This document shows, piece by piece, positions 1 through 64,000 of a stretch of 64,000 bases of DNA. Location of the stretch: IMG/VR virus record IMGVR_UViG_3300033066_001625, positions 1 to 64,000 of that record. The stretch is one strand, 5' to 3'. The position numbers and the translations under genes are program-made. The stretch's first letter is position 1. The number at the start of each line of letters is the position of its first letter. The notes under the pieces are model-generated. The model worked only from the letters and a program-made list of their open reading frames with translations. It made no database searches and was not told the DNA's origin. The DNA is from a virus. Its lineage: Duplodnaviria > Caudoviricetes.

Positions 1-156
1 TATAGCACATTACTATCTCATTATTGGGAGAAGCTCAAAATGATTAAGGCGAGTCTACGCCCTGCTCCACGCGGTCTTGGCGTATTTGGAATGACTAGCG
101 GTATGAATCCGGCATTTAGACGTTTGAGACACTTGCGCGCAAGACAGATAATCTGA
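1..156 (+). CDS. 3' end of an upstream gene (partial; probably a virion head-completion/neck-region protein)
   Basis: Frame 1 is open from base 1 to TGA at 154-156 (YSTLLSHYWEKLKMIKASLRPAPRGLGVFG...RARQII*). It is not in the ORF track. The product guess rests only on context. Confidence 0.55.
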   Translation, partial: YSTLLSHYWEKLKMIKASLRPAPRGLGVFGMTSGMNPAFRRLRHLRARQII

Positions 157-194
157 ATGTCAAAACTCTCATATGCCTATTTTATCATAGTGAT

Positions 195-716
195 ATGCCT
201 GCCAAAGACAAAAAACTATCTTTAACACAAGTTAAAAAACTACCATATCAATCTTTGAATAGAATGATCAAAAAGCTAAGGGAATTCTTGAAGCAAGATG
301 ATACTACCAAAGATATGTTTAAAGAATATGGGGTAGAAATAGAAGAGATAGACTTCATACCTATGAAATTTGGTAACCTAGATGTATCAGCTAAAACTGA
401 TCATGGTGTTATCATTTTCAACTATAAATTATTGTGTGATGGTGATTTTTTCAAGGACTTCTCTTATGGAGTACATGAAATTACTCATTGGTTACAACAA
501 ACTACTGGAACTAAACCAACACAAAGTTCAGATGAAGGAAGCTATTTAGATAATCCTTTTGAACAAGAAGGTTTTCAAAACCAGGTTCAATATATTGCCG
601 ATAATTTTGGGGATCAAGAAGCGGAAGAATATGTTGACCAGCTATTAGACCACCATGAAATAGATGACAAAAAGGAAAAGAAAGACAAAAAAGAAACCTT
701 AATGGCAAAGGTATAA
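195..716 (+). CDS. Zincin-like metallopeptidase domain protein
   Basis: HExxH motif (GVHEITHWLQQ) followed by a YLDNPFEQEG third-ligand-type motif. Confidence 0.7.
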   Translation: MPAKDKKLSLTQVKKLPYQSLNRMIKKLREFLKQDDTTKDMFKEYGVEIEEIDFIPMKFGNLDVSAKTDHGVIIFNYKLLCDGDFFKDFSYGVHEITHWLQQTTGTKPTQSSDEGSYLDNPFEQEGFQNQVQYIADNFGDQEAEEYVDQLLDHHEIDDKKEKKDKKETLMAKV

Positions 717-954
717 ATTCCTGTTCCTTTATAGTCACCCTAAGCCTCATTCTCCATCCCAAAACATTCCTATCACTTTGGAGCAATCCTTAAAATGGCT
801 TATACTAAGGGAGGAAGACTTCAAAGAAGGTCGAGCATATGGCAACGGCTCCTGATCATATAATAATTACTTCCCCCAAATATATAGTCCCCAAGTTTTT
901 GTCGAGAGTCTTGGATATTGTAGAGTTTTGAGGCTAATAAATCTGAATAGAGAT

Positions 955-2535
955 ATGCCATATTACTTAAACCCCGTTAGAGCTGGATTAGATCATATTC
1001 ATAGTCTTGGAGATGGTTACACCATTAACATGAAATGGTTCCAAGCTTATCCAACATTAAAAACCAATCAAATAGCCTATCATCTTTATTATTCCACCAT
1101 TAAAGAAAATGTTTTCACAGAAGGTGTTAAATATATTTCTATAGATGGAACTTTAGAAGCTAACATCATTGATTTAGTTCCTGGTCAAGAATATTTTTTC
1201 AGTGTTAGACCAGTTGAATATGATCCATTAGCATTTGATTTGAATCAATTACCTGTGGCTTATGACAATTTAAGAGTGTATCCTTTTAGTATTTTAAGAC
1301 AGGATATCTCTGCAACTGATTTGATTATTCCACTGTTGGATGTAAGCGGTTTTTCTTCAAGCGGTGTAATTAGAGTGGGCGCAGAATTGATACAGTATTC
1401 CTCTGTAGATACTGTTAATATGAATTTGGTATTGACAGACTTATTACAAAGAGGTTATGGTAGTTCTGCCGCCAGATCACATACTACAGCCGGATTTGAT
1501 GGCATTACATTTTGGGATCCTACAGTTACTCAATTTACCATTGAAGAGTCTTCTCAATTTGATAGAATTTTTGTATGTCAATCTAGATTTGAATACCCTA
1601 ATTATCCATACACTTTGATTGACGGATATCATCAGGTAACCAAAGATTTATTATCTACTGATCTTAGTGCCTCTGATGCCGCTAACGTAGATTTTCCAAT
1701 GTACGACTATGCAGGATACCACAGAACTGATCCAGTTCTTTTACTTAATGGTACTTGTGTAGGAAGCTACATTGGTGGAGAAATGGGATGTATAGATGGT
1801 TATGGTAACTACAATATTTTGAGAGGTTTGAATTTGCAAGATCAAAACAATCAAAGACAAGAAATACAATTATCAGTTGATGGTCGTCCGGCTGTTTTAA
1901 TCAAGAGAGTTCAAACTGGTATCACCTGTTCTTGTTATTTAGCTAGCAGTGAATATCCTGATGATAGGTGTCCATTATGTTATGGTACCAAGTTTGTATT
2001 TGGATACGAACAGTATTTCAATCCAAGACAGTCAGATGGTAGAATTATGGTTCGACCATCTCCAACAGATGAACAAACAAAAATGTATGAAGCTGGAATG
2101 GAATCTGAATTCCCATTGAATTTGTGGACTTTAACGGTTCCAACTATTAAAACCAGAGATATCATAATTTTATTTGATATTGATGATAATGAAGAGTTTA
2201 GATACGAAGTTATTTCTGTAACTAGAAACAATACTATTTTGGGTCAACAAGGTGGTCAATTGTTTAGGGTTATGAGAATTAGAAAATTTGATCCAGCTTA
2301 TCAAATTAGAGTATTTAGAAACACATCAATGTTTCCATCCAAATTATCAACTACCGTCAGTTTTGTGCCAGGAATTCCGCCTCATGTGCATGAAATTGTG
2401 ATAAATGAAAAAGTAACTTCTGTTACTCAAATCAACCAAACAACTGCTGTCAATCAAGGTCATAATCATCCAATTATAGATGGAAAAGTTATGGAAGTAT
2501 TAGGTCATACTCATCAAATAATTCTTCCTCCTTAA
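955..2535 (+). CDS. Virion neck/head-completion-like protein with N-terminal FN3 domain, Cys zinc motif and His-rich C-terminus
   Basis: FN3 signature YHLYYS...DLVPGQEYFFSVRPV; CSC..CPLCYG motif; C-terminal PPHVH/GHNH/GHTH repeats. ATG 955 preferred over the TTG at 928. Confidence 0.55.
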   Translation: MPYYLNPVRAGLDHIHSLGDGYTINMKWFQAYPTLKTNQIAYHLYYSTIKENVFTEGVKYISIDGTLEANIIDLVPGQEYFFSVRPVEYDPLAFDLNQLPVAYDNLRVYPFSILRQDISATDLIIPLLDVSGFSSSGVIRVGAELIQYSSVDTVNMNLVLTDLLQRGYGSSAARSHTTAGFDGITFWDPTVTQFTIEESSQFDRIFVCQSRFEYPNYPYTLIDGYHQVTKDLLSTDLSASDAANVDFPMYDYAGYHRTDPVLLLNGTCVGSYIGGEMGCIDGYGNYNILRGLNLQDQNNQRQEIQLSVDGRPAVLIKRVQTGITCSCYLASSEYPDDRCPLCYGTKFVFGYEQYFNPRQSDGRIMVRPSPTDEQTKMYEAGMESEFPLNLWTLTVPTIKTRDIIILFDIDDNEEFRYEVISVTRNNTILGQQGGQLFRVMRIRKFDPAYQIRVFRNTSMFPSKLSTTVSFVPGIPPHVHEIVINEKVTSVTQINQTTAVNQGHNHPIIDGKVMEVLGHTHQIILPP

Positions 2536-2570
2536 GTTAATAAAACCATATATAAAACACAAGGAAACCC

Positions 2571-3896
2571 ATGACCACGCCATTAGCTCCAAATTACAAA
2601 AAAGATGTTGGCAGATTAGCTACTGATAGATTTGATTTTCAAAATCATGTTGATGGTACTAATTTTAGGCACAAAGCCGATCAAATAGATTTATCACCAC
2701 TAATAACTATTGAATCTGTAACAGTTTCAAATGTGCAAGAAGCTATCGAAAGATTAACCACCATTGTAACACCTCCAATTATTGAGGATGCCACTACTGT
2801 TAGCAAAGGTATAATTCAATTAAATGGAGATATTGCCGGAACTGCTACCAATGTATTAGTAACCAAAATACAGAGCAGACCAGTTAGTACATTGCCCCCA
2901 AGCAGCGGAGATGTTTTAACGTGGGACGGAATGTCTGCTTCTTGGATACCATCGCCTGCCGTTAATGCATTTAGTGCTGGTGGTGATTTAGCTGGCACTA
3001 ATGCGATACAAGAAGTAATTGGATTAACTGGAACTTCCGGATCCACTAGGGTATCTTCAAGCGGATTGACCTGGATCAATGGTATAACCCCTGTTATTTC
3101 TCAGTCAGTTACAGTATTAAATCACGGTTCAGACTTTACTGTCAGAGCACAAAGTACTTCAGGAGCTTCTAAAAATGGAGGAGATGTAGTTGTTACTGGT
3201 GGCAGTCCCGGCTCTGGTGGATTAAAAGGTGGCGTAACATTAGCTTTAGATTCTGCCGGCACTACTATGTTAGAAGCAACGGAAATAGCAACTAATCGTA
3301 GAGTATTGTCATTGTTACACAATGGACCATTAACAACTTTAGATATGCCTGCTAACACAGGTGATCTTGTAATGTATGTTAGAGATACTGTTACTCCTCC
3401 AACAATTGGAAATCCATTGAATGGAACAATTGTATATTCATCTGGCGGTCAACTATGGATAAAGCAAGCAGATGGAGATAATTTTTCAGTCGGATCTATT
3501 CCAAATCCTAGCATCTGGGGATCTACTGGACAACAAACTTACACATATCGTTCATATGTTACCTCTTCTGTTGGAGCTGCTGCTCTAGCATTCTCTTTTG
3601 CTATACCAGATAATACTTCAATTAAGGTTGATGTTATTTTTACTGGCAAAGCCACAAGCGCTGCTGATGGCGCTGAATTTAATCTAAGTATGGGTTACTT
3701 AAGAACAACTGGAAGCCCAATAGTCATGGGTACTGTAACTAATGCAGATCCTAGAACAACTGCCGGATCTGCTGCTGGATGGACGATTCCAGATATCACT
3801 ACATCTGGAAATAATTTGCAAGTATATACAGGTTATTCTGGAACCAATACTATTAACTGGTTAGTAATTATACAACTATCTATGTCACAAGGATAA
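2571..3896 (+). CDS. Virion structural protein (fibre/collar-like, Gly/Thr/Ser-rich)
   Basis: Repeated GD(I/L)AGT motifs and GDVLTWDG, typical of phage fibre proteins; structural context. Confidence 0.55.
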   Translation: MTTPLAPNYKKDVGRLATDRFDFQNHVDGTNFRHKADQIDLSPLITIESVTVSNVQEAIERLTTIVTPPIIEDATTVSKGIIQLNGDIAGTATNVLVTKIQSRPVSTLPPSSGDVLTWDGMSASWIPSPAVNAFSAGGDLAGTNAIQEVIGLTGTSGSTRVSSSGLTWINGITPVISQSVTVLNHGSDFTVRAQSTSGASKNGGDVVVTGGSPGSGGLKGGVTLALDSAGTTMLEATEIATNRRVLSLLHNGPLTTLDMPANTGDLVMYVRDTVTPPTIGNPLNGTIVYSSGGQLWIKQADGDNFSVGSIPNPSIWGSTGQQTYTYRSYVTSSVGAAALAFSFAIPDNTSIKVDVIFTGKATSAADGAEFNLSMGYLRTTGSPIVMGTVTNADPRTTAGSAAGWTIPDITTSGNNLQVYTGYSGTNTINWLVIIQLSMSQG

Positions 3897-3897
3897 C

Positions 3898-5229
3898 ATG
3901 CCATTAGGAAGAGGTTTAATGTATACTGGTAGATTGAATATTTACCGTACTACTACAACAATTACTAGTATATCTCCAACTTTGGCTAATTGTGGAGACA
4001 CTGTAACCTTCAATGTTACTGTAACAAATAATACTGGAGGAGGACCTACTCCTACAGGAACCGTATCAATTGTAAATACAGTAAGTGGAAATGTATTAGC
4101 TACCGGAACGTTAACGGCAGGTTCAGCAGCTATATCTACTACCCCTAGTGTGTCTTTAGGAAAATATGTAGCTATCTACAGTGGTGTTCATAATGCATTT
4201 GAAACAAGCACTAGTGCTATTTCAAATTACAATATAGGATTAACCACAACTACTACAACTGTTCTTACGGCAAACAATCTTTACTTCTGTTATGCTCAGC
4301 CAGTATTCATTTCGGCACATGTTGCAGCCGCTTCTGGACCATTTCCATCGGGATCAGTAAGATTTATACTGTACGGTGATGACATAAATTTTGTAGAACT
4401 ACCTTCGGCAACATTAAATGGTTCTGGTAATGCTACGAGCACAATTCCTTCTTTTACAACTACAGATGGATATGATTATTGGTTGCAAGCTGTATATGAT
4501 GGTTATGGGTGCTGGAACTCTAGTGAATCTCCCGGCGGCATGTTAGGAAAAACTTTGCATTCTATTTCTCATGATGTAACTAGTACAGTTGTTGGAATTT
4601 CAGGAAGTGATACTTTCTGTGCACATGATGATATTACTTTAATTTCTGGCACAACTTCAACATTATTAGTTAATCCATCAGTGGGATCAGTACATTTTGT
4701 AGCTACAAATAATGATGCGCCAATTACAATTGATTTAGGAATCTCTAGTATAATTAATGGAAGTTCTAGCATTTTTGTACCAGGTGATACATTTAGCGTG
4801 GGCTCTACATGGAGCATTACGGCGAACTATATTAGCGACGGATATTGTTATGCTAATAGTACATCATCAAATCTATTAGTACTAACCTCTACATTATGGG
4901 ATACCGCAACTGACATAACTGGTCCATCTAGTTATTGTTATACTGTAGGTGCTAATTTTACAGTAACAGTTTCTTCTATTGTAACTGGTACTATTAGTGG
5001 ACATTTGAAAGTTTCATTATTAAATGTTGCGGGTGCTGGTGTAGTAGTATATGATAATGATATTTCCGGACCAAATTCTGGTATTAATACAATTGTAACT
5101 ATTCCAGGATCTCTTGTAGGTGGTGGTGTAGCTTTAAGACATTTATCTGCGATATTTACTGCCGATGTTGCTGGTTGTTATGCTGATAGCACTTCTTCTG
5201 ATTTTAATGTTTCTGTTTTGGATTGTTAA
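3898..5229 (+). CDS. Tandem Ig-like (Big_3-type) repeat protein, probably a virion decoration/adhesin
   Basis: Four repeats beginning TTT(T/V)-x-x and ending in Y-x-G/D...S-x-S; the first (GDTVTFNVTV...PTGTVSI) is a typical bacterial Ig-like group 3 pattern. Confidence 0.7.
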   Translation: MPLGRGLMYTGRLNIYRTTTTITSISPTLANCGDTVTFNVTVTNNTGGGPTPTGTVSIVNTVSGNVLATGTLTAGSAAISTTPSVSLGKYVAIYSGVHNAFETSTSAISNYNIGLTTTTTTVLTANNLYFCYAQPVFISAHVAAASGPFPSGSVRFILYGDDINFVELPSATLNGSGNATSTIPSFTTTDGYDYWLQAVYDGYGCWNSSESPGGMLGKTLHSISHDVTSTVVGISGSDTFCAHDDITLISGTTSTLLVNPSVGSVHFVATNNDAPITIDLGISSIINGSSSIFVPGDTFSVGSTWSITANYISDGYCYANSTSSNLLVLTSTLWDTATDITGPSSYCYTVGANFTVTVSSIVTGTISGHLKVSLLNVAGAGVVVYDNDISGPNSGINTIVTIPGSLVGGGVALRHLSAIFTADVAGCYADSTSSDFNVSVLDC

Positions 5230-5277
5230 AATAGCTTGAATATATTAATTACTTTGCATACCCATAGGGAGAAATCT

Positions 5278-5697
5278 ATGGATAATATTTTGCAAATATT
5301 GATGAGTTGGCAGTTTATAATTTTCAGTTTAAGTATAGTGGCAGTAACGTCTGTATTGAGGACTGTGGTTGAGTATTTACTAGCTAATGTCAAAGTTATG
5401 GCTAAAGAATCTAAATTGTGGAATGATTTGGTATTACCGATCATGCCAGTAGTTTTAGGATCTGTTTCTGCTATTCTAATCAAAGGTTATCCTTATCCAG
5501 AAGGTATTTCTGCTGCTGGTGGCAGATTAGTTTTTGGTTTAGTAGCCGGTTTATTGTCAACTTTATTGTATAGAATAGTAAAAGCTTTTTTCAATCAAAA
5601 GTTGGCAGCATCTTTACCTCCAGGAACTGTTACTGTTGAAGATCCAATGGCAGATGCTTTAGTTAAACGTGTTAGTGAATCAATCAATAAAGAATAA
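5278..5697 (+). CDS. Holin-like membrane protein
   Basis: Three hydrophobic segments with a charged C-terminal tail, ~139 aa; GGGAG RBS before ATG 5278. Confidence 0.55.
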   Translation: MDNILQILMSWQFIIFSLSIVAVTSVLRTVVEYLLANVKVMAKESKLWNDLVLPIMPVVLGSVSAILIKGYPYPEGISAAGGRLVFGLVAGLLSTLLYRIVKAFFNQKLAASLPPGTVTVEDPMADALVKRVSESINKE

Positions 5698-5734
5698 GTT
5701 AAGTTATATATTCACTTAAATATACGGTGATAAA

Positions 5735-8700
5735 ATGAGTAGCAATTTCCCAAACGATTTTGATGATGATACAACTTTACCTCCAATTAATGATAACATT
5801 CAGGATTTGGGGGCTGAAGCAATTAATGCATTGCGCGATGCAGCATTTAATACGCAACAGTATTTAGGCTTAGGTGGCGCTGGTACAACTAGTTCTATTT
5901 CTGAAAGGTTAGGTATCTCATTAGAACCAGATGGTTCAATTAAGCCGTCTGCCATTGCAAGTTTGGGATTGGTTACTTTACCAATCACTAATGATCAAAT
6001 TTCTAATTCTGCTGAAATACCAGAATCTAAGTTGAAGCTTGATCACAGAACGCAAGATTTATTCAATTACATTCAAGACCTATCAAACGGTATTAACACT
6101 AGTTTGGGATGGATTTCTCTAACAGGAATCAAATTAGAACCACATCTTTTGGGAGCCATCTATAGACATGAATTGAATCAAATAGATGTAAATAGTGATC
6201 CGTCCAAATATCTATTCAATAGATTCAATGCTTTGAGAAACAATCATGATTCATACACATTAGTTAATGATATGAATAATGAATTGTTGTTCCATCAATT
6301 TTCAGATGGTAGCGGCAGTAGCTCACAATTGATTACGACTGTTGGAGGATCTACATATCCATCCAATTATGGTCACACTGCTAGTGGAATTTGGTTGAAC
6401 ACAAGTAGATTTTCAACCATCCCACAAACCGCCCAAGATTTGCAACAATTTGCTGATTTCGTAGATAGTTCTAGTATCTTTTTATTAGGAACTAGAATAC
6501 AAAATCTTTACACAAATGGTATTTCTAGATCATCCAGATCATCCAGTTTAATTACTGACGGATACGGCGCCCCTGTTATTCCAAACACCGCCGCTATCAC
6601 ATACTTATTGAATATCGGCTCCAGCAGTTTTCCTGTAGATGACATCAATGTAGGTGACGATATCATTGAATTGAAGCCTCTTGACAGCGAAGTTAGCTCT
6701 AATTCATTTGATGAAAAATTTGCTTTAGTTAAGATTGGCGATATCATCCGAGTTAATTATGGAACAGTAGAAGTTAGCTTCGTTATCAAAGAAAAGAAGT
6801 ATATACAAAATGGTGGCGTCAAGAAATTCGTAGTTAGAATAGCCGGTAAGAACTTATTCTATACTACAAATGCTTCTGTACGTATAGACAGACCACTATT
6901 CAACAATAACAAACACGGTGTATTGGCAATCGCTCCTGTTAACAATATATTCAATGAGATTCCAAGTTTGATTATTGGTAGCCCATATGGCGCCCAAGTT
7001 TTGGGTATTGGATTTAATCCAGATCAACTAAACGCTTCACATTATCTCCTATACTTGGCACTATATACAACTGGTCATCCACAAGATGGTTACACAGTTT
7101 TGCCAGCCATTGATGTTACTGGTAATCGTGGCAGAACTCCAGGTCTTTATACATTAGACTCTGTAGTAGAGGCAACTAATACAGCTTTTAGACAGGCTGG
7201 TTTCAATTACAGATTTATCGCCTTCTCTCATCAAGGTGAATTTGGAATTATGTTGGCAGATTCTTATAGAAATGCCGGCTTTTCTATAGTAAGCGCAGTT
7301 ATAGGCAGTGATGGTACTTATGATTCACTAGCCACTGGAGTTAGTTTTCCAAATAATGTAGTAGATGTATTTCCGGGAGCTGGAACATCAGCTATTGATC
7401 CGTTAGGATTTGGTGTTAATGGTGGAAATTGGGCAAGCCCATTGTATCAAACATCATATGAGTCAGCCGAAGCTGCTTTGGTTCCAACCAAGATATTCCT
7501 GCCATTGAAGAGAAACAACTTCTATATCAATGGTATTGAAAGAGACAAGCTAGCTCTAGATATTGATCAATTGGTTGATGGATATGGTGATGGTTACTGG
7601 AATGCCACTATACAAGCTATTAACGTATTCCCTGGACCTGCTCCAAATGGTAGGGTACAAGTTACATATCGTATACCGCTAGATTTGTCAACTTCTGGAT
7701 TAAAAGTTGGTAAAACTATTGTCGTACAATCGGCTGGACAAGGTAGTTTGGTAGATTTTGGTAGATTTATTATCCAAGATGTGACTTTCAATATTCCGGT
7801 TTGTCCAACGCCAACTCCAGATACGTATACAGACATTACTGTATTTGATGCAGTTCATGCTACTGGTGTATCTCCAACTGCTACGCTAGCTGTTGGTAAT
7901 GTAGTTGAAATTGGATTCAATGCCGGCTCTGTATCTTTTAACAAAGAAAGTTCCACAGATTTTAGCAACGTTGGTCCATTCAAGAGACATTTTGAAGTGT
8001 ATGTTGATCAAAATGGAAAATCATTTACCCATGAAAGAGCCAGAATAAACGCCAGTGGTGCCTCTTTTGATGTTAATGGTGTTCCTCTACGTACATTCTC
8101 TGAATTATCCAAGTTGAACATTATCAAAGTTAGTTCCAAATTAAGAGGATATCAATTTGGAACAGTTAACAAAATTACATTACACATAACAGATTTGAAT
8201 AATCTAACGGGCGTGTTCGTAGGAAACTTAGTCTCTTATGATGGTTTAACCTCCACCCACAATGGACCAACTACAACTGGAAAATTAGGTCAAGTTACTA
8301 GATTTTATGATGAAACAAACATAGATTATATTGATGTATTGTTTGAGAATAATACCTCTATTGCTGCGTTTGTTGATCAATATATTGATTTTCAATTGTT
8401 TCCAACGCTATCTCTAGATGAAGAGATTATGTTGATTGGAACATGTCAAGTAAATGATGTTACCAATACAGTTAACTATCTTCGTGATGAAAGACAGTTT
8501 GGAAATACCAGTGAAAAAGACCTTAGTACTTCAGCGCTTGGCTTCATCTCTTTGCCTGAAAAACTATTGCATTCCAATGGTGTTCTACGTGGATTTGATT
8601 TACAAGATCCGGGAACCCTAACAAATCCAAATGGCAATCAGATTTATTTGAATGGTGGTTTGGTATTGGTAAATGGAAAATTGATTTCCGTTAATAACGA

Positions 8701-11629
8701 AACTGTAACCATACCAGCTATCAAAGAAAGCTTTGGATCATTATACGATATCAATTGGGTAATATGTGTTAATGATAAGGGAGAATATCAACCAATACCA
8801 TTATTGGATTTTGATCAATGGATCTCTACACCTACCGACCCTACAAGACGTTTCCAAGCAATCAACGTTATAAATGGTTTGCTGTACTACATTGATGCTT
8901 CTACTTTCTCAGATATAGTCAACAAGAGAAAAGATCTAGTACCACTTTATATTGTTTCATCTACTGTTACGGTTTCAACTACTCCAACAGTTACATTAAC
9001 TGTAACAGATGCTAGAAAATATATTAATGATGCTGATAGTAATCTTCCACTAAGATTAACTTCAGATGAAGCTCAGGGAAATTTCAAGAAACCAGAAGCT
9101 ATATTTAACTGGATCAAATACAATAACAAATTCAATGGCACTGCTTTTATCAAAGGAGCAAATGCTGATAACGCTACCATTGCCGCTCGTACATACTTAG
9201 ATTTCACTAACAGTGTGGTAATTGATGGTATTAATGATGCTCTATTAACTATGAATGGAGATGTGGTATTAGGCTCAAATATCACATTTAAGAATTTGGA
9301 TATTGTTTTCAACGGGTTAATTTCTATTCCTGATGGATCCAAAAATATCGTTTTCGATAACTGCAATATTACTGTAAATGTACCATCCACAGCACCAAAC
9401 AATATAGTATTCAGCATTGTAAATGGAGACAATGTTGTTATTAAGGACAGTACATTAAATGTACAATTCACGTCACTATATGATTCAGTAAATACATTTA
9501 GAGGCTCTGTATTCTACCTAAATAACACAATTAATTTCAAAATTGATAACACCGTTATCACCGTTAATTATGTTATTTCTGCCGGTATAGTTACTCCTGG
9601 AAATGTATTTACTTTAGCAAGTTCTCCAATTTGCTCTATTACAAACTCAGTAATTACCGGAAACTTTAACAAGCTAGTGGATATAACTGATTCCAATTTC
9701 TTCAAATTGGTTAATGCTGTTGTAACATCTACATATAATCCTAATGCTGGCGGTACCGCTGATTCATATGATGGTGTATCATATGATCCACTTAATTTGG
9801 TTAATAGCGGTCAAGGATATATTTGCGGTCACGTGACGACTGTGTTAGATGATATTCTTATTGATAACGTCATCTTCAATTATGCTCCAGCAACTAATTC
9901 AAATGATAGATACAGCTTCATCAACTTTGAATTATCCACAATCGCATCAGTATTAAGTAGTTTGCAAATCAAAAATTGTAAATTCATGAACTTGAACGTT
10001 AGTGGCGTCAAAGATGATATTAGGGCGGCTATTTCAATCATCAATACTGCTGCAACTACAAGCCCACCAGCAGTTCAACCGGCACTGTTAAATTCAGTAA
10101 TCAGCAATAATTACTGTAACAAGAATCAAGCAATAGTTCTTACCTCTGTGTTAAAATCTGGAGTCATGCTGTTCCCCAGCTTGACAATACATGGTTGTGA
10201 AATTTCTGATAACATCTGTGGAACTATTGGATACTTAACTGGATCTGAAACTAAGATTATATCTATGTCTCCAGTTGTTAATGTATTCAATGATAAGATG
10301 GCAGGATTAACAATACGCGACAACATTTGTCATTACATTACCAATCTAGATAGTACTGGTAAGTATTTCTTGATGTCTAGAATCGGAGTTTCATCACCAT
10401 TTGTTGGTGTATCTATCAATCAGATACAATACTCAACCGGCAATGTTGATATCATCAGAAACAAATGTAATTGGATTCATACCGGAATTGCATACGAAGA
10501 GAATTCAACCTTAAGAATACTGAATAATACTTTGAGTGCCTATGATACTACATATTTGGTAAATTATGGTGAAAACTTACCAAATGCCATTTACAACCCG
10601 GCATTCCCATTGATCAATGTTTCTTCTAACTATGCAATTTTTGTTAGCTCAAACAAGCACACATTAGTTAATGCTCAAACACCGGGAGAGGGCAGTGATT
10701 CTTGTTGTGTTATTTCAGGAAACGTAACCAATACTGGTTATTGGGATGCTATCAATTTTGCCCCAGTATCTCTTAAGTATGGTTTGGGTTATATCTACTG
10801 TCAATCTTCCTGTACCGTTACTGATAACGTTTTGAAAGGTGTTGGCGAAACTTTCGGATTTGGATCTTTGATTCTTCTGGGAGGAAAAACCAGCATTGTA
10901 GAAAACAATAGAATTTACAGAGGAACTAACTCTATCTTTGCTTACGTAGCATTTGCTAACTTTGAAGCTCCGACGGTTTGGGACGGCGCAGAATCAAAGG
11001 GAGTTATTATGGGTAACTTCTTTGATTCACCGTTCATCAATGACATTCTGCCTCAAACCATAACAACTGATAAAGTTATTAGGTTGGACGATGTTAGCGT
11101 CAACGCCAAGAATTGGATTGCGGAAAGAAATATAAACCAAACTGTAACTACAGCTTTCAATGTTTCGGCAGGACAACACACTTATGGATCATTGCATCGC
11201 GTATTCCCTGGTACAGTACCAGGAGGAACGGATGTGTGGTCTCAAGATGATCCTACGGCAACAGTAAGAATCATATACACCAGCGGTAGCGGATTATTTG
11301 ATAATTATCAGTGGACCATTCCTGTATATGCTTTGATACCAAAGAGAACAAGAATAGTTAAGGCATTTGTAACAGTTACTAATACTGCCATGACTACATT
11401 GAGTAGCCAATATACGTTATCTATTGTAGATCCAGTTGCGGTATTAACAGATTCTGATACTGGTAATTTGCAATTTACTCTGTCAGATAGCTTGATAGTT
11501 ACTCCTTCAACAAATGTCTATCAGAATACGGAAGATGGTACCACCATGGTTAGATTCAATCTAAGTATGCAGAGTGGCAACAGTTTGACCGTATTTATTG
11601 GCAACATACATGTTCAATATCGTTGGTAA
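5735..11629 (+). CDS. Large tail fibre/spike protein with C-terminal parallel beta-helix (pectin-lyase-like) region
   Basis: N-terminal FP..D...NDN...NALRDA...LG fibre-type anchor; C-terminal half rich in I/V-x-x-N-x-I/F beta-helix rungs (e.g. ISDNIC, IRDNIC, IIRNKC, VENNRI). Confidence 0.65.
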   Translation: MSSNFPNDFDDDTTLPPINDNIQDLGAEAINALRDAAFNTQQYLGLGGAGTTSSISERLGISLEPDGSIKPSAIASLGLVTLPITNDQISNSAEIPESKLKLDHRTQDLFNYIQDLSNGINTSLGWISLTGIKLEPHLLGAIYRHELNQIDVNSDPSKYLFNRFNALRNNHDSYTLVNDMNNELLFHQFSDGSGSSSQLITTVGGSTYPSNYGHTASGIWLNTSRFSTIPQTAQDLQQFADFVDSSSIFLLGTRIQNLYTNGISRSSRSSSLITDGYGAPVIPNTAAITYLLNIGSSSFPVDDINVGDDIIELKPLDSEVSSNSFDEKFALVKIGDIIRVNYGTVEVSFVIKEKKYIQNGGVKKFVVRIAGKNLFYTTNASVRIDRPLFNNNKHGVLAIAPVNNIFNEIPSLIIGSPYGAQVLGIGFNPDQLNASHYLLYLALYTTGHPQDGYTVLPAIDVTGNRGRTPGLYTLDSVVEATNTAFRQAGFNYRFIAFSHQGEFGIMLADSYRNAGFSIVSAVIGSDGTYDSLATGVSFPNNVVDVFPGAGTSAIDPLGFGVNGGNWASPLYQTSYESAEAALVPTKIFLPLKRNNFYINGIERDKLALDIDQLVDGYGDGYWNATIQAINVFPGPAPNGRVQVTYRIPLDLSTSGLKVGKTIVVQSAGQGSLVDFGRFIIQDVTFNIPVCPTPTPDTYTDITVFDAVHATGVSPTATLAVGNVVEIGFNAGSVSFNKESSTDFSNVGPFKRHFEVYVDQNGKSFTHERARINASGASFDVNGVPLRTFSELSKLNIIKVSSKLRGYQFGTVNKITLHITDLNNLTGVFVGNLVSYDGLTSTHNGPTTTGKLGQVTRFYDETNIDYIDVLFENNTSIAAFVDQYIDFQLFPTLSLDEEIMLIGTCQVNDVTNTVNYLRDERQFGNTSEKDLSTSALGFISLPEKLLHSNGVLRGFDLQDPGTLTNPNGNQIYLNGGLVLVNGKLISVNNETVTIPAIKESFGSLYDINWVICVNDKGEYQPIPLLDFDQWISTPTDPTRRFQAINVINGLLYYIDASTFSDIVNKRKDLVPLYIVSSTVTVSTTPTVTLTVTDARKYINDADSNLPLRLTSDEAQGNFKKPEAIFNWIKYNNKFNGTAFIKGANADNATIAARTYLDFTNSVVIDGINDALLTMNGDVVLGSNITFKNLDIVFNGLISIPDGSKNIVFDNCNITVNVPSTAPNNIVFSIVNGDNVVIKDSTLNVQFTSLYDSVNTFRGSVFYLNNTINFKIDNTVITVNYVISAGIVTPGNVFTLASSPICSITNSVITGNFNKLVDITDSNFFKLVNAVVTSTYNPNAGGTADSYDGVSYDPLNLVNSGQGYICGHVTTVLDDILIDNVIFNYAPATNSNDRYSFINFELSTIASVLSSLQIKNCKFMNLNVSGVKDDIRAAISIINTAATTSPPAVQPALLNSVISNNYCNKNQAIVLTSVLKSGVMLFPSLTIHGCEISDNICGTIGYLTGSETKIISMSPVVNVFNDKMAGLTIRDNICHYITNLDSTGKYFLMSRIGVSSPFVGVSINQIQYSTGNVDIIRNKCNWIHTGIAYEENSTLRILNNTLSAYDTTYLVNYGENLPNAIYNPAFPLINVSSNYAIFVSSNKHTLVNAQTPGEGSDSCCVISGNVTNTGYWDAINFAPVSLKYGLGYIYCQSSCTVTDNVLKGVGETFGFGSLILLGGKTSIVENNRIYRGTNSIFAYVAFANFEAPTVWDGAESKGVIMGNFFDSPFINDILPQTITTDKVIRLDDVSVNAKNWIAERNINQTVTTAFNVSAGQHTYGSLHRVFPGTVPGGTDVWSQDDPTATVRIIYTSGSGLFDNYQWTIPVYALIPKRTRIVKAFVTVTNTAMTTLSSQYTLSIVDPVAVLTDSDTGNLQFTLSDSLIVTPSTNVYQNTEDGTTMVRFNLSMQSGNSLTVFIGNIHVQYRW

Positions 11630-11638
11630 AGGAATTTC

Positions 11639-12466
11639 ATGAGTTCGGGAAATTTTTTCAAAAGTGATTTGTTTCCACTTCACAATATTATACAAGCCTC
11701 CATGCTCGTATATCCAAAAGAGATTATTATCTCCACCTTAAAAGATTTCTTTTCTAAAGATAGTTACTACCATTATTCTAAAGATCAATGGGGTTTTGCT
11801 AATACTACTGACCACACTGATCTTCCTCCTGGGGCGGATTTGCCTTCCGGACCAGGGGCACAACCTTCTCTAAGCAATACCATTAATCTAAGCACGCGCG
11901 TATTTATTGGAGAAAACTATAGATATGACGGCATTTATTATCCAGCCATTTTAGTAAAAAGTGGTGGTAGTAGATACGTTCCTATTTCTATCAATAGAGA
12001 TCAGAGCAGTGTGCAATATGAGAATATGATATTTGAAGACGGTTATGGAAATCAAAAAATAATCAGTAAACCAAAAACTTTTATCACAGCTGGGGCTTGG
12101 GAAGGATCAGTGATAATTGATGTTATGACCAGAAGTTTAAGATCAAGAGATGATTTATCTGAATTAATAGCAATGTGTTTTACTGAAATCAATTTTGATA
12201 CTTTAGTTGATGTTGGAGTTATAGTTAAACCAATCAATATTGGTGCACCATCTGAAACAGATGATAGAAATGATAAGTTATTTAGGCAAACTCTAACATT
12301 AGATATAAGAACGGAATGGCGTAGAGAAATACCGGTCGACAGTGTGGTTGATACCATTTTATTTACCATGAATTTTGCCAATTTATCAAAACCCGACAGT
12401 CCTCCAGCTGCTAATTTAACTATCAATACCTCAGTTAGCATCACAGACTTACTACTAGAACTATAA
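11639..12466 (+). CDS. Tail completion/terminator-like protein
   Basis: Lies immediately upstream of the sheath; size and beta-rich C-terminus fit gp15/gpU-like proteins. Inferred mainly from synteny. Confidence 0.5.
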   Translation: MSSGNFFKSDLFPLHNIIQASMLVYPKEIIISTLKDFFSKDSYYHYSKDQWGFANTTDHTDLPPGADLPSGPGAQPSLSNTINLSTRVFIGENYRYDGIYYPAILVKSGGSRYVPISINRDQSSVQYENMIFEDGYGNQKIISKPKTFITAGAWEGSVIIDVMTRSLRSRDDLSELIAMCFTEINFDTLVDVGVIVKPINIGAPSETDDRNDKLFRQTLTLDIRTEWRREIPVDSVVDTILFTMNFANLSKPDSPPAANLTINTSVSITDLLLEL

Positions 12467-12471
12467 ATCAA

Positions 12472-12494
12472 ATGATTTGTATGGTACAAATCAT
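12472..12494. terminator. Perfect 10-bp inverted repeat (hairpin) after the tail completion gene
   Basis: ATGATTTGTA-TGG-TACAAATCAT. No clear U-tract, so the terminator role is uncertain. Confidence 0.4.
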
Positions 12495-12605
12495 GATGGT
12501 TAAGTACCCTGATAAATAGACAAAACTCACTAATATATCCACCCTGATAGGAATATTAATACATTTTAATGATACAATCTACAAAAGTGTAAAAGGACTT
12601 CAATT

Positions 12606-12659
12606 ATGTTGGATCGCTCTACGAAAGCAATAGAGAAAATCTTTAGAGGAGAAAAATAA
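12606..12659 (+). CDS. Possible 17-aa leader peptide coupled to the sheath gene
   Basis: AAGGA RBS, ATG 12606, MLDRSTKAIEKIFRGEK*; its TAA overlaps the sheath ATG (TAATG). Confidence 0.25.
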   Translation: MLDRSTKAIEKIFRGEK

Positions 12660-15421
12660 TGGCAAATCAACCTGGAGGAGCCGGTTTAATACCAGGCGTA
12701 ACAACTGACGTAATTACTGCATCACGTGGAACGTCAATTCCTGGAGGGTCACGTGTTGCTGCTATGATAGGTGAAGGTTCAACAGATGAAACCCTTGTAT
12801 CACAGGCAAATGGTGGTGGTAGCGATGGTTTGAATCCTACCTACTCATCTACATCAGGCGCTGACGGTAGACACTTCCAACTATCAAACTTCCCACTAAT
12901 TTCTAACAGAACGACACTTTTCAAGAATGGTGTCCCACTAGTTGGTTTAGAATCACTTATTGATTCTAATCCATTTAGCAACAGCTATGACTACAGAATT
13001 GATATCTCTTCTGGAAAAGTTGAATTACAAAGAGCGCACCTTGTAGATCAAGGTGGTGCATTCTATGTTCCACTATCTACTAACGTTGGTTTGGGAACAG
13101 TTAACAATCTAACTTTGGTTGATGCTAACGCTCCACCAGAGACTTGGACTATTAGATGCGTGTCTGTTCAAAGAAATGTTTTGAATCAACCAGTTGCCGG
13201 AACCGCTAAGTTTTTGGCTATCGGTTCTATTTCTGGCTCCAAGCTAGACGCAAATGGTAATCCAATTATTTGGGTTGCCAACGATCAAGTTGTCAGCAAT
13301 GGCATTTTAAGATTCTCCATTGCAGAAACTACAGTTATGTCTGTAGTCACTTCTCCATTTAGAGAAGGTGATGCTTTCACCGTTAAGATTAACAGCGGTG
13401 TATTAGTTAGAAGCGATTCTTTAACTGCCAATTACATTCCATCTCTTTTCTTAAATGATCCTGTTTTGACTCAAGGTATGGGAGATGTAGTTGTTAGACA
13501 CGGATTCCCAAGCTTGACCAATAACTTGGCGCTAGGTGCTCAATTAGCTTATGCTAACAATGCCCCAACCTTAATCACAGTTCAAGCAGCCCCACCAATG
13601 CCAAGAAGAAAATCTTACATTCTAGAAGATGCTGTCAATTCAGCTTCATTGAATAAAGATGATTTTATCTTCCCATTGCCATTAGGAGTAACTCCAGATT
13701 TTAACTCCAATATCCACTTCTTTATCAAGAACAACTCTACTAACGTAGAAACTCAGATTCTTCCTAACAAGTTGGACTTCTATACCTTGGATACTTCTGG
13801 TAATCCAACCACCAATCAATTCATCTTTGATGATACTCCAGCCCCAGGCGGATTCTCATACTTCTATACTGTTGTGCAGAGCCTAGCAGTTATGGCAACC
13901 GGAGAAGATGGTTATGTTGGTAGAAATCCTGCTTTCAGTGACAAGGGTGTATTCAATGCATCTATTGTGTTCGATTCATCTCATGTCGGAAAGACTTTGA
14001 AGATTATTGATGCTGTTAACGTAGCTAATATTGGTTCTTACACCATTGACGCAGTTAGTGGTGGTCAGTTGTATGTAACTCACGAAACCTTCCCAGATTT
14101 CGTTACAGAATCTCCAACCACTTTCGAAGTCATTGATGTTTCTACTGGACTTCCAGTTAGCGGTGGTTCAGGTACTGACGGAACCTTGGTTGCTTTGATC
14201 AGCACTGCTACAGCAACTTTGAATTCTTCAGCTGTAGACTTCAGCACAATCACTAGTTTACTTACTCGTAGATTACAAATCAATGGTTCAGCCGATAATA
14301 ACGGCTTGTATGATATCATTGGATACGATAGCTTTACCAACACCATTACAATTAGCAAAGCACTTGTTAATGAAACTGGTATGAGATATGAAGTATTGGA
14401 TTCAAGCAATGTCAGCAATTATGTAGTTATCAATCATAACGTAGTACCAATTGGATTTGGATTGAGAGTTACTTTGGTGGACGCCAAGGAAGCATCTTTC
14501 TACGATGCTGGATGGATCAATGCACTTGCTTCTTTAGAAGTAGTAGAGTGTGATATTTTGGTACCACTACCAAAGCAAACTATCTCTGTTATCTTCCAGA
14601 ACGCTCTATCACATTGTAAGTCTATGAGCAATATTCGTAACAAGAAAGAAAGAGTATTGTTCATCGGAGCAATCAATGGATTGTTACCTGAGAATTTGAC
14701 TGGAGCCAAGCCTGCCGCCGTAGAAGATATTGGTGTTCTAGAAGGAATTCAAGGAGAAACTATTACTGATGTTCTGGCAGGAAACGTAGAAGACCTTGCA
14801 AACTACTCAGTACCAAATGCTTTCGGTAATACTTACAGATGTGTATATTTCTATCCTGATCAAATTGTTGTACAAGCTGGTTCAGATAATGTCTTAATTG
14901 ACGGATTCTATCTTGCCGCTGCCGCTGCCGGATATGAATCAGCAGATGTAAGAATTGAAAACCCACTAACCAACAAAGTATTCTCTGGATTCACTATCCT
15001 AAGAAACAAGACACTTTCTACAGCTACACTTGAGCAATTAGCAGCTGCCGGTGTTTGCACCTTACAACCAGTTGCGGGTGGAGGTAGAGTAATTTGGGGA
15101 TTAACTACATCTCAAAGCGGCTTCGTTGAAGAGCAAGAAATCTCTATCGTTTTCATTAGAGATAGAGTTGCTAAGACACTAAGAGCTGGTTTTGCTGGTT
15201 ACATTGGTTTGCCACAAGATAAGAACACTGGAGCAGTATTGAATACTCGCGCAGTTATCTTGTTAAACTCTTTGGTATCTCAAGGATTGATCACTAACTA
15301 CGCCGATCTAAGCGTAGTACAAGATGACGTAGATCCAACACAATGGAATATTTCTGTAAGAGTACAACCAAGCTATCCAGTCAACTTCATTTACATTAAG
15401 GTAAGTGTAGGACAAATATAA
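12659..15421 (+). CDS. Contractile tail sheath protein (enlarged, 920 aa)
   Basis: C-terminal sheath signature GRVIWGLTT...EISIVFIRDRV...WNISVRVQPSYPVNFIYIKVSV; GAGGAG RBS; followed by the tube gene. Confidence 0.93.
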   Translation: MANQPGGAGLIPGVTTDVITASRGTSIPGGSRVAAMIGEGSTDETLVSQANGGGSDGLNPTYSSTSGADGRHFQLSNFPLISNRTTLFKNGVPLVGLESLIDSNPFSNSYDYRIDISSGKVELQRAHLVDQGGAFYVPLSTNVGLGTVNNLTLVDANAPPETWTIRCVSVQRNVLNQPVAGTAKFLAIGSISGSKLDANGNPIIWVANDQVVSNGILRFSIAETTVMSVVTSPFREGDAFTVKINSGVLVRSDSLTANYIPSLFLNDPVLTQGMGDVVVRHGFPSLTNNLALGAQLAYANNAPTLITVQAAPPMPRRKSYILEDAVNSASLNKDDFIFPLPLGVTPDFNSNIHFFIKNNSTNVETQILPNKLDFYTLDTSGNPTTNQFIFDDTPAPGGFSYFYTVVQSLAVMATGEDGYVGRNPAFSDKGVFNASIVFDSSHVGKTLKIIDAVNVANIGSYTIDAVSGGQLYVTHETFPDFVTESPTTFEVIDVSTGLPVSGGSGTDGTLVALISTATATLNSSAVDFSTITSLLTRRLQINGSADNNGLYDIIGYDSFTNTITISKALVNETGMRYEVLDSSNVSNYVVINHNVVPIGFGLRVTLVDAKEASFYDAGWINALASLEVVECDILVPLPKQTISVIFQNALSHCKSMSNIRNKKERVLFIGAINGLLPENLTGAKPAAVEDIGVLEGIQGETITDVLAGNVEDLANYSVPNAFGNTYRCVYFYPDQIVVQAGSDNVLIDGFYLAAAAAGYESADVRIENPLTNKVFSGFTILRNKTLSTATLEQLAAAGVCTLQPVAGGGRVIWGLTTSQSGFVEEQEISIVFIRDRVAKTLRAGFAGYIGLPQDKNTGAVLNTRAVILLNSLVSQGLITNYADLSVVQDDVDPTQWNISVRVQPSYPVNFIYIKVSVGQI

Positions 15422-15435
15422 TTAGGGAGATATAA

Positions 15436-16134
15436 ATGGCTACAGCACCAAATACTAGCTCTACGCTAACACTACCAAATGGTGTTAACAAGACCAGTAC
15501 AGCCTTATCAACAAATATAATCATTTTGGTCAACAACACTGCTGTTGGAGCAATTCAATCTATGGCTATCTCTGAGAAGAGACAAATCAGAATGATTGAT
15601 GAAGTTGGAACTGACGGTCATATTGATTCAGTACCAACTGCCTCTACCAACATCACTGGAACTTGCCAGAGAATTAGATTTGATAGATTAAGGATTACCG
15701 AAGCATTTAGTAGAGGCTTCTTGCATGCCGCTTCACAAGTTTATCCATTTGATATTGTTATCTTGGATAAACAGAAGAGAGATCAAGGTAGTCAAATATC
15801 TACTGTTATCAAAAATGTTTGGATTTCTGGTCTAGATTACACTTACCAGGCTAACGATTGGATTATCACTGATTCTATGCAATGGGAAGCTGAAAATATC
15901 TTTAGCATACTTAACGGTGGATCTTCTCCAATTCCAGGAGGCGTGCCAGCCGCAGTCGGTGGAGAAAGAGGAATTCTACATATGGGCGCAGGTCCAAACG
16001 GAGTTCTTAACATCACCAGCGGAGATGGCGTCGTTAACATCGAACAATTAGTTGACACTGGTTCTAATGGCAGAAGAGGTTCTCTTGACGCTTCTGGTTT
16101 GATTGATATCGGTTCATCAGGTAACTTGTTCTAA
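15436..16134 (+). CDS. Tail tube protein
   Basis: Directly follows the sheath; tube-type pattern IIILVNNTAVGAIQSMAISE...EVGTDG...ITGTCQR. Confidence 0.85.
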   Translation: MATAPNTSSTLTLPNGVNKTSTALSTNIIILVNNTAVGAIQSMAISEKRQIRMIDEVGTDGHIDSVPTASTNITGTCQRIRFDRLRITEAFSRGFLHAASQVYPFDIVILDKQKRDQGSQISTVIKNVWISGLDYTYQANDWIITDSMQWEAENIFSILNGGSSPIPGGVPAAVGGERGILHMGAGPNGVLNITSGDGVVNIEQLVDTGSNGRRGSLDASGLIDIGSSGNLF

Positions 16135-16166
16135 GATAAACTCTCTCATAAATCCCTAGTTAGCTA

Positions 16167-16207
16167 AAATTATCCTATAATTGATATATTCAGTTATAGG
16201 ATAATTT
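16167..16207. repeat. Long inverted repeat/hairpin between the tube and chaperone genes
   Basis: AAATTATCCTATAA (16167-16180) pairs perfectly with TTATAGGATAATTT (16194-16207); inner TTGA/TCAG pairing closes a TATAT loop. Confidence 0.8.
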
Positions 16208-16224
16208 ATTTTGTGGAGTTGATA

Positions 16225-16893
16225 ATGCCTGGTTTTGATAGCCCTTTAGGAAATAAGAAGTTTGGTGGTCCCGGAATGAGAGAAATTGATATTCCAGATG
16301 AAAGTGGAATGACGCCCGAGAATATAGTAAATCCGGTAGTTAGAAGAAGAGCGGCATTGCCTCCATTGGATGAATCTGCTATTCAAAGCTTTCAAAGTAG
16401 AATTCAAGAAGCAGAACAAGATCCTGCCGAAATAGAAAGAGAATTCAGAGAGGCTAGAAAAGCCAAAATTTCTGGAAAAGAAAAGTTAAATGATGGTGCT
16501 AAAAGAAGACTCGAAATGCTTCTTAATATGACTCGCACTACTCATGATGTGAAAATTGATGGAAATGTTTTTGTTTTACAAACTCTTTCTGGCAAATCAA
16601 TGAGTGAAGCTATCATGGCGGCATCAGAATACGATGGAACAGTTCAATCTCCTTTTGAAGTTAGAAGACAATTTTTAGCTCGTTCTCTAGTAGAAATTGC
16701 TGGTGTTAGTTTCTCTCAATTTGTCGGATCAGAAGATCTAGAAGTTAAACTATCATTTATTGATGAATTACCTGAACCTTTGCTTAATAGATTGTATGAT
16801 GAATATTTGAAGATGGCAGAAATTGCTAAGAGCAGGTATTCCATAAAGAATGAAATGGAAGCAAAGGAGATAATTGAAGATTTAAAAAAATAA
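16225..16893 (+). CDS. Tail assembly chaperone (G-like)
   Basis: Lies between tube and tape measure; GGAG RBS before ATG 16225; ends in a slippery sequence. Confidence 0.8.
   Translation: MPGFDSPLGNKKFGGPGMREIDIPDESGMTPENIVNPVVRRRAALPPLDESAIQSFQSRIQEAEQDPAEIEREFREARKAKISGKEKLNDGAKRRLEMLLNMTRTTHDVKIDGNVFVLQTLSGKSMSEAIMAASEYDGTVQSPFEVRRQFLARSLVEIAGVSFSQFVGSEDLEVKLSFIDELPEPLLNRLYDEYLKMAEIAKSRYSIKNEMEAKEIIEDLKK
16881..16890 (+). other. Programmed -1 ribosomal frameshift site (TTTAAAAAAA)
   Basis: GAT TTA AAA AAA TAA gives T-TTA-AAA and A-AAA-AAA heptamers. The -1 frame is open from 16878 to 17252 and is closed just upstream by TGA at 16875. Confidence 0.85.
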
Positions 16894-17252
16894 TACACGA
16901 ATCGGATCATCGCTTTACATGGTATTTGTGTAAAGAGATTTTTAAGACTACTCCCGATGATCCTAGAATAGTAGACATGGATCCGATTCAAAAAATATGG
17001 ATGTATGAAAACTGGTTAGCAGATCAGAATGAAAATGCTGAACTAGCTAAAAATCACGCATACTTATTAGCATCATTCTGGAATCCAGAGGCTGTCAAAC
17101 AATTAATAGGTGAAGGTAATGTACATGCCTCTACTGATGAAGAGTTCGAAGAATCTACTAGAATGGTCAAAGAAATCAATGAACAACTAGAGCAACAAAA
17201 GAATGCCAAGCAGGTAAAGAGAAAGAGGCGTCGTCCTGTGAAACAAGGATAA
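16884..17252 (+). CDS. Tail assembly chaperone frameshift extension (GT-like, fused to 16225-16890)
   Basis: The -1 frame reads KKIIHESDHRFTWYLCKEIFKTTPDDP...; the track's TTG start at 16926 has no RBS. Confidence 0.8.
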   Translation, partial: KKIIHESDHRFTWYLCKEIFKTTPDDPRIVDMDPIQKIWMYENWLADQNENAELAKNHAYLLASFWNPEAVKQLIGEGNVHASTDEEFEESTRMVKEINEQLEQQKNAKQVKRKRRRPVKQG

Positions 17253-17255
17253 TAA

Positions 17256-19472
17256 ATGGTTAATGATAATCCAGCTGATCTAAATGCAACATCAGATGCT
17301 GCCAATAAAACTGCGCAAGCTCTTGATGCTTTGGCTGCTGCATCCAAAAATTCTGGCGATAAGTTGAATAATTTAGGAAACTTCGCCCTTGGCGCTAAAG
17401 ATGCTTTAGGTTCTTTCAATGACACTTTGGCTAACTATGGGATTTCTCTTAACAAATCCATGGCTCTCACTGAAAAGCAAACTACTCAATTTGGTTTGCT
17501 TAGTGCTGCCGTTTTAGGAACTAGAGAATCTTTCAATAATCTTCATAACATAGATACCAATAATCTAAGTACCCTCACAAATCAAATAGAATATTTAACA
17601 ACTACTTTTACTGATGCCAAAAGTGGAATTGGTCAGTTAGTAAATTTTGCTCAACAATCTTTTGGTAGAATGGTTCCAGAAGCAGTAATTAGGCAAGGTA
17701 TTTCTGCTGTTAAGAACTTTGTTCTTAACATGGCACAAAGTGCTGACAATGCATTGAGAGTACAAAATGCGTATATTCAATTATCCGCCAAAACTGGTAA
17801 CTTATCAGAAGTATTTGCGGCAGCTGGACCTAATTTAGAAAATCTGAATGCTCTATTAGAAAAACAAACGGCATTAGTTGCTAACGCGGTTAAAACTACG
17901 GGTTTAGCTCCTGAAGTAGTTCAGAATTATTATGCTCAACTTGGAACCATTCCGAAAGCCCTGGAAGCAAACGTAAAAAGTAGCGGAAGTGCCTCTGAAT
18001 CTATTAGCATGTTGACTGCTACAATTAAATTAGCTACTGGAACTGGTCGTTCTTACGCTGATGTAATTGATGATTTGAAAGTGGCTTTCAAAGATTACAA
18101 TTTGACTGGTGAAGATGCTTTGAAGTTTACCGCTCGCATCAGCGAAGTTAGTAATAAGTTTGGAACCAATTTAGATGTTGTGAGAGACTCGTTAAGAGGA
18201 ACCGCTAACGTTTTCAAGATGTTTGGTAATGAAGCAGAAGCATCAGCTAGAATCTTGAATAACTATGTAGGAGCATTGAAATCCACCGGATTAAGTGGAG
18301 ATGCTGCGGTGGATGTGGTAACCAACATGACTCATGCGGTAGCTAATTTGAATATAGCACAAAAGGCATTTTTATCTGCCCAAACTGGTGGACCAGGTGG
18401 TCTTATGGGTGGATTTCAAATTGAAAAAATGCTACGTGAAGGAAAAATGGATCAAGTATTTGAGAAGATTAGAACTCAAATGCAGAAACAATTTGGGCAA
18501 ATTGTTACCTTGGATGAGGCTGCTAGAAGCCCGCAAGCCGCTGCTCAAATGACTAAACAAATGATGGTTCTTAGACAAGGACCTATGGGTCAATTTGCTA
18601 GAACTGATCAAGAAGCTATGAGGATTTTGGAAGGATTTAGAGCTAAACAAGAAGGTAGAGTTGCCACAACTGATTTGTCAGGTCGTGTAGTGCAAGAGTC
18701 AGTTGATAAAGGTACAGCCATACAAGAGAAATCTTATACCGAATTAAGTAGAATCCGTGGCATCTTAGAGGGTGGTAGAGGTACTGCTGACATAGCCAAT
18801 TTAGGATTCATGCAACAAAGTATGACAGCCGGTATGGGACAACAAACTCAATTGTCTGAAGCACAAAGAAAATCTAAAGCAAACCTAACTCAATTCATGA
18901 CCGTCTCTGGTGTTGAAGGTGGCGACATAGCTCAAGATTACGCCAGAGACATTAGAACAAGGGCTCCAATTGCTGACGCCGGTAAGAGAGCTGCCGCTTC
19001 TGTCATGGAATTCTATAAATTGTTTGGAGATATTCCTCAAAGCATGCAGGCACCGATTGACGCTTTGAAACAAGCAATTGGGTCTGGTAAGGCAATCAAT
19101 AAATCTGCCGAATTAAAATTGAGAGAAGATATTGAAAGAGCAAAAGCTGAGGCAGCTAAGAAGCCAAAAGCTGAAAGAGATCGTGCTATGGCAGCCATCA
19201 AAAGGCAGGAAGCAGTACTAATAGATTATTCTCCTTCTGGTGTGGTTGGGGCTGCTGCCAATAGAGCTACTGGGGTTATGGGAGCTGGTCGACAAAGAAT
19301 CAATGTTCCTGGTGCTCCTGGCAATCAAGATGGAAGAGTAGGTATGGCTCCTCCCCCAGGGAAATTGGGCGAATTGACAGTACATATAGATGGATATTGT
19401 ATCAAGTGTAAGAGAGAAATTGAAGGCGGAGCACAGGCAGCCGCAGTTAACCCTGTAGGTATGAGGACTTAA
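17256..19472 (+). CDS. Tape measure protein
   Basis: Follows the chaperone pair; Ala/Gln/Leu-rich and helical, 738 aa. Confidence 0.8.
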   Translation: MVNDNPADLNATSDAANKTAQALDALAAASKNSGDKLNNLGNFALGAKDALGSFNDTLANYGISLNKSMALTEKQTTQFGLLSAAVLGTRESFNNLHNIDTNNLSTLTNQIEYLTTTFTDAKSGIGQLVNFAQQSFGRMVPEAVIRQGISAVKNFVLNMAQSADNALRVQNAYIQLSAKTGNLSEVFAAAGPNLENLNALLEKQTALVANAVKTTGLAPEVVQNYYAQLGTIPKALEANVKSSGSASESISMLTATIKLATGTGRSYADVIDDLKVAFKDYNLTGEDALKFTARISEVSNKFGTNLDVVRDSLRGTANVFKMFGNEAEASARILNNYVGALKSTGLSGDAAVDVVTNMTHAVANLNIAQKAFLSAQTGGPGGLMGGFQIEKMLREGKMDQVFEKIRTQMQKQFGQIVTLDEAARSPQAAAQMTKQMMVLRQGPMGQFARTDQEAMRILEGFRAKQEGRVATTDLSGRVVQESVDKGTAIQEKSYTELSRIRGILEGGRGTADIANLGFMQQSMTAGMGQQTQLSEAQRKSKANLTQFMTVSGVEGGDIAQDYARDIRTRAPIADAGKRAAASVMEFYKLFGDIPQSMQAPIDALKQAIGSGKAINKSAELKLREDIERAKAEAAKKPKAERDRAMAAIKRQEAVLIDYSPSGVVGAAANRATGVMGAGRQRINVPGAPGNQDGRVGMAPPPGKLGELTVHIDGYCIKCKREIEGGAQAAAVNPVGMRT

Positions 19473-19474
19473 AT

Positions 19475-20326
19475 ATGGCATTAGGTGATGTAATCAATGG
19501 TATCAATTCTGTTCAAAATGCATTGAATGGAGCTTCTCCATTAAATGCCGATCAAACTAGTCAGTTCAAATCTGATGGCTTTCTTTTGCCTGCTACTTAT
19601 TCGGCAGACGGCACAGGCTTACCATCTAGCAAAGTTGCAACTTTTAGAGAGTCTCAACTCAAAAGAAACATTATTACTTGGTTCGTTCCACAATTTGGAA
19701 TAGTAAGAATGTTCGTTAATCCATCTTCTATCAGTTACTCTCATAGAAAACTAATTAACAAGGATAGAACTAAAGGCGGATATACGCTTCAATATTGGGG
19801 AGAAGAATTAGATACAATCAATATTTCTGGTACTACAGGCAGTTCAGGTATTGAAGGTATTAACGTTCTATATGAAATTTACAGAGCAGAACAATATGCT
19901 TTTGATTCTACTGGTTTGACCCTGGCTGCAAACAATGCTGCAACCGCTTTATCTAATGTTTTTTCCAATGTGGGAGGCGCTATTGGTGGTGCAGTAGGTG
20001 GAGCTATTGGTGGTGCTGTCGGAGGTCTTTTAGGAACAAGTACTCCTAATGGTAACTTAGCTGCTCAAAACATTCCTTCTTTGGCACAACAAGCGTTTAC
20101 TGTAGAGATGTACTACAATGGTTGGGCTTACAGGGGTTATTTTGAAAATATGACCGTTAATGAGAGGGCGGATAATTTCTTAATGGAATATCAAATGACA
20201 TTCGTTGCAACTCAAAGAAGAGGATATAGAGTCAATTACTTCCCTTGGGCAAAAAGCGCAACCAATGGTCCAAGTCAATACACCACACCTCCATCATTTT
20301 CTGGAAGTGTTAATTCAGGGTTTTAA
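19475..20326 (+). CDS. Tail tube initiator / baseplate-tube junction protein
   Basis: Follows the TMP; motif FVNPSSISYS...GGYTLQYWGEELDTINISGTTG typical of tube-initiator proteins; internal glycine zipper. Confidence 0.65.
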   Translation: MALGDVINGINSVQNALNGASPLNADQTSQFKSDGFLLPATYSADGTGLPSSKVATFRESQLKRNIITWFVPQFGIVRMFVNPSSISYSHRKLINKDRTKGGYTLQYWGEELDTINISGTTGSSGIEGINVLYEIYRAEQYAFDSTGLTLAANNAATALSNVFSNVGGAIGGAVGGAIGGAVGGLLGTSTPNGNLAAQNIPSLAQQAFTVEMYYNGWAYRGYFENMTVNERADNFLMEYQMTFVATQRRGYRVNYFPWAKSATNGPSQYTTPPSFSGSVNSGF

Positions 20327-20328
20327 CA

Positions 20329-23300
20329 ATGGGTTTTTTAGGCGATTTAGCTGGAGCAATTAATAGCCAATTTTTTGCTGGCGAAAATAACAATCACACT
20401 TTGGATGCCGTAGTTCTTGGACAAAACATGAAGTACGGCACCTTAGGCGATTTTGCATCTAAGTTTGATCAATCAGCACAACGCAGATACATTGAAGAAG
20501 GTTATTTAAGAACTGATCCATATAACGCCGACCCCAAACAACTAGAAGTTCTATTCCAAGAACCTAATGCAACTGTGTTTGTGAAGAAAAGAATGTTTTC
20601 TTCTGTTGCAGAAAACTTCAGACCTGATTTCATGGATCAAGATGAAAAGTTGTATTATCGTGCCATGAAATTTTTATTCCAAAACAAATGTAATGCTATT
20701 GCTGCTTTGGAAAGATTATCTAAAATTCAACAAGTTACCTCGGCTGCTGGTAATATCAGCGATCAATTAGTTCCTATTATTGCTACTTTTTCAGATATCA
20801 TTAACAGCAATTCTGGCGGTAGTTTATTCAATTCCATTAGTGGTGGTGGGTTTGGTGGAATTACCGATGCTACTGCTTTATCACAGACTATGGATAAGGT
20901 AAGAAGAATCTATGGATTTAATACCACCAATAAATCTACTACCTGGATAACCGATACTACCAATCTATTTCAATCACAATTTGGTCAAGGAACTGGTGTT
21001 ATTGAAATTACCAATTTTACTAATCTAAGCACTAACGTTTCGGTGGATGGTATTAAAAATCCTGGCTCATTCAATTTAACTATTACTGATCCTTACGAAT
21101 CTATGTTGATTACGGATTGGGATATCGAAAAAGCTATTAGTGATGCTACCAATATGTTTAGCAATCATGGTATTTTTCAATTCGCCACTCAGTCGGCAGA
21201 TCAGACTATTAATGATGCTCAAAACAGATTGAGCCAACTAAGAGCCGCTCGCGGGGCTAGTCCCATTTCATTAAAAATAGATCCAGATACTTTGCTTGGA
21301 AAAAGAGTTACTGCCGTTCTAGATAGAATTGGAATGGAATTGGTATTCACTTACAATGGTGGATTTGGCGGTATTGGTGGCGGCGTAGATGTTGCCCCGG
21401 AGTATTTACAAGGTGGTGCTATTGCCGGATTTGATGGATTAAGCACTAAACCAGGCATAGGTATTGGTAGCAGCGGTAATATCAGACAAGCAATTCCAGA
21501 TACAGAGTTGAAAGTTTTTACCAACCTAATAACCTCTGTATTTAACAAGATGGAGTTATTAGGAAATTCTAGAAATGCTTTTCAATTAACAAATAAGTCT
21601 ACTAATTATGCTCGTAAGAAATTGAGATTCAATTTCTCTGGACAATTGATTATCCAGCCAATGGATGTAGTACATATTTATATGAGTAGCAAAAGCAGAT
21701 ACGACACCAAGTTGTTATCTGGTCTACAAAATATGTTTACTGGTTTGGGTGCTCTTCAAAACTTAGATAAAACAGTTACAAATTTGACCAACTCTGTTAC
21801 CGCACTATTTAATCCTTCTGGAAATGTCAGTTTACAAGCAGAGAAGGCTGCTTATGTTGGAGCCGATTTTCCCAATTATTTGTGGACTGCTCTAAGAGGT
21901 CAATTTGTTAATGAAAAAGAAGGAACTCACGTTTTTGCGGGTGTAGTAAGTGATGCCACTGATTCATGGTCAGATGGTAAGTTTACTGTTAACGTCAGTG
22001 GTAGAGATAATACAGCTTATTTCGATCAAGGCAAGGTAAACTTCAAGCCAGGTGTAGATTCTTTTAACGGTGCTATTTACGATACGCTAACTCCATTCAA
22101 ATCTAATTTTGATACTATCACCAGCAATGCTAAGAATGATACTCCGCAATTGTTAGACGAAAACATTGCTATTCTTGGAACCTCACAAGATAAAAAAGGT
22201 TTGTTGAAAGCCAAGGCTGGACCCACCGCTGGACAAAAAATAACAAGCGATACTTTCTTCCAAGGTATTTTGGTAGATCCCAATACTGGAAATGTAAGTA
22301 AAGAAGTTTTTGCTCCCGATGGATTAGTTTATAAATGGAAAGAAGGAATTGGAGTATTCGTTCAATTTGGTAATTCATTAGACTTGAATGATCCAAACAA
22401 AGTAGGTAATCCTAATATTGCTAAAGAGCCGTTTGCCGGACAGGATGTAATGAATGTTATTTCATTACTGATTACTGGTAAACCATATAACTATGCTAAT
22501 TATTGGAGAGCTACTGCCAATATAGATGGATTTGGAAGAGATCCTCAAAGCCAGCAAGATGCCGCACATTCATATATTTCATCATTAAGAAATGAGTTAG
22601 TTAAGAGTAATACTTTGTGGGGTAATTTCATTCCATTCAAAAACTTGACTGTGGATGAACAAAGTTTTGCTCTGGCTATGCAATCACAATTCAGGGTCGT
22701 ACAAAAAAATAAAGATTTGGATGCTAAGTTACAGAAGCTAGCTGATTTGAATAGAGATGCTTCATTATTTGGTGCGGCTTCTGTTTTTTCTGATGTTGGT
22801 AATAGTTTCAATCCACAATTCTTAGAAGTTAAGGCTCAGTTAACAAACTTGCAAGAGTCTATTCAGAGCGATATTGATAACATTCAAAAAGCAGACAGTG
22901 ACTACAACCAATTAGCAGCTGCTTCGGGTCCAGATGCCACTTTCGATAGTGGTGGAGATTCAAACCTTAGTGCCAGCGGACCTTCAAATCCTTCTAATCC
23001 AAATACTAGAAGAGAGTTAAGAAGACAATTGAATTATTTGACTCGTCGTATGTCTTACAATGTTAGGGCTAATGAAGACAAAAATCTATTTATCGTAGAT
23101 GACTTCTACGATAAGGATTTTGATATTCTGGCTTACGAACAATCCTTAACAGATGGTATCAAGTTATACAATAATGATTTCAATTCTGTTAGAGAAAAGA
23201 TTATCCTAGCTTCTGATTTATTAAATCTAGAAGTATTTGCAGACACTCAAGGTCATATTAGAGTTCGTCCGCCACAATATAATAGAATGCCAAGTTCAAT

Positions 23301-25248
23301 TTTCTATAGAATGATGTATTTGAAACAGGCTTATGGTATTCAAATCTTTCCACAATTTTTATCAGATATCTTTGGAAATCAAATAGACACTCTAAGAAAA
23401 AGAATTGAAATCATAGAAGATATGATTAGGTTAGATTGTGCTATTTTGAATTATGGGAATGATGACTCTGCCACCCAATTCATTGCATCGAGCGGCGCCA
23501 CTAGCGGCACAGGAGATTCATTTAGTTTCATTTCAGATAACACTGGAGCAATTACTGATGTCAATCAACTAATCAAGGCTTCTAGTTCAGATCCTCTAGA
23601 TACATCGGTACAAGATTTAACTTCCGTATTATTAGGACAAGCAAAATCTACTAAAATTGTTTTCTCCAATTCACAAAGATACTCAGCAATAGTAACTCAA
23701 TTGATGGCTCAAGGATTAGGATTACAGGGTTATTCTGTACAAAACATATTTACCTCTAACAATAACAGTTACGTTCAAACTTTGATCAGCAGAATACAGA
23801 CTAAATCAGGTCAAAGAATAGACAAAAAAGACTACATTTCTAATAACGGTGATGGTCAAAAAGATGTTGTAGTTCCGCTTGGACAAACCATTGATGTGTT
23901 CAAAGTTACTAAAGAATTACAAGAAAAAATACAGGACAGGCAAAAAGCTATCAAATTATTTTATTCAGCCATCAAGAGCTCCACAGAATTCAAATCGTTG
24001 GATGATCAAAGCCTACAAACTGGTAGTCAATTATTAGCTCCTGGAATTTTTGGAAACTCTAATGTTCCAGAAGTATATGAGCATATGATTGAAGATGAAA
24101 CTTATGATGATTACGGTCCTGGTTCAGGCTCTAGATATATTATCAAAAGAGCACAAATAAAAAATATCCAAATTTCAGTCAATCCGCCTGATTTTACTAT
24201 GGTTGAAGTGCAGGGAGTATTGAATACATTTGCTCCGAATGCTTTACCAGAAGGATTAAATTCATTCCCAGATAATGGAAATGGTTTGGTAACAGCCGTG
24301 GCAGTAGATTATGATTCATGGAGAAATTATGGATTCAAAAATGCCGCTACTATTAGAGTTCCATTTTTGAGCGATCCTAATTCACAATGTGCGCCATATG
24401 CCAGTATGATTTTGAGCCGTAATAGAAAAAATATTCTTAGAGGAAGCGTTACTATTTCAGGCAATGAATATATGCAGCCAGGAGAAGTTGTTTTCTTGCA
24501 AGACAGACAAATGCTGTTCTACGTCACCGCTGTCAAACATAATTTTGGATTTGGTAATACATTCACTACTACTTTGGATTTATCTTATGGTCATTCTCCG
24601 GGAGAGTATATTCCAACAACACTTGATGTTATTGGTAAAATGATTTACAATAACAGAGATATTGCCGGATATACAATTCAAAGACAAACTAATTCCGGAA
24701 ATGAAAACAATCTAGGAGTAGTAATTAAAGATCCATCTAGTACAGGTGGTGCAGCATCTTTATCTACACAAAATGCCCCGCCCAATTCCTTCAGTGCATT
24801 TAATAGTCAAACATTGAATAACATTATGTTTACGGCTGCCTATACTGTTAATGCAAACAATACTAAGGGAAATAACGTTACGGCTAACGTAGAGTTAAGA
24901 ATTTATCATGATGGTGGCGGAGCTGATAGTGGTTTGAATTCTTTTGCAAGTAATATAAAAGACATTTTGACTGGAAAATCTGGTGACCCTAATAGTCCTA
25001 TCAAAAACCAATCATTCTCTCCAGACAATGTTAATATTGTAGCTGTCAATTTAGAAGATGTCAATGATAGAAGATCCCCAAGTCAGAAAGCTATAGATGC
25101 TGCGCGTAACCAGGTATCAACAAGCACTATTACTCCGGTTTCTACAGACACTACTACGCCCCCAGCAAGTGCTGATAAAATAAGAAAAGCCTTATTCAGT
25201 TATATAGTAGATTGTTGGCTTGTGTTTACACAGAATAGCGGATCTTAA
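20329..25248 (+). CDS. Baseplate hub protein (gp27/gpD/VgrG-like) with large insertions
   Basis: C-terminal hub motif RGSVTISGNEYMQPGEVV...FYVTAVKHNF...FTTTLDLSYG; internal HVFAGVV..ATDSW...VNVSGRD motif. Confidence 0.75.
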   Translation: MGFLGDLAGAINSQFFAGENNNHTLDAVVLGQNMKYGTLGDFASKFDQSAQRRYIEEGYLRTDPYNADPKQLEVLFQEPNATVFVKKRMFSSVAENFRPDFMDQDEKLYYRAMKFLFQNKCNAIAALERLSKIQQVTSAAGNISDQLVPIIATFSDIINSNSGGSLFNSISGGGFGGITDATALSQTMDKVRRIYGFNTTNKSTTWITDTTNLFQSQFGQGTGVIEITNFTNLSTNVSVDGIKNPGSFNLTITDPYESMLITDWDIEKAISDATNMFSNHGIFQFATQSADQTINDAQNRLSQLRAARGASPISLKIDPDTLLGKRVTAVLDRIGMELVFTYNGGFGGIGGGVDVAPEYLQGGAIAGFDGLSTKPGIGIGSSGNIRQAIPDTELKVFTNLITSVFNKMELLGNSRNAFQLTNKSTNYARKKLRFNFSGQLIIQPMDVVHIYMSSKSRYDTKLLSGLQNMFTGLGALQNLDKTVTNLTNSVTALFNPSGNVSLQAEKAAYVGADFPNYLWTALRGQFVNEKEGTHVFAGVVSDATDSWSDGKFTVNVSGRDNTAYFDQGKVNFKPGVDSFNGAIYDTLTPFKSNFDTITSNAKNDTPQLLDENIAILGTSQDKKGLLKAKAGPTAGQKITSDTFFQGILVDPNTGNVSKEVFAPDGLVYKWKEGIGVFVQFGNSLDLNDPNKVGNPNIAKEPFAGQDVMNVISLLITGKPYNYANYWRATANIDGFGRDPQSQQDAAHSYISSLRNELVKSNTLWGNFIPFKNLTVDEQSFALAMQSQFRVVQKNKDLDAKLQKLADLNRDASLFGAASVFSDVGNSFNPQFLEVKAQLTNLQESIQSDIDNIQKADSDYNQLAAASGPDATFDSGGDSNLSASGPSNPSNPNTRRELRRQLNYLTRRMSYNVRANEDKNLFIVDDFYDKDFDILAYEQSLTDGIKLYNNDFNSVREKIILASDLLNLEVFADTQGHIRVRPPQYNRMPSSIFYRMMYLKQAYGIQIFPQFLSDIFGNQIDTLRKRIEIIEDMIRLDCAILNYGNDDSATQFIASSGATSGTGDSFSFISDNTGAITDVNQLIKASSSDPLDTSVQDLTSVLLGQAKSTKIVFSNSQRYSAIVTQLMAQGLGLQGYSVQNIFTSNNNSYVQTLISRIQTKSGQRIDKKDYISNNGDGQKDVVVPLGQTIDVFKVTKELQEKIQDRQKAIKLFYSAIKSSTEFKSLDDQSLQTGSQLLAPGIFGNSNVPEVYEHMIEDETYDDYGPGSGSRYIIKRAQIKNIQISVNPPDFTMVEVQGVLNTFAPNALPEGLNSFPDNGNGLVTAVAVDYDSWRNYGFKNAATIRVPFLSDPNSQCAPYASMILSRNRKNILRGSVTISGNEYMQPGEVVFLQDRQMLFYVTAVKHNFGFGNTFTTTLDLSYGHSPGEYIPTTLDVIGKMIYNNRDIAGYTIQRQTNSGNENNLGVVIKDPSSTGGAASLSTQNAPPNSFSAFNSQTLNNIMFTAAYTVNANNTKGNNVTANVELRIYHDGGGADSGLNSFASNIKDILTGKSGDPNSPIKNQSFSPDNVNIVAVNLEDVNDRRSPSQKAIDAARNQVSTSTITPVSTDTTTPPASADKIRKALFSYIVDCWLVFTQNSGS

Positions 25249-25252
25249 CACT

Positions 25253-27265
25253 ATGGTAAATAATCATGTTTTCGATGAACAAGTTGGTCTTTTAAGAACC
25301 GGCGCCATTATTGGCTACGACGCCAGTAAAGGTCTGCTTAAAGTAAGACTCAATACTGCTTCATCTATTAGGGGGCGGGCACAATCTGTGGATATACCTG
25401 CACCTCATGCCATGTTTTACAACAACGGTTTATTTATTGGAACCAAACCTATGCCTGGTACACCCGTTGTAGTGGGGCAAGGTAGTGGTGGACAATACTA
25501 TTTCGTTTCATATCTAGCAGAAAATTTACCAGCAGTTCCCACTCTGACAGATGGAGAATTGTTAGTTAGAGCAGCAGACGAATCTAAAATCTCCTTAAAC
25601 ACAAATAATGATATCAATATTGGTGGTTCCAATAATAAAATACATATTAACTCAAAATCTAATTTAATAACCACTAATTTCTATAATGAAAATCATTTCA
25701 CTCAAGCATCAAGAAGGGTTGAGGGTTTAGTTAAAAGAGATTTGAAACCAAATACTAATTTTGATCAGAATTCAAAATTAGAAAATGATAATTATGATTC
25801 TAAGTTCTATGTAATTGGTCTAGATCCGACAGTTAGCCCAAATCCTATTATTACAGGTTCAGGAAAGAATCCTCCTTTTGTAGAGAAAAGAGAAATAGTA
25901 TACGAATTCCAATATTCATCAGAAATAAATGATGACTTATTTGAATCAACCTTGTATGGTAATACCAAACCACCTGCTACTGTTTTTACTTTTCCAAATC
26001 GTAGAAAAAGTAGATCTGATACATTAAGTTTGACTTTAGCATCTCCTAATTATTTGATGGAGACTATCAAGGGAACTGTTGTTGATATTTTCGGAAATAT
26101 CTTAGATTTGAATAGGGTTCCATTACCTATTGGAAAAGATCAGAATACGCTTCGTGCGGCAACTAGTACAGATAAGGTAAAGTCATTTCAATTAATCAAA
26201 GCTTTAGAGAGAAAAAGTCTTGCTTATCATTTTGAACTTAATGCCAGAAAAGATCTGACTGGTCAAAATGGACAGATGACATTACCAGATATTACCTCTA
26301 ATAATGACTATGCTAGAAATAGAAGCCGCTTCTTTTTCGATATTGATAAAGAAGGCGTATTCAAATGGAACGTTCCAGCTTCCAGTGAAACGGGAAACGT
26401 ACCATTACTAACAAGATACGAAAATTACTCTTCATTTGGTCCAGAGGACAACAATAATCCAAATAAGTTAATTTTCAGAGATGATAATCTAGATATTTTC
26501 CAGGATAGTTTTGCCGCCTCCGCTTTTGATATCAATGATGGCACATTTGCTGAGGACAGGGGTTCTATTAAATTGGATAGTGATGGCGCCGATGGCGCGC
26601 CACTAGATAGGATTACAGAATCTCATATCAAGCATGGAACGGCTTATCATGACATTTTGGCGACATGCTACACGCACCAAAAATCTGACTTCTTACAATA
26701 TTGTGCTGATGATACAAATCCAGTATTTAGTAAGAGTGCAGTGGCTAAAATTCCTTTGATAACTAAAGTGGCTCTTGATACTATTACAGTTAGTGGAGAT
26801 AGTGCTAATGCTGGTGGTCGTAGCGGATCTATTAGTTTGGATGGTTCTTTAGATTTGAATATTGGAGCCAATACTTCTGATAGACAATCTTTATGGGCTG
26901 ATTTGGCTGGTGGTATGGTGCTTAATGTTGGTAGAGATATAAACAACATGAGCGGTGCCCTCTCTATGAATGGTGATGTATTTGTTCAAATAGGTGGCAT
27001 GGGTGTATCAACAGACAGCAGATTTGTTAAACAGAACAATGGACATATTGGGGCAGCATTGGATATTAGGGTATTCAATTCTGGCTTAAGAGTAACAATG
27101 ATAAGAATAGATGATGAAGGGGTGAAGATTTTAACTCCAAGCAATTTGGCTATTCATTCTGGTCAAAATATGCGCATTACCGCAGATGCAGACATTGTTA
27201 TTGAATGTGAAACTCTAACTGTGCAAGGAAGAATGGTTAAGAAGGAATTTGGAGGATCTTTATGA
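25253..27265 (+). CDS. Central baseplate spike (gp5/gpV-like)
   Basis: N-terminal OB-fold-like segment (GAIIGYD...LKVRL...PGTPVVVG) and C-terminal beta-strand repeats; follows the hub. ATG 25253. Confidence 0.7.
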   Translation: MVNNHVFDEQVGLLRTGAIIGYDASKGLLKVRLNTASSIRGRAQSVDIPAPHAMFYNNGLFIGTKPMPGTPVVVGQGSGGQYYFVSYLAENLPAVPTLTDGELLVRAADESKISLNTNNDINIGGSNNKIHINSKSNLITTNFYNENHFTQASRRVEGLVKRDLKPNTNFDQNSKLENDNYDSKFYVIGLDPTVSPNPIITGSGKNPPFVEKREIVYEFQYSSEINDDLFESTLYGNTKPPATVFTFPNRRKSRSDTLSLTLASPNYLMETIKGTVVDIFGNILDLNRVPLPIGKDQNTLRAATSTDKVKSFQLIKALERKSLAYHFELNARKDLTGQNGQMTLPDITSNNDYARNRSRFFFDIDKEGVFKWNVPASSETGNVPLLTRYENYSSFGPEDNNNPNKLIFRDDNLDIFQDSFAASAFDINDGTFAEDRGSIKLDSDGADGAPLDRITESHIKHGTAYHDILATCYTHQKSDFLQYCADDTNPVFSKSAVAKIPLITKVALDTITVSGDSANAGGRSGSISLDGSLDLNIGANTSDRQSLWADLAGGMVLNVGRDINNMSGALSMNGDVFVQIGGMGVSTDSRFVKQNNGHIGAALDIRVFNSGLRVTMIRIDDEGVKILTPSNLAIHSGQNMRITADADIVIECETLTVQGRMVKKEFGGSL

Positions 27266-27612
27266 GATTAAAGGTAGGAACATACAATAAGTTAAAGTTG
27301 CAAGCAAATGAAGCTAGGGAACAAGGAATGGAGAAATTAGCTGAGGCTGTAGACACTGCTATTGGCGCTTCTCCACAGTTTGAAGTTTCAGAGTATTCAT
27401 CATCAGATTTGGACAAAGATGTTCATAAAGATTTGTGGAGGATTGCTGCCAAAGTATTAGCATTTCATGATTTAGATGGTGCCAACATTGAACAAATAGA
27501 TCAATCTTTATCTGTATGGGCAGAAAAGATTATTAATGATTTAGAGAAAACATTACAAGTAGCCGATGTGGTAAGAGGTCCGTTAGAGCCTAAATTGCCT
27601 GGTGAAAAATAA
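27262..27612 (+). CDS. Hypothetical protein (baseplate cluster)
   Basis: 116-aa ORF overlapping the spike stop (ATGA); GGAGG upstream. Confidence 0.65.
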   Translation: MRLKVGTYNKLKLQANEAREQGMEKLAEAVDTAIGASPQFEVSEYSSSDLDKDVHKDLWRIAAKVLAFHDLDGANIEQIDQSLSVWAEKIINDLEKTLQVADVVRGPLEPKLPGEK

Positions 27613-27632
27613 CCTGATATATAGTAACACAA

Positions 27633-29810
27633 ATGCCTTGTTCGCCTAACGATGTGTCAATAAGCCCCCCTGATGGTCCGTCTGGTCCTTCCATTCCTGG
27701 ATTTGGTGTTCCTTTTGCTTTGGATTTGCCAAATATCAATCCATTTCCAGCAGGGTTTCCGGAAGATTTATTAAGTATTCTTAATGCTTTACAGTTATTG
27801 ATTCCTCCTGGTGCTTTATTACCAACATTAAGTTTGAATTTCGGCAAAGATATTTTCGATGCCATCATGAAATTGCTTGATCAATTCATGCCATTCTTGA
27901 TGTTGTATAAATTCTTCTTACCCATTTTGAAGATCATTGTTTGTATTATTGAAGTTATTTGTGCCATCGCTAATCCATTCAAATTAATACCTGCAATTAT
28001 TAAGCTGTTTACAGATTGTATTCCAGCTTTCTTGCTATTATTTCCGATCTTTGCAATCATAATTATGATCATATCTTTGCTATTATTGCTGATAGCATTG
28101 ATTGAATATATTGTTGCACAAATTTTGAAATTCATTTCGGCTATCTTGAGAAACATTTTCATGTTAATAAGTGCATTTCAAGAAGCCAATATCAACTCTG
28201 TTCTAGCAATCGCCAAGAAGTTGGGAGCCATGTTATGTGTATTCCAGAACTTGTTTGTATTGTTAGCTATCTTCAATATTATCATTCAGGTTATTAAGGA
28301 CATTTTAGGAATGGCATTTGCTATTCCACCATGTGATGACAGCGATTGCTGTACATCTGACGTATGTCCAGCTTTCATTAAGAATGCGCCATATACTAAT
28401 TTTACAGGTCAACTACAGTATTTGAGAGGGGTTGGAGTTAAAACAAATGTAGAAATTCCATTGCCGCCTCCAGCAGACCCAATTTTCTTCAGTTATCAAT
28501 TAAGAAATGAAGTTTGGCAGTTGTACGATCCTCAGCAAACAATAATTCAACAATTTATGAATATTGTCAATGCTTTCGATGTATTGCCTACGGATGATGG
28601 TCCAGATCCATTCTTCAAGACAATCTTCTTTCCAACAGATTCTTTCTTCTCTGAGAAGACTCCTGCTAAACAAGCTGCCTATACGGTAGATTTGAGATTG
28701 TTCTATAATCCAGCAGATTGGGGACGTGTAGGTGTAGCAAGATACGTTAGATTCAAGGATTGCATTGTGTTGGCAATTCCAACCCAAATAGTCAATACAT
28801 ACAACAATGTCCCCGAGATTGCATTAAATGGTGTATTGAATTTGGCAGGCGGTAAGGGATATGAAGATGATGGTAAAACTAAGTTAAAAGGATTTGATAC
28901 AGATGGCGTCACCCCCATTAAGAAGCAAGCTACCCTCAATAACTTTTTCCACAAAGAAGATAATGTTTCTGCTACTCCAAGTTATTCTCCAAGCGATGCA
29001 CATTTGTTCGCTGATATCGAGTATACATTCAAACCTGGAATGGCTACCCTATTATCAAAGGAATTGGTAACTGCTGGTTGCATGCCTGATCTTTCCTTGG
29101 CTAAAGGATTTGTGAACAATGCCTTAGCAGGTGATGTGGCTTTGAAAACACAGTTATTGAAAGATGTTTTCAACAAGCCAGACTTCCCAAATCCTGATGC
29201 TGCTCAACAATGTTTGTCAACTGCATTATCAGCTTTGAGAGCTAACTTGACACCACAAGGCGTGGCAGAATTCCAAACCACCGCCCTATTATGTTTGCAA
29301 AAGTTGAGAGATGATACAACTAGTGCGCTTTCCTCTATCATTGGTATTGGAAACGATCCTTGTAAGTCTTCATTTAAGGCAGTTCCTCAAACTCAATTTA
29401 CCAGTAAGCCCATTGTGGTTAAGGTTGATATCAATGAGAATAACGGCATTTCATTAACCAATGGAATTCCTGCTGACATTGCGTCTAACCTAGCAGACAG
29501 AATCAAGGGGCACGTTACATTTGGTGACATATCAAACTTTACATACGATGGATATCAATCTTTCACCGCTAATTTGACCAGCAAAGATGCTGGTGCGGGA
29601 CAGCTAATGATATCGTTTGATAATAATACTTTCTGTACAAATGATACGACTGCTTTGACACACACATTGCAAGTTGTAGACTATCAATTTGTATTCACTC
29701 CTGCTGTCATCTCTACACCAATCGGTGATGAATCTGACGGCACTCAACCAAGAAGAGATGCGGGTGACTTGGGAGATATGGGTGATGTTGGTGGTAAGGA
29801 TGGCTCCTAA
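27633..29810 (+). CDS. Hypothetical virion protein with a long hydrophobic N-terminal helical region
   Basis: 725-aa ORF; Pro-rich start, then ~190 aa of strongly hydrophobic helices and scattered Cys. Confidence 0.75.
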   Translation: MPCSPNDVSISPPDGPSGPSIPGFGVPFALDLPNINPFPAGFPEDLLSILNALQLLIPPGALLPTLSLNFGKDIFDAIMKLLDQFMPFLMLYKFFLPILKIIVCIIEVICAIANPFKLIPAIIKLFTDCIPAFLLLFPIFAIIIMIISLLLLLIALIEYIVAQILKFISAILRNIFMLISAFQEANINSVLAIAKKLGAMLCVFQNLFVLLAIFNIIIQVIKDILGMAFAIPPCDDSDCCTSDVCPAFIKNAPYTNFTGQLQYLRGVGVKTNVEIPLPPPADPIFFSYQLRNEVWQLYDPQQTIIQQFMNIVNAFDVLPTDDGPDPFFKTIFFPTDSFFSEKTPAKQAAYTVDLRLFYNPADWGRVGVARYVRFKDCIVLAIPTQIVNTYNNVPEIALNGVLNLAGGKGYEDDGKTKLKGFDTDGVTPIKKQATLNNFFHKEDNVSATPSYSPSDAHLFADIEYTFKPGMATLLSKELVTAGCMPDLSLAKGFVNNALAGDVALKTQLLKDVFNKPDFPNPDAAQQCLSTALSALRANLTPQGVAEFQTTALLCLQKLRDDTTSALSSIIGIGNDPCKSSFKAVPQTQFTSKPIVVKVDINENNGISLTNGIPADIASNLADRIKGHVTFGDISNFTYDGYQSFTANLTSKDAGAGQLMISFDNNTFCTNDTTALTHTLQVVDYQFVFTPAVISTPIGDESDGTQPRRDAGDLGDMGDVGGKDGS

Positions 29811-31477
29811 TGGTTGATCAAATCCCTAATCAAGCTAATTATCAGGATGCGCAGAACTTCAATATTGATATCAATAAGGTCTACAGTGACTTTATCTCTG
29901 CCATAGATAAAATTAGGAGTTATACCAATTGTGCCGCAGTCTCCGATCAAGCTGCTATTACAGCTTTTCAAGCTGGAGACCCCACATTGGCTAAGTTGAA
30001 ACAACAAACAACTATTAGCTCAACACCTCAAGAAAGTAGATGTCATGCTTTCTTTAGAATCATTGGATTTCCAGTGGTTTCTAGTGCTAATAAAATCTAC
30101 AATCCTGGGCACGATATAGTTTATGATTCATCTAGAACTATTGGCGCCGCTGTTAGTGCAGCCAAACTAAGTATTGCCGCCAGCCCGATAGCTAAATTTA
30201 GAAACTTATCTCTACAAAGAGAAAGTTATGTAACAGGTATAGCCAGTATTTTCAGTATCCCCAATTCTATTGATGCTGCTACTTTAGCTTTATCTTCTGG
30301 TTTCAAAATTAGACAATTCGCCGCCCCTATAATCAATAGTGCTGACGCTTTGGATATGGACCCAAAGAGTCAACAGTATAAAATTGATTTTAGTAGCTTA
30401 GTGGGAATCAATGATAAGAAACTAACTGAATATGTAGATGTTTCAGGAAATACACCCACTCAATTACAAGCTCAAAGAACTCATATAATCAAGCCATTTA
30501 TAGTGGATCCTGTTATTGATTTTACCGTCAATGATGCATCTAAACTTGTAGCCGTGCCTTTCGTGCCTACTAAGAATCATTTGATGGTCAAAGATGGCGT
30601 ATTTGTTAACAGACCAATTATCGAGCAAGTTATTAGAGATAGATTTACTGTTGCTAATCAGGTGGATTCTACAGGAACAGCTGATAAATCGGTCATTGAT
30701 TACATCAAGAGTATCCCCGCCATTCAAGATGAAGCCATTATCAGTAGTATCAGTAGTGGTGATGTGTATAAACTAGCGGAACAAACTCAATTCGTAAAGT
30801 TTATCAATATTATTAGAGCAATGGTTGCTAAGCTGGTAGAATCACAGATCACTATTTTCACTGCACAATCTAAGTATTATTGGGTTCCAGTTCCATCTAC
30901 TTTTGGTCCTGAAGGTGGGTGTACAGTACAGGGTGTGTTTCTTTCTACCAATGTTCCTAGCGATTTTATTACTCCTCGCGACCAAGCTATTATTGAGGCG
31001 AAAATTAGGACTACAATTAATGCTATCAATGCCCAAACTGCCAATATACAAGGCATTCCAGATGTGGGTGGATTTTCTTTTGATAGCTTCAAGACAACTT
31101 TTGGTCCAGATTCTAGTACTGCATTAGGAGATACTAGTGTTCAAACATTGCAAGACCTAACTAACAAGAGAAGTGTAGATTTACAAAAAGCTGGTGATGC
31201 TTTAAGAACGATAGAAATAATTATGGGAGAATTTAGCGGTCTGGGGTTGTGTGATATCATAGCAACTATGGGGGCGCTTTATATCATGCCCAAAAATGAT
31301 TTACTTGGATTTTTGGATGATGATGCTATTAAAAGGATGAATACTTCCTTGCAATTAAGCCAATCTAGCCCCGGAATCCAAAAAGCCATGAAATCTTTCA
31401 TTTCTTCAGTGAAAGACTATTACAACCTGATGGATAAAATTTATCAAGATCAGTCTCAAAATAATGGTTTGCAATAA
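29810..31477 (+). CDS. Hypothetical virion protein (baseplate cluster)
   Basis: 555-aa ORF coupled by TAATG overlap; no family recognised. Confidence 0.7.
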   Translation: MVDQIPNQANYQDAQNFNIDINKVYSDFISAIDKIRSYTNCAAVSDQAAITAFQAGDPTLAKLKQQTTISSTPQESRCHAFFRIIGFPVVSSANKIYNPGHDIVYDSSRTIGAAVSAAKLSIAASPIAKFRNLSLQRESYVTGIASIFSIPNSIDAATLALSSGFKIRQFAAPIINSADALDMDPKSQQYKIDFSSLVGINDKKLTEYVDVSGNTPTQLQAQRTHIIKPFIVDPVIDFTVNDASKLVAVPFVPTKNHLMVKDGVFVNRPIIEQVIRDRFTVANQVDSTGTADKSVIDYIKSIPAIQDEAIISSISSGDVYKLAEQTQFVKFINIIRAMVAKLVESQITIFTAQSKYYWVPVPSTFGPEGGCTVQGVFLSTNVPSDFITPRDQAIIEAKIRTTINAINAQTANIQGIPDVGGFSFDSFKTTFGPDSSTALGDTSVQTLQDLTNKRSVDLQKAGDALRTIEIIMGEFSGLGLCDIIATMGALYIMPKNDLLGFLDDDAIKRMNTSLQLSQSSPGIQKAMKSFISSVKDYYNLMDKIYQDQSQNNGLQ

Positions 31478-31535
31478 AACTTGATATTTTGCTATTTGTC
31501 TATAATTGTGCATATCTGAAAGTGGAGAATTATAG

Positions 31536-31967
31536 ATGTCATTTGATCTTAAGATAAAAAACGGTAATTTAGTTGTTAACAACGGCGCCCTACAAACTGT
31601 TGTAGACAGCGAAAAATTGATTCAAGATATCCTTAAAATCTGTTTAACAACAGCTGGAGCGAATCCATATCAACCGTGGTATGGTTCTTTTTTATCTAGA
31701 ACTATTATAGGAAATCCTAGCTACACTTCTGTTTTAGTACAGGTATCCAAATCTCAATTGAATACAGCATTAGATAATTTGAAGAATCTACAAAATGCGC
31801 AGACGCAATCATTTCAGAGAGTTAGTGCAGATGAGCAAATTAATTTTATTTCAGATATATCTATAGTAAGGAACCAAATTGATCCTAGACTGTTTGATGT
31901 AGTCATTAAAGCTACAACTAAAGGATTGAAACCTATTACTACAGCCTTCAAAGTTTCTACTATATAA
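31536..31967 (+). CDS. Baseplate wedge subunit, gp25/gpW-like
   Basis: MSFDLKI...KLIQDILKICLT..G..PYQPWYGS pattern, 143 aa, directly upstream of the gpJ-like gene; GGAG RBS. Confidence 0.8.
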   Translation: MSFDLKIKNGNLVVNNGALQTVVDSEKLIQDILKICLTTAGANPYQPWYGSFLSRTIIGNPSYTSVLVQVSKSQLNTALDNLKNLQNAQTQSFQRVSADEQINFISDISIVRNQIDPRLFDVVIKATTKGLKPITTAFKVSTI

Positions 31968-31980
31968 TTTCTGAGGAAAC

Positions 31981-34900
31981 ATGGTTACAATACGCTCTGC
32001 AAATGAAATCATACAAAGTCTAGTGGACTTCTTCAGACTAGCACAGCCTGATTTGGATACCAAACAAGGCACGGTTGCTAGAGATTTATTCATTGAAGCT
32101 CCTGCCAGTCAAATTTCGCTCCTTTATGATCAAATGGGAGACATATCTAGCAAGCAGTCCATGAGATTAGTAGTAGGATCAGATTTAGATAAGCTGGCTA
32201 AAAACTTTGGTATTGTCAGAAGACAAGCAACTCCATCTACAGGCACAGCCCTATTAACCTTTGCTTCGATCAATGCTCCAATTAATATCAACCAGGGAGA
32301 TACTGTCATTGCTAACAATGGTATCTCATACTCTGTTACCGCGGGCGTTGCTGTTGCTCCCGCTAATGCTAACTTCTATAAATCAGTAGCTAGCAAGTTT
32401 GCTGATCAATTAGCTACTGCTGGTATTTCTGATCAATATGCTGTACAAGTTACTTTAAGAGCCACCTCTGCTGGTTCTGCTGGTAACATTGGAACTTACT
32501 CTCTTTCTAGATCCACTACTCCAGGAGTATCTAACGTCACTAATGTCAATCCATTTTCTGGCGGTACTGATCAAGAAGATGATGCATCTTTCAGAAATCG
32601 TGTCCTAGCTTCGTTCAGTGGTTCTAGTGTAGGAACTTCTTTAGGATACTTGAACGTAGCTTTGAGTACCACGGGCGTATCTGATGCTTATGTTGTTGAA
32701 CCTGGTGATCCCTTAATGACTAGAGACGGCACCATTGTTAAAGTAAATAGCGATGGTTCTAGAACTATTGTTTCAGAGGGCTCTGGTGGTAAAGTAGATA
32801 TTGTAGTATTAGGAACAAACCTAATAGAGAATAAAGATAGCTTTATCTACATAGACAAAAGCAACAGTAATGATCCAACTAGTCCTAAGAACAATATCGT
32901 TCTTGGACAAATTCCGGCAGATGCTAACAAAACTATCAATAGAAAAAGAATTGATAATCTTGCTAACGGTGTTTTGCCAACACAACCAATTGATGGAATT
33001 CTTGAAGTTACAGGTTCGGGCAGCGGATCTAACTTCTTGCCAAAATCTGTTGATTCATTAGGTAGAGTGTCTGGAAACTATGATTTAGTAAAAGATACTG
33101 GCATCTATGGTGGTAGTCCCTGGGGATTTGATACATTTGTTTGGGTTAATAATCAAATCGCATTCAGCGAAGATATTATCAAAGGTCAGTTAAATGGACA
33201 AGATGCCGTTACATTTACAGATGTTTTAACCATACCACAAGTGCAGCAAAATATCTCTATCACTAATGAAAATAGCATTGTTACCTCTGATAGATCAATT
33301 ATTCAATTACTGCACACCCCGGCAACCAATGTTACCAGAGTATTCAACGTTCACACGGGCGAAAGATACATTGTAACAAATCAAAATTTGGACAGTACAG
33401 GAACCTTCAATACCAGTGGCAGAATCCAAATTTCTGGAAACACTTTACCTTCTCCAAGTGATCAGTTGCAGGTAGATTATAGTTGGATTGTTAATTATGA
33501 TCAATACTCTGATTATGATGGTTTGTACAATACTCAAAATACTAGACCAGTTACCGACAGCATTGATTGGGGATTTGCCTCAATAGTAAATAATGAGAAA
33601 ATTCCTTTTACAAGGGATCTTTCCAATGGATTTTTCACTGGTGTAGCTAGCCATCCAATCAGCACAGTGTTAAATGCTAGAACATTTTTGGAAGTAAACG
33701 GAGTAGTCTCTAAGATTACCTCTGGAATATTCGTTAATAGATTGTCCGTTACTATTAATAATTTGGCTATTCCAACACAATCTATTGATAGCATAACTTT
33801 CAAGAATAACAATTCTGAATTGTATGCTACTGCTCAAGGTAATGGAAGTTTCAGTAACGTAACAGTAGTGTCCGGTATCAATATTGTATACAGCACAACT
33901 ATCATCTTACCAAATGATACAGTGGCACAAAATGGTGATAATGTAACTGTTATCCTGAATAGTACAGATGTGTTCCATAGCACCGATATTAACGGTAGTT
34001 CAAGCGGCACGCAAATTACTATTCCAAGTTCTTTGGTGAACACCACTGCCAATACAATTATATTGAAAGTAACTTACATTGCCAATATCTCAGACTTATT
34101 TTCCTTAGCAACTACTGGACTTCCAATCAGTAGAATTGGCAATGGATTCATATTGAATTCTAATGCTGGATTCAACAATTTTAGTCCAGTCAATTTATCA
34201 AGAAGAGAACATCAATCTATTCAGAAAAATACCAGCAATCAACTCTACATAGATTTAACTGCTTTGGTTATTGATTTCTCATTGTCGCCATCACAGGTTA
34301 TCTCAGTTATTAGACTTTCTGATAATCTAGAGCTATGGAATTCTGACAATCTGGGTAGCGTCATAGTTAGTAACACCGGAAATTATCAATTAGTCTTGAA
34401 TGGTGCGCACACTCCGGCAGTTGGAGATAAGGTACTGGTCATTTACTATACTTATGATTTAAGAAAATTCCAACCATTTAGCTACTACAATAGTTTAATC
34501 AGCAACAGAATAGATACTTTGAAAGTAGATCCTGGCACCAACAAGTTTTTCGTATCAATCAATAAGTTTACCACACAATCATCAGTTAGTTTTTCTATCA
34601 TAGAACCAAATACAGATATTGCTTTGTTTACTGTTTCTGATGGTCAATTAACAGACAATGGCGCCTCAGCATCCTTAACAAGCGCCACTTCTTTTTCTAC
34701 CTTGTTAGATTTGACAAACAAAAAGGTGCGTATTACAGGAGCTGCCGACCTATTCAATAATGGATTGTATGACATTACTGGATATGATTTGACATCAAAT
34801 ACCTTAACTATCACCAATATCGTTGATAAGATTACTACTGACCAAATCTGTATTATTAGAGTAGCAGATGGAAAAGAAGTTTGGAATTACAGTGGGGTAA

Positions 34901-36069
34901 TTGATGTCAACAATAACAAGTTGCTTTTGCCTGCTACCAACTTCGCTAGTGCAAATGATAAGGTTTATGTCATGTTGTTTAATTTTAACAACTTGAGAAA
35001 AACTCCAACTAAAATCACTGGTGTCACAGTTGATCAGGTAGTAAATACTGGTGTTATTACCATCGCCGGCACTACTTTGTTCAAAGCACAAGATATTGTT
35101 TTTACAGCCACCAACACTGGATTGAAGTTGAACATCTCTGAAGCTTTAAGAAAAGCTTTGAATATTTCCAGTGCCACCACAATACCTAATAATATAAGGA
35201 TAGCTAGAGTAACCAAACTAGAAAAAGTAATTACAGCTAGCGCAAGTAATGATGAAGTCTTGCAAGTACTTACTACATATGATTTGAAAAACACTACCAT
35301 TCAGAATAACTTGTTGTATGCTAATGAGTTATTAGCGGATCCAACACTTCACAATTTGGATATGGTATTGCCAAATACTAGTAATAATACATTGAATACT
35401 AGTACTCATAATCTACCTACGTTAGGAGATAAAATTAGAATTACCTTCTATTATACAGTTGATGGTGACTCTGAAAATCTTTCTTATACTAGAAATGGCG
35501 CGTTATATACTAACAAGAAATTCTCTTCAATTAATAAGGTCTATATTTCTAGCGGATTTAAGGCTTCACAATCTACCAAATTTACCGGAACCTCCTTTAC
35601 ACAACCCAGCTTAGGATCTAGATACAAGGTATTCTACAACTATCTTGGACCAAAACCAAATGAGAGAATTGTGGTTAGATACAACTACAACAAAATTATT
35701 ACTGATGTTACTTTTAGCATCGAAAATACTAGACCTATCAATGCCGACGTGTTGGTACGTCAAGCAAAGCAAGTCCTAACAGATTTGACTATGAATGTTG
35801 TTATTGCAGACAGCTTCCTTTCTTCTACAACAACTGTATTGCAGAACTTGAGAGACCAGTTAATTTCCGCTATGACTACTACCAAGCTTGGTCAAATTGT
35901 TGATGCACCAACGCTGATTAACGTAGCGCAAGCTGTTGATGGTATTGCAAGAGCAAGAATCTTGTACTTCAATAAGACTGGTAGCCAAGGTCAAGTTCAA
36001 AGTATCCAAGCACAGAAAGATGAATATCTAATTCCTAATAATGTAGTTATCAACACAGAGACTAGATAA
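31981..36069 (+). CDS. Baseplate J-like (gp6) wedge protein with large insertions
   Basis: N-terminal DTKQGTVARDLF...GSDLDKLAKNFGIVRRQATPSTG, GGTDQEDDASFRNR, and C-terminal LINVAQAVDGI motifs of baseplate J. Confidence 0.9.
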   Translation: MVTIRSANEIIQSLVDFFRLAQPDLDTKQGTVARDLFIEAPASQISLLYDQMGDISSKQSMRLVVGSDLDKLAKNFGIVRRQATPSTGTALLTFASINAPININQGDTVIANNGISYSVTAGVAVAPANANFYKSVASKFADQLATAGISDQYAVQVTLRATSAGSAGNIGTYSLSRSTTPGVSNVTNVNPFSGGTDQEDDASFRNRVLASFSGSSVGTSLGYLNVALSTTGVSDAYVVEPGDPLMTRDGTIVKVNSDGSRTIVSEGSGGKVDIVVLGTNLIENKDSFIYIDKSNSNDPTSPKNNIVLGQIPADANKTINRKRIDNLANGVLPTQPIDGILEVTGSGSGSNFLPKSVDSLGRVSGNYDLVKDTGIYGGSPWGFDTFVWVNNQIAFSEDIIKGQLNGQDAVTFTDVLTIPQVQQNISITNENSIVTSDRSIIQLLHTPATNVTRVFNVHTGERYIVTNQNLDSTGTFNTSGRIQISGNTLPSPSDQLQVDYSWIVNYDQYSDYDGLYNTQNTRPVTDSIDWGFASIVNNEKIPFTRDLSNGFFTGVASHPISTVLNARTFLEVNGVVSKITSGIFVNRLSVTINNLAIPTQSIDSITFKNNNSELYATAQGNGSFSNVTVVSGINIVYSTTIILPNDTVAQNGDNVTVILNSTDVFHSTDINGSSSGTQITIPSSLVNTTANTIILKVTYIANISDLFSLATTGLPISRIGNGFILNSNAGFNNFSPVNLSRREHQSIQKNTSNQLYIDLTALVIDFSLSPSQVISVIRLSDNLELWNSDNLGSVIVSNTGNYQLVLNGAHTPAVGDKVLVIYYTYDLRKFQPFSYYNSLISNRIDTLKVDPGTNKFFVSINKFTTQSSVSFSIIEPNTDIALFTVSDGQLTDNGASASLTSATSFSTLLDLTNKKVRITGAADLFNNGLYDITGYDLTSNTLTITNIVDKITTDQICIIRVADGKEVWNYSGVIDVNNNKLLLPATNFASANDKVYVMLFNFNNLRKTPTKITGVTVDQVVNTGVITIAGTTLFKAQDIVFTATNTGLKLNISEALRKALNISSATTIPNNIRIARVTKLEKVITASASNDEVLQVLTTYDLKNTTIQNNLLYANELLADPTLHNLDMVLPNTSNNTLNTSTHNLPTLGDKIRITFYYTVDGDSENLSYTRNGALYTNKKFSSINKVYISSGFKASQSTKFTGTSFTQPSLGSRYKVFYNYLGPKPNERIVVRYNYNKIITDVTFSIENTRPINADVLVRQAKQVLTDLTMNVVIADSFLSSTTTVLQNLRDQLISAMTTTKLGQIVDAPTLINVAQAVDGIARARILYFNKTGSQGQVQSIQAQKDEYLIPNNVVINTETR

Positions 36070-36070
36070 T

Positions 36071-39000
36071 ATGCAAAATCTTAGAATAGTTAACGTACAG
36101 ATAAATGACAGCTCCAATATTGATGTCACTTTTACAGAAAATTTGACAATGGGTCTTGTCACATCTAACGTTGCTATCATATCAGAAACTACAGGTGTAC
36201 CAGATTCAGATCCATTAATTCTTAAAGTTACTGGAAATGTTCTAAGTATTACTTGTCAGCCTTTGACTCCACTTGCCTCATATTTCATCGTTTTCTCTTC
36301 TACACCAACCAACCCATTTACCTCTGTAAATGGAGAGGCTAAGATGTTTGAAGATGGTGTACAAAATAGATATCTAATTACTGGTCCTTTACCTTCTGAT
36401 AATATTGTAAGAGAATATTTCAAATCATATTTCCAAGACAATATATATGATTTGGCTGATAGTAATGGGCTAATCTCTAAATATATTGATTCTTTGTCAA
36501 TCGCTTTATCTAGAGCTTTATATGATATCAATCAAGTTAAGAATGAAAACTATTTAAGTTTCACTGTTACTGATGAGCCACAAACCAGAGGAAGTGGTCC
36601 TACTGATAGGCTTAATCAAGAGTGCGCATATGAAATTACTAGAGTTGGTAGAGGCGTTAGCACAGCAAATGCCAAATTGGTATTTCCTATTGACAATTTC
36701 CCAGCTTTCCCTATTACCTTACAGAAACAAGATAATGTAGAGCAGTTAAAACCTAGCTCAACTGATCAGATAGGCTATTTCAATATTAATAGTTTAGTTT
36801 TGACACTATCAGCTTCGCCAGTCACAAAAGTAAATAGCATTGTGTTTACCTTGTTGACCACAAATCCTACTTACACTTATGATATTGCAAAGTATGGATA
36901 TCAAATCAAAAATTCTAGATATGATCAAGAATTTGCTTTTGATTATGCTTTACTATCTGATAATCAAATTAGAATAAGTGATAAGATATTAGAAGATCCC
37001 AACTTTTCCTTAACTGACATTTTTAATGTTCAAATAGAATATGAATCCAAAGATTTAGGCAGAGTAGTGAATGAGACTACGGTAACAGTTACTACTGTTA
37101 AATCTTCTTCCAGAGAAGTTCTTCCTCCTGTTATCAATATTTTCAATCTACAACACGCCCCCATAACAAATTTCAACGGTGATATTATTACTACCACTGG
37201 AGGAATTTCTTTTATTGATCCGAATGCTGCCGGAAGCACCAAACACCCAGCATTTCTATACGAGTTACCATTTAGATTAAATGGTCTTCCATTTAGCCCA
37301 GGTCAATACAGTGTTGATTATACTACTGGTACAGTTTATGTTTATGGTGCTGATTTAACCAACGATGGTACAGGACCATATCCACCATTAGCTACATATA
37401 ATTATCTATTGACATACAAACCAGAACAAGATTATGTATATGATTCTGATTTATTGGATTTAGTTACATTGCCAAATGGAAATCTGAGGGGCGCCCAAGG
37501 AAATGTTAATTTCAACTACGAGGAAGTTTTAGTTCCAGGTATAGATTATGTAGCAAATATACATCAAGAAGTTTTGGCTGAAAGAGTTGCAAACAATCTA
37601 GTTGCTGCCAACGCCGTTAGAGTACAAAATGCCCCTGTCACTAATGTATTCAGAATCTACAATGAAACATCTGGAGAAATTTATACATTAGATAGATGGA
37701 ATAATGATAAGGTCTATTTCAGATATAATACTCCGCCAGCCATAGAACAACTGATTGGGGAAAGAGTTAATTTCAATAATGTTATCAATGAGTTATTGTA
37801 TATTAATACTTCTATGGTCAATTCTGGCGCATTAGATGTCATCAAAATATTTCTAGCTAATAACTCTATTATTGGAGGAACAGAAGATGGTATTGCGTCT
37901 TCTTTCAATACTAGCTTAACATTCTCTGATGTAACTATTTTCTCTTCTGAGAAGTGGTTCAATAGACAATTAGATGAAGCTACCAATATTAATAGGCTAT
38001 CTAATTTAGGAGAGTACCTTGTTGATTATACTCATGGTATCATTTACTGTGCCGTAGCAAATCCACAAAACTTTAACATTGGTACAGCTTCTTACAAAAA
38101 TAATAGAATTATTCCGCAGTTCCCACACTTGATCAGCGTAGATGATATCTATTATCAAATCAGTGTGTTGGATCAAAAGAATAAGAAATTCTCCTATGAT
38201 TCTTTCGGAGATGGTTTTATTATTCCACAGACTTTAGATTACTCTGATGAATTGTCATTGAACAATGATACAAATTCTGTTTATCAAATAAGCAATAAGA
38301 CTGTTGGAACTTTCGTAGATGCTAGTTTTATTACAGGAGTAACAAATCAAGTTAAGTTTGTTAGATCAGTATTTGAATATGAAGATTTGTTCTTCAGCAC
38401 AAAACCTTTGAATTTTGCTTTCGCTAGCACCAGCAGCGGATTTAATATCCAAGTAAATTCATTGACGGGGCAATCATTCGAAAATGTACAATTTGATGGA
38501 TCTGATTACTATGTAATTATTGATCAAAATATTCCATATTTTTCATCAAATATCAGTTACTCTTTTCAAATTACCAGATTATCTGATTCCGTTTCTTTGT
38601 GGAACGGTTCTGGAACTATAGTTCCTGGAAACCCCGTTAAGTTGATTTTGCCAGGCATCGGTTCACCCGTGGCTGGCGATTTGGTTGATGTAACCTTCAC
38701 TTTCACAATCAATGATCTTTCAAGAGTCGTTGTAGATTACAACAAGGGCGAATACTACATTGACTACACTTATGTAGCTGATGAAATCATTCTTAGCTAT
38801 GAATATGGCGATAACGTTATTGATTTCAGAAAAAACAAGAATCTTCCTGCCAACACTCGTTATTTTGTTAGCTACAAGGTTGGAGCACTTAGAGATGCTT
38901 TGTTAAGAAATTTCGGTACATTGGTTAACGTGCCGGAACTAGCAAACTTCGACATAGATTTCAATCGTGAAAGATATCGTGATGCTTTGACGGCAGCCCT

Positions 39001-42000
39001 AACCTCTTTTATTCAGGGACCTACTTTAACAGCCATCAAAAACATAGGTAAGACTATTTCTCATATTGAGCCAGAAGTAATAGAATCTGTTTTCCAAAAC
39101 TGGTCTTTGGGCAGCAGCTTATTGAATCCAGAATCTATTACCACTACAGGTTCATTTCAATTGTTACCAACTAAATATGAAAATGGCGTTCTGATAGATT
39201 CAGCAGACCAATCAATTAGTTTCCCCTTCAACTCTAATATCAGATTGGAAGAAGGAACTTTTGAAACTTGGATTAGTCCGTCTTGGAATGGATTAGACAA
39301 TGATGCTGCCTTAACTTTCAATATTCAAAAAGATGGTTACACGGTTAATCCGGCTTTTGTGTTTATTGGGGCGGGTGAAAATCACCCACAAATGAATGAT
39401 GGAATCTTTTCACTTACTAAATTGAGTGATGCTGTGGGTGTACCCAATAAAAACAAAGATGGAATTTTTATTTACTATGATAAAGACATCTCTGGTAGTT
39501 TCTTAAGATGGTATGTAGAAATTATTGATGGATATGTCGCGCCTACCAGTTCTAACTACAGTTTCAAAATTACTTCTACCGGTGCATTTTATGATGCCAA
39601 GAGTTTGGTAATTCCAAAACCTTCAAATCTTAGAATTACTACCGGAACTAGCACAATTAGTTTCAGTATAGTAGGTGGACCGCCAATTGACGAAGGTCTT
39701 ACTTTCGTTTCAGATGTTGATCATTACATCCTAGATGCCGGAGAAGAGAAAAGTAGAAACAGAATTTCCATCTTCAAGGATATCAGTGGTTATTTGAACT
39801 TCAGAGTATTTGATAAAGATAAAACGCCTTACATAGTAAGTGCAGATGTATCTGGATGGAAAGCGGGCGATCTACATCATGTAGCCGCTTCTTGGAAATT
39901 GAATACCAGAAACGGTAGAGATGAAATACATTTGTTTGTGGATGGTTTTGAAGTTCCTAATATCATAAAATCGGGACAAAAACTAAGACCATACCTACAT
40001 GAAAAATTCAGAACAGTTAACCCAGAAGAAATAGTTGGTTCAACCAGTGGTGATATAATTGCCTCAACTGATTTACAAACCAATGCTGGAAGCACTATCG
40101 TTACATCTAGCATAAATTTCAGTGCCTATAATATATTTGTAGGTAACACGATTTATATAGATGAAATTGGATTTTCCAATTCTGGATACACCATATTGGT
40201 AATTGACGGACAAAATTTAACCCTATCTTCCCCAATGCCACAAACATTGACCAATGGTAGGTTCTCTGTTAACAGAACCCAATTTACTGTAGTATCTGAT
40301 ATTGATGTATCTCCAAACATTGCGGTATCTACTATCAATTCATTTATAGTTGGTTCAGATATCAATGGTTTTATCGGCTCCAATGTCGTCACATCTACAT
40401 CATTAGATTTTGGGGCAGCAGAAGTACAAGTGGGTTATTTATTAAAGATAGAAGACACGTCAGTTACCGATGTGTATACTATTTTACAAGTATCAGGAAA
40501 CGTTTTAACAATCAATGGTGAATTGCCAATTAATATCACCAATACATCATACATTATCTACAATGTAGATACAGAACAAGAAATACCAGGCGTTCGCGCA
40601 CTGAGCCCAGCCTATAGCATATCTAAGGACGCTAATTTCAACAATATATTAACCATTTCTGATAAGGTAACTATCTATGATTTGATTCTTATCAGAACAC
40701 TTGGAATCAATCACAGAAGAGTGAAGAGAAATTACTATGTATGGAGTAGTGGTGTTGAAAACATTTTGATGACTAGACTGCCCGCTCCGATTTCATTGGA
40801 TGAAGTAGATATCACAAAAGTGATTTTGCAAAATACTTCTATTAGCGCTTCCAATTCAACAGAATCAGGCGGTATACTTACTTCTTTTGATTTGGTAGTT
40901 GATCAGCCCTCTCTTTCTTTAACTGGCAGAACATTGAGTGCTACTATTGCTGGAACTAATGTAGACTTTTCAACTGCCGTTCAAGTTACTGTTGATGGAA
41001 CTACAATCAGTGGACCAACTAGCGAAATAATCACTTTCAATGACTATGGTACATTAGATTCTGTAAATCAATATCTTTCCGTTAATTTTGTCAATGTAGT
41101 TGTTCAACCATTGATGCTCAACAAGGCGGCATGTACCGTTACAGTGAAAGAGAAATACTCAGTTATTCACGCAGAAAATAATGATGGCTATGCTCCAATT
41201 GTTAGATTCAGCTACCCAATTGGATATGGTTACACTTTGTATCAAAGCTCCGTGAACTCCGTCACTGATGATAATAAGTTGTTCAGTGCATTAGATATAA
41301 ATAACTACTTGGTTATTTCAGCTCCATCAGGTGCTGCGGGATTCTATTTGATTACTGATATTTCTTCAGATAGAAAAACTTTATTCGTGGAACCAACATT
41401 AGGTGGCGATGTTCCAGTCTTCAGCAATGGAACATATCAAATTCTTAATGCCAATGCTTATAGAAGTGGTTTGCAAAATGGATTCTTTACTTTTGAAATT
41501 AAAGATATGCCGGGAGTACCTTACTATTTGAATAAGGGATTCTATGAATTTGAATATTTCACTTATACAAGAATGAGTTTGGATCCAATAAACACCAAGG
41601 TATTTGTGGGTAGTGATTTCAATGGTCAATTACAACTACATGGATTGATGGATCAAGTTAAAATATACTCAGTAATGTTAACTGATACCAGAATTGGAGA
41701 AAGCATTCCAACTAATCAGCGCTCTATTACCAAAGATTTCAACTCTTTGAAGGCGTTAACCAAAGACTCTAATACTTTGATGTTAATTAGTTTTGATACT
41801 TTTCCATTCTCTAATCAAGCTGATTTCTATGTTTCCCCCACCCCAACCAAAAACCATTTCTATTCTTCTTTGGTAGTAAATGAAAACTTTGGAAATAGTT
41901 TGGTTTTGTTGGATGAACCTATTATTTTGTCCAATGATGGTATTTTGAATACCAGAAAAGAAGGCACTATAGAGTTTTGGATGAGTCCATTGTTTGATAC

Positions 42001-43207
42001 ATCCAATGATCCTCATAAGAGATTTTATTTTGATGCTTTTGGAGCTGTAACAGAAGATGTAGTAAGTGTCAACAGTGTTTCATTGAAGCTGTCTGCCCCT
42101 GCCAGCCAAATTTTAAGCGTTCACTTGAAGAGCGGAGACCCCCGTATAGATTACTTTGCTGGAGGAAAGATAGAAATTGATACGCAAAACGCTATGCAGG
42201 AAGCTAGTACCAGTGTAGGTAATAACTCAGTAGCCGTCTCTCATCCAATTCTACAAGTGATTACTGTTAAAATAGCCAATGACCCAACCAATACAGATTA
42301 TTTTGTTGATGGTGCTATTGGTACAGATATGAAGACTATCTATTTAGGAAAGTTGTTGCCAGCGAACAATGTACCAGTTGTTGTAACTTATCAATCTACA
42401 GAGAATAACAATCAAAACATCAATACACAAGTTGTAAGACTTAATAGAAAACTGCCATATCATAAGTCACATGTGACTGTAAATTATGTGCCAAAAGGAT
42501 TGCAAGGCGATCGTATAGCTATCTTCAAAGATGAAGTAGGATACATAAACTTCGCTATTACTGCTTCGGGCAAGGACTATGTATTAAGGGCACCAACGTA
42601 TTGGTCTAAAAATACTTGGCATAGAGTAAAAGCTAGTTACCGTGTGAACAGCGGATCAGCTACCGATGAAATGAGATTGTTCTTAGATGGTTACCAGTAC
42701 AACAATGTTCTATTTGGAACTGATTTGATATGTGGCACTTCACCAGCCATCATGGGATCTGTTATAGTAGGAGATGGTTATGCTGCTCTAGGAAATATCA
42801 AATTCAAGGACTCCATTAATCAATTGTTTATTGGAACTCAATTTGATGAGCAGTTCCCGACATTCACTTTGTTGGATAACTTGAGAATAAGCAATATGTC
42901 TAGACCTATCTATGCTCCGTATGGTGAGGCAATAGATGTCAATTACTCTTCCAATTTGGATGTAGTGTTCCCTGTAACAGCAGATCTATTTACAACGTAT
43001 TTATTAAATTCTGATATAGTGTCCTCAATCAATACCGATTTCGCTATATTAAAGAATAGAGAAACTGGTTTATTTGACTTTTCGGTAAATATAATAGATT
43101 CTTTAGGTATAGTTAATAGTAGTATAAAGTCTAAAGAGGCTCTAGAGAAATTGATACGAGTTTTGAAGCCAGCCAACTCTAGGGTGTTTATCCAGTATAC
43201 TAGATGA
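36071..43207 (+). CDS. Giant baseplate wedge protein (gp7/gpI-like) with LamG/concanavalin-like domains
   Basis: Follows gpJ; contains RYRDALTAAL...GPTLTAIK and terminal IRVLKPANSRVFIQY wedge motifs; LamG motifs EGTFETW, WKAGDLHHVAASW..LFVDG, EGTIEFW, WHRVKASY..LFLDG, LDNLRIS. Confidence 0.75.
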   Translation: MQNLRIVNVQINDSSNIDVTFTENLTMGLVTSNVAIISETTGVPDSDPLILKVTGNVLSITCQPLTPLASYFIVFSSTPTNPFTSVNGEAKMFEDGVQNRYLITGPLPSDNIVREYFKSYFQDNIYDLADSNGLISKYIDSLSIALSRALYDINQVKNENYLSFTVTDEPQTRGSGPTDRLNQECAYEITRVGRGVSTANAKLVFPIDNFPAFPITLQKQDNVEQLKPSSTDQIGYFNINSLVLTLSASPVTKVNSIVFTLLTTNPTYTYDIAKYGYQIKNSRYDQEFAFDYALLSDNQIRISDKILEDPNFSLTDIFNVQIEYESKDLGRVVNETTVTVTTVKSSSREVLPPVINIFNLQHAPITNFNGDIITTTGGISFIDPNAAGSTKHPAFLYELPFRLNGLPFSPGQYSVDYTTGTVYVYGADLTNDGTGPYPPLATYNYLLTYKPEQDYVYDSDLLDLVTLPNGNLRGAQGNVNFNYEEVLVPGIDYVANIHQEVLAERVANNLVAANAVRVQNAPVTNVFRIYNETSGEIYTLDRWNNDKVYFRYNTPPAIEQLIGERVNFNNVINELLYINTSMVNSGALDVIKIFLANNSIIGGTEDGIASSFNTSLTFSDVTIFSSEKWFNRQLDEATNINRLSNLGEYLVDYTHGIIYCAVANPQNFNIGTASYKNNRIIPQFPHLISVDDIYYQISVLDQKNKKFSYDSFGDGFIIPQTLDYSDELSLNNDTNSVYQISNKTVGTFVDASFITGVTNQVKFVRSVFEYEDLFFSTKPLNFAFASTSSGFNIQVNSLTGQSFENVQFDGSDYYVIIDQNIPYFSSNISYSFQITRLSDSVSLWNGSGTIVPGNPVKLILPGIGSPVAGDLVDVTFTFTINDLSRVVVDYNKGEYYIDYTYVADEIILSYEYGDNVIDFRKNKNLPANTRYFVSYKVGALRDALLRNFGTLVNVPELANFDIDFNRERYRDALTAALTSFIQGPTLTAIKNIGKTISHIEPEVIESVFQNWSLGSSLLNPESITTTGSFQLLPTKYENGVLIDSADQSISFPFNSNIRLEEGTFETWISPSWNGLDNDAALTFNIQKDGYTVNPAFVFIGAGENHPQMNDGIFSLTKLSDAVGVPNKNKDGIFIYYDKDISGSFLRWYVEIIDGYVAPTSSNYSFKITSTGAFYDAKSLVIPKPSNLRITTGTSTISFSIVGGPPIDEGLTFVSDVDHYILDAGEEKSRNRISIFKDISGYLNFRVFDKDKTPYIVSADVSGWKAGDLHHVAASWKLNTRNGRDEIHLFVDGFEVPNIIKSGQKLRPYLHEKFRTVNPEEIVGSTSGDIIASTDLQTNAGSTIVTSSINFSAYNIFVGNTIYIDEIGFSNSGYTILVIDGQNLTLSSPMPQTLTNGRFSVNRTQFTVVSDIDVSPNIAVSTINSFIVGSDINGFIGSNVVTSTSLDFGAAEVQVGYLLKIEDTSVTDVYTILQVSGNVLTINGELPINITNTSYIIYNVDTEQEIPGVRALSPAYSISKDANFNNILTISDKVTIYDLILIRTLGINHRRVKRNYYVWSSGVENILMTRLPAPISLDEVDITKVILQNTSISASNSTESGGILTSFDLVVDQPSLSLTGRTLSATIAGTNVDFSTAVQVTVDGTTISGPTSEIITFNDYGTLDSVNQYLSVNFVNVVVQPLMLNKAACTVTVKEKYSVIHAENNDGYAPIVRFSYPIGYGYTLYQSSVNSVTDDNKLFSALDINNYLVISAPSGAAGFYLITDISSDRKTLFVEPTLGGDVPVFSNGTYQILNANAYRSGLQNGFFTFEIKDMPGVPYYLNKGFYEFEYFTYTRMSLDPINTKVFVGSDFNGQLQLHGLMDQVKIYSVMLTDTRIGESIPTNQRSITKDFNSLKALTKDSNTLMLISFDTFPFSNQADFYVSPTPTKNHFYSSLVVNENFGNSLVLLDEPIILSNDGILNTRKEGTIEFWMSPLFDTSNDPHKRFYFDAFGAVTEDVVSVNSVSLKLSAPASQILSVHLKSGDPRIDYFAGGKIEIDTQNAMQEASTSVGNNSVAVSHPILQVITVKIANDPTNTDYFVDGAIGTDMKTIYLGKLLPANNVPVVVTYQSTENNNQNINTQVVRLNRKLPYHKSHVTVNYVPKGLQGDRIAIFKDEVGYINFAITASGKDYVLRAPTYWSKNTWHRVKASYRVNSGSATDEMRLFLDGYQYNNVLFGTDLICGTSPAIMGSVIVGDGYAALGNIKFKDSINQLFIGTQFDEQFPTFTLLDNLRISNMSRPIYAPYGEAIDVNYSSNLDVVFPVTADLFTTYLLNSDIVSSINTDFAILKNRETGLFDFSVNIIDSLGIVNSSIKSKEALEKLIRVLKPANSRVFIQYTR

Positions 43208-43214
43208 GAAAACG

Positions 43215-46200
43215 ATGACAAAAAGAAGCCCAATTTCTGCTCCACAAAATATCTGGTTCGATGCTCAACAGGTTGACGATACTGATTTAACTTTGGAGCA
43301 AAACTACAACAATACTATAACTTCTGGTATAATCGGTAACCATGTTGGTTCTGGTGTATTGCCAGAGGTATTAGAACAGAATATTATTTTTGATTCTACG
43401 TTGTCTACGGGCTTTTTAGATGGTACAATAGTTCAAGCTCAACATCAACCAGCTGATAATAATCTGGGAAATCAACTTGAGATTGAATTAACGGGTTCTC
43501 AAGTTGCAGGAAAAAAAGCCATCAAGGTTTGCATTATTGGTTTGGATTTTGAAAGCAATCTACAATATGAAACTTTCTATTTCAGAACCAATGAAATACA
43601 AATTAGTCATAAGCACTTTACCAATATTTTGCTTATTCTTTTCAATGATTTTGTAGGTGATCCTACTTTGTCATTAAATTTGGGCGGTAGAATTATTATT
43701 CGTGAAGCCAATCCATTTTCATTATCTAGAAGCCCTTTGATGATTGCTCAAGATGTTGAGCCTAATCTATTCTTCAGAGATTTCTTTTTGGAAGGATATC
43801 TTTCTTTACAAGCATTGCTAAGTGCCGCTCTTCCATTTTACAATATAGATACTTTGGGGATTTTCACTGCTCCATTAGATAATCAAGTTTTATTGAAAGG
43901 AGATGTTACTACACAAATTGGACAAAAATTTGTCGCATCTACCAATAATATTCAAAAGGTTAGCCTACTACTTTCTGTTAGAAATACAGATGTAGGAGAC
44001 GAAAATGATTTGGTTTGGAATGGTGATTTAGTAATAAGCATTTACCCACTACAATCCACTATTGAATGCGCTTCTGATATCGCACCAAGTCTACCAATAG
44101 ATTTCTCACCATCCAATATTCCAGTAGCACAATTGAGTGTCAACTATAATACATTGCAGTCTTCTGGCATAATCTTAAGCTCTGTGCCACAACCTGTTGA
44201 TTTTGTATTTAGCAATACTTTGGTTGCTTCTGGAAATGTATTAACTGTCGGACACTATTATGCTGTAACCATTAAGAGATCTGGTTCTGCAAATAAATGC
44301 GACATTCTAATAGCCGTTGGATCTGATAGAGTTCCAGATTCCAGAATTACGACTTTTACTGGTACTTTGTGGGTAGATATTCCAGACCAAGATTTGTGGT
44401 TCAGAGTTTGGACTGATGCTGCAAAAGTATCAGACGGACAAATCTACGAGAATGGTCATGGCGTTGTTCTTCCAAAAACCGCTCAAGATCCAAATACTTT
44501 GGCAACTGTGGATTACTCTTTAGAAGATTTACAATTCACTGGTAACGGTGTATTTAGAGCTGTAGTTGCAGCTTCCACCGAAGAAACTACTCCTGTACCA
44601 GATCAGCGCACAGGTAATCCAATTTTATCTAGACAACAGTTTGTACCAGATGTCAAGTTGTTAAACACAATTGATATCACCAATTTAGAAAAAGCTTCTG
44701 AACCATTGGTTGTCGGCGCAATTGCAGATAAGAATATCAAGTTTTTCGATTCTATCTCATCTATCATCAATTCTAATTTATACTCCGCTACTATGGTACA
44801 CGACGAATTGATTATCAAAATTGTAGATGACTCAACAGACACAGTTAGATTTGATTCATCAGTTAACGGATTGATTACCAATTTGTTGAATGGAGATTTT
44901 GTTGGCGCCCAAATATTCCCAAATGCAAGCAACACTGGAAATTACTTCAGAATTGCGTCAGCCAAATTAGCATCATGTATTTTGGGAGATGTTGATGGTA
45001 ATGGAATCATTGATATCAATGATTTGAATATCTTAAATACATATCTAAATTACGATTTGAATACTGGTTTGCCGGCTAATACAATAGTAAATACTGATGG
45101 TATCACTACTACTTTCACCAATGGCTACAATACTTATACCGCCCCATTTAGCAATGCCTTCGGTATTAGTTTCCAATTAGTAGACCCTGCTACAGGTACC
45201 GTAGTAACCAGTGGAAGCGATGGAGTTTTAGTAGCCAATCCAAATGATAATAGACTGGCACAATTCACTAGTGCTAGCGTTTCTTTTAACACCATTATTG
45301 GTTTAGGTTCTTACAAACTTGTTCTTCTAATACCATCAAATCAAGAGAATTATGGAGGATTTGATATTACTTCCATAGATTCTTTGACAGATGTTTTGAC
45401 ACTTAGAAAGGTCTTCTTGACTGGCGATGTGTTGATGCAAATGTTGAGAGCAGATATTGATGGAGATTTCCATATCACCTATACAGATGGATATTTGCTA
45501 CAGAATTACATAGATAGAGAGGTATTAACTTCATCTCCAACTAGCACTTATCCGGGACCTTCTACCAATCCGTTCACAAAAATTGGTACTAGATTCAATG
45601 TTATTAGATTCAAATTAGAAGAGTTTATAGATAGGGCAGACGATTATTCTTCAGTGACTATAGATAGAGCAATGGCAGTTCATCCTGCCCCAGATATTTT
45701 CTTATCAGATGGATATTTTGCAAGTCATGACTTCTACATAAATCCCGTTGCTTGGTCAGTTCAAAAGCAATTGACTTGGGACGAATCACTTATAGTTACT
45801 AATAGCAAACCACGTCCTGTTCCTACCGTTTTCACCAGCTTATCTGGATTTCAAAGCAATAGCTGTCATATAGATGGTGTAACTATTGATGTATATGAAT
45901 CACAACCAGATTTTGACCAAGGTCGTGTAGATGTATTTATCCCAAATAACTTAATCATTGGTAGGGGTGGAGAGTTACATAGACCAGATGGCAATTTCTA
46001 TAAGGTAGATTTTGAAGTTGGAACTATCGTTCTAGAAATTCCTGATGGATTATTTGGTTCTGAACGCACCATTAATGTCCTGGATGACTTTATTGCTGAC
46101 TATACTGGAGATGGAAGAACTCGTTTGGGTTTCCCTTCCATGAGATTTGCTGATTGTTCATTGGTTAAGGCAGACGCTTTAACTAATGATCAACTAAGAT

Positions 46201-47213
46201 TCTCTGTAGCAGTACAGTCTTTCTCTCCAAATACAAATGGATTAAGTGTCGATGGATATGGCGGAGCCATTGTAGATGGTAAGATTGGTGTCTCCATTGA
46301 TTATAGTACCGGATTGTTAACACTTAACTTTACAAACTTATATCAAGATGCCGTTCTACAAACTTTAAGCACCAAGATTCAAATTAACGTCTTCTTGAAA
46401 AAGGGCGGATTTAACAATCAAACACTGTTCGTAGATTCTGGAAAAATGCAGAATATGTTGAAGCTTATCAGCGTATTCAGTGGTAACGTGGACGGCGGAC
46501 CATCAGCTTTGGTAGATTTACAAAATGATGTAGCGGGCGTATTACCAATCATTCATGGTGGTACTGGATTGAATGACGTAGGTACTTTCGGAACAGTATT
46601 GACCAGCAACGGAAGCGGATTGAGCTATCAGTTCATTTTTGATATGGTTGGTGTTATTCCATTCTCCACTGGTATCCCTGATGCTGATAGAATTCCAAAA
46701 ACAGATGGATATGGATTATTGGATCCAAGCTTCATGTATAAGAACCCGATGTACGTCTATGGTACTGCCGGAATCTTTTCAAATGATAGCGCTACTCCAA
46801 TTGTTATTGGAGCATTTCCATTTAGATTTGATTCTTATATCTTAGAAGGATTGCAGAGTATCAATCTGGAAGTAATATTGGAAACCACCAATAGCTTGAA
46901 TACAGCGCAAATTCAATTGTTTAATGTTGCCACGGCTTCTTATGTTAATATCAGCGGTGGAACTATTTTGTCAACCACAAATACGTCACCAACTTTATTA
47001 ACATCTAATGATATCAAATCTCTATTATCTGGGGGTGCAACGAACTTTGTGTACGAAGTTCATTTGAGCTTATCTCCATCCAGCGGATCAGATATTGCAG
47101 TCTGTAAAATGGCACGTTTGGTAATGACTTATAACAATCCATATGGAGCAGCCCCGCCATTGGCTCATAGTTCCAATTTTGTTCCTTATCTACCATCTCC
47201 AACTCCAATGTAA
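43215..47213 (+). CDS. Tail fibre/baseplate-associated protein with dockerin-like EF-hand repeats
   Basis: N-terminal WFDAQQVDDTDLTLEQ.Y fibre-attachment-type motif; GDVDGNGIIDINDL and ADIDGDFHITYTDG; LPIIHGGTG fibre motif. Confidence 0.7.
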   Translation: MTKRSPISAPQNIWFDAQQVDDTDLTLEQNYNNTITSGIIGNHVGSGVLPEVLEQNIIFDSTLSTGFLDGTIVQAQHQPADNNLGNQLEIELTGSQVAGKKAIKVCIIGLDFESNLQYETFYFRTNEIQISHKHFTNILLILFNDFVGDPTLSLNLGGRIIIREANPFSLSRSPLMIAQDVEPNLFFRDFFLEGYLSLQALLSAALPFYNIDTLGIFTAPLDNQVLLKGDVTTQIGQKFVASTNNIQKVSLLLSVRNTDVGDENDLVWNGDLVISIYPLQSTIECASDIAPSLPIDFSPSNIPVAQLSVNYNTLQSSGIILSSVPQPVDFVFSNTLVASGNVLTVGHYYAVTIKRSGSANKCDILIAVGSDRVPDSRITTFTGTLWVDIPDQDLWFRVWTDAAKVSDGQIYENGHGVVLPKTAQDPNTLATVDYSLEDLQFTGNGVFRAVVAASTEETTPVPDQRTGNPILSRQQFVPDVKLLNTIDITNLEKASEPLVVGAIADKNIKFFDSISSIINSNLYSATMVHDELIIKIVDDSTDTVRFDSSVNGLITNLLNGDFVGAQIFPNASNTGNYFRIASAKLASCILGDVDGNGIIDINDLNILNTYLNYDLNTGLPANTIVNTDGITTTFTNGYNTYTAPFSNAFGISFQLVDPATGTVVTSGSDGVLVANPNDNRLAQFTSASVSFNTIIGLGSYKLVLLIPSNQENYGGFDITSIDSLTDVLTLRKVFLTGDVLMQMLRADIDGDFHITYTDGYLLQNYIDREVLTSSPTSTYPGPSTNPFTKIGTRFNVIRFKLEEFIDRADDYSSVTIDRAMAVHPAPDIFLSDGYFASHDFYINPVAWSVQKQLTWDESLIVTNSKPRPVPTVFTSLSGFQSNSCHIDGVTIDVYESQPDFDQGRVDVFIPNNLIIGRGGELHRPDGNFYKVDFEVGTIVLEIPDGLFGSERTINVLDDFIADYTGDGRTRLGFPSMRFADCSLVKADALTNDQLRFSVAVQSFSPNTNGLSVDGYGGAIVDGKIGVSIDYSTGLLTLNFTNLYQDAVLQTLSTKIQINVFLKKGGFNNQTLFVDSGKMQNMLKLISVFSGNVDGGPSALVDLQNDVAGVLPIIHGGTGLNDVGTFGTVLTSNGSGLSYQFIFDMVGVIPFSTGIPDADRIPKTDGYGLLDPSFMYKNPMYVYGTAGIFSNDSATPIVIGAFPFRFDSYILEGLQSINLEVILETTNSLNTAQIQLFNVATASYVNISGGTILSTTNTSPTLLTSNDIKSLLSGGATNFVYEVHLSLSPSSGSDIAVCKMARLVMTYNNPYGAAPPLAHSSNFVPYLPSPTPM

Positions 47214-47222
47214 TTTAATTTC

Positions 47223-47263
47223 GCCCACTTGACAGGTAATTTGCGAGAATTACCTTGGTGGGT
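47223..47263 (+). terminator. GNRA-capped hairpin at the end of the structural operon
   Basis: AGGTAATTT-GCGA-GAATTACCT core (47234-47255), extendable by GCCCAC/GTGGGT. Confidence 0.45.
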
Positions 47264-47273
47264 GGGTAAAGCT

Positions 47274-47510
47274 ATGATTTACGGAAAAGTCAGAGAAAAG
47301 ATGGAAAAAGTATTGCCATACTTTTTGTTCGCTTTTAATCCAAATGACAAGACACTCATTATGGTTTATACGGAAAGTTTTAACAAAATAACTCCGAACA
47401 CCAAGCCATTTGTTGTGCAAAATACGGTAAACAATACTTTCGAGTATGAACAAGAAACTTATTCTGAGGATGAGTTTTGCAGATTGCTTGATCTATTAGT
47501 TTTTACCTGA
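47274..47510 (+). CDS. Small hypothetical protein, 'KAF-tail' family (degenerate: ...RLLDLLVFT*)
   Basis: ATG 47274 preferred over TTG 47229; the C-terminus resembles four other small ORFs. Confidence 0.6.
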   Translation: MIYGKVREKMEKVLPYFLFAFNPNDKTLIMVYTESFNKITPNTKPFVVQNTVNNTFEYEQETYSEDEFCRLLDLLVFT

Positions 47511-47526
47511 TGATATAGGATTCGAC

Positions 47527-48663
47527 ATGAAAGTATGTTGGTTTGGATTTTTAGGCAAAAATCATAGTTGGTCTATTGTTGCCCAAAATATCTCTAGAGA
47601 ATTGATCAGATTGGGGCATGAGGTAGATTTGTTTTCTACCAATGGTTTAGAACACTTTCCAGAAGACCTAAAACCATATCTCAAAGGTTCTATAGAAGAA
47701 TCTACACAAGTCACAGCAAACAATTATCAATCTATAATCGGCGGCAAATTAGACACCAAGTATGATATGCAACTATCATATACTGCTTTGAAGAATTTTC
47801 CTCACTATTTTGTTAGAGGAAACAAAAACAGATTTGGTATTTGGAATTACGAAACCACCGTATTACCAACAGCTTTTGCCAAGTGCTATAAAGCTGTGGA
47901 TAAAGTATTGCCCTCTTCTTCTTTTTCGAAGAAGATATTCATGGACAATGGTATTCCTGCCGAAAATCAAGTGATGATACCACATGGTATTCATTTGGAT
48001 AGATTTCAAAACCTATCTAAATATCCTCTTAAAACTAAAAAGAAGTACAAGATACTTGCCAATATCGCTCAGCCGCATCTGAGAAAAAACATTCCTAATT
48101 TGTTGAAAACCTACGGTAAGGCATTCACTAAAAATGATGACGTATGTTTAGTTTTGAAGATTTCAAAACGCAATAGTAAAACTTCTTTCGAAGTCAATTT
48201 TGATGAGATTTACAAAGACTTCAAAACTAAATTCAAAAACCACGGAGATATAGAGATTTTGGATAAGTTCATTGTAGATATTGAATGTCTTTACAATGCT
48301 TGTGATATGGTAATTACTATGGCTAATAGTGAGTGTTTTTGGATGCCAGGTTTAGAGGGATTTGCTGCCAACAAAATTGTGGTTGCACCTCGTTACGGCG
48401 GGCAGCTGGATTACATGAACGATGACAATTCTATTTTGATTGGTGGAAAAGAGATTCGCGCCGATATTAAGATGCAATATTGGGAGCCATCTGCTTATGC
48501 AAAAGTATTTGCTCCGGATGTTGATGAGTGTGCAGCCAAATTGAAAGATGTTATCGCTAACTATGATGATTATCTAGCTAAGTTTTCTCCCAAGATGCAA
48601 GAAATATTGCCTCAGTATACTTGGAGAAATGTCACTGAGAGAATTGTTTCTTTGTGTGAGTGA
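47527..48663 (+). CDS. Glycosyltransferase, GT-B fold, family 4-like
   Basis: RKNIPNLL motif, E-x7-E (SECFWMPGLEG), PHGIHLDRF, YTWRNV C-terminus. Confidence 0.88.
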   Translation: MKVCWFGFLGKNHSWSIVAQNISRELIRLGHEVDLFSTNGLEHFPEDLKPYLKGSIEESTQVTANNYQSIIGGKLDTKYDMQLSYTALKNFPHYFVRGNKNRFGIWNYETTVLPTAFAKCYKAVDKVLPSSSFSKKIFMDNGIPAENQVMIPHGIHLDRFQNLSKYPLKTKKKYKILANIAQPHLRKNIPNLLKTYGKAFTKNDDVCLVLKISKRNSKTSFEVNFDEIYKDFKTKFKNHGDIEILDKFIVDIECLYNACDMVITMANSECFWMPGLEGFAANKIVVAPRYGGQLDYMNDDNSILIGGKEIRADIKMQYWEPSAYAKVFAPDVDECAAKLKDVIANYDDYLAKFSPKMQEILPQYTWRNVTERIVSLCE

Positions 48664-48666
48664 ATT

Positions 48667-48885
48667 ATGGAACCTATTAGACAAGAATTGGTTGTTTTGC
48701 CGGCTGATCCTGGTGTAGTTCATTTGGCAGCACATCGTCGACTTGTGATTACATCTGATGGCAAATTCCGCGTCAAGAAAAATACTGGCAAAATAGGGTT
48801 TACAGTCAGAGAAACAATAGGCATTGCAGTTATCAATACCAGGGGTGTTTCAAAGGGCAACAAATCTGTTATTATTGGTACATAA
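48667..48885 (+). CDS. Hypothetical protein
   Basis: 72-aa ORF filling the gap between GT4 and Fpg/Nei. Confidence 0.55.
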   Translation: MEPIRQELVVLPADPGVVHLAAHRRLVITSDGKFRVKKNTGKIGFTVRETIGIAVINTRGVSKGNKSVIIGT

Positions 48886-48915
48886 ATTTCATATTCATAA
48901 TTTGGAGATTATATT

Positions 48916-49779
48916 ATGCCTGAAGGCGTTGAAGTAAAGATTAGTGGTGAACTAATAAAACCATTAGTTCAAAACAAATATGTAAGTAAAGTTCGTTTTG
49001 ATGATGATAGTAGATATGGATACAATAAACCAGAGGCAGAAGGTCATAAAGAGTTTCTAGATTCTTTTAGGAAATTAGAAAATATTGGATATGTTGTTTC
49101 ACCTTTGAAGATTATTGATGTCAAATCAAAAGGCAAATTCATGTACTGGCAATTTGATAATGGCTGGTACATGTTTTGTACTTTTGGGATGACGGGGCAA
49201 TGGTCTCCAAATCCTGGCAAACATATTTGTATGACCATGAAACTATATGATGATGAAGGTAAGTTTAGCGAAGTCTATTTCAATGACCCTAGACACTTCG
49301 GTTCTATTAAATTTGTTTCATCTGAGAAAGAACTCAAAGAAAAGCTTGGAGAATTTGGTTGGGATCCTTTACAAACTCCATTAGATAAGTGGTCAGATTG
49401 GATAAAATCCGAATTGAAAAAATCAAAGAAGCCAATTGGACAAGTTCTATTGGATCAATCTGTCTTTGCAGGAGTTGGCAATTATATTAGAGCGGAAGCT
49501 TTGTATGATGCCAAGATTTCTCCTTGGAAGTTGTGCAAAAACATGTCAAGTACAGAAGTTGATACTTTGTGTGAGTCAATCATAAAAGTTATGAAAGAAT
49601 CTTACGATCATCAGGGCGCAACGCTTCTCACTTACAAAGATGCTTATGGCAATGAAGGCAAGTATTCTTCCTGTTTTAAGGTTTATGGTAAAACCAAAGA
49701 TCCATTGGGCAATTCCATAAAATCTGAATCGACACCAGAAGGAAGAACTATTCATTGGTGTCCCGCAATCCAAAAATAA
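48916..49779 (+). CDS. Fpg/Nei family DNA glycosylase/AP lyase, zincless-finger type
   Basis: N-terminal catalytic PE (MPEGVEV), KGKF, DPRHFG, H2TH GVGNYIRAEALY; C-terminal GRTIHWCPAIQK without four zinc-binding Cys. Confidence 0.93.
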   Translation: MPEGVEVKISGELIKPLVQNKYVSKVRFDDDSRYGYNKPEAEGHKEFLDSFRKLENIGYVVSPLKIIDVKSKGKFMYWQFDNGWYMFCTFGMTGQWSPNPGKHICMTMKLYDDEGKFSEVYFNDPRHFGSIKFVSSEKELKEKLGEFGWDPLQTPLDKWSDWIKSELKKSKKPIGQVLLDQSVFAGVGNYIRAEALYDAKISPWKLCKNMSSTEVDTLCESIIKVMKESYDHQGATLLTYKDAYGNEGKYSSCFKVYGKTKDPLGNSIKSESTPEGRTIHWCPAIQK

Positions 49780-49829
49780 TCTTTAATCACCAGATATAGA
49801 GGTAGCGAACTTTCATGAAGAGATGAAAT

Positions 49830-50795
49830 ATGTCGCTATCAACTAAGATATTAATTGCCCTCGGAGTAATCCTAGTCATTCTTGGACTAGGATTCATCAT
49901 CTATAAACAAAACGAAATCTCAACTCGTCAACAAGCCATTGAAACACAAATTATTCGGCAAAAAGAATTGGCTGACAATATCATGCGTTCGCAAAGTGGT
50001 TATGCCACCAAAGATGATATTGAAAAATTTATCAAAGACAATGGTGTAAATCTAAAAGCTATTCAAGATGATTTGAATAAGCTACACGCTTCTATTAGTG
50101 CAGCCAATACAGTAGTAGTGATGAGTTCTGGACAAACAGCAGGTAATTTGCCTAGTAGTTCAACTGGTGTAGTTAATCCCACTCCTACTACCGTAGATAC
50201 TTATGGCTATTTGAAAAATGCACAATTACTAAATCTTCACGAAGACTTTTCGGGAACTCCTGTTCCGATTGGTCAAGTGGGATTTTCCGCATGGCAACAA
50301 AATCCATGGAATATTAACATCTCTCCAAGAGCATATAAAGTAACAAATGTTATTGGAACAGATGACAATCAAAGAACATATGTGTATAATAAATTCATAG
50401 TAACCGTTGACAACAAGGACTATGAGGTTAAGATAGCTAAGGCAGAAACTAAGCAAGAGTATCCAACAGCTAAATGGAGTTGGTGGAATCCTAGATTGTT
50501 TATTGGTGCCGATGGTGGAATTACAGTTAGTAAAGTTAAGGGAGAGTTTACCCCTAGCCTTAACTTAGGTATTATGTCTTATGGTCAGTACAAGACTTCA
50601 CCTGACTTCTCCGTACTACAAGTAGGTGTGGGTATAGGAGTTGTATCACAAAGACCACAATTCATTCTTACTCCTGCGGCTTATAATATTGGTAAACATA
50701 TTCCATTGATGAATAATACTTACATAGCACCTTCTGTGCAAGTTGGTACAGACGGTAGTGTTTCAATTATGGCGGGATTAAGGGTAGGACTATAA
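49830..50795 (+). CDS. Membrane-anchored protein with coiled coil and C-terminal amphipathic beta-strands (spanin-like candidate)
   Basis: N-terminal TM helix ILIALGVILVILGLGFIIY, coiled coil, then alternating-pattern strands ending in AGLRVGL. Confidence 0.5.
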   Translation: MSLSTKILIALGVILVILGLGFIIYKQNEISTRQQAIETQIIRQKELADNIMRSQSGYATKDDIEKFIKDNGVNLKAIQDDLNKLHASISAANTVVVMSSGQTAGNLPSSSTGVVNPTPTTVDTYGYLKNAQLLNLHEDFSGTPVPIGQVGFSAWQQNPWNINISPRAYKVTNVIGTDDNQRTYVYNKFIVTVDNKDYEVKIAKAETKQEYPTAKWSWWNPRLFIGADGGITVSKVKGEFTPSLNLGIMSYGQYKTSPDFSVLQVGVGIGVVSQRPQFILTPAAYNIGKHIPLMNNTYIAPSVQVGTDGSVSIMAGLRVGL

Positions 50796-50800
50796 CAAAT

Positions 50801-50998
50801 ATGGAACTTGGAATTTACAGACATTACAAAGGAAAACTATACGAAGTAACCTCAGTTGCTAAACATACTGAGACTTTGGAAGAAATGGTTGTTTATAGGG
50901 ATCTCAAAGACCAATATTGGGTTCGACCTTTGTCAATGTTTTTAGAACAAGTGGAGGTTGACGGTTCTTGGATTCCTAGATTTGAAAAGGCAATATGA
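50801..50998 (+). CDS. DUF1653 domain protein
   Basis: GIYRHYKG..YEV..VAKHTET.E.MVVYR.L...WVRP..MF...V..PRF is the DUF1653 pattern. Confidence 0.88.
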   Translation: MELGIYRHYKGKLYEVTSVAKHTETLEEMVVYRDLKDQYWVRPLSMFLEQVEVDGSWIPRFEKAI

Positions 50999-51954
50999 GT
51001 AGGAAAAAAGTCTTAATAACTGGTTCTTGTGGTTTCATTTTTGGCAATTTTGTTAGAAAAGCCATCTATGAGAAACACCCATATCAATTCGTCAGCTTAG
51101 ATAGGGTAAGTGCCAATGCCATTAATTCTATGTATTGGAATAAGAATCATACTTTCCATGTCGCTGACGTAAGAGATCAACATATCATAGATGTCATCTT
51201 TCAATTCGAGAAGCCTGATATTGTGATTCATGGGGCAGCCGAAACTTTTATAGATTCATCTTTAAATGACCCCAATTCTTTCGTCACTTCTAATGTTTTG
51301 GGAACACAAGTTATTATCAATGCTTGTTTGAAACACAAAGTAGAGAGATTAATCTATGTGTCTACAGATAGTGTTTATGGGCACTTAGAAAGTGAACATG
51401 ATCCTCTCTGGACCGAGGACTCGCCCTTAAATCCAAGAAATTCTTACGCTGTTACCAAAGCCGCCGGTGAGATGTTGGTTAAAGCTGCCCACCAATCTCA
51501 TGGTCTAATTTATAACATTACTAGAAGTTCCAGTAACTATGGTCCACGCCAAACGCCGGAGAAATTGATTCCCAAGGCGATTAAGAGCATTCTACATGGG
51601 GAGAAGATTCCTATCTATGGTCAAGGATTACAGATAAGGGATTGGACGCATGTATTTGACAATTGTTCAGCAATTTTGACGGTTCTGAATAAAGGGGATC
51701 CCAACCAAGTCTATAATATTTCTGCCAATCAAGAATTGACTAATCTAGAGGTTATTCAAAAGGTTTGTAATGCGGTAGAAAAAGGTCATGAATTGATTTC
51801 ATTTGTGGAAGATCCTCGTGTGGGGCATGACTTTAGACATGGCGCAGACTCTTCAAAGATCAGGTCTTTAGGTTGGGAGCCCAAATACAAGTTTAAGGAT
51901 GGCGTTATAGAGACCGTCGGATGGTATTTGAATAATCAATGGTTTTTGAAGTGA
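50995..51954 (+). CDS. rfbB: dTDP-glucose 4,6-dehydratase-like extended SDR (RmlB/RfbB family, divergent active site)
   Basis: TGSCGFI, HGAAET..D.S...P..F..SNV.GT, STDSVYG, YAVTK, NYGP..TPEKLIP, GLQIRDW, DPRVGHD. Confidence 0.8.
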   Translation: MSRKKVLITGSCGFIFGNFVRKAIYEKHPYQFVSLDRVSANAINSMYWNKNHTFHVADVRDQHIIDVIFQFEKPDIVIHGAAETFIDSSLNDPNSFVTSNVLGTQVIINACLKHKVERLIYVSTDSVYGHLESEHDPLWTEDSPLNPRNSYAVTKAAGEMLVKAAHQSHGLIYNITRSSSNYGPRQTPEKLIPKAIKSILHGEKIPIYGQGLQIRDWTHVFDNCSAILTVLNKGDPNQVYNISANQELTNLEVIQKVCNAVEKGHELISFVEDPRVGHDFRHGADSSKIRSLGWEPKYKFKDGVIETVGWYLNNQWFLK

Positions 51955-51961
51955 GGGAAAT

Positions 51962-52219
51962 ATGTCATTAAAATCTGCTGTAGAACTATTACAAATAGCG
52001 CATAATAGTATAGAAATCAAGAATGGTCCTTTCGGTAAAGGTAAGCATGCTTTAACGTTGGAAAATGGCACTTTGGTACTCACAATTAACACAGGTTATG
52101 AGTTCAAAAATTTCCTATTAGATGAGGCAGACCTGGTAAAAGATCCGCAAGAGTTAATTCTGGAAATCGTGGGATTTTTGGAGAGGGAAACGGCAGACCT
52201 TTTGAAAGAGATGAATTGA
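51962..52219 (+). CDS. Hypothetical protein
   Basis: 85-aa ORF with GAGGG RBS. Confidence 0.65.
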   Translation: MSLKSAVELLQIAHNSIEIKNGPFGKGKHALTLENGTLVLTINTGYEFKNFLLDEADLVKDPQELILEIVGFLERETADLLKEMN

Positions 52220-52220
52220 A

Positions 52221-53588
52221 ATGTCAGTTAAACATTCTATACAACAAGACAAACCAGAAGAAGTGATTGATGATATGACAGATAACAACGAAGAAAAAGA
52301 ACAACAAGATAAATTAGCCGCACTTAAAGCAAAAAGTCAAGCAAGACAACAAGAAAATCAAGCAAAAGCCGAGGCAAAGATGGCATCTAAGATTGTTTCA
52401 AAGAAGGAAAGAAGTCTAGCACTAGGAGTATTAGGTTCCGGTCAAGCTGGTTCAAGAATTGCAGAAGCGTTTTACAAACTTGGATATGATTCAATAGTAG
52501 TAAACACTGCTATGCAGGATCTTAAGTTTATTGATATTCCAGATTCTAATAAGTTATTGTTAGAGTATGGTTTGGGTGGTGCAGCCAAGGAAATTGAAAT
52601 TGGAAAAGCCGCCGCCGAAGCTCATCGTGGTGAGATTTTGCAATTGGTCAACGATAAACTAAGCTCTTCTCAAGTCAATCTATTGTGCTTGAGTTTGGGC
52701 GGTGGTTCTGGTGCAGGTTCCTGCGAAACTTTGGTTGAGCTATTGTCAGAATTAGGCAAGCCATTGATAGTTATTACCGTTTTACCAATGGACACGGAAG
52801 ATGCTCAAACTAAAAGCAACGCTTTGGAAACTTTATCTAAATTGGCTAAGATGGCACAATCTAAGAAAGTAAACAACTTGATTGTGGTAGATAATGCCAA
52901 AATAGAAACCATTTATCATCATGTTAGCCAAATGGATTTCTATAGTGTAGCCAACAAAGCCATTGTAGATCCAATTGATATGTTTAACACTCTTTCCTCT
53001 ATGCCATCTTCAACCAAGGCATTAGATCCTATGGAGTGGTCAAAGCTCTTTATTGATGGTGAAGGTTTAAGTGTCTATGGAGAATTCTCTGTAGAAAACT
53101 ATCAAGAAGATACTGCCATTGCTGAGGCTGTTATCAACAATCTTTCCGGCAATCTTTTGGCAGAAGGATTTGATCTCAAGCAATCAAAGTATGTTGGATT
53201 CATTATTGCCGCCAATAAGAATGTTTGGTCCAAAATTCCAGCATCTAGTGTTAACTACGCCAGCAGCATGATCAATGATTTATGTGGAAATCCAAAGGGA
53301 GTTTTCAAAGGAATGTATGTCATTGATTCTCCAGAAGATACAGTTAAAGTTTATTCTATGTTTTCTGGATTGGGATTACCTTCTGTCAGAGTTGAACAAC
53401 TTAAGAGTGAGACCAAAGAATTGCAATCCAAGGTTAAGACCAAGGATGAATCCAGAAATCTAACTCTACAGTTGGATACTGGAACCAATGACACTGTGTC
53501 TGCCGCTCAGAAAATCAAGGAAAAAATTGCTGCTAAGTCCTCTGCATTTGGCAAGCTTATGGGTGGCGTGGTAGACAGAAGAAAGTGA
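52221..53588 (+). CDS. Tubulin/FtsZ-superfamily GTPase (TubZ/PhuZ-like)
   Basis: GVLGSGQAGSRIA, VNTAMQD, GGAAKE...G, signature GGGSGAG, IVVDN, T7-like ALDPME; charged N-terminal extension and C-terminal tail. Confidence 0.9.
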   Translation: MSVKHSIQQDKPEEVIDDMTDNNEEKEQQDKLAALKAKSQARQQENQAKAEAKMASKIVSKKERSLALGVLGSGQAGSRIAEAFYKLGYDSIVVNTAMQDLKFIDIPDSNKLLLEYGLGGAAKEIEIGKAAAEAHRGEILQLVNDKLSSSQVNLLCLSLGGGSGAGSCETLVELLSELGKPLIVITVLPMDTEDAQTKSNALETLSKLAKMAQSKKVNNLIVVDNAKIETIYHHVSQMDFYSVANKAIVDPIDMFNTLSSMPSSTKALDPMEWSKLFIDGEGLSVYGEFSVENYQEDTAIAEAVINNLSGNLLAEGFDLKQSKYVGFIIAANKNVWSKIPASSVNYASSMINDLCGNPKGVFKGMYVIDSPEDTVKVYSMFSGLGLPSVRVEQLKSETKELQSKVKTKDESRNLTLQLDTGTNDTVSAAQKIKEKIAAKSSAFGKLMGGVVDRRK

Positions 53589-53656
53589 TATCTGCCGCAG
53601 AATAATTGATATTTTGTCGAGATGTGGGTACTAGTTATATATTGACTAGTACCCAT

Positions 53657-55174
53657 ATGACTAAGATAATCATCAAAGGCAACAACTCGCAAATTACCGA
53701 AGAATCTGATGTCAATCACATTCTCGCATTAGATAAACATTTGTCATTCAAGGTCCAAGGGGCAGAGCATACTGCTGCCTACAGAGGATTTTTTAACAAG
53801 GGTGGCGATTTCGTAAAGTGGGATGGCATGAAAAAACTGCTGACTCCCACTTTGCTTTTTCCATCTGGACTATTAGAAAGAGTTAAGGCGTTCTATGACG
53901 AAGCAGGAAAAACTTATGAAGTCGTGGATAAGCGCCCCGCCAAATCCATTGGAACTGAGAGACACATATTAGAAAATTTGAAGAAATTGGAGAAGGAGCC
54001 GCGCCCCTATCAGATGGAAATTCTCAAGGTCATTGACAACAATGATCGAGGAATTATTAAGGTAGCAACGGGTGGAGGTAAGAGCCTGATCGCCGCCCTT
54101 ATTGCCGCAAAATTGGGCAAGAAGACCATAATCTATGTAATTGGTAAAGATTTGCTTTATCAATTTTACGACTTTTTCTCTGAAGTGTTTGACGAAGAAA
54201 TTGGCATCATTGGTGATGGTAAATGTATCATCAAAGATATCAATATCGCCAGCATTTGGTCTGTGGGTCAAGCCATTGGTTTAGACAAAAAAGATATTCT
54301 GTTGGATGAAAATGGAGACGAAAAAGAAGTTGTAAAAAGCAAGTACATTGAAATCAATAAGATGATGAAAGAAGCTAAAGTTCACATCATTGATGAGTGT
54401 CACATGTCGGCTTGCGATACCATTCAACAGATTTTCAAAACATCTAAAGCAGAGCACATTTATGGATTAAGCGGTTCGCCTTGGAGAGATGATGGTGCTG
54501 ATTTACTGATCGAATCAATATTAGGTAAGTACATTGTTAATATCTCTGCTTCACAATTGATTAAGCAAGGGTTCCTAGCACAACCTTTAATCAGATTTAG
54601 AGTTGTGCCACCCTATCCATTGTTCTTGGACAAGGTTTATCCTTCTGTGTACAAGAAGTATGTGGTTGAGAATGAAGTAAGAAATGGTTTGGTTTTAGAT
54701 GCTGCCAAAACCATGGTTGAGAAGGGATACCAGACATTGGTTCTTTTCAATAGCTTGAAACATGGTAAGATTTTATATGAGTTGTTTCAAGAGCATATGA
54801 ATTGTGCGCTTCTTGATGGTAATAATGATCAAGAAGAAAGAGATAAAGTCAAGAAAGACTTAATGGAACACAAGATAGATTGTGTTTTAGCATCTAAGAT
54901 TTTTGATATTGGCGTTGATATACCCAGCTTATCTGGCTTGGTGATAGCTTGTGGCGGTAAATCTACAGTCAAAGCTTTACAAAGAGTAGGTAGAGTTATT
55001 AGAAAGTATCCTGGAAAAAAGTTTTCTGTCATTATAGATTTCGTAGACCAGGCTCATTTTTTGCAAGAACATTCTAAGATTAGATACAAAATCTATTCAT
55101 CCGAAGATGGCTTTGATGTTCAGCTTCCCAGCTCTGTAAAGTGGAGAAAAGGCAAATTGTCTAGCGAACAATGA
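53657..55174 (+). CDS. Superfamily 2 DNA helicase (UvsW/XPB-like)
   Basis: RPYQ, TGGGKS, IIDECH, GLSGSP, FDIGVDIP, LQRVGRVIR. ATG 53657. Confidence 0.92.
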   Translation: MTKIIIKGNNSQITEESDVNHILALDKHLSFKVQGAEHTAAYRGFFNKGGDFVKWDGMKKLLTPTLLFPSGLLERVKAFYDEAGKTYEVVDKRPAKSIGTERHILENLKKLEKEPRPYQMEILKVIDNNDRGIIKVATGGGKSLIAALIAAKLGKKTIIYVIGKDLLYQFYDFFSEVFDEEIGIIGDGKCIIKDINIASIWSVGQAIGLDKKDILLDENGDEKEVVKSKYIEINKMMKEAKVHIIDECHMSACDTIQQIFKTSKAEHIYGLSGSPWRDDGADLLIESILGKYIVNISASQLIKQGFLAQPLIRFRVVPPYPLFLDKVYPSVYKKYVVENEVRNGLVLDAAKTMVEKGYQTLVLFNSLKHGKILYELFQEHMNCALLDGNNDQEERDKVKKDLMEHKIDCVLASKIFDIGVDIPSLSGLVIACGGKSTVKALQRVGRVIRKYPGKKFSVIIDFVDQAHFLQEHSKIRYKIYSSEDGFDVQLPSSVKWRKGKLSSEQ

Positions 55175-55184
55175 TTGGTGAAAT

Positions 55185-55790
55185 ATGGTTAAGAAAAAAG
55201 AAGATGTAACTGGCGGTGAATTAACAGATGTTCCTAACGAACAATACAAGAAGTTTTTTGATAAATTCGCCGAAGTGGATACTCTAAGTCCGGAGAATTG
55301 GAAACCAGTTCATATACTAGGATATTTCTGTAAGAAGTATCAAGAGACTTATGATAAGAAATATCAGTTTAAGTTTAATAGTCCATCTCCCATGAAGTGT
55401 TTTGAAGTCTTTCAAGTAAAGAAACTGGCGATGCATTTGACTGCTAATCCAACTCTGTTGAAAGAATACATAGATTGGGTGTATGATAACAAAGTAGTCA
55501 AAGCTAAAAGAAGGTTAACTTCTATTTCTTTTATGACTAATGAAGGGATTGTAAATGAATACAAATTCAACGTACTTCTTGCGGGCAAAAGAAATCTCAA
55601 TGTCGATAGGTCAACACCTTTACCCGATAAGTATAAGACCATTTTTTCAGGAGCCGGCGTATCAATTAGCACTTATGGTGATTTGGCGTTTGTTTCTCAA
55701 ATGAGCGACATGTCTGATGAACTCAAAACAGCTTTCTCTACTATAGAGGAAATGGGTTTTGATAAGGAAGTCTTGGGAAGAATTGTATGA
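55185..55790 (+). CDS. Hypothetical protein, probably replication-associated
   Basis: 201-aa ORF between the SF2 helicase and the loader/DnaB genes; function from context only. Confidence 0.7.
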   Translation: MVKKKEDVTGGELTDVPNEQYKKFFDKFAEVDTLSPENWKPVHILGYFCKKYQETYDKKYQFKFNSPSPMKCFEVFQVKKLAMHLTANPTLLKEYIDWVYDNKVVKAKRRLTSISFMTNEGIVNEYKFNVLLAGKRNLNVDRSTPLPDKYKTIFSGAGVSISTYGDLAFVSQMSDMSDELKTAFSTIEEMGFDKEVLGRIV

Positions 55791-56128
55791 TCTTAGAATC
55801 TTATGCCAAACATGCAAAAAGATTTAGTGGCATGTCACCTCATCAAATACTACCCTCTTTGAATATTAAATGGGGGATGGCGACCACCAAACTAGAAACA
55901 ATAGAAGAAGATGTTAAGAGTTACATACAAAGTAATATGAAATTCTTAACAACTTTTATGGATTTCCCCGATGATTTAAATCAAAACCTCGATAAGATTA
56001 TCTGCTTCTATATTAATGATTTATTAATATCAGATGATGTGATTTGTTGTTTTGTATACACTGAGGAAACTCTTGATGATTTGCTTGTGAAAATGGAAAG
56101 AATAGTAAACATAAAGGCATTCATATGA
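55787..56128 (+). CDS. Small hypothetical protein, 'KAF-tail' family (...ERIVNIKAFI*)
   Basis: 113-aa ORF with ATGA overlaps at both ends. Confidence 0.7.
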   Translation: MILESYAKHAKRFSGMSPHQILPSLNIKWGMATTKLETIEEDVKSYIQSNMKFLTTFMDFPDDLNQNLDKIICFYINDLLISDDVICCFVYTEETLDDLLVKMERIVNIKAFI

Positions 56129-56445
56129 TTGTTTACAATAAAGAAGTAAGTGGGGCATTAGAAAAATTCTTAGCTGATAATAACTTAAAACAACCTGATG
56201 TATCAATGCTTTTTTCTTTTACTCATATTGAAGCAACTGGAGTATTCAAGGCTGATTTTCAAGAAGAAAATAGATATTATGATGCTCGAATATTTTTTAT
56301 CGTGCCCGAACAAGTTGCTGGCACATGCTTTCTACTTCCTTCTGAATACAATAGTGATATGAATGTAATGTATTTCATTACTCTAAGCCCAGAAGAAATA
56401 ATGAAGTTTTTGGATAAGTTTCCAAAGATAAAGGTGTTTTTATGA
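56125..56445 (+). CDS. Small hypothetical protein, 'KAF-tail' family (...DKFPKIKVFL*)
   Basis: 106-aa ORF with ATGA overlaps at both ends. Confidence 0.7.
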   Translation: MIVYNKEVSGALEKFLADNNLKQPDVSMLFSFTHIEATGVFKADFQEENRYYDARIFFIVPEQVAGTCFLLPSEYNSDMNVMYFITLSPEEIMKFLDKFPKIKVFL

Positions 56446-56846
56446 CTCCACAAAAAGGACAGCATATTAGATGTTTATTGCGCAACAATTTGATAATTGA
56501 TGGAATTGTAGAATCGTGGTCAGATGCCAAATCCGTATTACGATCTTTAGATGATACATCTATTTCTGTTATCCAACACTCGGCGCAGGATATAGTGGTG
56601 ATCAAAATTATACTGAAAGAGCCTGTCAAAGTAAAAATTGATTTATCCACTCAATTTGAAGAGGAATTAGCCAAGCCAAGTAATGATGAATTAAGAGTCA
56701 AAAACATGGCGGAGCTGAAAACACTTTTGAATGAACAAGAAAAGAAAATCATTGCGGAGAAGCTCAAGGATCATCATGTTAATGGTGATGTAAAGAAAGT
56801 GACCTATGGACAACCTGGATTTTTCAAGAAGCCGCGCCCTCAATAA
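56442..56846 (+). CDS. Hypothetical protein, possible Sm/Hfq-like N-terminal fold plus coiled coil
   Basis: IRCLLRNNLIIDGIVESWSD..SVL pattern resembles the Sm1 motif. Confidence 0.5.
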   Translation: MTPQKGQHIRCLLRNNLIIDGIVESWSDAKSVLRSLDDTSISVIQHSAQDIVVIKIILKEPVKVKIDLSTQFEEELAKPSNDELRVKNMAELKTLLNEQEKKIIAEKLKDHHVNGDVKKVTYGQPGFFKKPRPQ

Positions 56847-57510
56847 CGTTCCACAAAAAAAGCTACAAGAAAAGCTGAATGAGATTAATAATTCTGAATT
56901 GGATTTATCTTCCAAGAATATTAAACTGATTGCTATCAATAGATATGCCGAAAGCAATATTCCCATTGAATATTGGGGATTGAAAATGGAGAGAGATTTT
57001 CATGGAGATCCCAGATTACTAACCAAGTACAATGAATATATTAGTGACTTGAAAAGTTCATACATCAATGGCAATTCCATTTGTTTTGCCGGAGGTCACG
57101 GTTTAGGTAAGACTATGACCGTATGTTGTATTCTCAAAAAAGCATGTGGCAAGAACTATAGTTGTTTGTATACTACGCTTAGTGACATTGTAAATGTATT
57201 AACTCAATCTTCTGGAGAAGACAAGTATCTTTCCAGAAGAGAGTTGGCTTTAGTAGATTTCTTAGTGATTGACGAGTTTGATTCTAGATTCATGCCTTCC
57301 GAAAACGCAGCAGATTTATATGCCAGAAGTTTGGAGGGAGTTTTTAGAACGCGCAGTCAAAACAAACTACCTACCTTGATGTGTACAAATAGTCCTAATA
57401 TTGTGGAGTCATTCAATGGACCTTTGAAGCAAAGCATAGATAGTTTGATGAAGGGTTATACAAAAACATTTCCGGTCTTGGGCGAAGATTTTAGAAAGAA
57501 GAGAGCATGA
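56806..57510 (+). CDS. DnaC/IstB-like AAA+ helicase loader
   Basis: RYAESNIP..Y, Walker A GGHGLGKT, Walker B LVIDEF, TLMCTN; upstream of DnaB. Confidence 0.88.
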   Translation: MDNLDFSRSRALNNVPQKKLQEKLNEINNSELDLSSKNIKLIAINRYAESNIPIEYWGLKMERDFHGDPRLLTKYNEYISDLKSSYINGNSICFAGGHGLGKTMTVCCILKKACGKNYSCLYTTLSDIVNVLTQSSGEDKYLSRRELALVDFLVIDEFDSRFMPSENAADLYARSLEGVFRTRSQNKLPTLMCTNSPNIVESFNGPLKQSIDSLMKGYTKTFPVLGEDFRKKRA

Positions 57511-58916
57511 ATTACAATTTAGATTTGGTTATCTTAAAAACCCTTATCACCAACAAAAAACATGCCTTGGATTTTGCTAATGAGTGCGATCCCAAGTTGT
57601 TTTCTCCTGATGTATGGAACTTTGCTAATCTTGTTGTAGGATATGTTAAAACCTACAAAGAATTACCTACGCTAAGAGTAATTGTAGAGAAGTTAGAAAA
57701 AGGATCCAATGACAGACTAATTGAAAGCGTCAAAAAAGTCTGGTCATCTCTAGATGGCGTGGAGTACAACGACAAAGAATATAAACACGATCTGGAGAAA
57801 ATCAAAAAACGTTTTGCTGAGAAACAGATCATAGCTGTTAAAGAGAAGTTGGCGTCTATTGAGCCCGGTTCAATGGACATTAACCGCGCAGTTGGTGAAC
57901 TTCAAAAAACAGTACAATCTATCAAAAGCCTTAATCAAACTAGAGCTTATGAAAGAAAAACTCTAAAGGAAGCTGTACCTATCTTTAGAGAAGAATATAA
58001 TGCCAAGATGGATGATCCTCATTTTGATCGTGGTATCAAAACAGGATATTCCTATTTTGACCATGTAACCGATGGTTTGAGACCTGGTGAGTTGGTACTG
58101 ATTGGTGGTGAATCTGGTGGTGGTAAGTCCATGTTACTGATGAACATGGCAGTTCAGCTTTGGATGCAAGAGAATACTATCTATACAGATGAAGCCAATT
58201 TTACTGGCGGAAACAGTGTATTGTATTTTTCGCTAGAAATGCCTTTTAAGCCCTGTTTGAATCGTGTTCTAGCCAGGATGTCATCTGCCCCTTCAAAATT
58301 GATTAGAAACGCCAAATTGAACCCGGAAGAGGCTAGTAAGCTAAAGAGATCTCTCAAGTTTATTACCAAGTATCCTCATCAATTTGAAATAGTAGATATT
58401 CCTAGAGGGGCTACTATGGAAAATTTGGAATTAATATATGAGGAAGCGAAGGTTCATTACGACCCCAAGATTGTGGTTATCGACTATCTAGGTTTAATGG
58501 ATTATGAGAGTGCCGATTTGGATGACTGGTTGAAATTAGGAAAAATTGCCGAAAAGATTCACGAGTTTGCCAGAGTTCATAACCTTATTGTATTAAGCGC
58601 TGTTCAGTTAAACAGAGCAAAAGGTGGTAAAGAAATGGAAGATAAGATTGGTTTACACAGAATTGGTCGTTCTGCTTTGATTATGCAGAATGCTAACATT
58701 GCTATTCAAATTGAAACCCGCCCAAATGAGAAACAATATCCAGATATGTATTATCATTTGATCAAGAATAGAGATGGTGAATTAGGTAAGGGCAAACTTA
58801 TCAAGAATTTAGCTTGCGGTACTTTGCTAGATGATAAGATTGACGATGATGATACAGAATTCTACGACAGAGACCCAGATGATATTTCTGAGAAATTAGA
58901 TTTGTTAGATTTATGA
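57507..58916 (+). CDS. dnaB: Replicative DNA helicase, DnaB family
   Basis: TGY..FD...GLRPGELVLIGGESGGGKS, FSLEM, VVIDYL, AVQLNR, IKNRDG. Confidence 0.93.
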   Translation: MNYNLDLVILKTLITNKKHALDFANECDPKLFSPDVWNFANLVVGYVKTYKELPTLRVIVEKLEKGSNDRLIESVKKVWSSLDGVEYNDKEYKHDLEKIKKRFAEKQIIAVKEKLASIEPGSMDINRAVGELQKTVQSIKSLNQTRAYERKTLKEAVPIFREEYNAKMDDPHFDRGIKTGYSYFDHVTDGLRPGELVLIGGESGGGKSMLLMNMAVQLWMQENTIYTDEANFTGGNSVLYFSLEMPFKPCLNRVLARMSSAPSKLIRNAKLNPEEASKLKRSLKFITKYPHQFEIVDIPRGATMENLELIYEEAKVHYDPKIVVIDYLGLMDYESADLDDWLKLGKIAEKIHEFARVHNLIVLSAVQLNRAKGGKEMEDKIGLHRIGRSALIMQNANIAIQIETRPNEKQYPDMYYHLIKNRDGELGKGKLIKNLACGTLLDDKIDDDDTEFYDRDPDDISEKLDLLDL

Positions 58917-58930
58917 TGTAAGGCAAATGT

Positions 58931-59275
58931 ATGAACGAAATAGTATGTGTATCATTTTTTGATATGATTGAGAAATACGTTAATCATCTACGAATAGAAT
59001 CTGTTGATCATAAATTCTTATCAAATGATCAGTATAAAAGATTATTGATTGGTTTTAGTTGCTGTGATGAACTTTATCTATTTAGATTAACCGATCTTAG
59101 GCGAAGAAAAATGTTTCCAGAGAATACTGAAGTCAGTGAACATTGTAGGGCATTTCTAGAAAGCCAAGCAACCTCTTCTGAAAAAAGAGTAGAGTTAGCT
59201 AACACAGTTGATCTGTGTGTTAAAACCTCCGTAAAAGATCTAGAAAGATATTTTGAATTGAAAGCATTTTGGTGA
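58931..59275 (+). CDS. Small hypothetical protein, 'KAF-tail' family (...ERYFELKAFW*)
   Basis: 114-aa ORF with AAGG RBS. Confidence 0.7.
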   Translation: MNEIVCVSFFDMIEKYVNHLRIESVDHKFLSNDQYKRLLIGFSCCDELYLFRLTDLRRRKMFPENTEVSEHCRAFLESQATSSEKRVELANTVDLCVKTSVKDLERYFELKAFW

Positions 59276-59282
59276 GGGAAAA

Positions 59283-59465
59283 ATGAAACCTGATCAGGAA
59301 ATAATAGCAGAAGCAGTTCGCATAGAATACGAAGAAAAAACTGGTCAGTTATTTATTGTATTTGAGGTGACAAACGAAAAGCTAAAACAAGATATAAAGA
59401 AGAACTGGACCAAAGATATTGAATATAAGATTGTAGATAAACATTTGGTAAAAAACGATGAGTGA
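59283..59465 (+). CDS. Hypothetical protein
   Basis: 60-aa ORF with GAGGG RBS. Confidence 0.65.
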   Translation: MKPDQEIIAEAVRIEYEEKTGQLFIVFEVTNEKLKQDIKKNWTKDIEYKIVDKHLVKNDE

Positions 59466-59781
59466 AACATACAAATGCAATTTATATACAGATCTTTGTG
59501 AGTTATTTTTTGATATGAAAATGACAGCACAGGGCATTATATTACCTTGTGATGATTCTTTGAATTTATCATTTGATTGGGTAAGTGATGAAAATCATAA
59601 TTTTTACAGCATCAAGATTAAAGATGCAAATAAGTGTTTGAATATAGACTCAATGTTTTCTTCTTTAGAAAAAGAAGAGTTAAGAAGATATTTTGCTAAA
59701 CCTAGAATATATGAAAATACTTGCAAAATATTACAATTGCCTATCTTTAATAGAATGGCTAATTTAAAGTGTTTTATTTAA
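59458..59781 (+). CDS. Small hypothetical protein, 'KAF-tail' family (...NRMANLKCFI*)
   Basis: 107-aa ORF, very AT-rich. Confidence 0.7.
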   Translation: MSETYKCNLYTDLCELFFDMKMTAQGIILPCDDSLNLSFDWVSDENHNFYSIKIKDANKCLNIDSMFSSLEKEELRRYFAKPRIYENTCKILQLPIFNRMANLKCFI

Positions 59782-59793
59782 GGAGTGTTAGTT

Positions 59794-60102
59794 ATGCCAA
59801 CATATGAACATAAATGTCAATCATTAGAGTGCGGATATGAATGGGAAGATGAATATTCTATTAAACAAGATCCTCCTAAGGTCTGCCCTAAATGCCAAAA
59901 AGAAACTGCTAAGAGATTAGTTAGTGGTGGCAGCGGTAGAGGCACAGTAGAACTTGGCGCCAATGAACTTATAGCTAAGTTAAAAGATGACGCTAAAACT
60001 CTACAAAAAGATGCCGCTAAAAATGAAAAGGTATATGCTAACCTTTTGGGAGAAGATAGGTATCAATCCATGCAAACAAGAATGGATAATAGAAAGCGCT
60101 GA
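59794..60102 (+). CDS. FmdB-family zinc-ribbon protein
   Basis: MPTYEHKC...CG..WE......CPKC; AAGGAG RBS before ATG 59794. Confidence 0.85.
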   Translation: MPTYEHKCQSLECGYEWEDEYSIKQDPPKVCPKCQKETAKRLVSGGSGRGTVELGANELIAKLKDDAKTLQKDAAKNEKVYANLLGEDRYQSMQTRMDNRKR

Positions 60103-60145
60103 TGATATTAAAAATCTTTGAGGAATAAAAAAAGATTGCGGCGAA

Positions 60146-60173
60146 TTGACATCCTAAAAAAACAATTTACATT
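60146..60173 (+). promoter_or_regulatory. Sigma70-like promoter candidate
   Basis: TTGACA (60146-60151), 16 nt spacer, TACATT (60168-60173), in the 100-bp gap before the second FmdB gene. Confidence 0.4.
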
Positions 60174-60201
60174 ATGCTGTGAAACCGGGAGACTGTAGAA
60201 A

Positions 60202-60393
60202 ATGCCCACATATTTGTACAAATGTGAAAAGCATGGAGAATTCGAGATTGAACACTCCATTAAAGATAAACTAGAAACTTGTCCTAAGTGTGAAGAGGAA
60301 GGATCTGATCCACATACTGTAGTTAGACTTATTTGTAATAGTGGTGGGTTTATCCTAAACGGATCAGGTTGGGCACGAGACAATTATAGTTGA
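60202..60393 (+). CDS. FmdB-family zinc-ribbon protein (second copy)
   Basis: MPTYLYKCEKHGEFE...CPKC...GFILNGSGW; GGGAG RBS. Confidence 0.85.
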   Translation: MPTYLYKCEKHGEFEIEHSIKDKLETCPKCEEEGSDPHTVVRLICNSGGFILNGSGWARDNYS

Positions 60394-60395
60394 AC

Positions 60396-60542
60396 ATGGC
60401 TTCTAGTAAAATAAGTCAAAAGACTAAAATTAAACAGATTATTGATCTGCTTAGATTCGTTCTAACATTAGATGATGAAGAGCTAATCAAATCAACTATT
60501 GAATCCGTTATTGAAAGTTTAGAGGACATAAGTAACAAGTAA
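60396..60542 (+). CDS. Small hypothetical helical protein (48 aa, not in the ORF track)
   Basis: ATG 60396 to TAA 60542: MASSKISQKTKIKQIIDLLRFVLTLDDEELIKSTIESVIESLEDISNK; begins 3 nt after the previous stop. Confidence 0.55.
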   Translation: MASSKISQKTKIKQIIDLLRFVLTLDDEELIKSTIESVIESLEDISNK

Positions 60543-60604
60543 TAACGTGTATCAATAATTGAGTATAACAGATACTTCCATTGGCTTAAAGAGCGAGAAT
60601 ATAA

Positions 60605-61228
60605 ATGTTAACAGAACAAGAAGCACAAGACTTAATGATCAAATTGATAGATTTGAGATCTAAATCTAAGACTGATCCTCAAATTGAGGCAGAGCTTAAA
60701 AAACATGAGAAGATTTGTATTCAGAATTTCAAGTATTTAGTTACTATGAAAACTGGTCGCTATAAAGCATTCAGCAATTATGATGATTTGAATCAAGAAG
60801 GTTTTGAGGCTTTGATTAAAGCCATGAATAATTACAACCCAAAAAAGGGTTCTTTCTTCTGGTGGGCGCACAAATATATTGACACTCGTATTTCTAGAAG
60901 TGCCAATTTGCATACTACCATTAGATATCCTTTGAAGGTTGCTAAGCAAAATACTCCACACAAAGAGGCTATCATGCCTACTTTGGTGGAAGAAAGATAT
61001 TGTCCAGATAAAGAACTGGAAGAGTCTCAATTGAATAATGCTATTCAAGGTGCTTTTTCTGTGTTAACAGATGAGCAAAGAGAGATTATCAATTTGGCAT
61101 ATGGTTTTGATGGAGATAAACCAATGTCTATTAATAAGATATGCAAAAAGTTAAGCATATCTAGGCTGAGTTGCATTAAAACAATCAACAGCGCGCTCGC
61201 CATCATGAAAAACAATATTGCAGTATAA
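60605..61228 (+). CDS. Phage RNA polymerase sigma factor (sigma70 family, regions 2 and 4)
   Basis: DDLNQEGFEALIKAMNNYNPKKGSFFWWA (region 2); LTDEQREIINLAYG...SINKICKKLSISR (region 4 HTH). Confidence 0.9.
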   Translation: MLTEQEAQDLMIKLIDLRSKSKTDPQIEAELKKHEKICIQNFKYLVTMKTGRYKAFSNYDDLNQEGFEALIKAMNNYNPKKGSFFWWAHKYIDTRISRSANLHTTIRYPLKVAKQNTPHKEAIMPTLVEERYCPDKELEESQLNNAIQGAFSVLTDEQREIINLAYGFDGDKPMSINKICKKLSISRLSCIKTINSALAIMKNNIAV

Positions 61229-61278
61229 GCAATTACACAACATGAATTTCAAGGAACTTAATTCTCACAAGGTGAATT

Positions 61279-63801
61279 ATGCAGGGATACACTTACGCTC
61301 AGGTTTTAGAAAAGTCCACAGAATACTTTAATGGAGATGATTTTGCTGCCAAAGTATTCGTCGACAAATATGCGTTGCAGACTACAGAAGGTGAATATTT
61401 AGAACTAACCCCTGTTGACATGCATCATCGTTTGGCAAAAGAGTTTGCTAGGATTGAGAAGAAGTATCCTAATCCTTTATCAGAAGAACGTATTTTTAGC
61501 CTAATCGATCGTTTTCAATACATAGTTCCACAGGGCAGCCCTATGTCTGCTATTGGAAATCCCTATCAACTACAAAGTTTATCCAATTGCTTTGTGGTTC
61601 AGGGGGTTTACTCTAACAAACTAGACTCCTATGGCGGAATTATGTTAGCTGATCAAGAGCTAGCTCAAATCATGAAACGTCGTGGCGGGGTTGGTCTTGA
61701 TATTTCTGGTATTAGACCCAAGGACACACTAACTGCTAATGCCGCTAAAACTACTGATGGTATTGGTGTATTCATGGAAAGGTTTAGTAATACCTGCCGT
61801 GAAGTAGCTCAAAATGGTAGACGTGGCGCCGAAATGATCACCATTTCTGTAAACCATCCAGAAATTGAAACGTTTATCAATATCAAAAGAAACTTGAAGA
61901 AGGTCACTGGAGCCAATATTTCTATTCGTTTCAACGATCAATTCATGAAAGCCGCTAAGAAGAATGAAAAGTACACCCTTCGTTGGCCAGTTGATGCAAC
62001 ACCCGAAAACGCCAAAATCACTAAGATAGTCGATGCTAAAAACATTTGGGACCAAGTGATCGATGCCGCCTGGACTTCTGCCGAACCAGGCGTTTTGTTT
62101 TGGGATAATGTTAAATCTACTACGCCAGCCGATATTTATGAAGAAGAAGGATACGGCTCTATCTCCACCAATCCTTGTGGAGAAATCGTATTGTCAGCTT
62201 ATGATGCTTGTCGTTTGTTAGTATTGAATTTATCCAGTTATGTAACAAATCCATTTACAGCTGATGCTAAATTCGATTTTGATTTGTTTCATGAACATAC
62301 AATTATTGCGCAGAGATTGATGGATGATATTATTGATCTAGAAATTGAATGCATTGATCGTATTATTGAAAAGGTCAAATCAGATCCTGAGCCCGAAGAG
62401 GCAAAACAAACTGAATTGAATCTTTGGAGAAAGATTCGTGCTGCCAATATTGGTGGTCGTAGAACAGGTTTGGGTATTACTGCCCTAGGCGATTGCATTG
62501 CTATGTTGGGTGTTAGATATGGTTCTGCAGAATCTATTGAATTAACCCGCAAGATTTATCGTGCTTTGGCAGTTGGCGCTCATACTTCATCATGTGTAAT
62601 GGCAAAAGAAAGAGGAGCATTTCCAACTTTCAGTTATTCTAAAGAGAAGGATCATGCTTACCTAAAGAGCATTATGACTGATGCTGGTAAATCAGTTGGT
62701 ACAATGTGGAAAAAGTATGGTCGTCGCAATATTGCCTTGACTACCACAGCCCCAACTGGTTCTGTCTCTACATTAACTCAAACAACATCTGGTATTGAGC
62801 CGGCTTATCTTTTGTCTTATGTAAGACGTAAGAAGATAAATCCATCGGATAAAAACGCTAGAGTGGATTTTGTGGATACCCTGGGTGATAGGTGGCAAGA
62901 ATTCACCATTTACCATCATGGTGTAAAGAAATGGATGGATGTTACTGGCGAATCAGATATTGCCAAATCGCCATATTGGAAAGCTACTTCTAATGATGTA
63001 GATTGGGTTGCATCTGTAGATCTACAAGCAGCCGCACAACAATCTGTTGATCATAGCATTAGCAAGACTTGTAACTTGCCAAATGATGCAACAAGAGATA
63101 TTGTTTCTCAAGTTTATATGAGGGCTTGGGAGTCTGGTTGCAAAGGATTTACAGTTTACCGTGATGGTTGTCGTACTGGCGTATTACTTAGCGAAGAATC
63201 TGCCAAGAAGGTTAAAACTCCTGGCGAGAGACCTGCTGACGTAGACTATGTTATGGCTCCCAAGAGACCTATAGAATTGCCTTGTGACATTAAGAAAGCC
63301 AAAGTTAATGGAGAGGCTTGGACTATATTTGTGGGATTGTTAAATGGTAAACCTTATGAAATCTTTGGTGGTCTTTCCAAGTTTTTGGATATTCCTAATA
63401 AATACAAGACTGGAAAAATCCTTAAGAATGGGAAAAACTCTGATGGATTAACTACTTACAATTTAGTGATTGGAGAAAATTCACCAGACGATAAGATGGT
63501 CATTAAAGATATTGCCAATATCTTTGAGAATAAGACTCATGAAGCTTTCACTAGAATGATTTCTTTGAATCTTAGACATGGCACTCCAATACAATATGTA
63601 GTGGAGCAATTAACCAAAGATAAATATGCAGAAATGACATCATTTTCTAAAGTTGTAGCCAGAGTATTGAAGTCCTACATCAAGGATGGAAGTAAAGCTG
63701 CTTCTGAGAAAGTTTGTGTTTCCTGCAATGCAGAGGGAACTTTGGTGTATCAAGAAGGCTGTATAACTTGTACTTCTTGTAAGTATAGTAAGTGTGGATA
63801 A
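61279..63801 (+). CDS. nrdJ: Class II (adenosylcobalamin-dependent) ribonucleotide reductase
   Basis: PQGSP, SLSNC, TNPCGE, RRTGLG, APTGS, DHSISKTCN, GCKGFTVYRDG; C-terminal TSCPD-like domain and C..C/C..C ribbon; no beta subunit adjacent. Confidence 0.92.
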   Translation: MQGYTYAQVLEKSTEYFNGDDFAAKVFVDKYALQTTEGEYLELTPVDMHHRLAKEFARIEKKYPNPLSEERIFSLIDRFQYIVPQGSPMSAIGNPYQLQSLSNCFVVQGVYSNKLDSYGGIMLADQELAQIMKRRGGVGLDISGIRPKDTLTANAAKTTDGIGVFMERFSNTCREVAQNGRRGAEMITISVNHPEIETFINIKRNLKKVTGANISIRFNDQFMKAAKKNEKYTLRWPVDATPENAKITKIVDAKNIWDQVIDAAWTSAEPGVLFWDNVKSTTPADIYEEEGYGSISTNPCGEIVLSAYDACRLLVLNLSSYVTNPFTADAKFDFDLFHEHTIIAQRLMDDIIDLEIECIDRIIEKVKSDPEPEEAKQTELNLWRKIRAANIGGRRTGLGITALGDCIAMLGVRYGSAESIELTRKIYRALAVGAHTSSCVMAKERGAFPTFSYSKEKDHAYLKSIMTDAGKSVGTMWKKYGRRNIALTTTAPTGSVSTLTQTTSGIEPAYLLSYVRRKKINPSDKNARVDFVDTLGDRWQEFTIYHHGVKKWMDVTGESDIAKSPYWKATSNDVDWVASVDLQAAAQQSVDHSISKTCNLPNDATRDIVSQVYMRAWESGCKGFTVYRDGCRTGVLLSEESAKKVKTPGERPADVDYVMAPKRPIELPCDIKKAKVNGEAWTIFVGLLNGKPYEIFGGLSKFLDIPNKYKTGKILKNGKNSDGLTTYNLVIGENSPDDKMVIKDIANIFENKTHEAFTRMISLNLRHGTPIQYVVEQLTKDKYAEMTSFSKVVARVLKSYIKDGSKAASEKVCVSCNAEGTLVYQEGCITCTSCKYSKCG

Positions 63802-63846
63802 AAGTTTTGCGGTTGGGTTACTAATTAAAAGATATTGTTTAAGTAA

Positions 63847-64000
63847 ATGCAAGCTATCATCCAACTCAGATACAATGAAAATCTCCAGCAGATTGAGAAA
63901 GAAGAGAAAAACAGATTTCTCCGATATCTGCTGGAGGAAATGGGTCTTCCAATTCAAGAATTTTGGAAAGAAGATGAATTAACATTATCTATTGAGCAAA
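63847..64000 (+). CDS. Hypothetical protein (5' part, runs off the window)
   Basis: ATG 63847: MQAIIQLRYNENLQQIEKEEKNRFLRYLLEEMGLPIQEFWKEDELTLSIEQ..., open to the window end. Confidence 0.7.
   Translation, partial: MQAIIQLRYNENLQQIEKEEKNRFLRYLLEEMGLPIQEFWKEDELTLSIEQ

Follow-up and report, generated by a model that had tools for sequence, protein, structure and literature searches.

Several small ORFs in the window, the whole 64,000-nucleotide stretch of DNA analyzed here, end in nearly the same few residues. This raises the question of whether the shared tail is a signal read by a common partner, the conserved last helix of a single protein family, or a by-product of the nucleotide sequence.

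A shared tail at the C termini of small phage proteins

The five ORFs of the original prediction, together with their C-terminal sequences, were present in the window exactly as described there (Table 1). The window is part of an 89.9-kb contig, a fragment from an uncultured phage with an estimated completeness of 21%. Its complete relatives belong to a clade of uncultured phages with genomes of 430 to 450 kb (~440 kb); one of them, G003, comprises 452 kb, 754 called genes, and 141,981 residues. Searching the contig with a tail HMM identified seven ORFs at E ≤ 7e-7, each with a match ending at the stop codon, while the next match had an E value of 0.08. The contig carries at least seven members of the tail family, four inside the window and three just beyond it. 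Four of the five predicted ORFs scored as members, but the fifth, 47274-47510, did not, and judging from its ending it may at most be a K-less variant of the tail; L004 contains an unrelated 126-aa ORF with a similar K-less ending, LLVFL.

Table 1. Coordinates of tail-family ORFs and associated features (contig numbering, identical to window numbering up to position 64,000)
Feature	Position	Strand	Details
ORF ending LLVFT, non-member	47274..47510 (alternative start 47229)	+	tail HMM E = 27
Tubulin (TubZ-like) gene	52221-53588		
Tail-family member	55787..56128	+	113 aa, ends NIKAFI; tail HMM E = 7e-7, match reaches stop
Nine-residue core tail of 55787-56128	56099..56125	+	
Shine-Dalgarno AAGG inside tail of 55787-56128	56114-56117	+	7 nt before ATG at 56125
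Tail-family member	56125..56445	+	106 aa, ends KIKVFL; tail HMM E = 4.5e-7, terminal
Nine-residue core tail of 56125-56445	56416..56442	+	
AAGGTG inside tail of 56125-56445	56431-56436	+	before ATG at 56442
Tail-family member	58931..59275	+	114 aa, ends ELKAFW; tail HMM E = 6.3e-7
Nine-residue core tail of 58931-59275	59246..59272	+	
Tail-family member	59458..59781	+	107 aa, ends NLKCFI; tail HMM E = 1.4e-7
Nine-residue core tail of 59458-59781	59752..59778	+	
Further member beyond window	67252-67611		tail HMM
Further member beyond window	67608-67928		tail HMM
Further member beyond window	68294-68776		tail HMM

Alignment of the tails gave a nine-residue consensus, [KR]-phi-x-x-phi-[KR]-x-F-phi-stop (phi, hydrophobic). 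All 19 aligned tails had K or R at position -9, and nearly all had it at position -4; F(-2) was invariant, and the last three residues were small-F-hydrophobic, at the free C terminus, throughout the members. The consensus first proposed for these ORFs was correct in its ending, [IL]-K-[AVC]-F-x-stop, for the four members, but it was too short. By helical-wheel arithmetic, the hydrophobic positions -12, -8, -5, and -1 share one face of a helix, and the basic residues at -9 and -4 flank this hydrophobic stripe. Endings were looser in a more divergent relative, for example LQSFC, VKRFS, and IRVYL.

The tail motif is beyond chance. The sequence [LIVM]K[AVCL]F occurred 34 times in the six frames of the 89.9-kb contig, and 6 of these occurrences lay exactly at positions -5 to -2 from the stop of real ORFs (106 to 160 aa), while the same scan revealed no enrichment at the ends of non-coding frames. 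In G003, the strict motif was found 41 times, 11 of them terminal, with only 0.16 terminal occurrences expected (Poisson, 5e-17); comparison with shuffled C termini bore this out, since column shuffling yielded 0.39 on average and never more than 3. The strictly C-terminal location was confirmed in the contig, in the relatives, and in the protein database, where profile matches ended at the stop even though the searches were not themselves anchored at the C terminus. All 11 weak six-frame matches examined in three complete relatives ended directly at the stop, on both strands, and among 1.84 billion representative proteins 29 of 30 matches ended at the last residue and the other one residue short of it; this search also retrieved the member at 56125-56445 (as P0031). 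Matches were confined to proteins of ~60 to 160 aa and never involved large proteins.

The relatives encode at least 12 tail-bearing small proteins per genome, and the large contigs bearing the tail are all closely related to each other. Searching Pfam-A and PHROGs profiles with the seven contig members and nine members from G003 gave no significant match (best E ~0.004, all under the cut-offs), and a profile search of PDB sequences returned a single 26-residue match (E = 5.5e-4), which we judged to be due to chance. We take the tagged ORFs to encode small accessory proteins that evolve fast and are restricted to a single clade of uncultured phages.

Selection on the protein and junctions with downstream genes

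Conservation of the tail had been attributed to the protein level, and this was upheld: codons vary, and orthologues with only 25 to 28% body identity retain the tail. Codon choice at positions -5, -3, and -1 is unconstrained apart from the class of residue encoded, and the hydrophobic position -5 employs nine or more codons. Within clusters, identity was 58% over the last 9 aa versus 31% over the bodies, and between clusters the last 5 aa were 59% identical. Across the family, dN/dS ranged from 0.04 to 0.32. Within the window, 55787-56128 has orthologues in L004, L005, and L006 (dN/dS of 0.06 to 0.32), 58931-59275 gave a dN/dS of 0.18 with its L004 orthologue, and 59458-59781 gave 0.20 and has an L007 orthologue that is 49% identical and ends ELKSFL. 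The L006 orthologue of 58931-59275 ends LVAFW, having lost the K.

The DNA encoding the tail also bears on the next gene. In 19 of 44 members the ORF ends in ATGA, coupling its translation to that of the following gene; in the window, 55787-56128 is joined by such a stop-start overlap to the next member, 56125-56445, whose own stop overlaps the start of a conserved 134-aa gene at 56442. Lys(-4) was encoded by A[AG]G in 11 of the 19 members with an ATGA junction and in 3 of the 25 without (Fisher, 0.0025). At these A[AG]G junctions, AAGG is found 5 to 7 nt upstream of the next ATG. Where stop and start overlap in this way, the Lys(-4) codon also provides the Shine-Dalgarno sequence for the gene that follows, an overlay that biases the choice of codon only.

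The ATGA endings, the excess of A[AG]G in overlapping members, and the AAGG preceding the ATG are what one would expect if the tail were a by-product of AT-rich codon bias or of a Shine-Dalgarno/ATGA junction serving the downstream gene. However, the 25 members without overlap keep the motif and mostly encode Lys(-4) by AAA. Two of them lie in the window: 58931-59275, immediately after the DnaB gene, lacks the ATGA overlap and uses AAA, and 59458-59781 ends in TAA without overlapping the next start. The free choice of codons at -5, -3, and -1, the conservation of residues up to 20 positions upstream, and the lack of enrichment at non-coding frame ends in the contig likewise speak against such an origin, which we regard as almost certainly wrong. 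Nucleotide constraint as the sole cause is refuted and survives as an overlay on codon choice.

Variable bodies and a C-terminal helix predicted to be packed

The tail had been described as a constant element on variable bodies. When the last 20 residues were removed, hhalign detected similarity in just 2 of the 55 cluster pairs, 1-6 (P = 1.8e-4) and 1-5 (P = 0.005), although thin alignments limit the sensitivity of this comparison. AlphaFold models were obtained for two clusters, one of them for 55787-56128 (pLDDT of 89.7, the tail forming helix 96-112). The order of elements differed between the two models (E-H-H-E-H-H-E-E-H versus H-H-E-loop-E-H), as did their weak structural neighbors, but in both the tail was the end of a packed helix of ~17 residues with the highest pLDDT of the model (90 to 96), falling to 67 in the last three residues only in the first model. 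The description of variable bodies held for the most part, since most show no detectable similarity, but the tail is not a loose appendage, being the end of a helix that is predicted to be packed. In most clusters, inspection by eye placed a hydrophobic strand and an S/T/D cap before the tail helix. In one subfamily, the body includes a duplicate of the P-loop found in the terminase of the phage itself (an N-terminal terminase segment).

Since the tail helix is packed at the highest pLDDT, its conservation could be mainly structural. The members would then be one diverged paralogous family, with the last strand and helix as a folding core and with no signal or reader involved. This explanation, which the original prediction had itself named as one that would count against it, is a serious rival, and we consider it quite possible that it is the correct one. 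In addition to the confident packing of the helix in both models and the strand and cap preceding it, most database matches aligned to the family-wide profile along its entire length, the weak links between some clusters persisted without tails, and the uniformly small sizes and tandem or local clustering of the genes fit an origin by duplication within one small family. On the other hand, 53 of 55 cluster pairs showed no body similarity, topology and weak structural neighbors are not the same in the two models, and one subfamily derives its body from the terminase N terminus. Moreover, a purely structural helix does not obviously explain why the basic residues at -4 and -9 hardly vary, and it leaves unexplained why every member seen ends exactly one residue after F.

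We tentatively favor another explanation, to which we give somewhat less than even confidence, namely, that the tail is a recognition motif anchored at the C terminus of diversified small accessory proteins. The bodies would be diverse and share only a C-terminal unit of a strand plus an amphipathic helix, the last nine residues of which, [KR]-phi-x-x-phi-[KR]-small-F-phi-COOH, would make up the motif at the free end of the protein. One common partner, so we infer, may read this motif, so that varied small proteins would be handled as one group.

Possible functions and candidate readers of the tail

In bacteria and phages, one reader is known to handle many unrelated proteins by way of a short terminal signal; ssrA-type degrons and the T4 capsid targeting sequence are examples. 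To our knowledge, based on a narrow literature search, no set of at least 12 small phage proteins per genome with a common, strictly C-terminal signal has been described. Should the tail be read by a partner, it would mark out a class of co-regulated proteins in huge phages, whose numerous small ORFs otherwise resist interpretation, and it would provide a peptide that could be used directly in pull-downs and reporter fusions. If instead the tail is no more than a folding helix conserved among paralogues of one family, the proteins constitute an ordinary new ORFan family.

One function that the tail might have is that of a membrane-targeting amphipathic helix, as in MinD and FtsA, recruiting the proteins to the inner side of the host membrane. 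The membrane-targeting sequences of MinD and FtsA resemble the tail in composition, in being C-terminal, basic, and aromatic amphipathic helices, and in their similar length; like them, the tail has a hydrophobic stripe flanked by Lys/Arg and is rich in Phe/Trp/Leu. However, membrane helices tolerate variation in sequence and length, whereas residues of the tail, F(-2) above all, and their distance to the terminus are fixed, and in the AlphaFold models the tail is not free but packed on the body (pLDDT above 90), so we consider this function improbable. A little less probable still is mimicry of a host hub-binding peptide, either the FtsZ C-terminal peptide or a clamp-binding PIP-like motif, by which the tail would dock on, or compete at, the hub. 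The FtsZ peptide, phi-P-x-F-phi, is read by FtsA, ZipA, SepF, and MinC. The phi-x-x-F-phi spacing and the nearby basic residues match the core of these motifs, which are docking peptides shared by many partners of one hub, as the tail may be, and many members lie among replication genes. However, this spacing is generic, the tail lacks the Asp and Pro of the FtsZ peptide and the Gln of the clamp motif, and no phage-encoded DnaN or gp45 clamp was detected in three complete relatives. The direction is also reversed, many proteins carrying one tail, and the tail is predicted to end a packed helix, whereas hub motifs normally lie in disordered linkers. As for a PDZ-type ligand, another of the originally suggested options, the tail formally fits the class II pattern phi-x-phi-COOH (small hydrophobic at -3, hydrophobic last residue), but no PDZ_2 or S41 reader was matched in three complete relatives, leaving the suggestion unsupported.

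The tail had further been proposed to mark cargo for capsid packaging, ejection through the phage tail, or import into a phage compartment. A constant tail on variable bodies would suit such a signal, and the window contains a tubulin gene (Table 1). The capsid targeting sequence of the T4 internal proteins (IPI, IPII, IPIII, and Alt) is, like the tail, a short constant peptide on polymorphic, small, non-essential proteins that differ from one related phage to another; it is, however, N-terminal, cut by the prohead protease, and carried by late virion proteins, whereas the tail is C-terminal. Capsid packaging or injection found no support and is unlikely because genes for replication and other non-structural functions surround those of the members. 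The structural block at 1 to 47 kb holds no member, and the frequent ATGA coupling to the next gene, which for the window pair includes the conserved 134-aa core gene, also argues against a cargo role. Phage compartments import enzymes of all sizes, but large proteins were never tagged, and the restriction to ~60 to 160 aa is unlike a general cargo tag. Taking the three cargo routes together, we regard this function as very unlikely.

Returning to the C-terminal recognition motif, a degradation or delivery signal for an AAA+ protease would be its most likely specific mechanism, though a minority bet. Like the ssrA (...LAA) and ClpX-read MuA (C-motif 2) degrons, the tail is short and extremely C-terminal, has nonpolar last residues and a free carboxylate, and is able to sit on unrelated proteins; as in the MuA type, basic residues precede the nonpolar end. 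In sequence, phi-K-x-F-phi, the tail is unlike described degrons such as ...LAA or RRKKAI, and it is predicted to be helical and packed, not a free extension. Among the originally suggested options, the degron alone has circumstantial support, which comes from the ClpP and AAA+ genes of the relatives. In its fullest form, which we hold to be unlikely, a portable C-terminal address would hand small early effectors, some assembled from parts of proteins essential to the phage itself (such as the terminase P-loop), to a ClpP1/ClpP2 and AAA+ machine, as a built-in timer or a common handling route.

The best available candidate reader is the ClpP pair together with the AAA+ ATPase of the relatives. 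No ClpX-type unfoldase was recognized in the relatives, whose AAA_2 matches look MoxR-like by eye. Each of the three complete relatives has two ClpP genes next to each other (E = 1e-46 to 1e-50), and these score much nearer to cellular ClpP than to head-maturation protease. A PAN/FtsH-like AAA+ ATPase was present in the three complete relatives examined; in G003, it is a PAN/Cdc48/FtsH-like protein of 438 aa encoded 8 kb downstream of the ClpP pair.

Terminal position and enrichment of the tail

The original prediction had named five small ORFs with a common C-terminal ending, all of which are present with their endings exactly as written. The pattern [IL]-K-[AVC]-F-x-stop closes 55787-56128, 56125-56445, 58931-59275 and 59458-59781, while 47274-47510 ends in LLVFT, gave an E value of 27 against the tail profile and was therefore not counted. 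The full tail is nine residues long, [KR]-phi-x-x-phi-[KR]-x-F-phi-stop, and positions are numbered here from the C terminus. With a GC content of 0.26 to 0.31, the four members in the window are AT-richer than the contig (0.37). The window covers the initial 64 kb of a contig of 89.9 kb that is estimated to be 21% complete; related contigs reach 430 to 452 kb, and one of them carries terminal repeats. A DNA search of 50,697 phage records returned no match, and the nearest cultured phages by terminase are at most 25.5% identical.

Translated in all six frames, the contig contains 34 occurrences of [LIVM]K[AVCL]F, 6 of which lie exactly at positions -5 to -2 from the stop of real ORFs of 106 to 160 aa. 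A tail HMM of 22 columns, built from 19 tails, found seven ORFs on the contig at E values of ≤7e-7, all of these matches running up to the stop; the next-best match had an E value of 0.08. In G003, a complete relative of 452 kb (754 genes by greedy calling, 141,981 residues), the strict motif was counted 41 times; 11 of these occurrences are C-terminal compared to 0.16 expected (Poisson, 5e-17). Comparison with shuffled C termini, a check named in the original prediction, gave a mean of 0.39 and a maximum of 3 terminal motifs when the last five columns were shuffled among the G003 genes. Since terminal enrichment was seen both in the contig, by six-frame and HMM counts, and in G003, the tail is more than a product of AT-rich codon bias.

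No anchoring to stop codons was imposed in the profile searches. Among the weaker six-frame matches examined in three complete relatives, which lie on both strands and are scattered genome-wide, 11 of 11 had zero residues before the stop. A search of 1.84 billion representative proteins gave 30 matches (E ≤ 1e-3) in proteins of 80 to 151 aa, 29 of them ending at the last residue and one a single residue short. Neither that search nor the six-frame scans of the relatives nor the G003 gene set yielded a member longer than about 160 aa. In a more divergent relative (an NCBI assembly), the terminal position is kept and the residues are relaxed, e.g., LQSFC, VKRFS and IRVYL. The idea that tails cluster only around DnaB was rejected, as the weaker matches elsewhere were also all terminal. 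Far from the replication module, tagged genes, most of them of the ...KAFW type, also stand in local tandem groups: three genes within 1.4 kb at 139.3 to 140.7 kb of the complete relative G001 (L024) and two at 423.6 to 425.0 kb of another, G002 (L016).

Conservation of the tail and its nucleotide overlay

The ungapped tail alignment showed an invariant F(-2), a nearly invariant K/R(-4) and a K/R(-9) present in 19 of 19 tails, with hydrophobic residues at -12, -8, -5 and -1. On a helical wheel (100 degrees per residue), an arc of about 40 degrees takes in these four hydrophobic positions, with the two basic ones on its flanks. In most clusters, a hydrophobic strand and an S/T/D-x-x-E/D cap can be made out by eye upstream of the tail helix. 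AlphaFold placed this helix as the last and most confident element of both proteins modeled, at residues 96 to 112 of 55787-56128 (mean pLDDT of the whole model, 89.7; 67 over the final three residues) and at residues 89 to 105 of 67608-67928 (pLDDT, 90 to 96).

That conservation acts at the protein level, as originally proposed, was borne out: the residue class at -5, -3 and -1 is conserved despite freely varying codons, and the tail is kept in orthologues whose bodies are only 25 to 28% identical. Identity within clusters is 58% over the last nine residues compared to 31% over the bodies; between clusters, it is 59% over the last five. The dN/dS ratios of orthologues range from 0.04 to 0.32, and the tagged ORFs are therefore real genes under purifying selection.

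A second, nucleotide-level role is laid over this one. In 19 of 44 distinct members, the stop codon overlaps the start of the following gene (ATGA), compared to about 20% of other contig genes; the true start of 67608-67928 is probably likewise an ATG overlapping the preceding stop. An A[AG]G codon at Lys(-4), with the following G, creates AAGG 5 to 7 nt upstream of the ATG, and overlapping members use AAG or AGG there instead of the commoner AAA. Since A[AG]G was found in 11 of the 19 overlapping members versus 3 of the 25 others (Fisher, 0.0025), the choice of codon at Lys(-4) is tuned to a Shine-Dalgarno role, the amino acid being kept regardless. The tail as an artefact of the next gene's ribosome-binding site was rejected, because the 25 members lacking the overlap keep the tail, mostly with AAA codons.

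Bodies of the tagged proteins and their genomic setting

The sequences at hand form 11 clusters. After removal of the last 20 residues, profile-profile comparison linked clusters 1 and 6 (P, 1.8e-4 over 86 columns) and gave a marginal link between 1 and 5; no body similarity was seen in the remaining 53 pairs, a weak negative given the thin alignments. In the largest cluster (26 sequences, including 67252-67611 and 67608-67928), the tail helix and the N-terminal helices each contain invariant residues, suggesting that these helices pack together. The model of 55787-56128 is an alpha/beta domain (E-H-H-E-H-H-E-E-H), and that of 67608-67928 opens with two helices at the N terminus, which lead into a strand; a low-confidence stretch of 35 residues separates this from a second strand, and the tail helix comes last. 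Foldseek against PDB and BFVD and VIA-align against 48,161 chains turned up no clear structural relative of either (best Z scores, 4.3 and 4.4), and the two models drew dissimilar kinds of weak neighbors. An ESM Atlas lead to IF-2B for 55787-56128 was weak (0.87) and was disregarded. Searches of Pfam, PHROGs and PDB sequences matched the members to no family.

In the subgroup of 67608-67928, the low-confidence stretch, left unstructured by AlphaFold, holds a 17-residue near copy of the P-loop strand of the terminase large subunit, including its unusual lysine-less G-x-T-T form. With hhalign, the subgroup matched residues 70 to 86 of the G003 terminase (272728-274614, identified through tblastn to annotated terminases) at a P value of 7e-6; against the whole G003 proteome, terminase was the best nonfamily match (E, 0.004), and eight members matched the same segment independently. 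ESM Atlas look-alikes included clusters annotated Terminase_6N and GpA_ATPase, and, by eye, there may be a further resemblance between the N-terminal helices and the terminase N terminus. Because this piece matches terminase, at least one body is, to judge from sequence comparison, of separate origin, which favors different bodies sharing one tail. The G003 copy of this subfamily (384147-384481, in L025) is split over two overlapping frames, an N-terminal part lying at 384147-384311 and a second frame, with its end at 384481, encoding the P-loop and tail; gene decay or a frameshift is suggested. Body profiles run against the G003 proteome gave no other convincing copy of a larger phage protein. 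Cluster 8 (L005:7614-8000 and L006:8550-8942, in two related loci) showed a weak collinear match to the N terminus of a 257-aa protein (G003 268352-269125; 32% over 84 aa; BLAST E, 0.024 in a 754-protein database; HMM E, 0.27), which by eye has a GG-x-x-RD nucleotidyltransferase-like motif with no counterpart in the small proteins.

Synteny of the core genes is kept across 11 related loci, and the tagged genes fall in variable slots between them: the slot between the 201-aa and 134-aa genes holds zero to three, and four relatives have none near DnaB. Around DnaB (L004 to L012), such slots also hold putative homing endonucleases of HNH and GIY-YIG types, assigned by eye. The ribonucleotide reductase gene is shorter in L006 and L010, where an additional ORF of about 320 aa lies next to it. 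Profile and motif scans of the contig found no member in the structural block (1 to 47 kb).

Features of the tagged-gene region and of the ClpP loci (contig numbering unless a relative is named; L002, contig beyond the window; L049, stretch of G003)
Feature	Location	Remark
TubZ-like tubulin	52221-53588	Neighbor
UvsW-like helicase	53606-55174	Directly after tubulin
IstB/DnaC-like loader		Neighbor
DnaB		Neighbor
AAGG-to-ATG overlay	56114-56127	AAGG in the tail of 55787-56128 serves as ribosome-binding site for the next gene, which overlaps
AAGG-to-ATG overlay	56431-56444	AAGG in the tail of 56125-56445 serves as ribosome-binding site for the next gene, which overlaps
Two adjacent paralogous Zn-ribbon (Zn_ribbon_8) proteins	59785-60102, 60202-60393	Between a tagged gene and 60605-61228
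Putative sigma factor	60605-61228	By eye
Putative ribonucleotide reductase	61279-63801	By eye
PhoH/PIN, M24 peptidase		Further along contig
Further member	67252-67611	Beyond window
Further member	67608-67928 (L002:3608-3928)	Beyond window
Further member	68294-68776	Beyond window
LAGLIDADG endonuclease	68824-69657 (L002:4824-5657)	Directly after tagged 68294-68776
ClpP pair	G003 217479-218653 (L049); G001 ~310.3-311.5 kb; G002 ~66.6-67.7 kb	

Interpretation of the tail and its candidate readers

The strict ending, the conserved basic residues and the unlike bodies lead us to favor, tentatively, a recognition motif anchored at the C terminus of diversified small accessory proteins, which one common partner would read. 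The same three features were counted against the main rival, a single diverged paralogous family whose last helix belongs to the folding core; this rival draws on the confidently packed tail helix, the uniformly small sizes and the tandem arrangement of members, and we regard it as a serious but rather doubtful account. Composition or spacing would also fit a membrane-targeting helix, which is unlikely, or mimicry of a hub-binding peptide, which is slightly more so, the fixed residues and the packed helix fitting neither. Cargo for the capsid, for injection or for a compartment, among the options first put forward, gains nothing from gene position or protein size and is very improbable, while a purely nucleotide cause, refuted except as an overlay, has next to no probability left.

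The closest known concepts are degrons of the ssrA/MuA type and the T4 capsid targeting sequence, the latter being N-terminal, unlike the tail. Read as a signal, the tail set belongs to a known kind, a short terminal signal common to many proteins; it may be only a new ORFan family. A limited literature search gave no description of such tails.

If the tail is such a signal, delivery to an AAA+ protease would be the leading specific mechanism, in itself improbable. Machines that recognize C termini were sought in the three complete relatives, the contig itself being a fragment, and no DnaN, gp45, PDZ_2 or S41 domain was found in them. Each of the three carries a pair of neighboring ClpP genes (E, 1e-46 to 1e-50), scoring about 166 bits against cellular ClpP versus 48 bits against a head maturation protease model. 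ClpP is present in some jumbo phages, its substrates unnamed and action on host proteins assumed (review, PMC7824862). A DksA/TraR-type zinc finger protein precedes the pair, and an AAA+ ATPase of 438 aa, similar to PAN, Cdc48 and FtsH, is encoded 8 kb downstream in G003 (226052-227368, L049); AAA_2 matches were, by eye, MoxR-like and not ClpX-like. Two such MoxR-like ATPases are encoded at 179942-181078 and 186224-187330 of G003. Searches started from ClpP, from the family alignment or from a degenerate DNA pattern all returned the same few related contigs. A topoisomerase I gene also lies near the ClpP pair, and a TGA interrupts the ClpP match in one frame in G001 and in one in G003.
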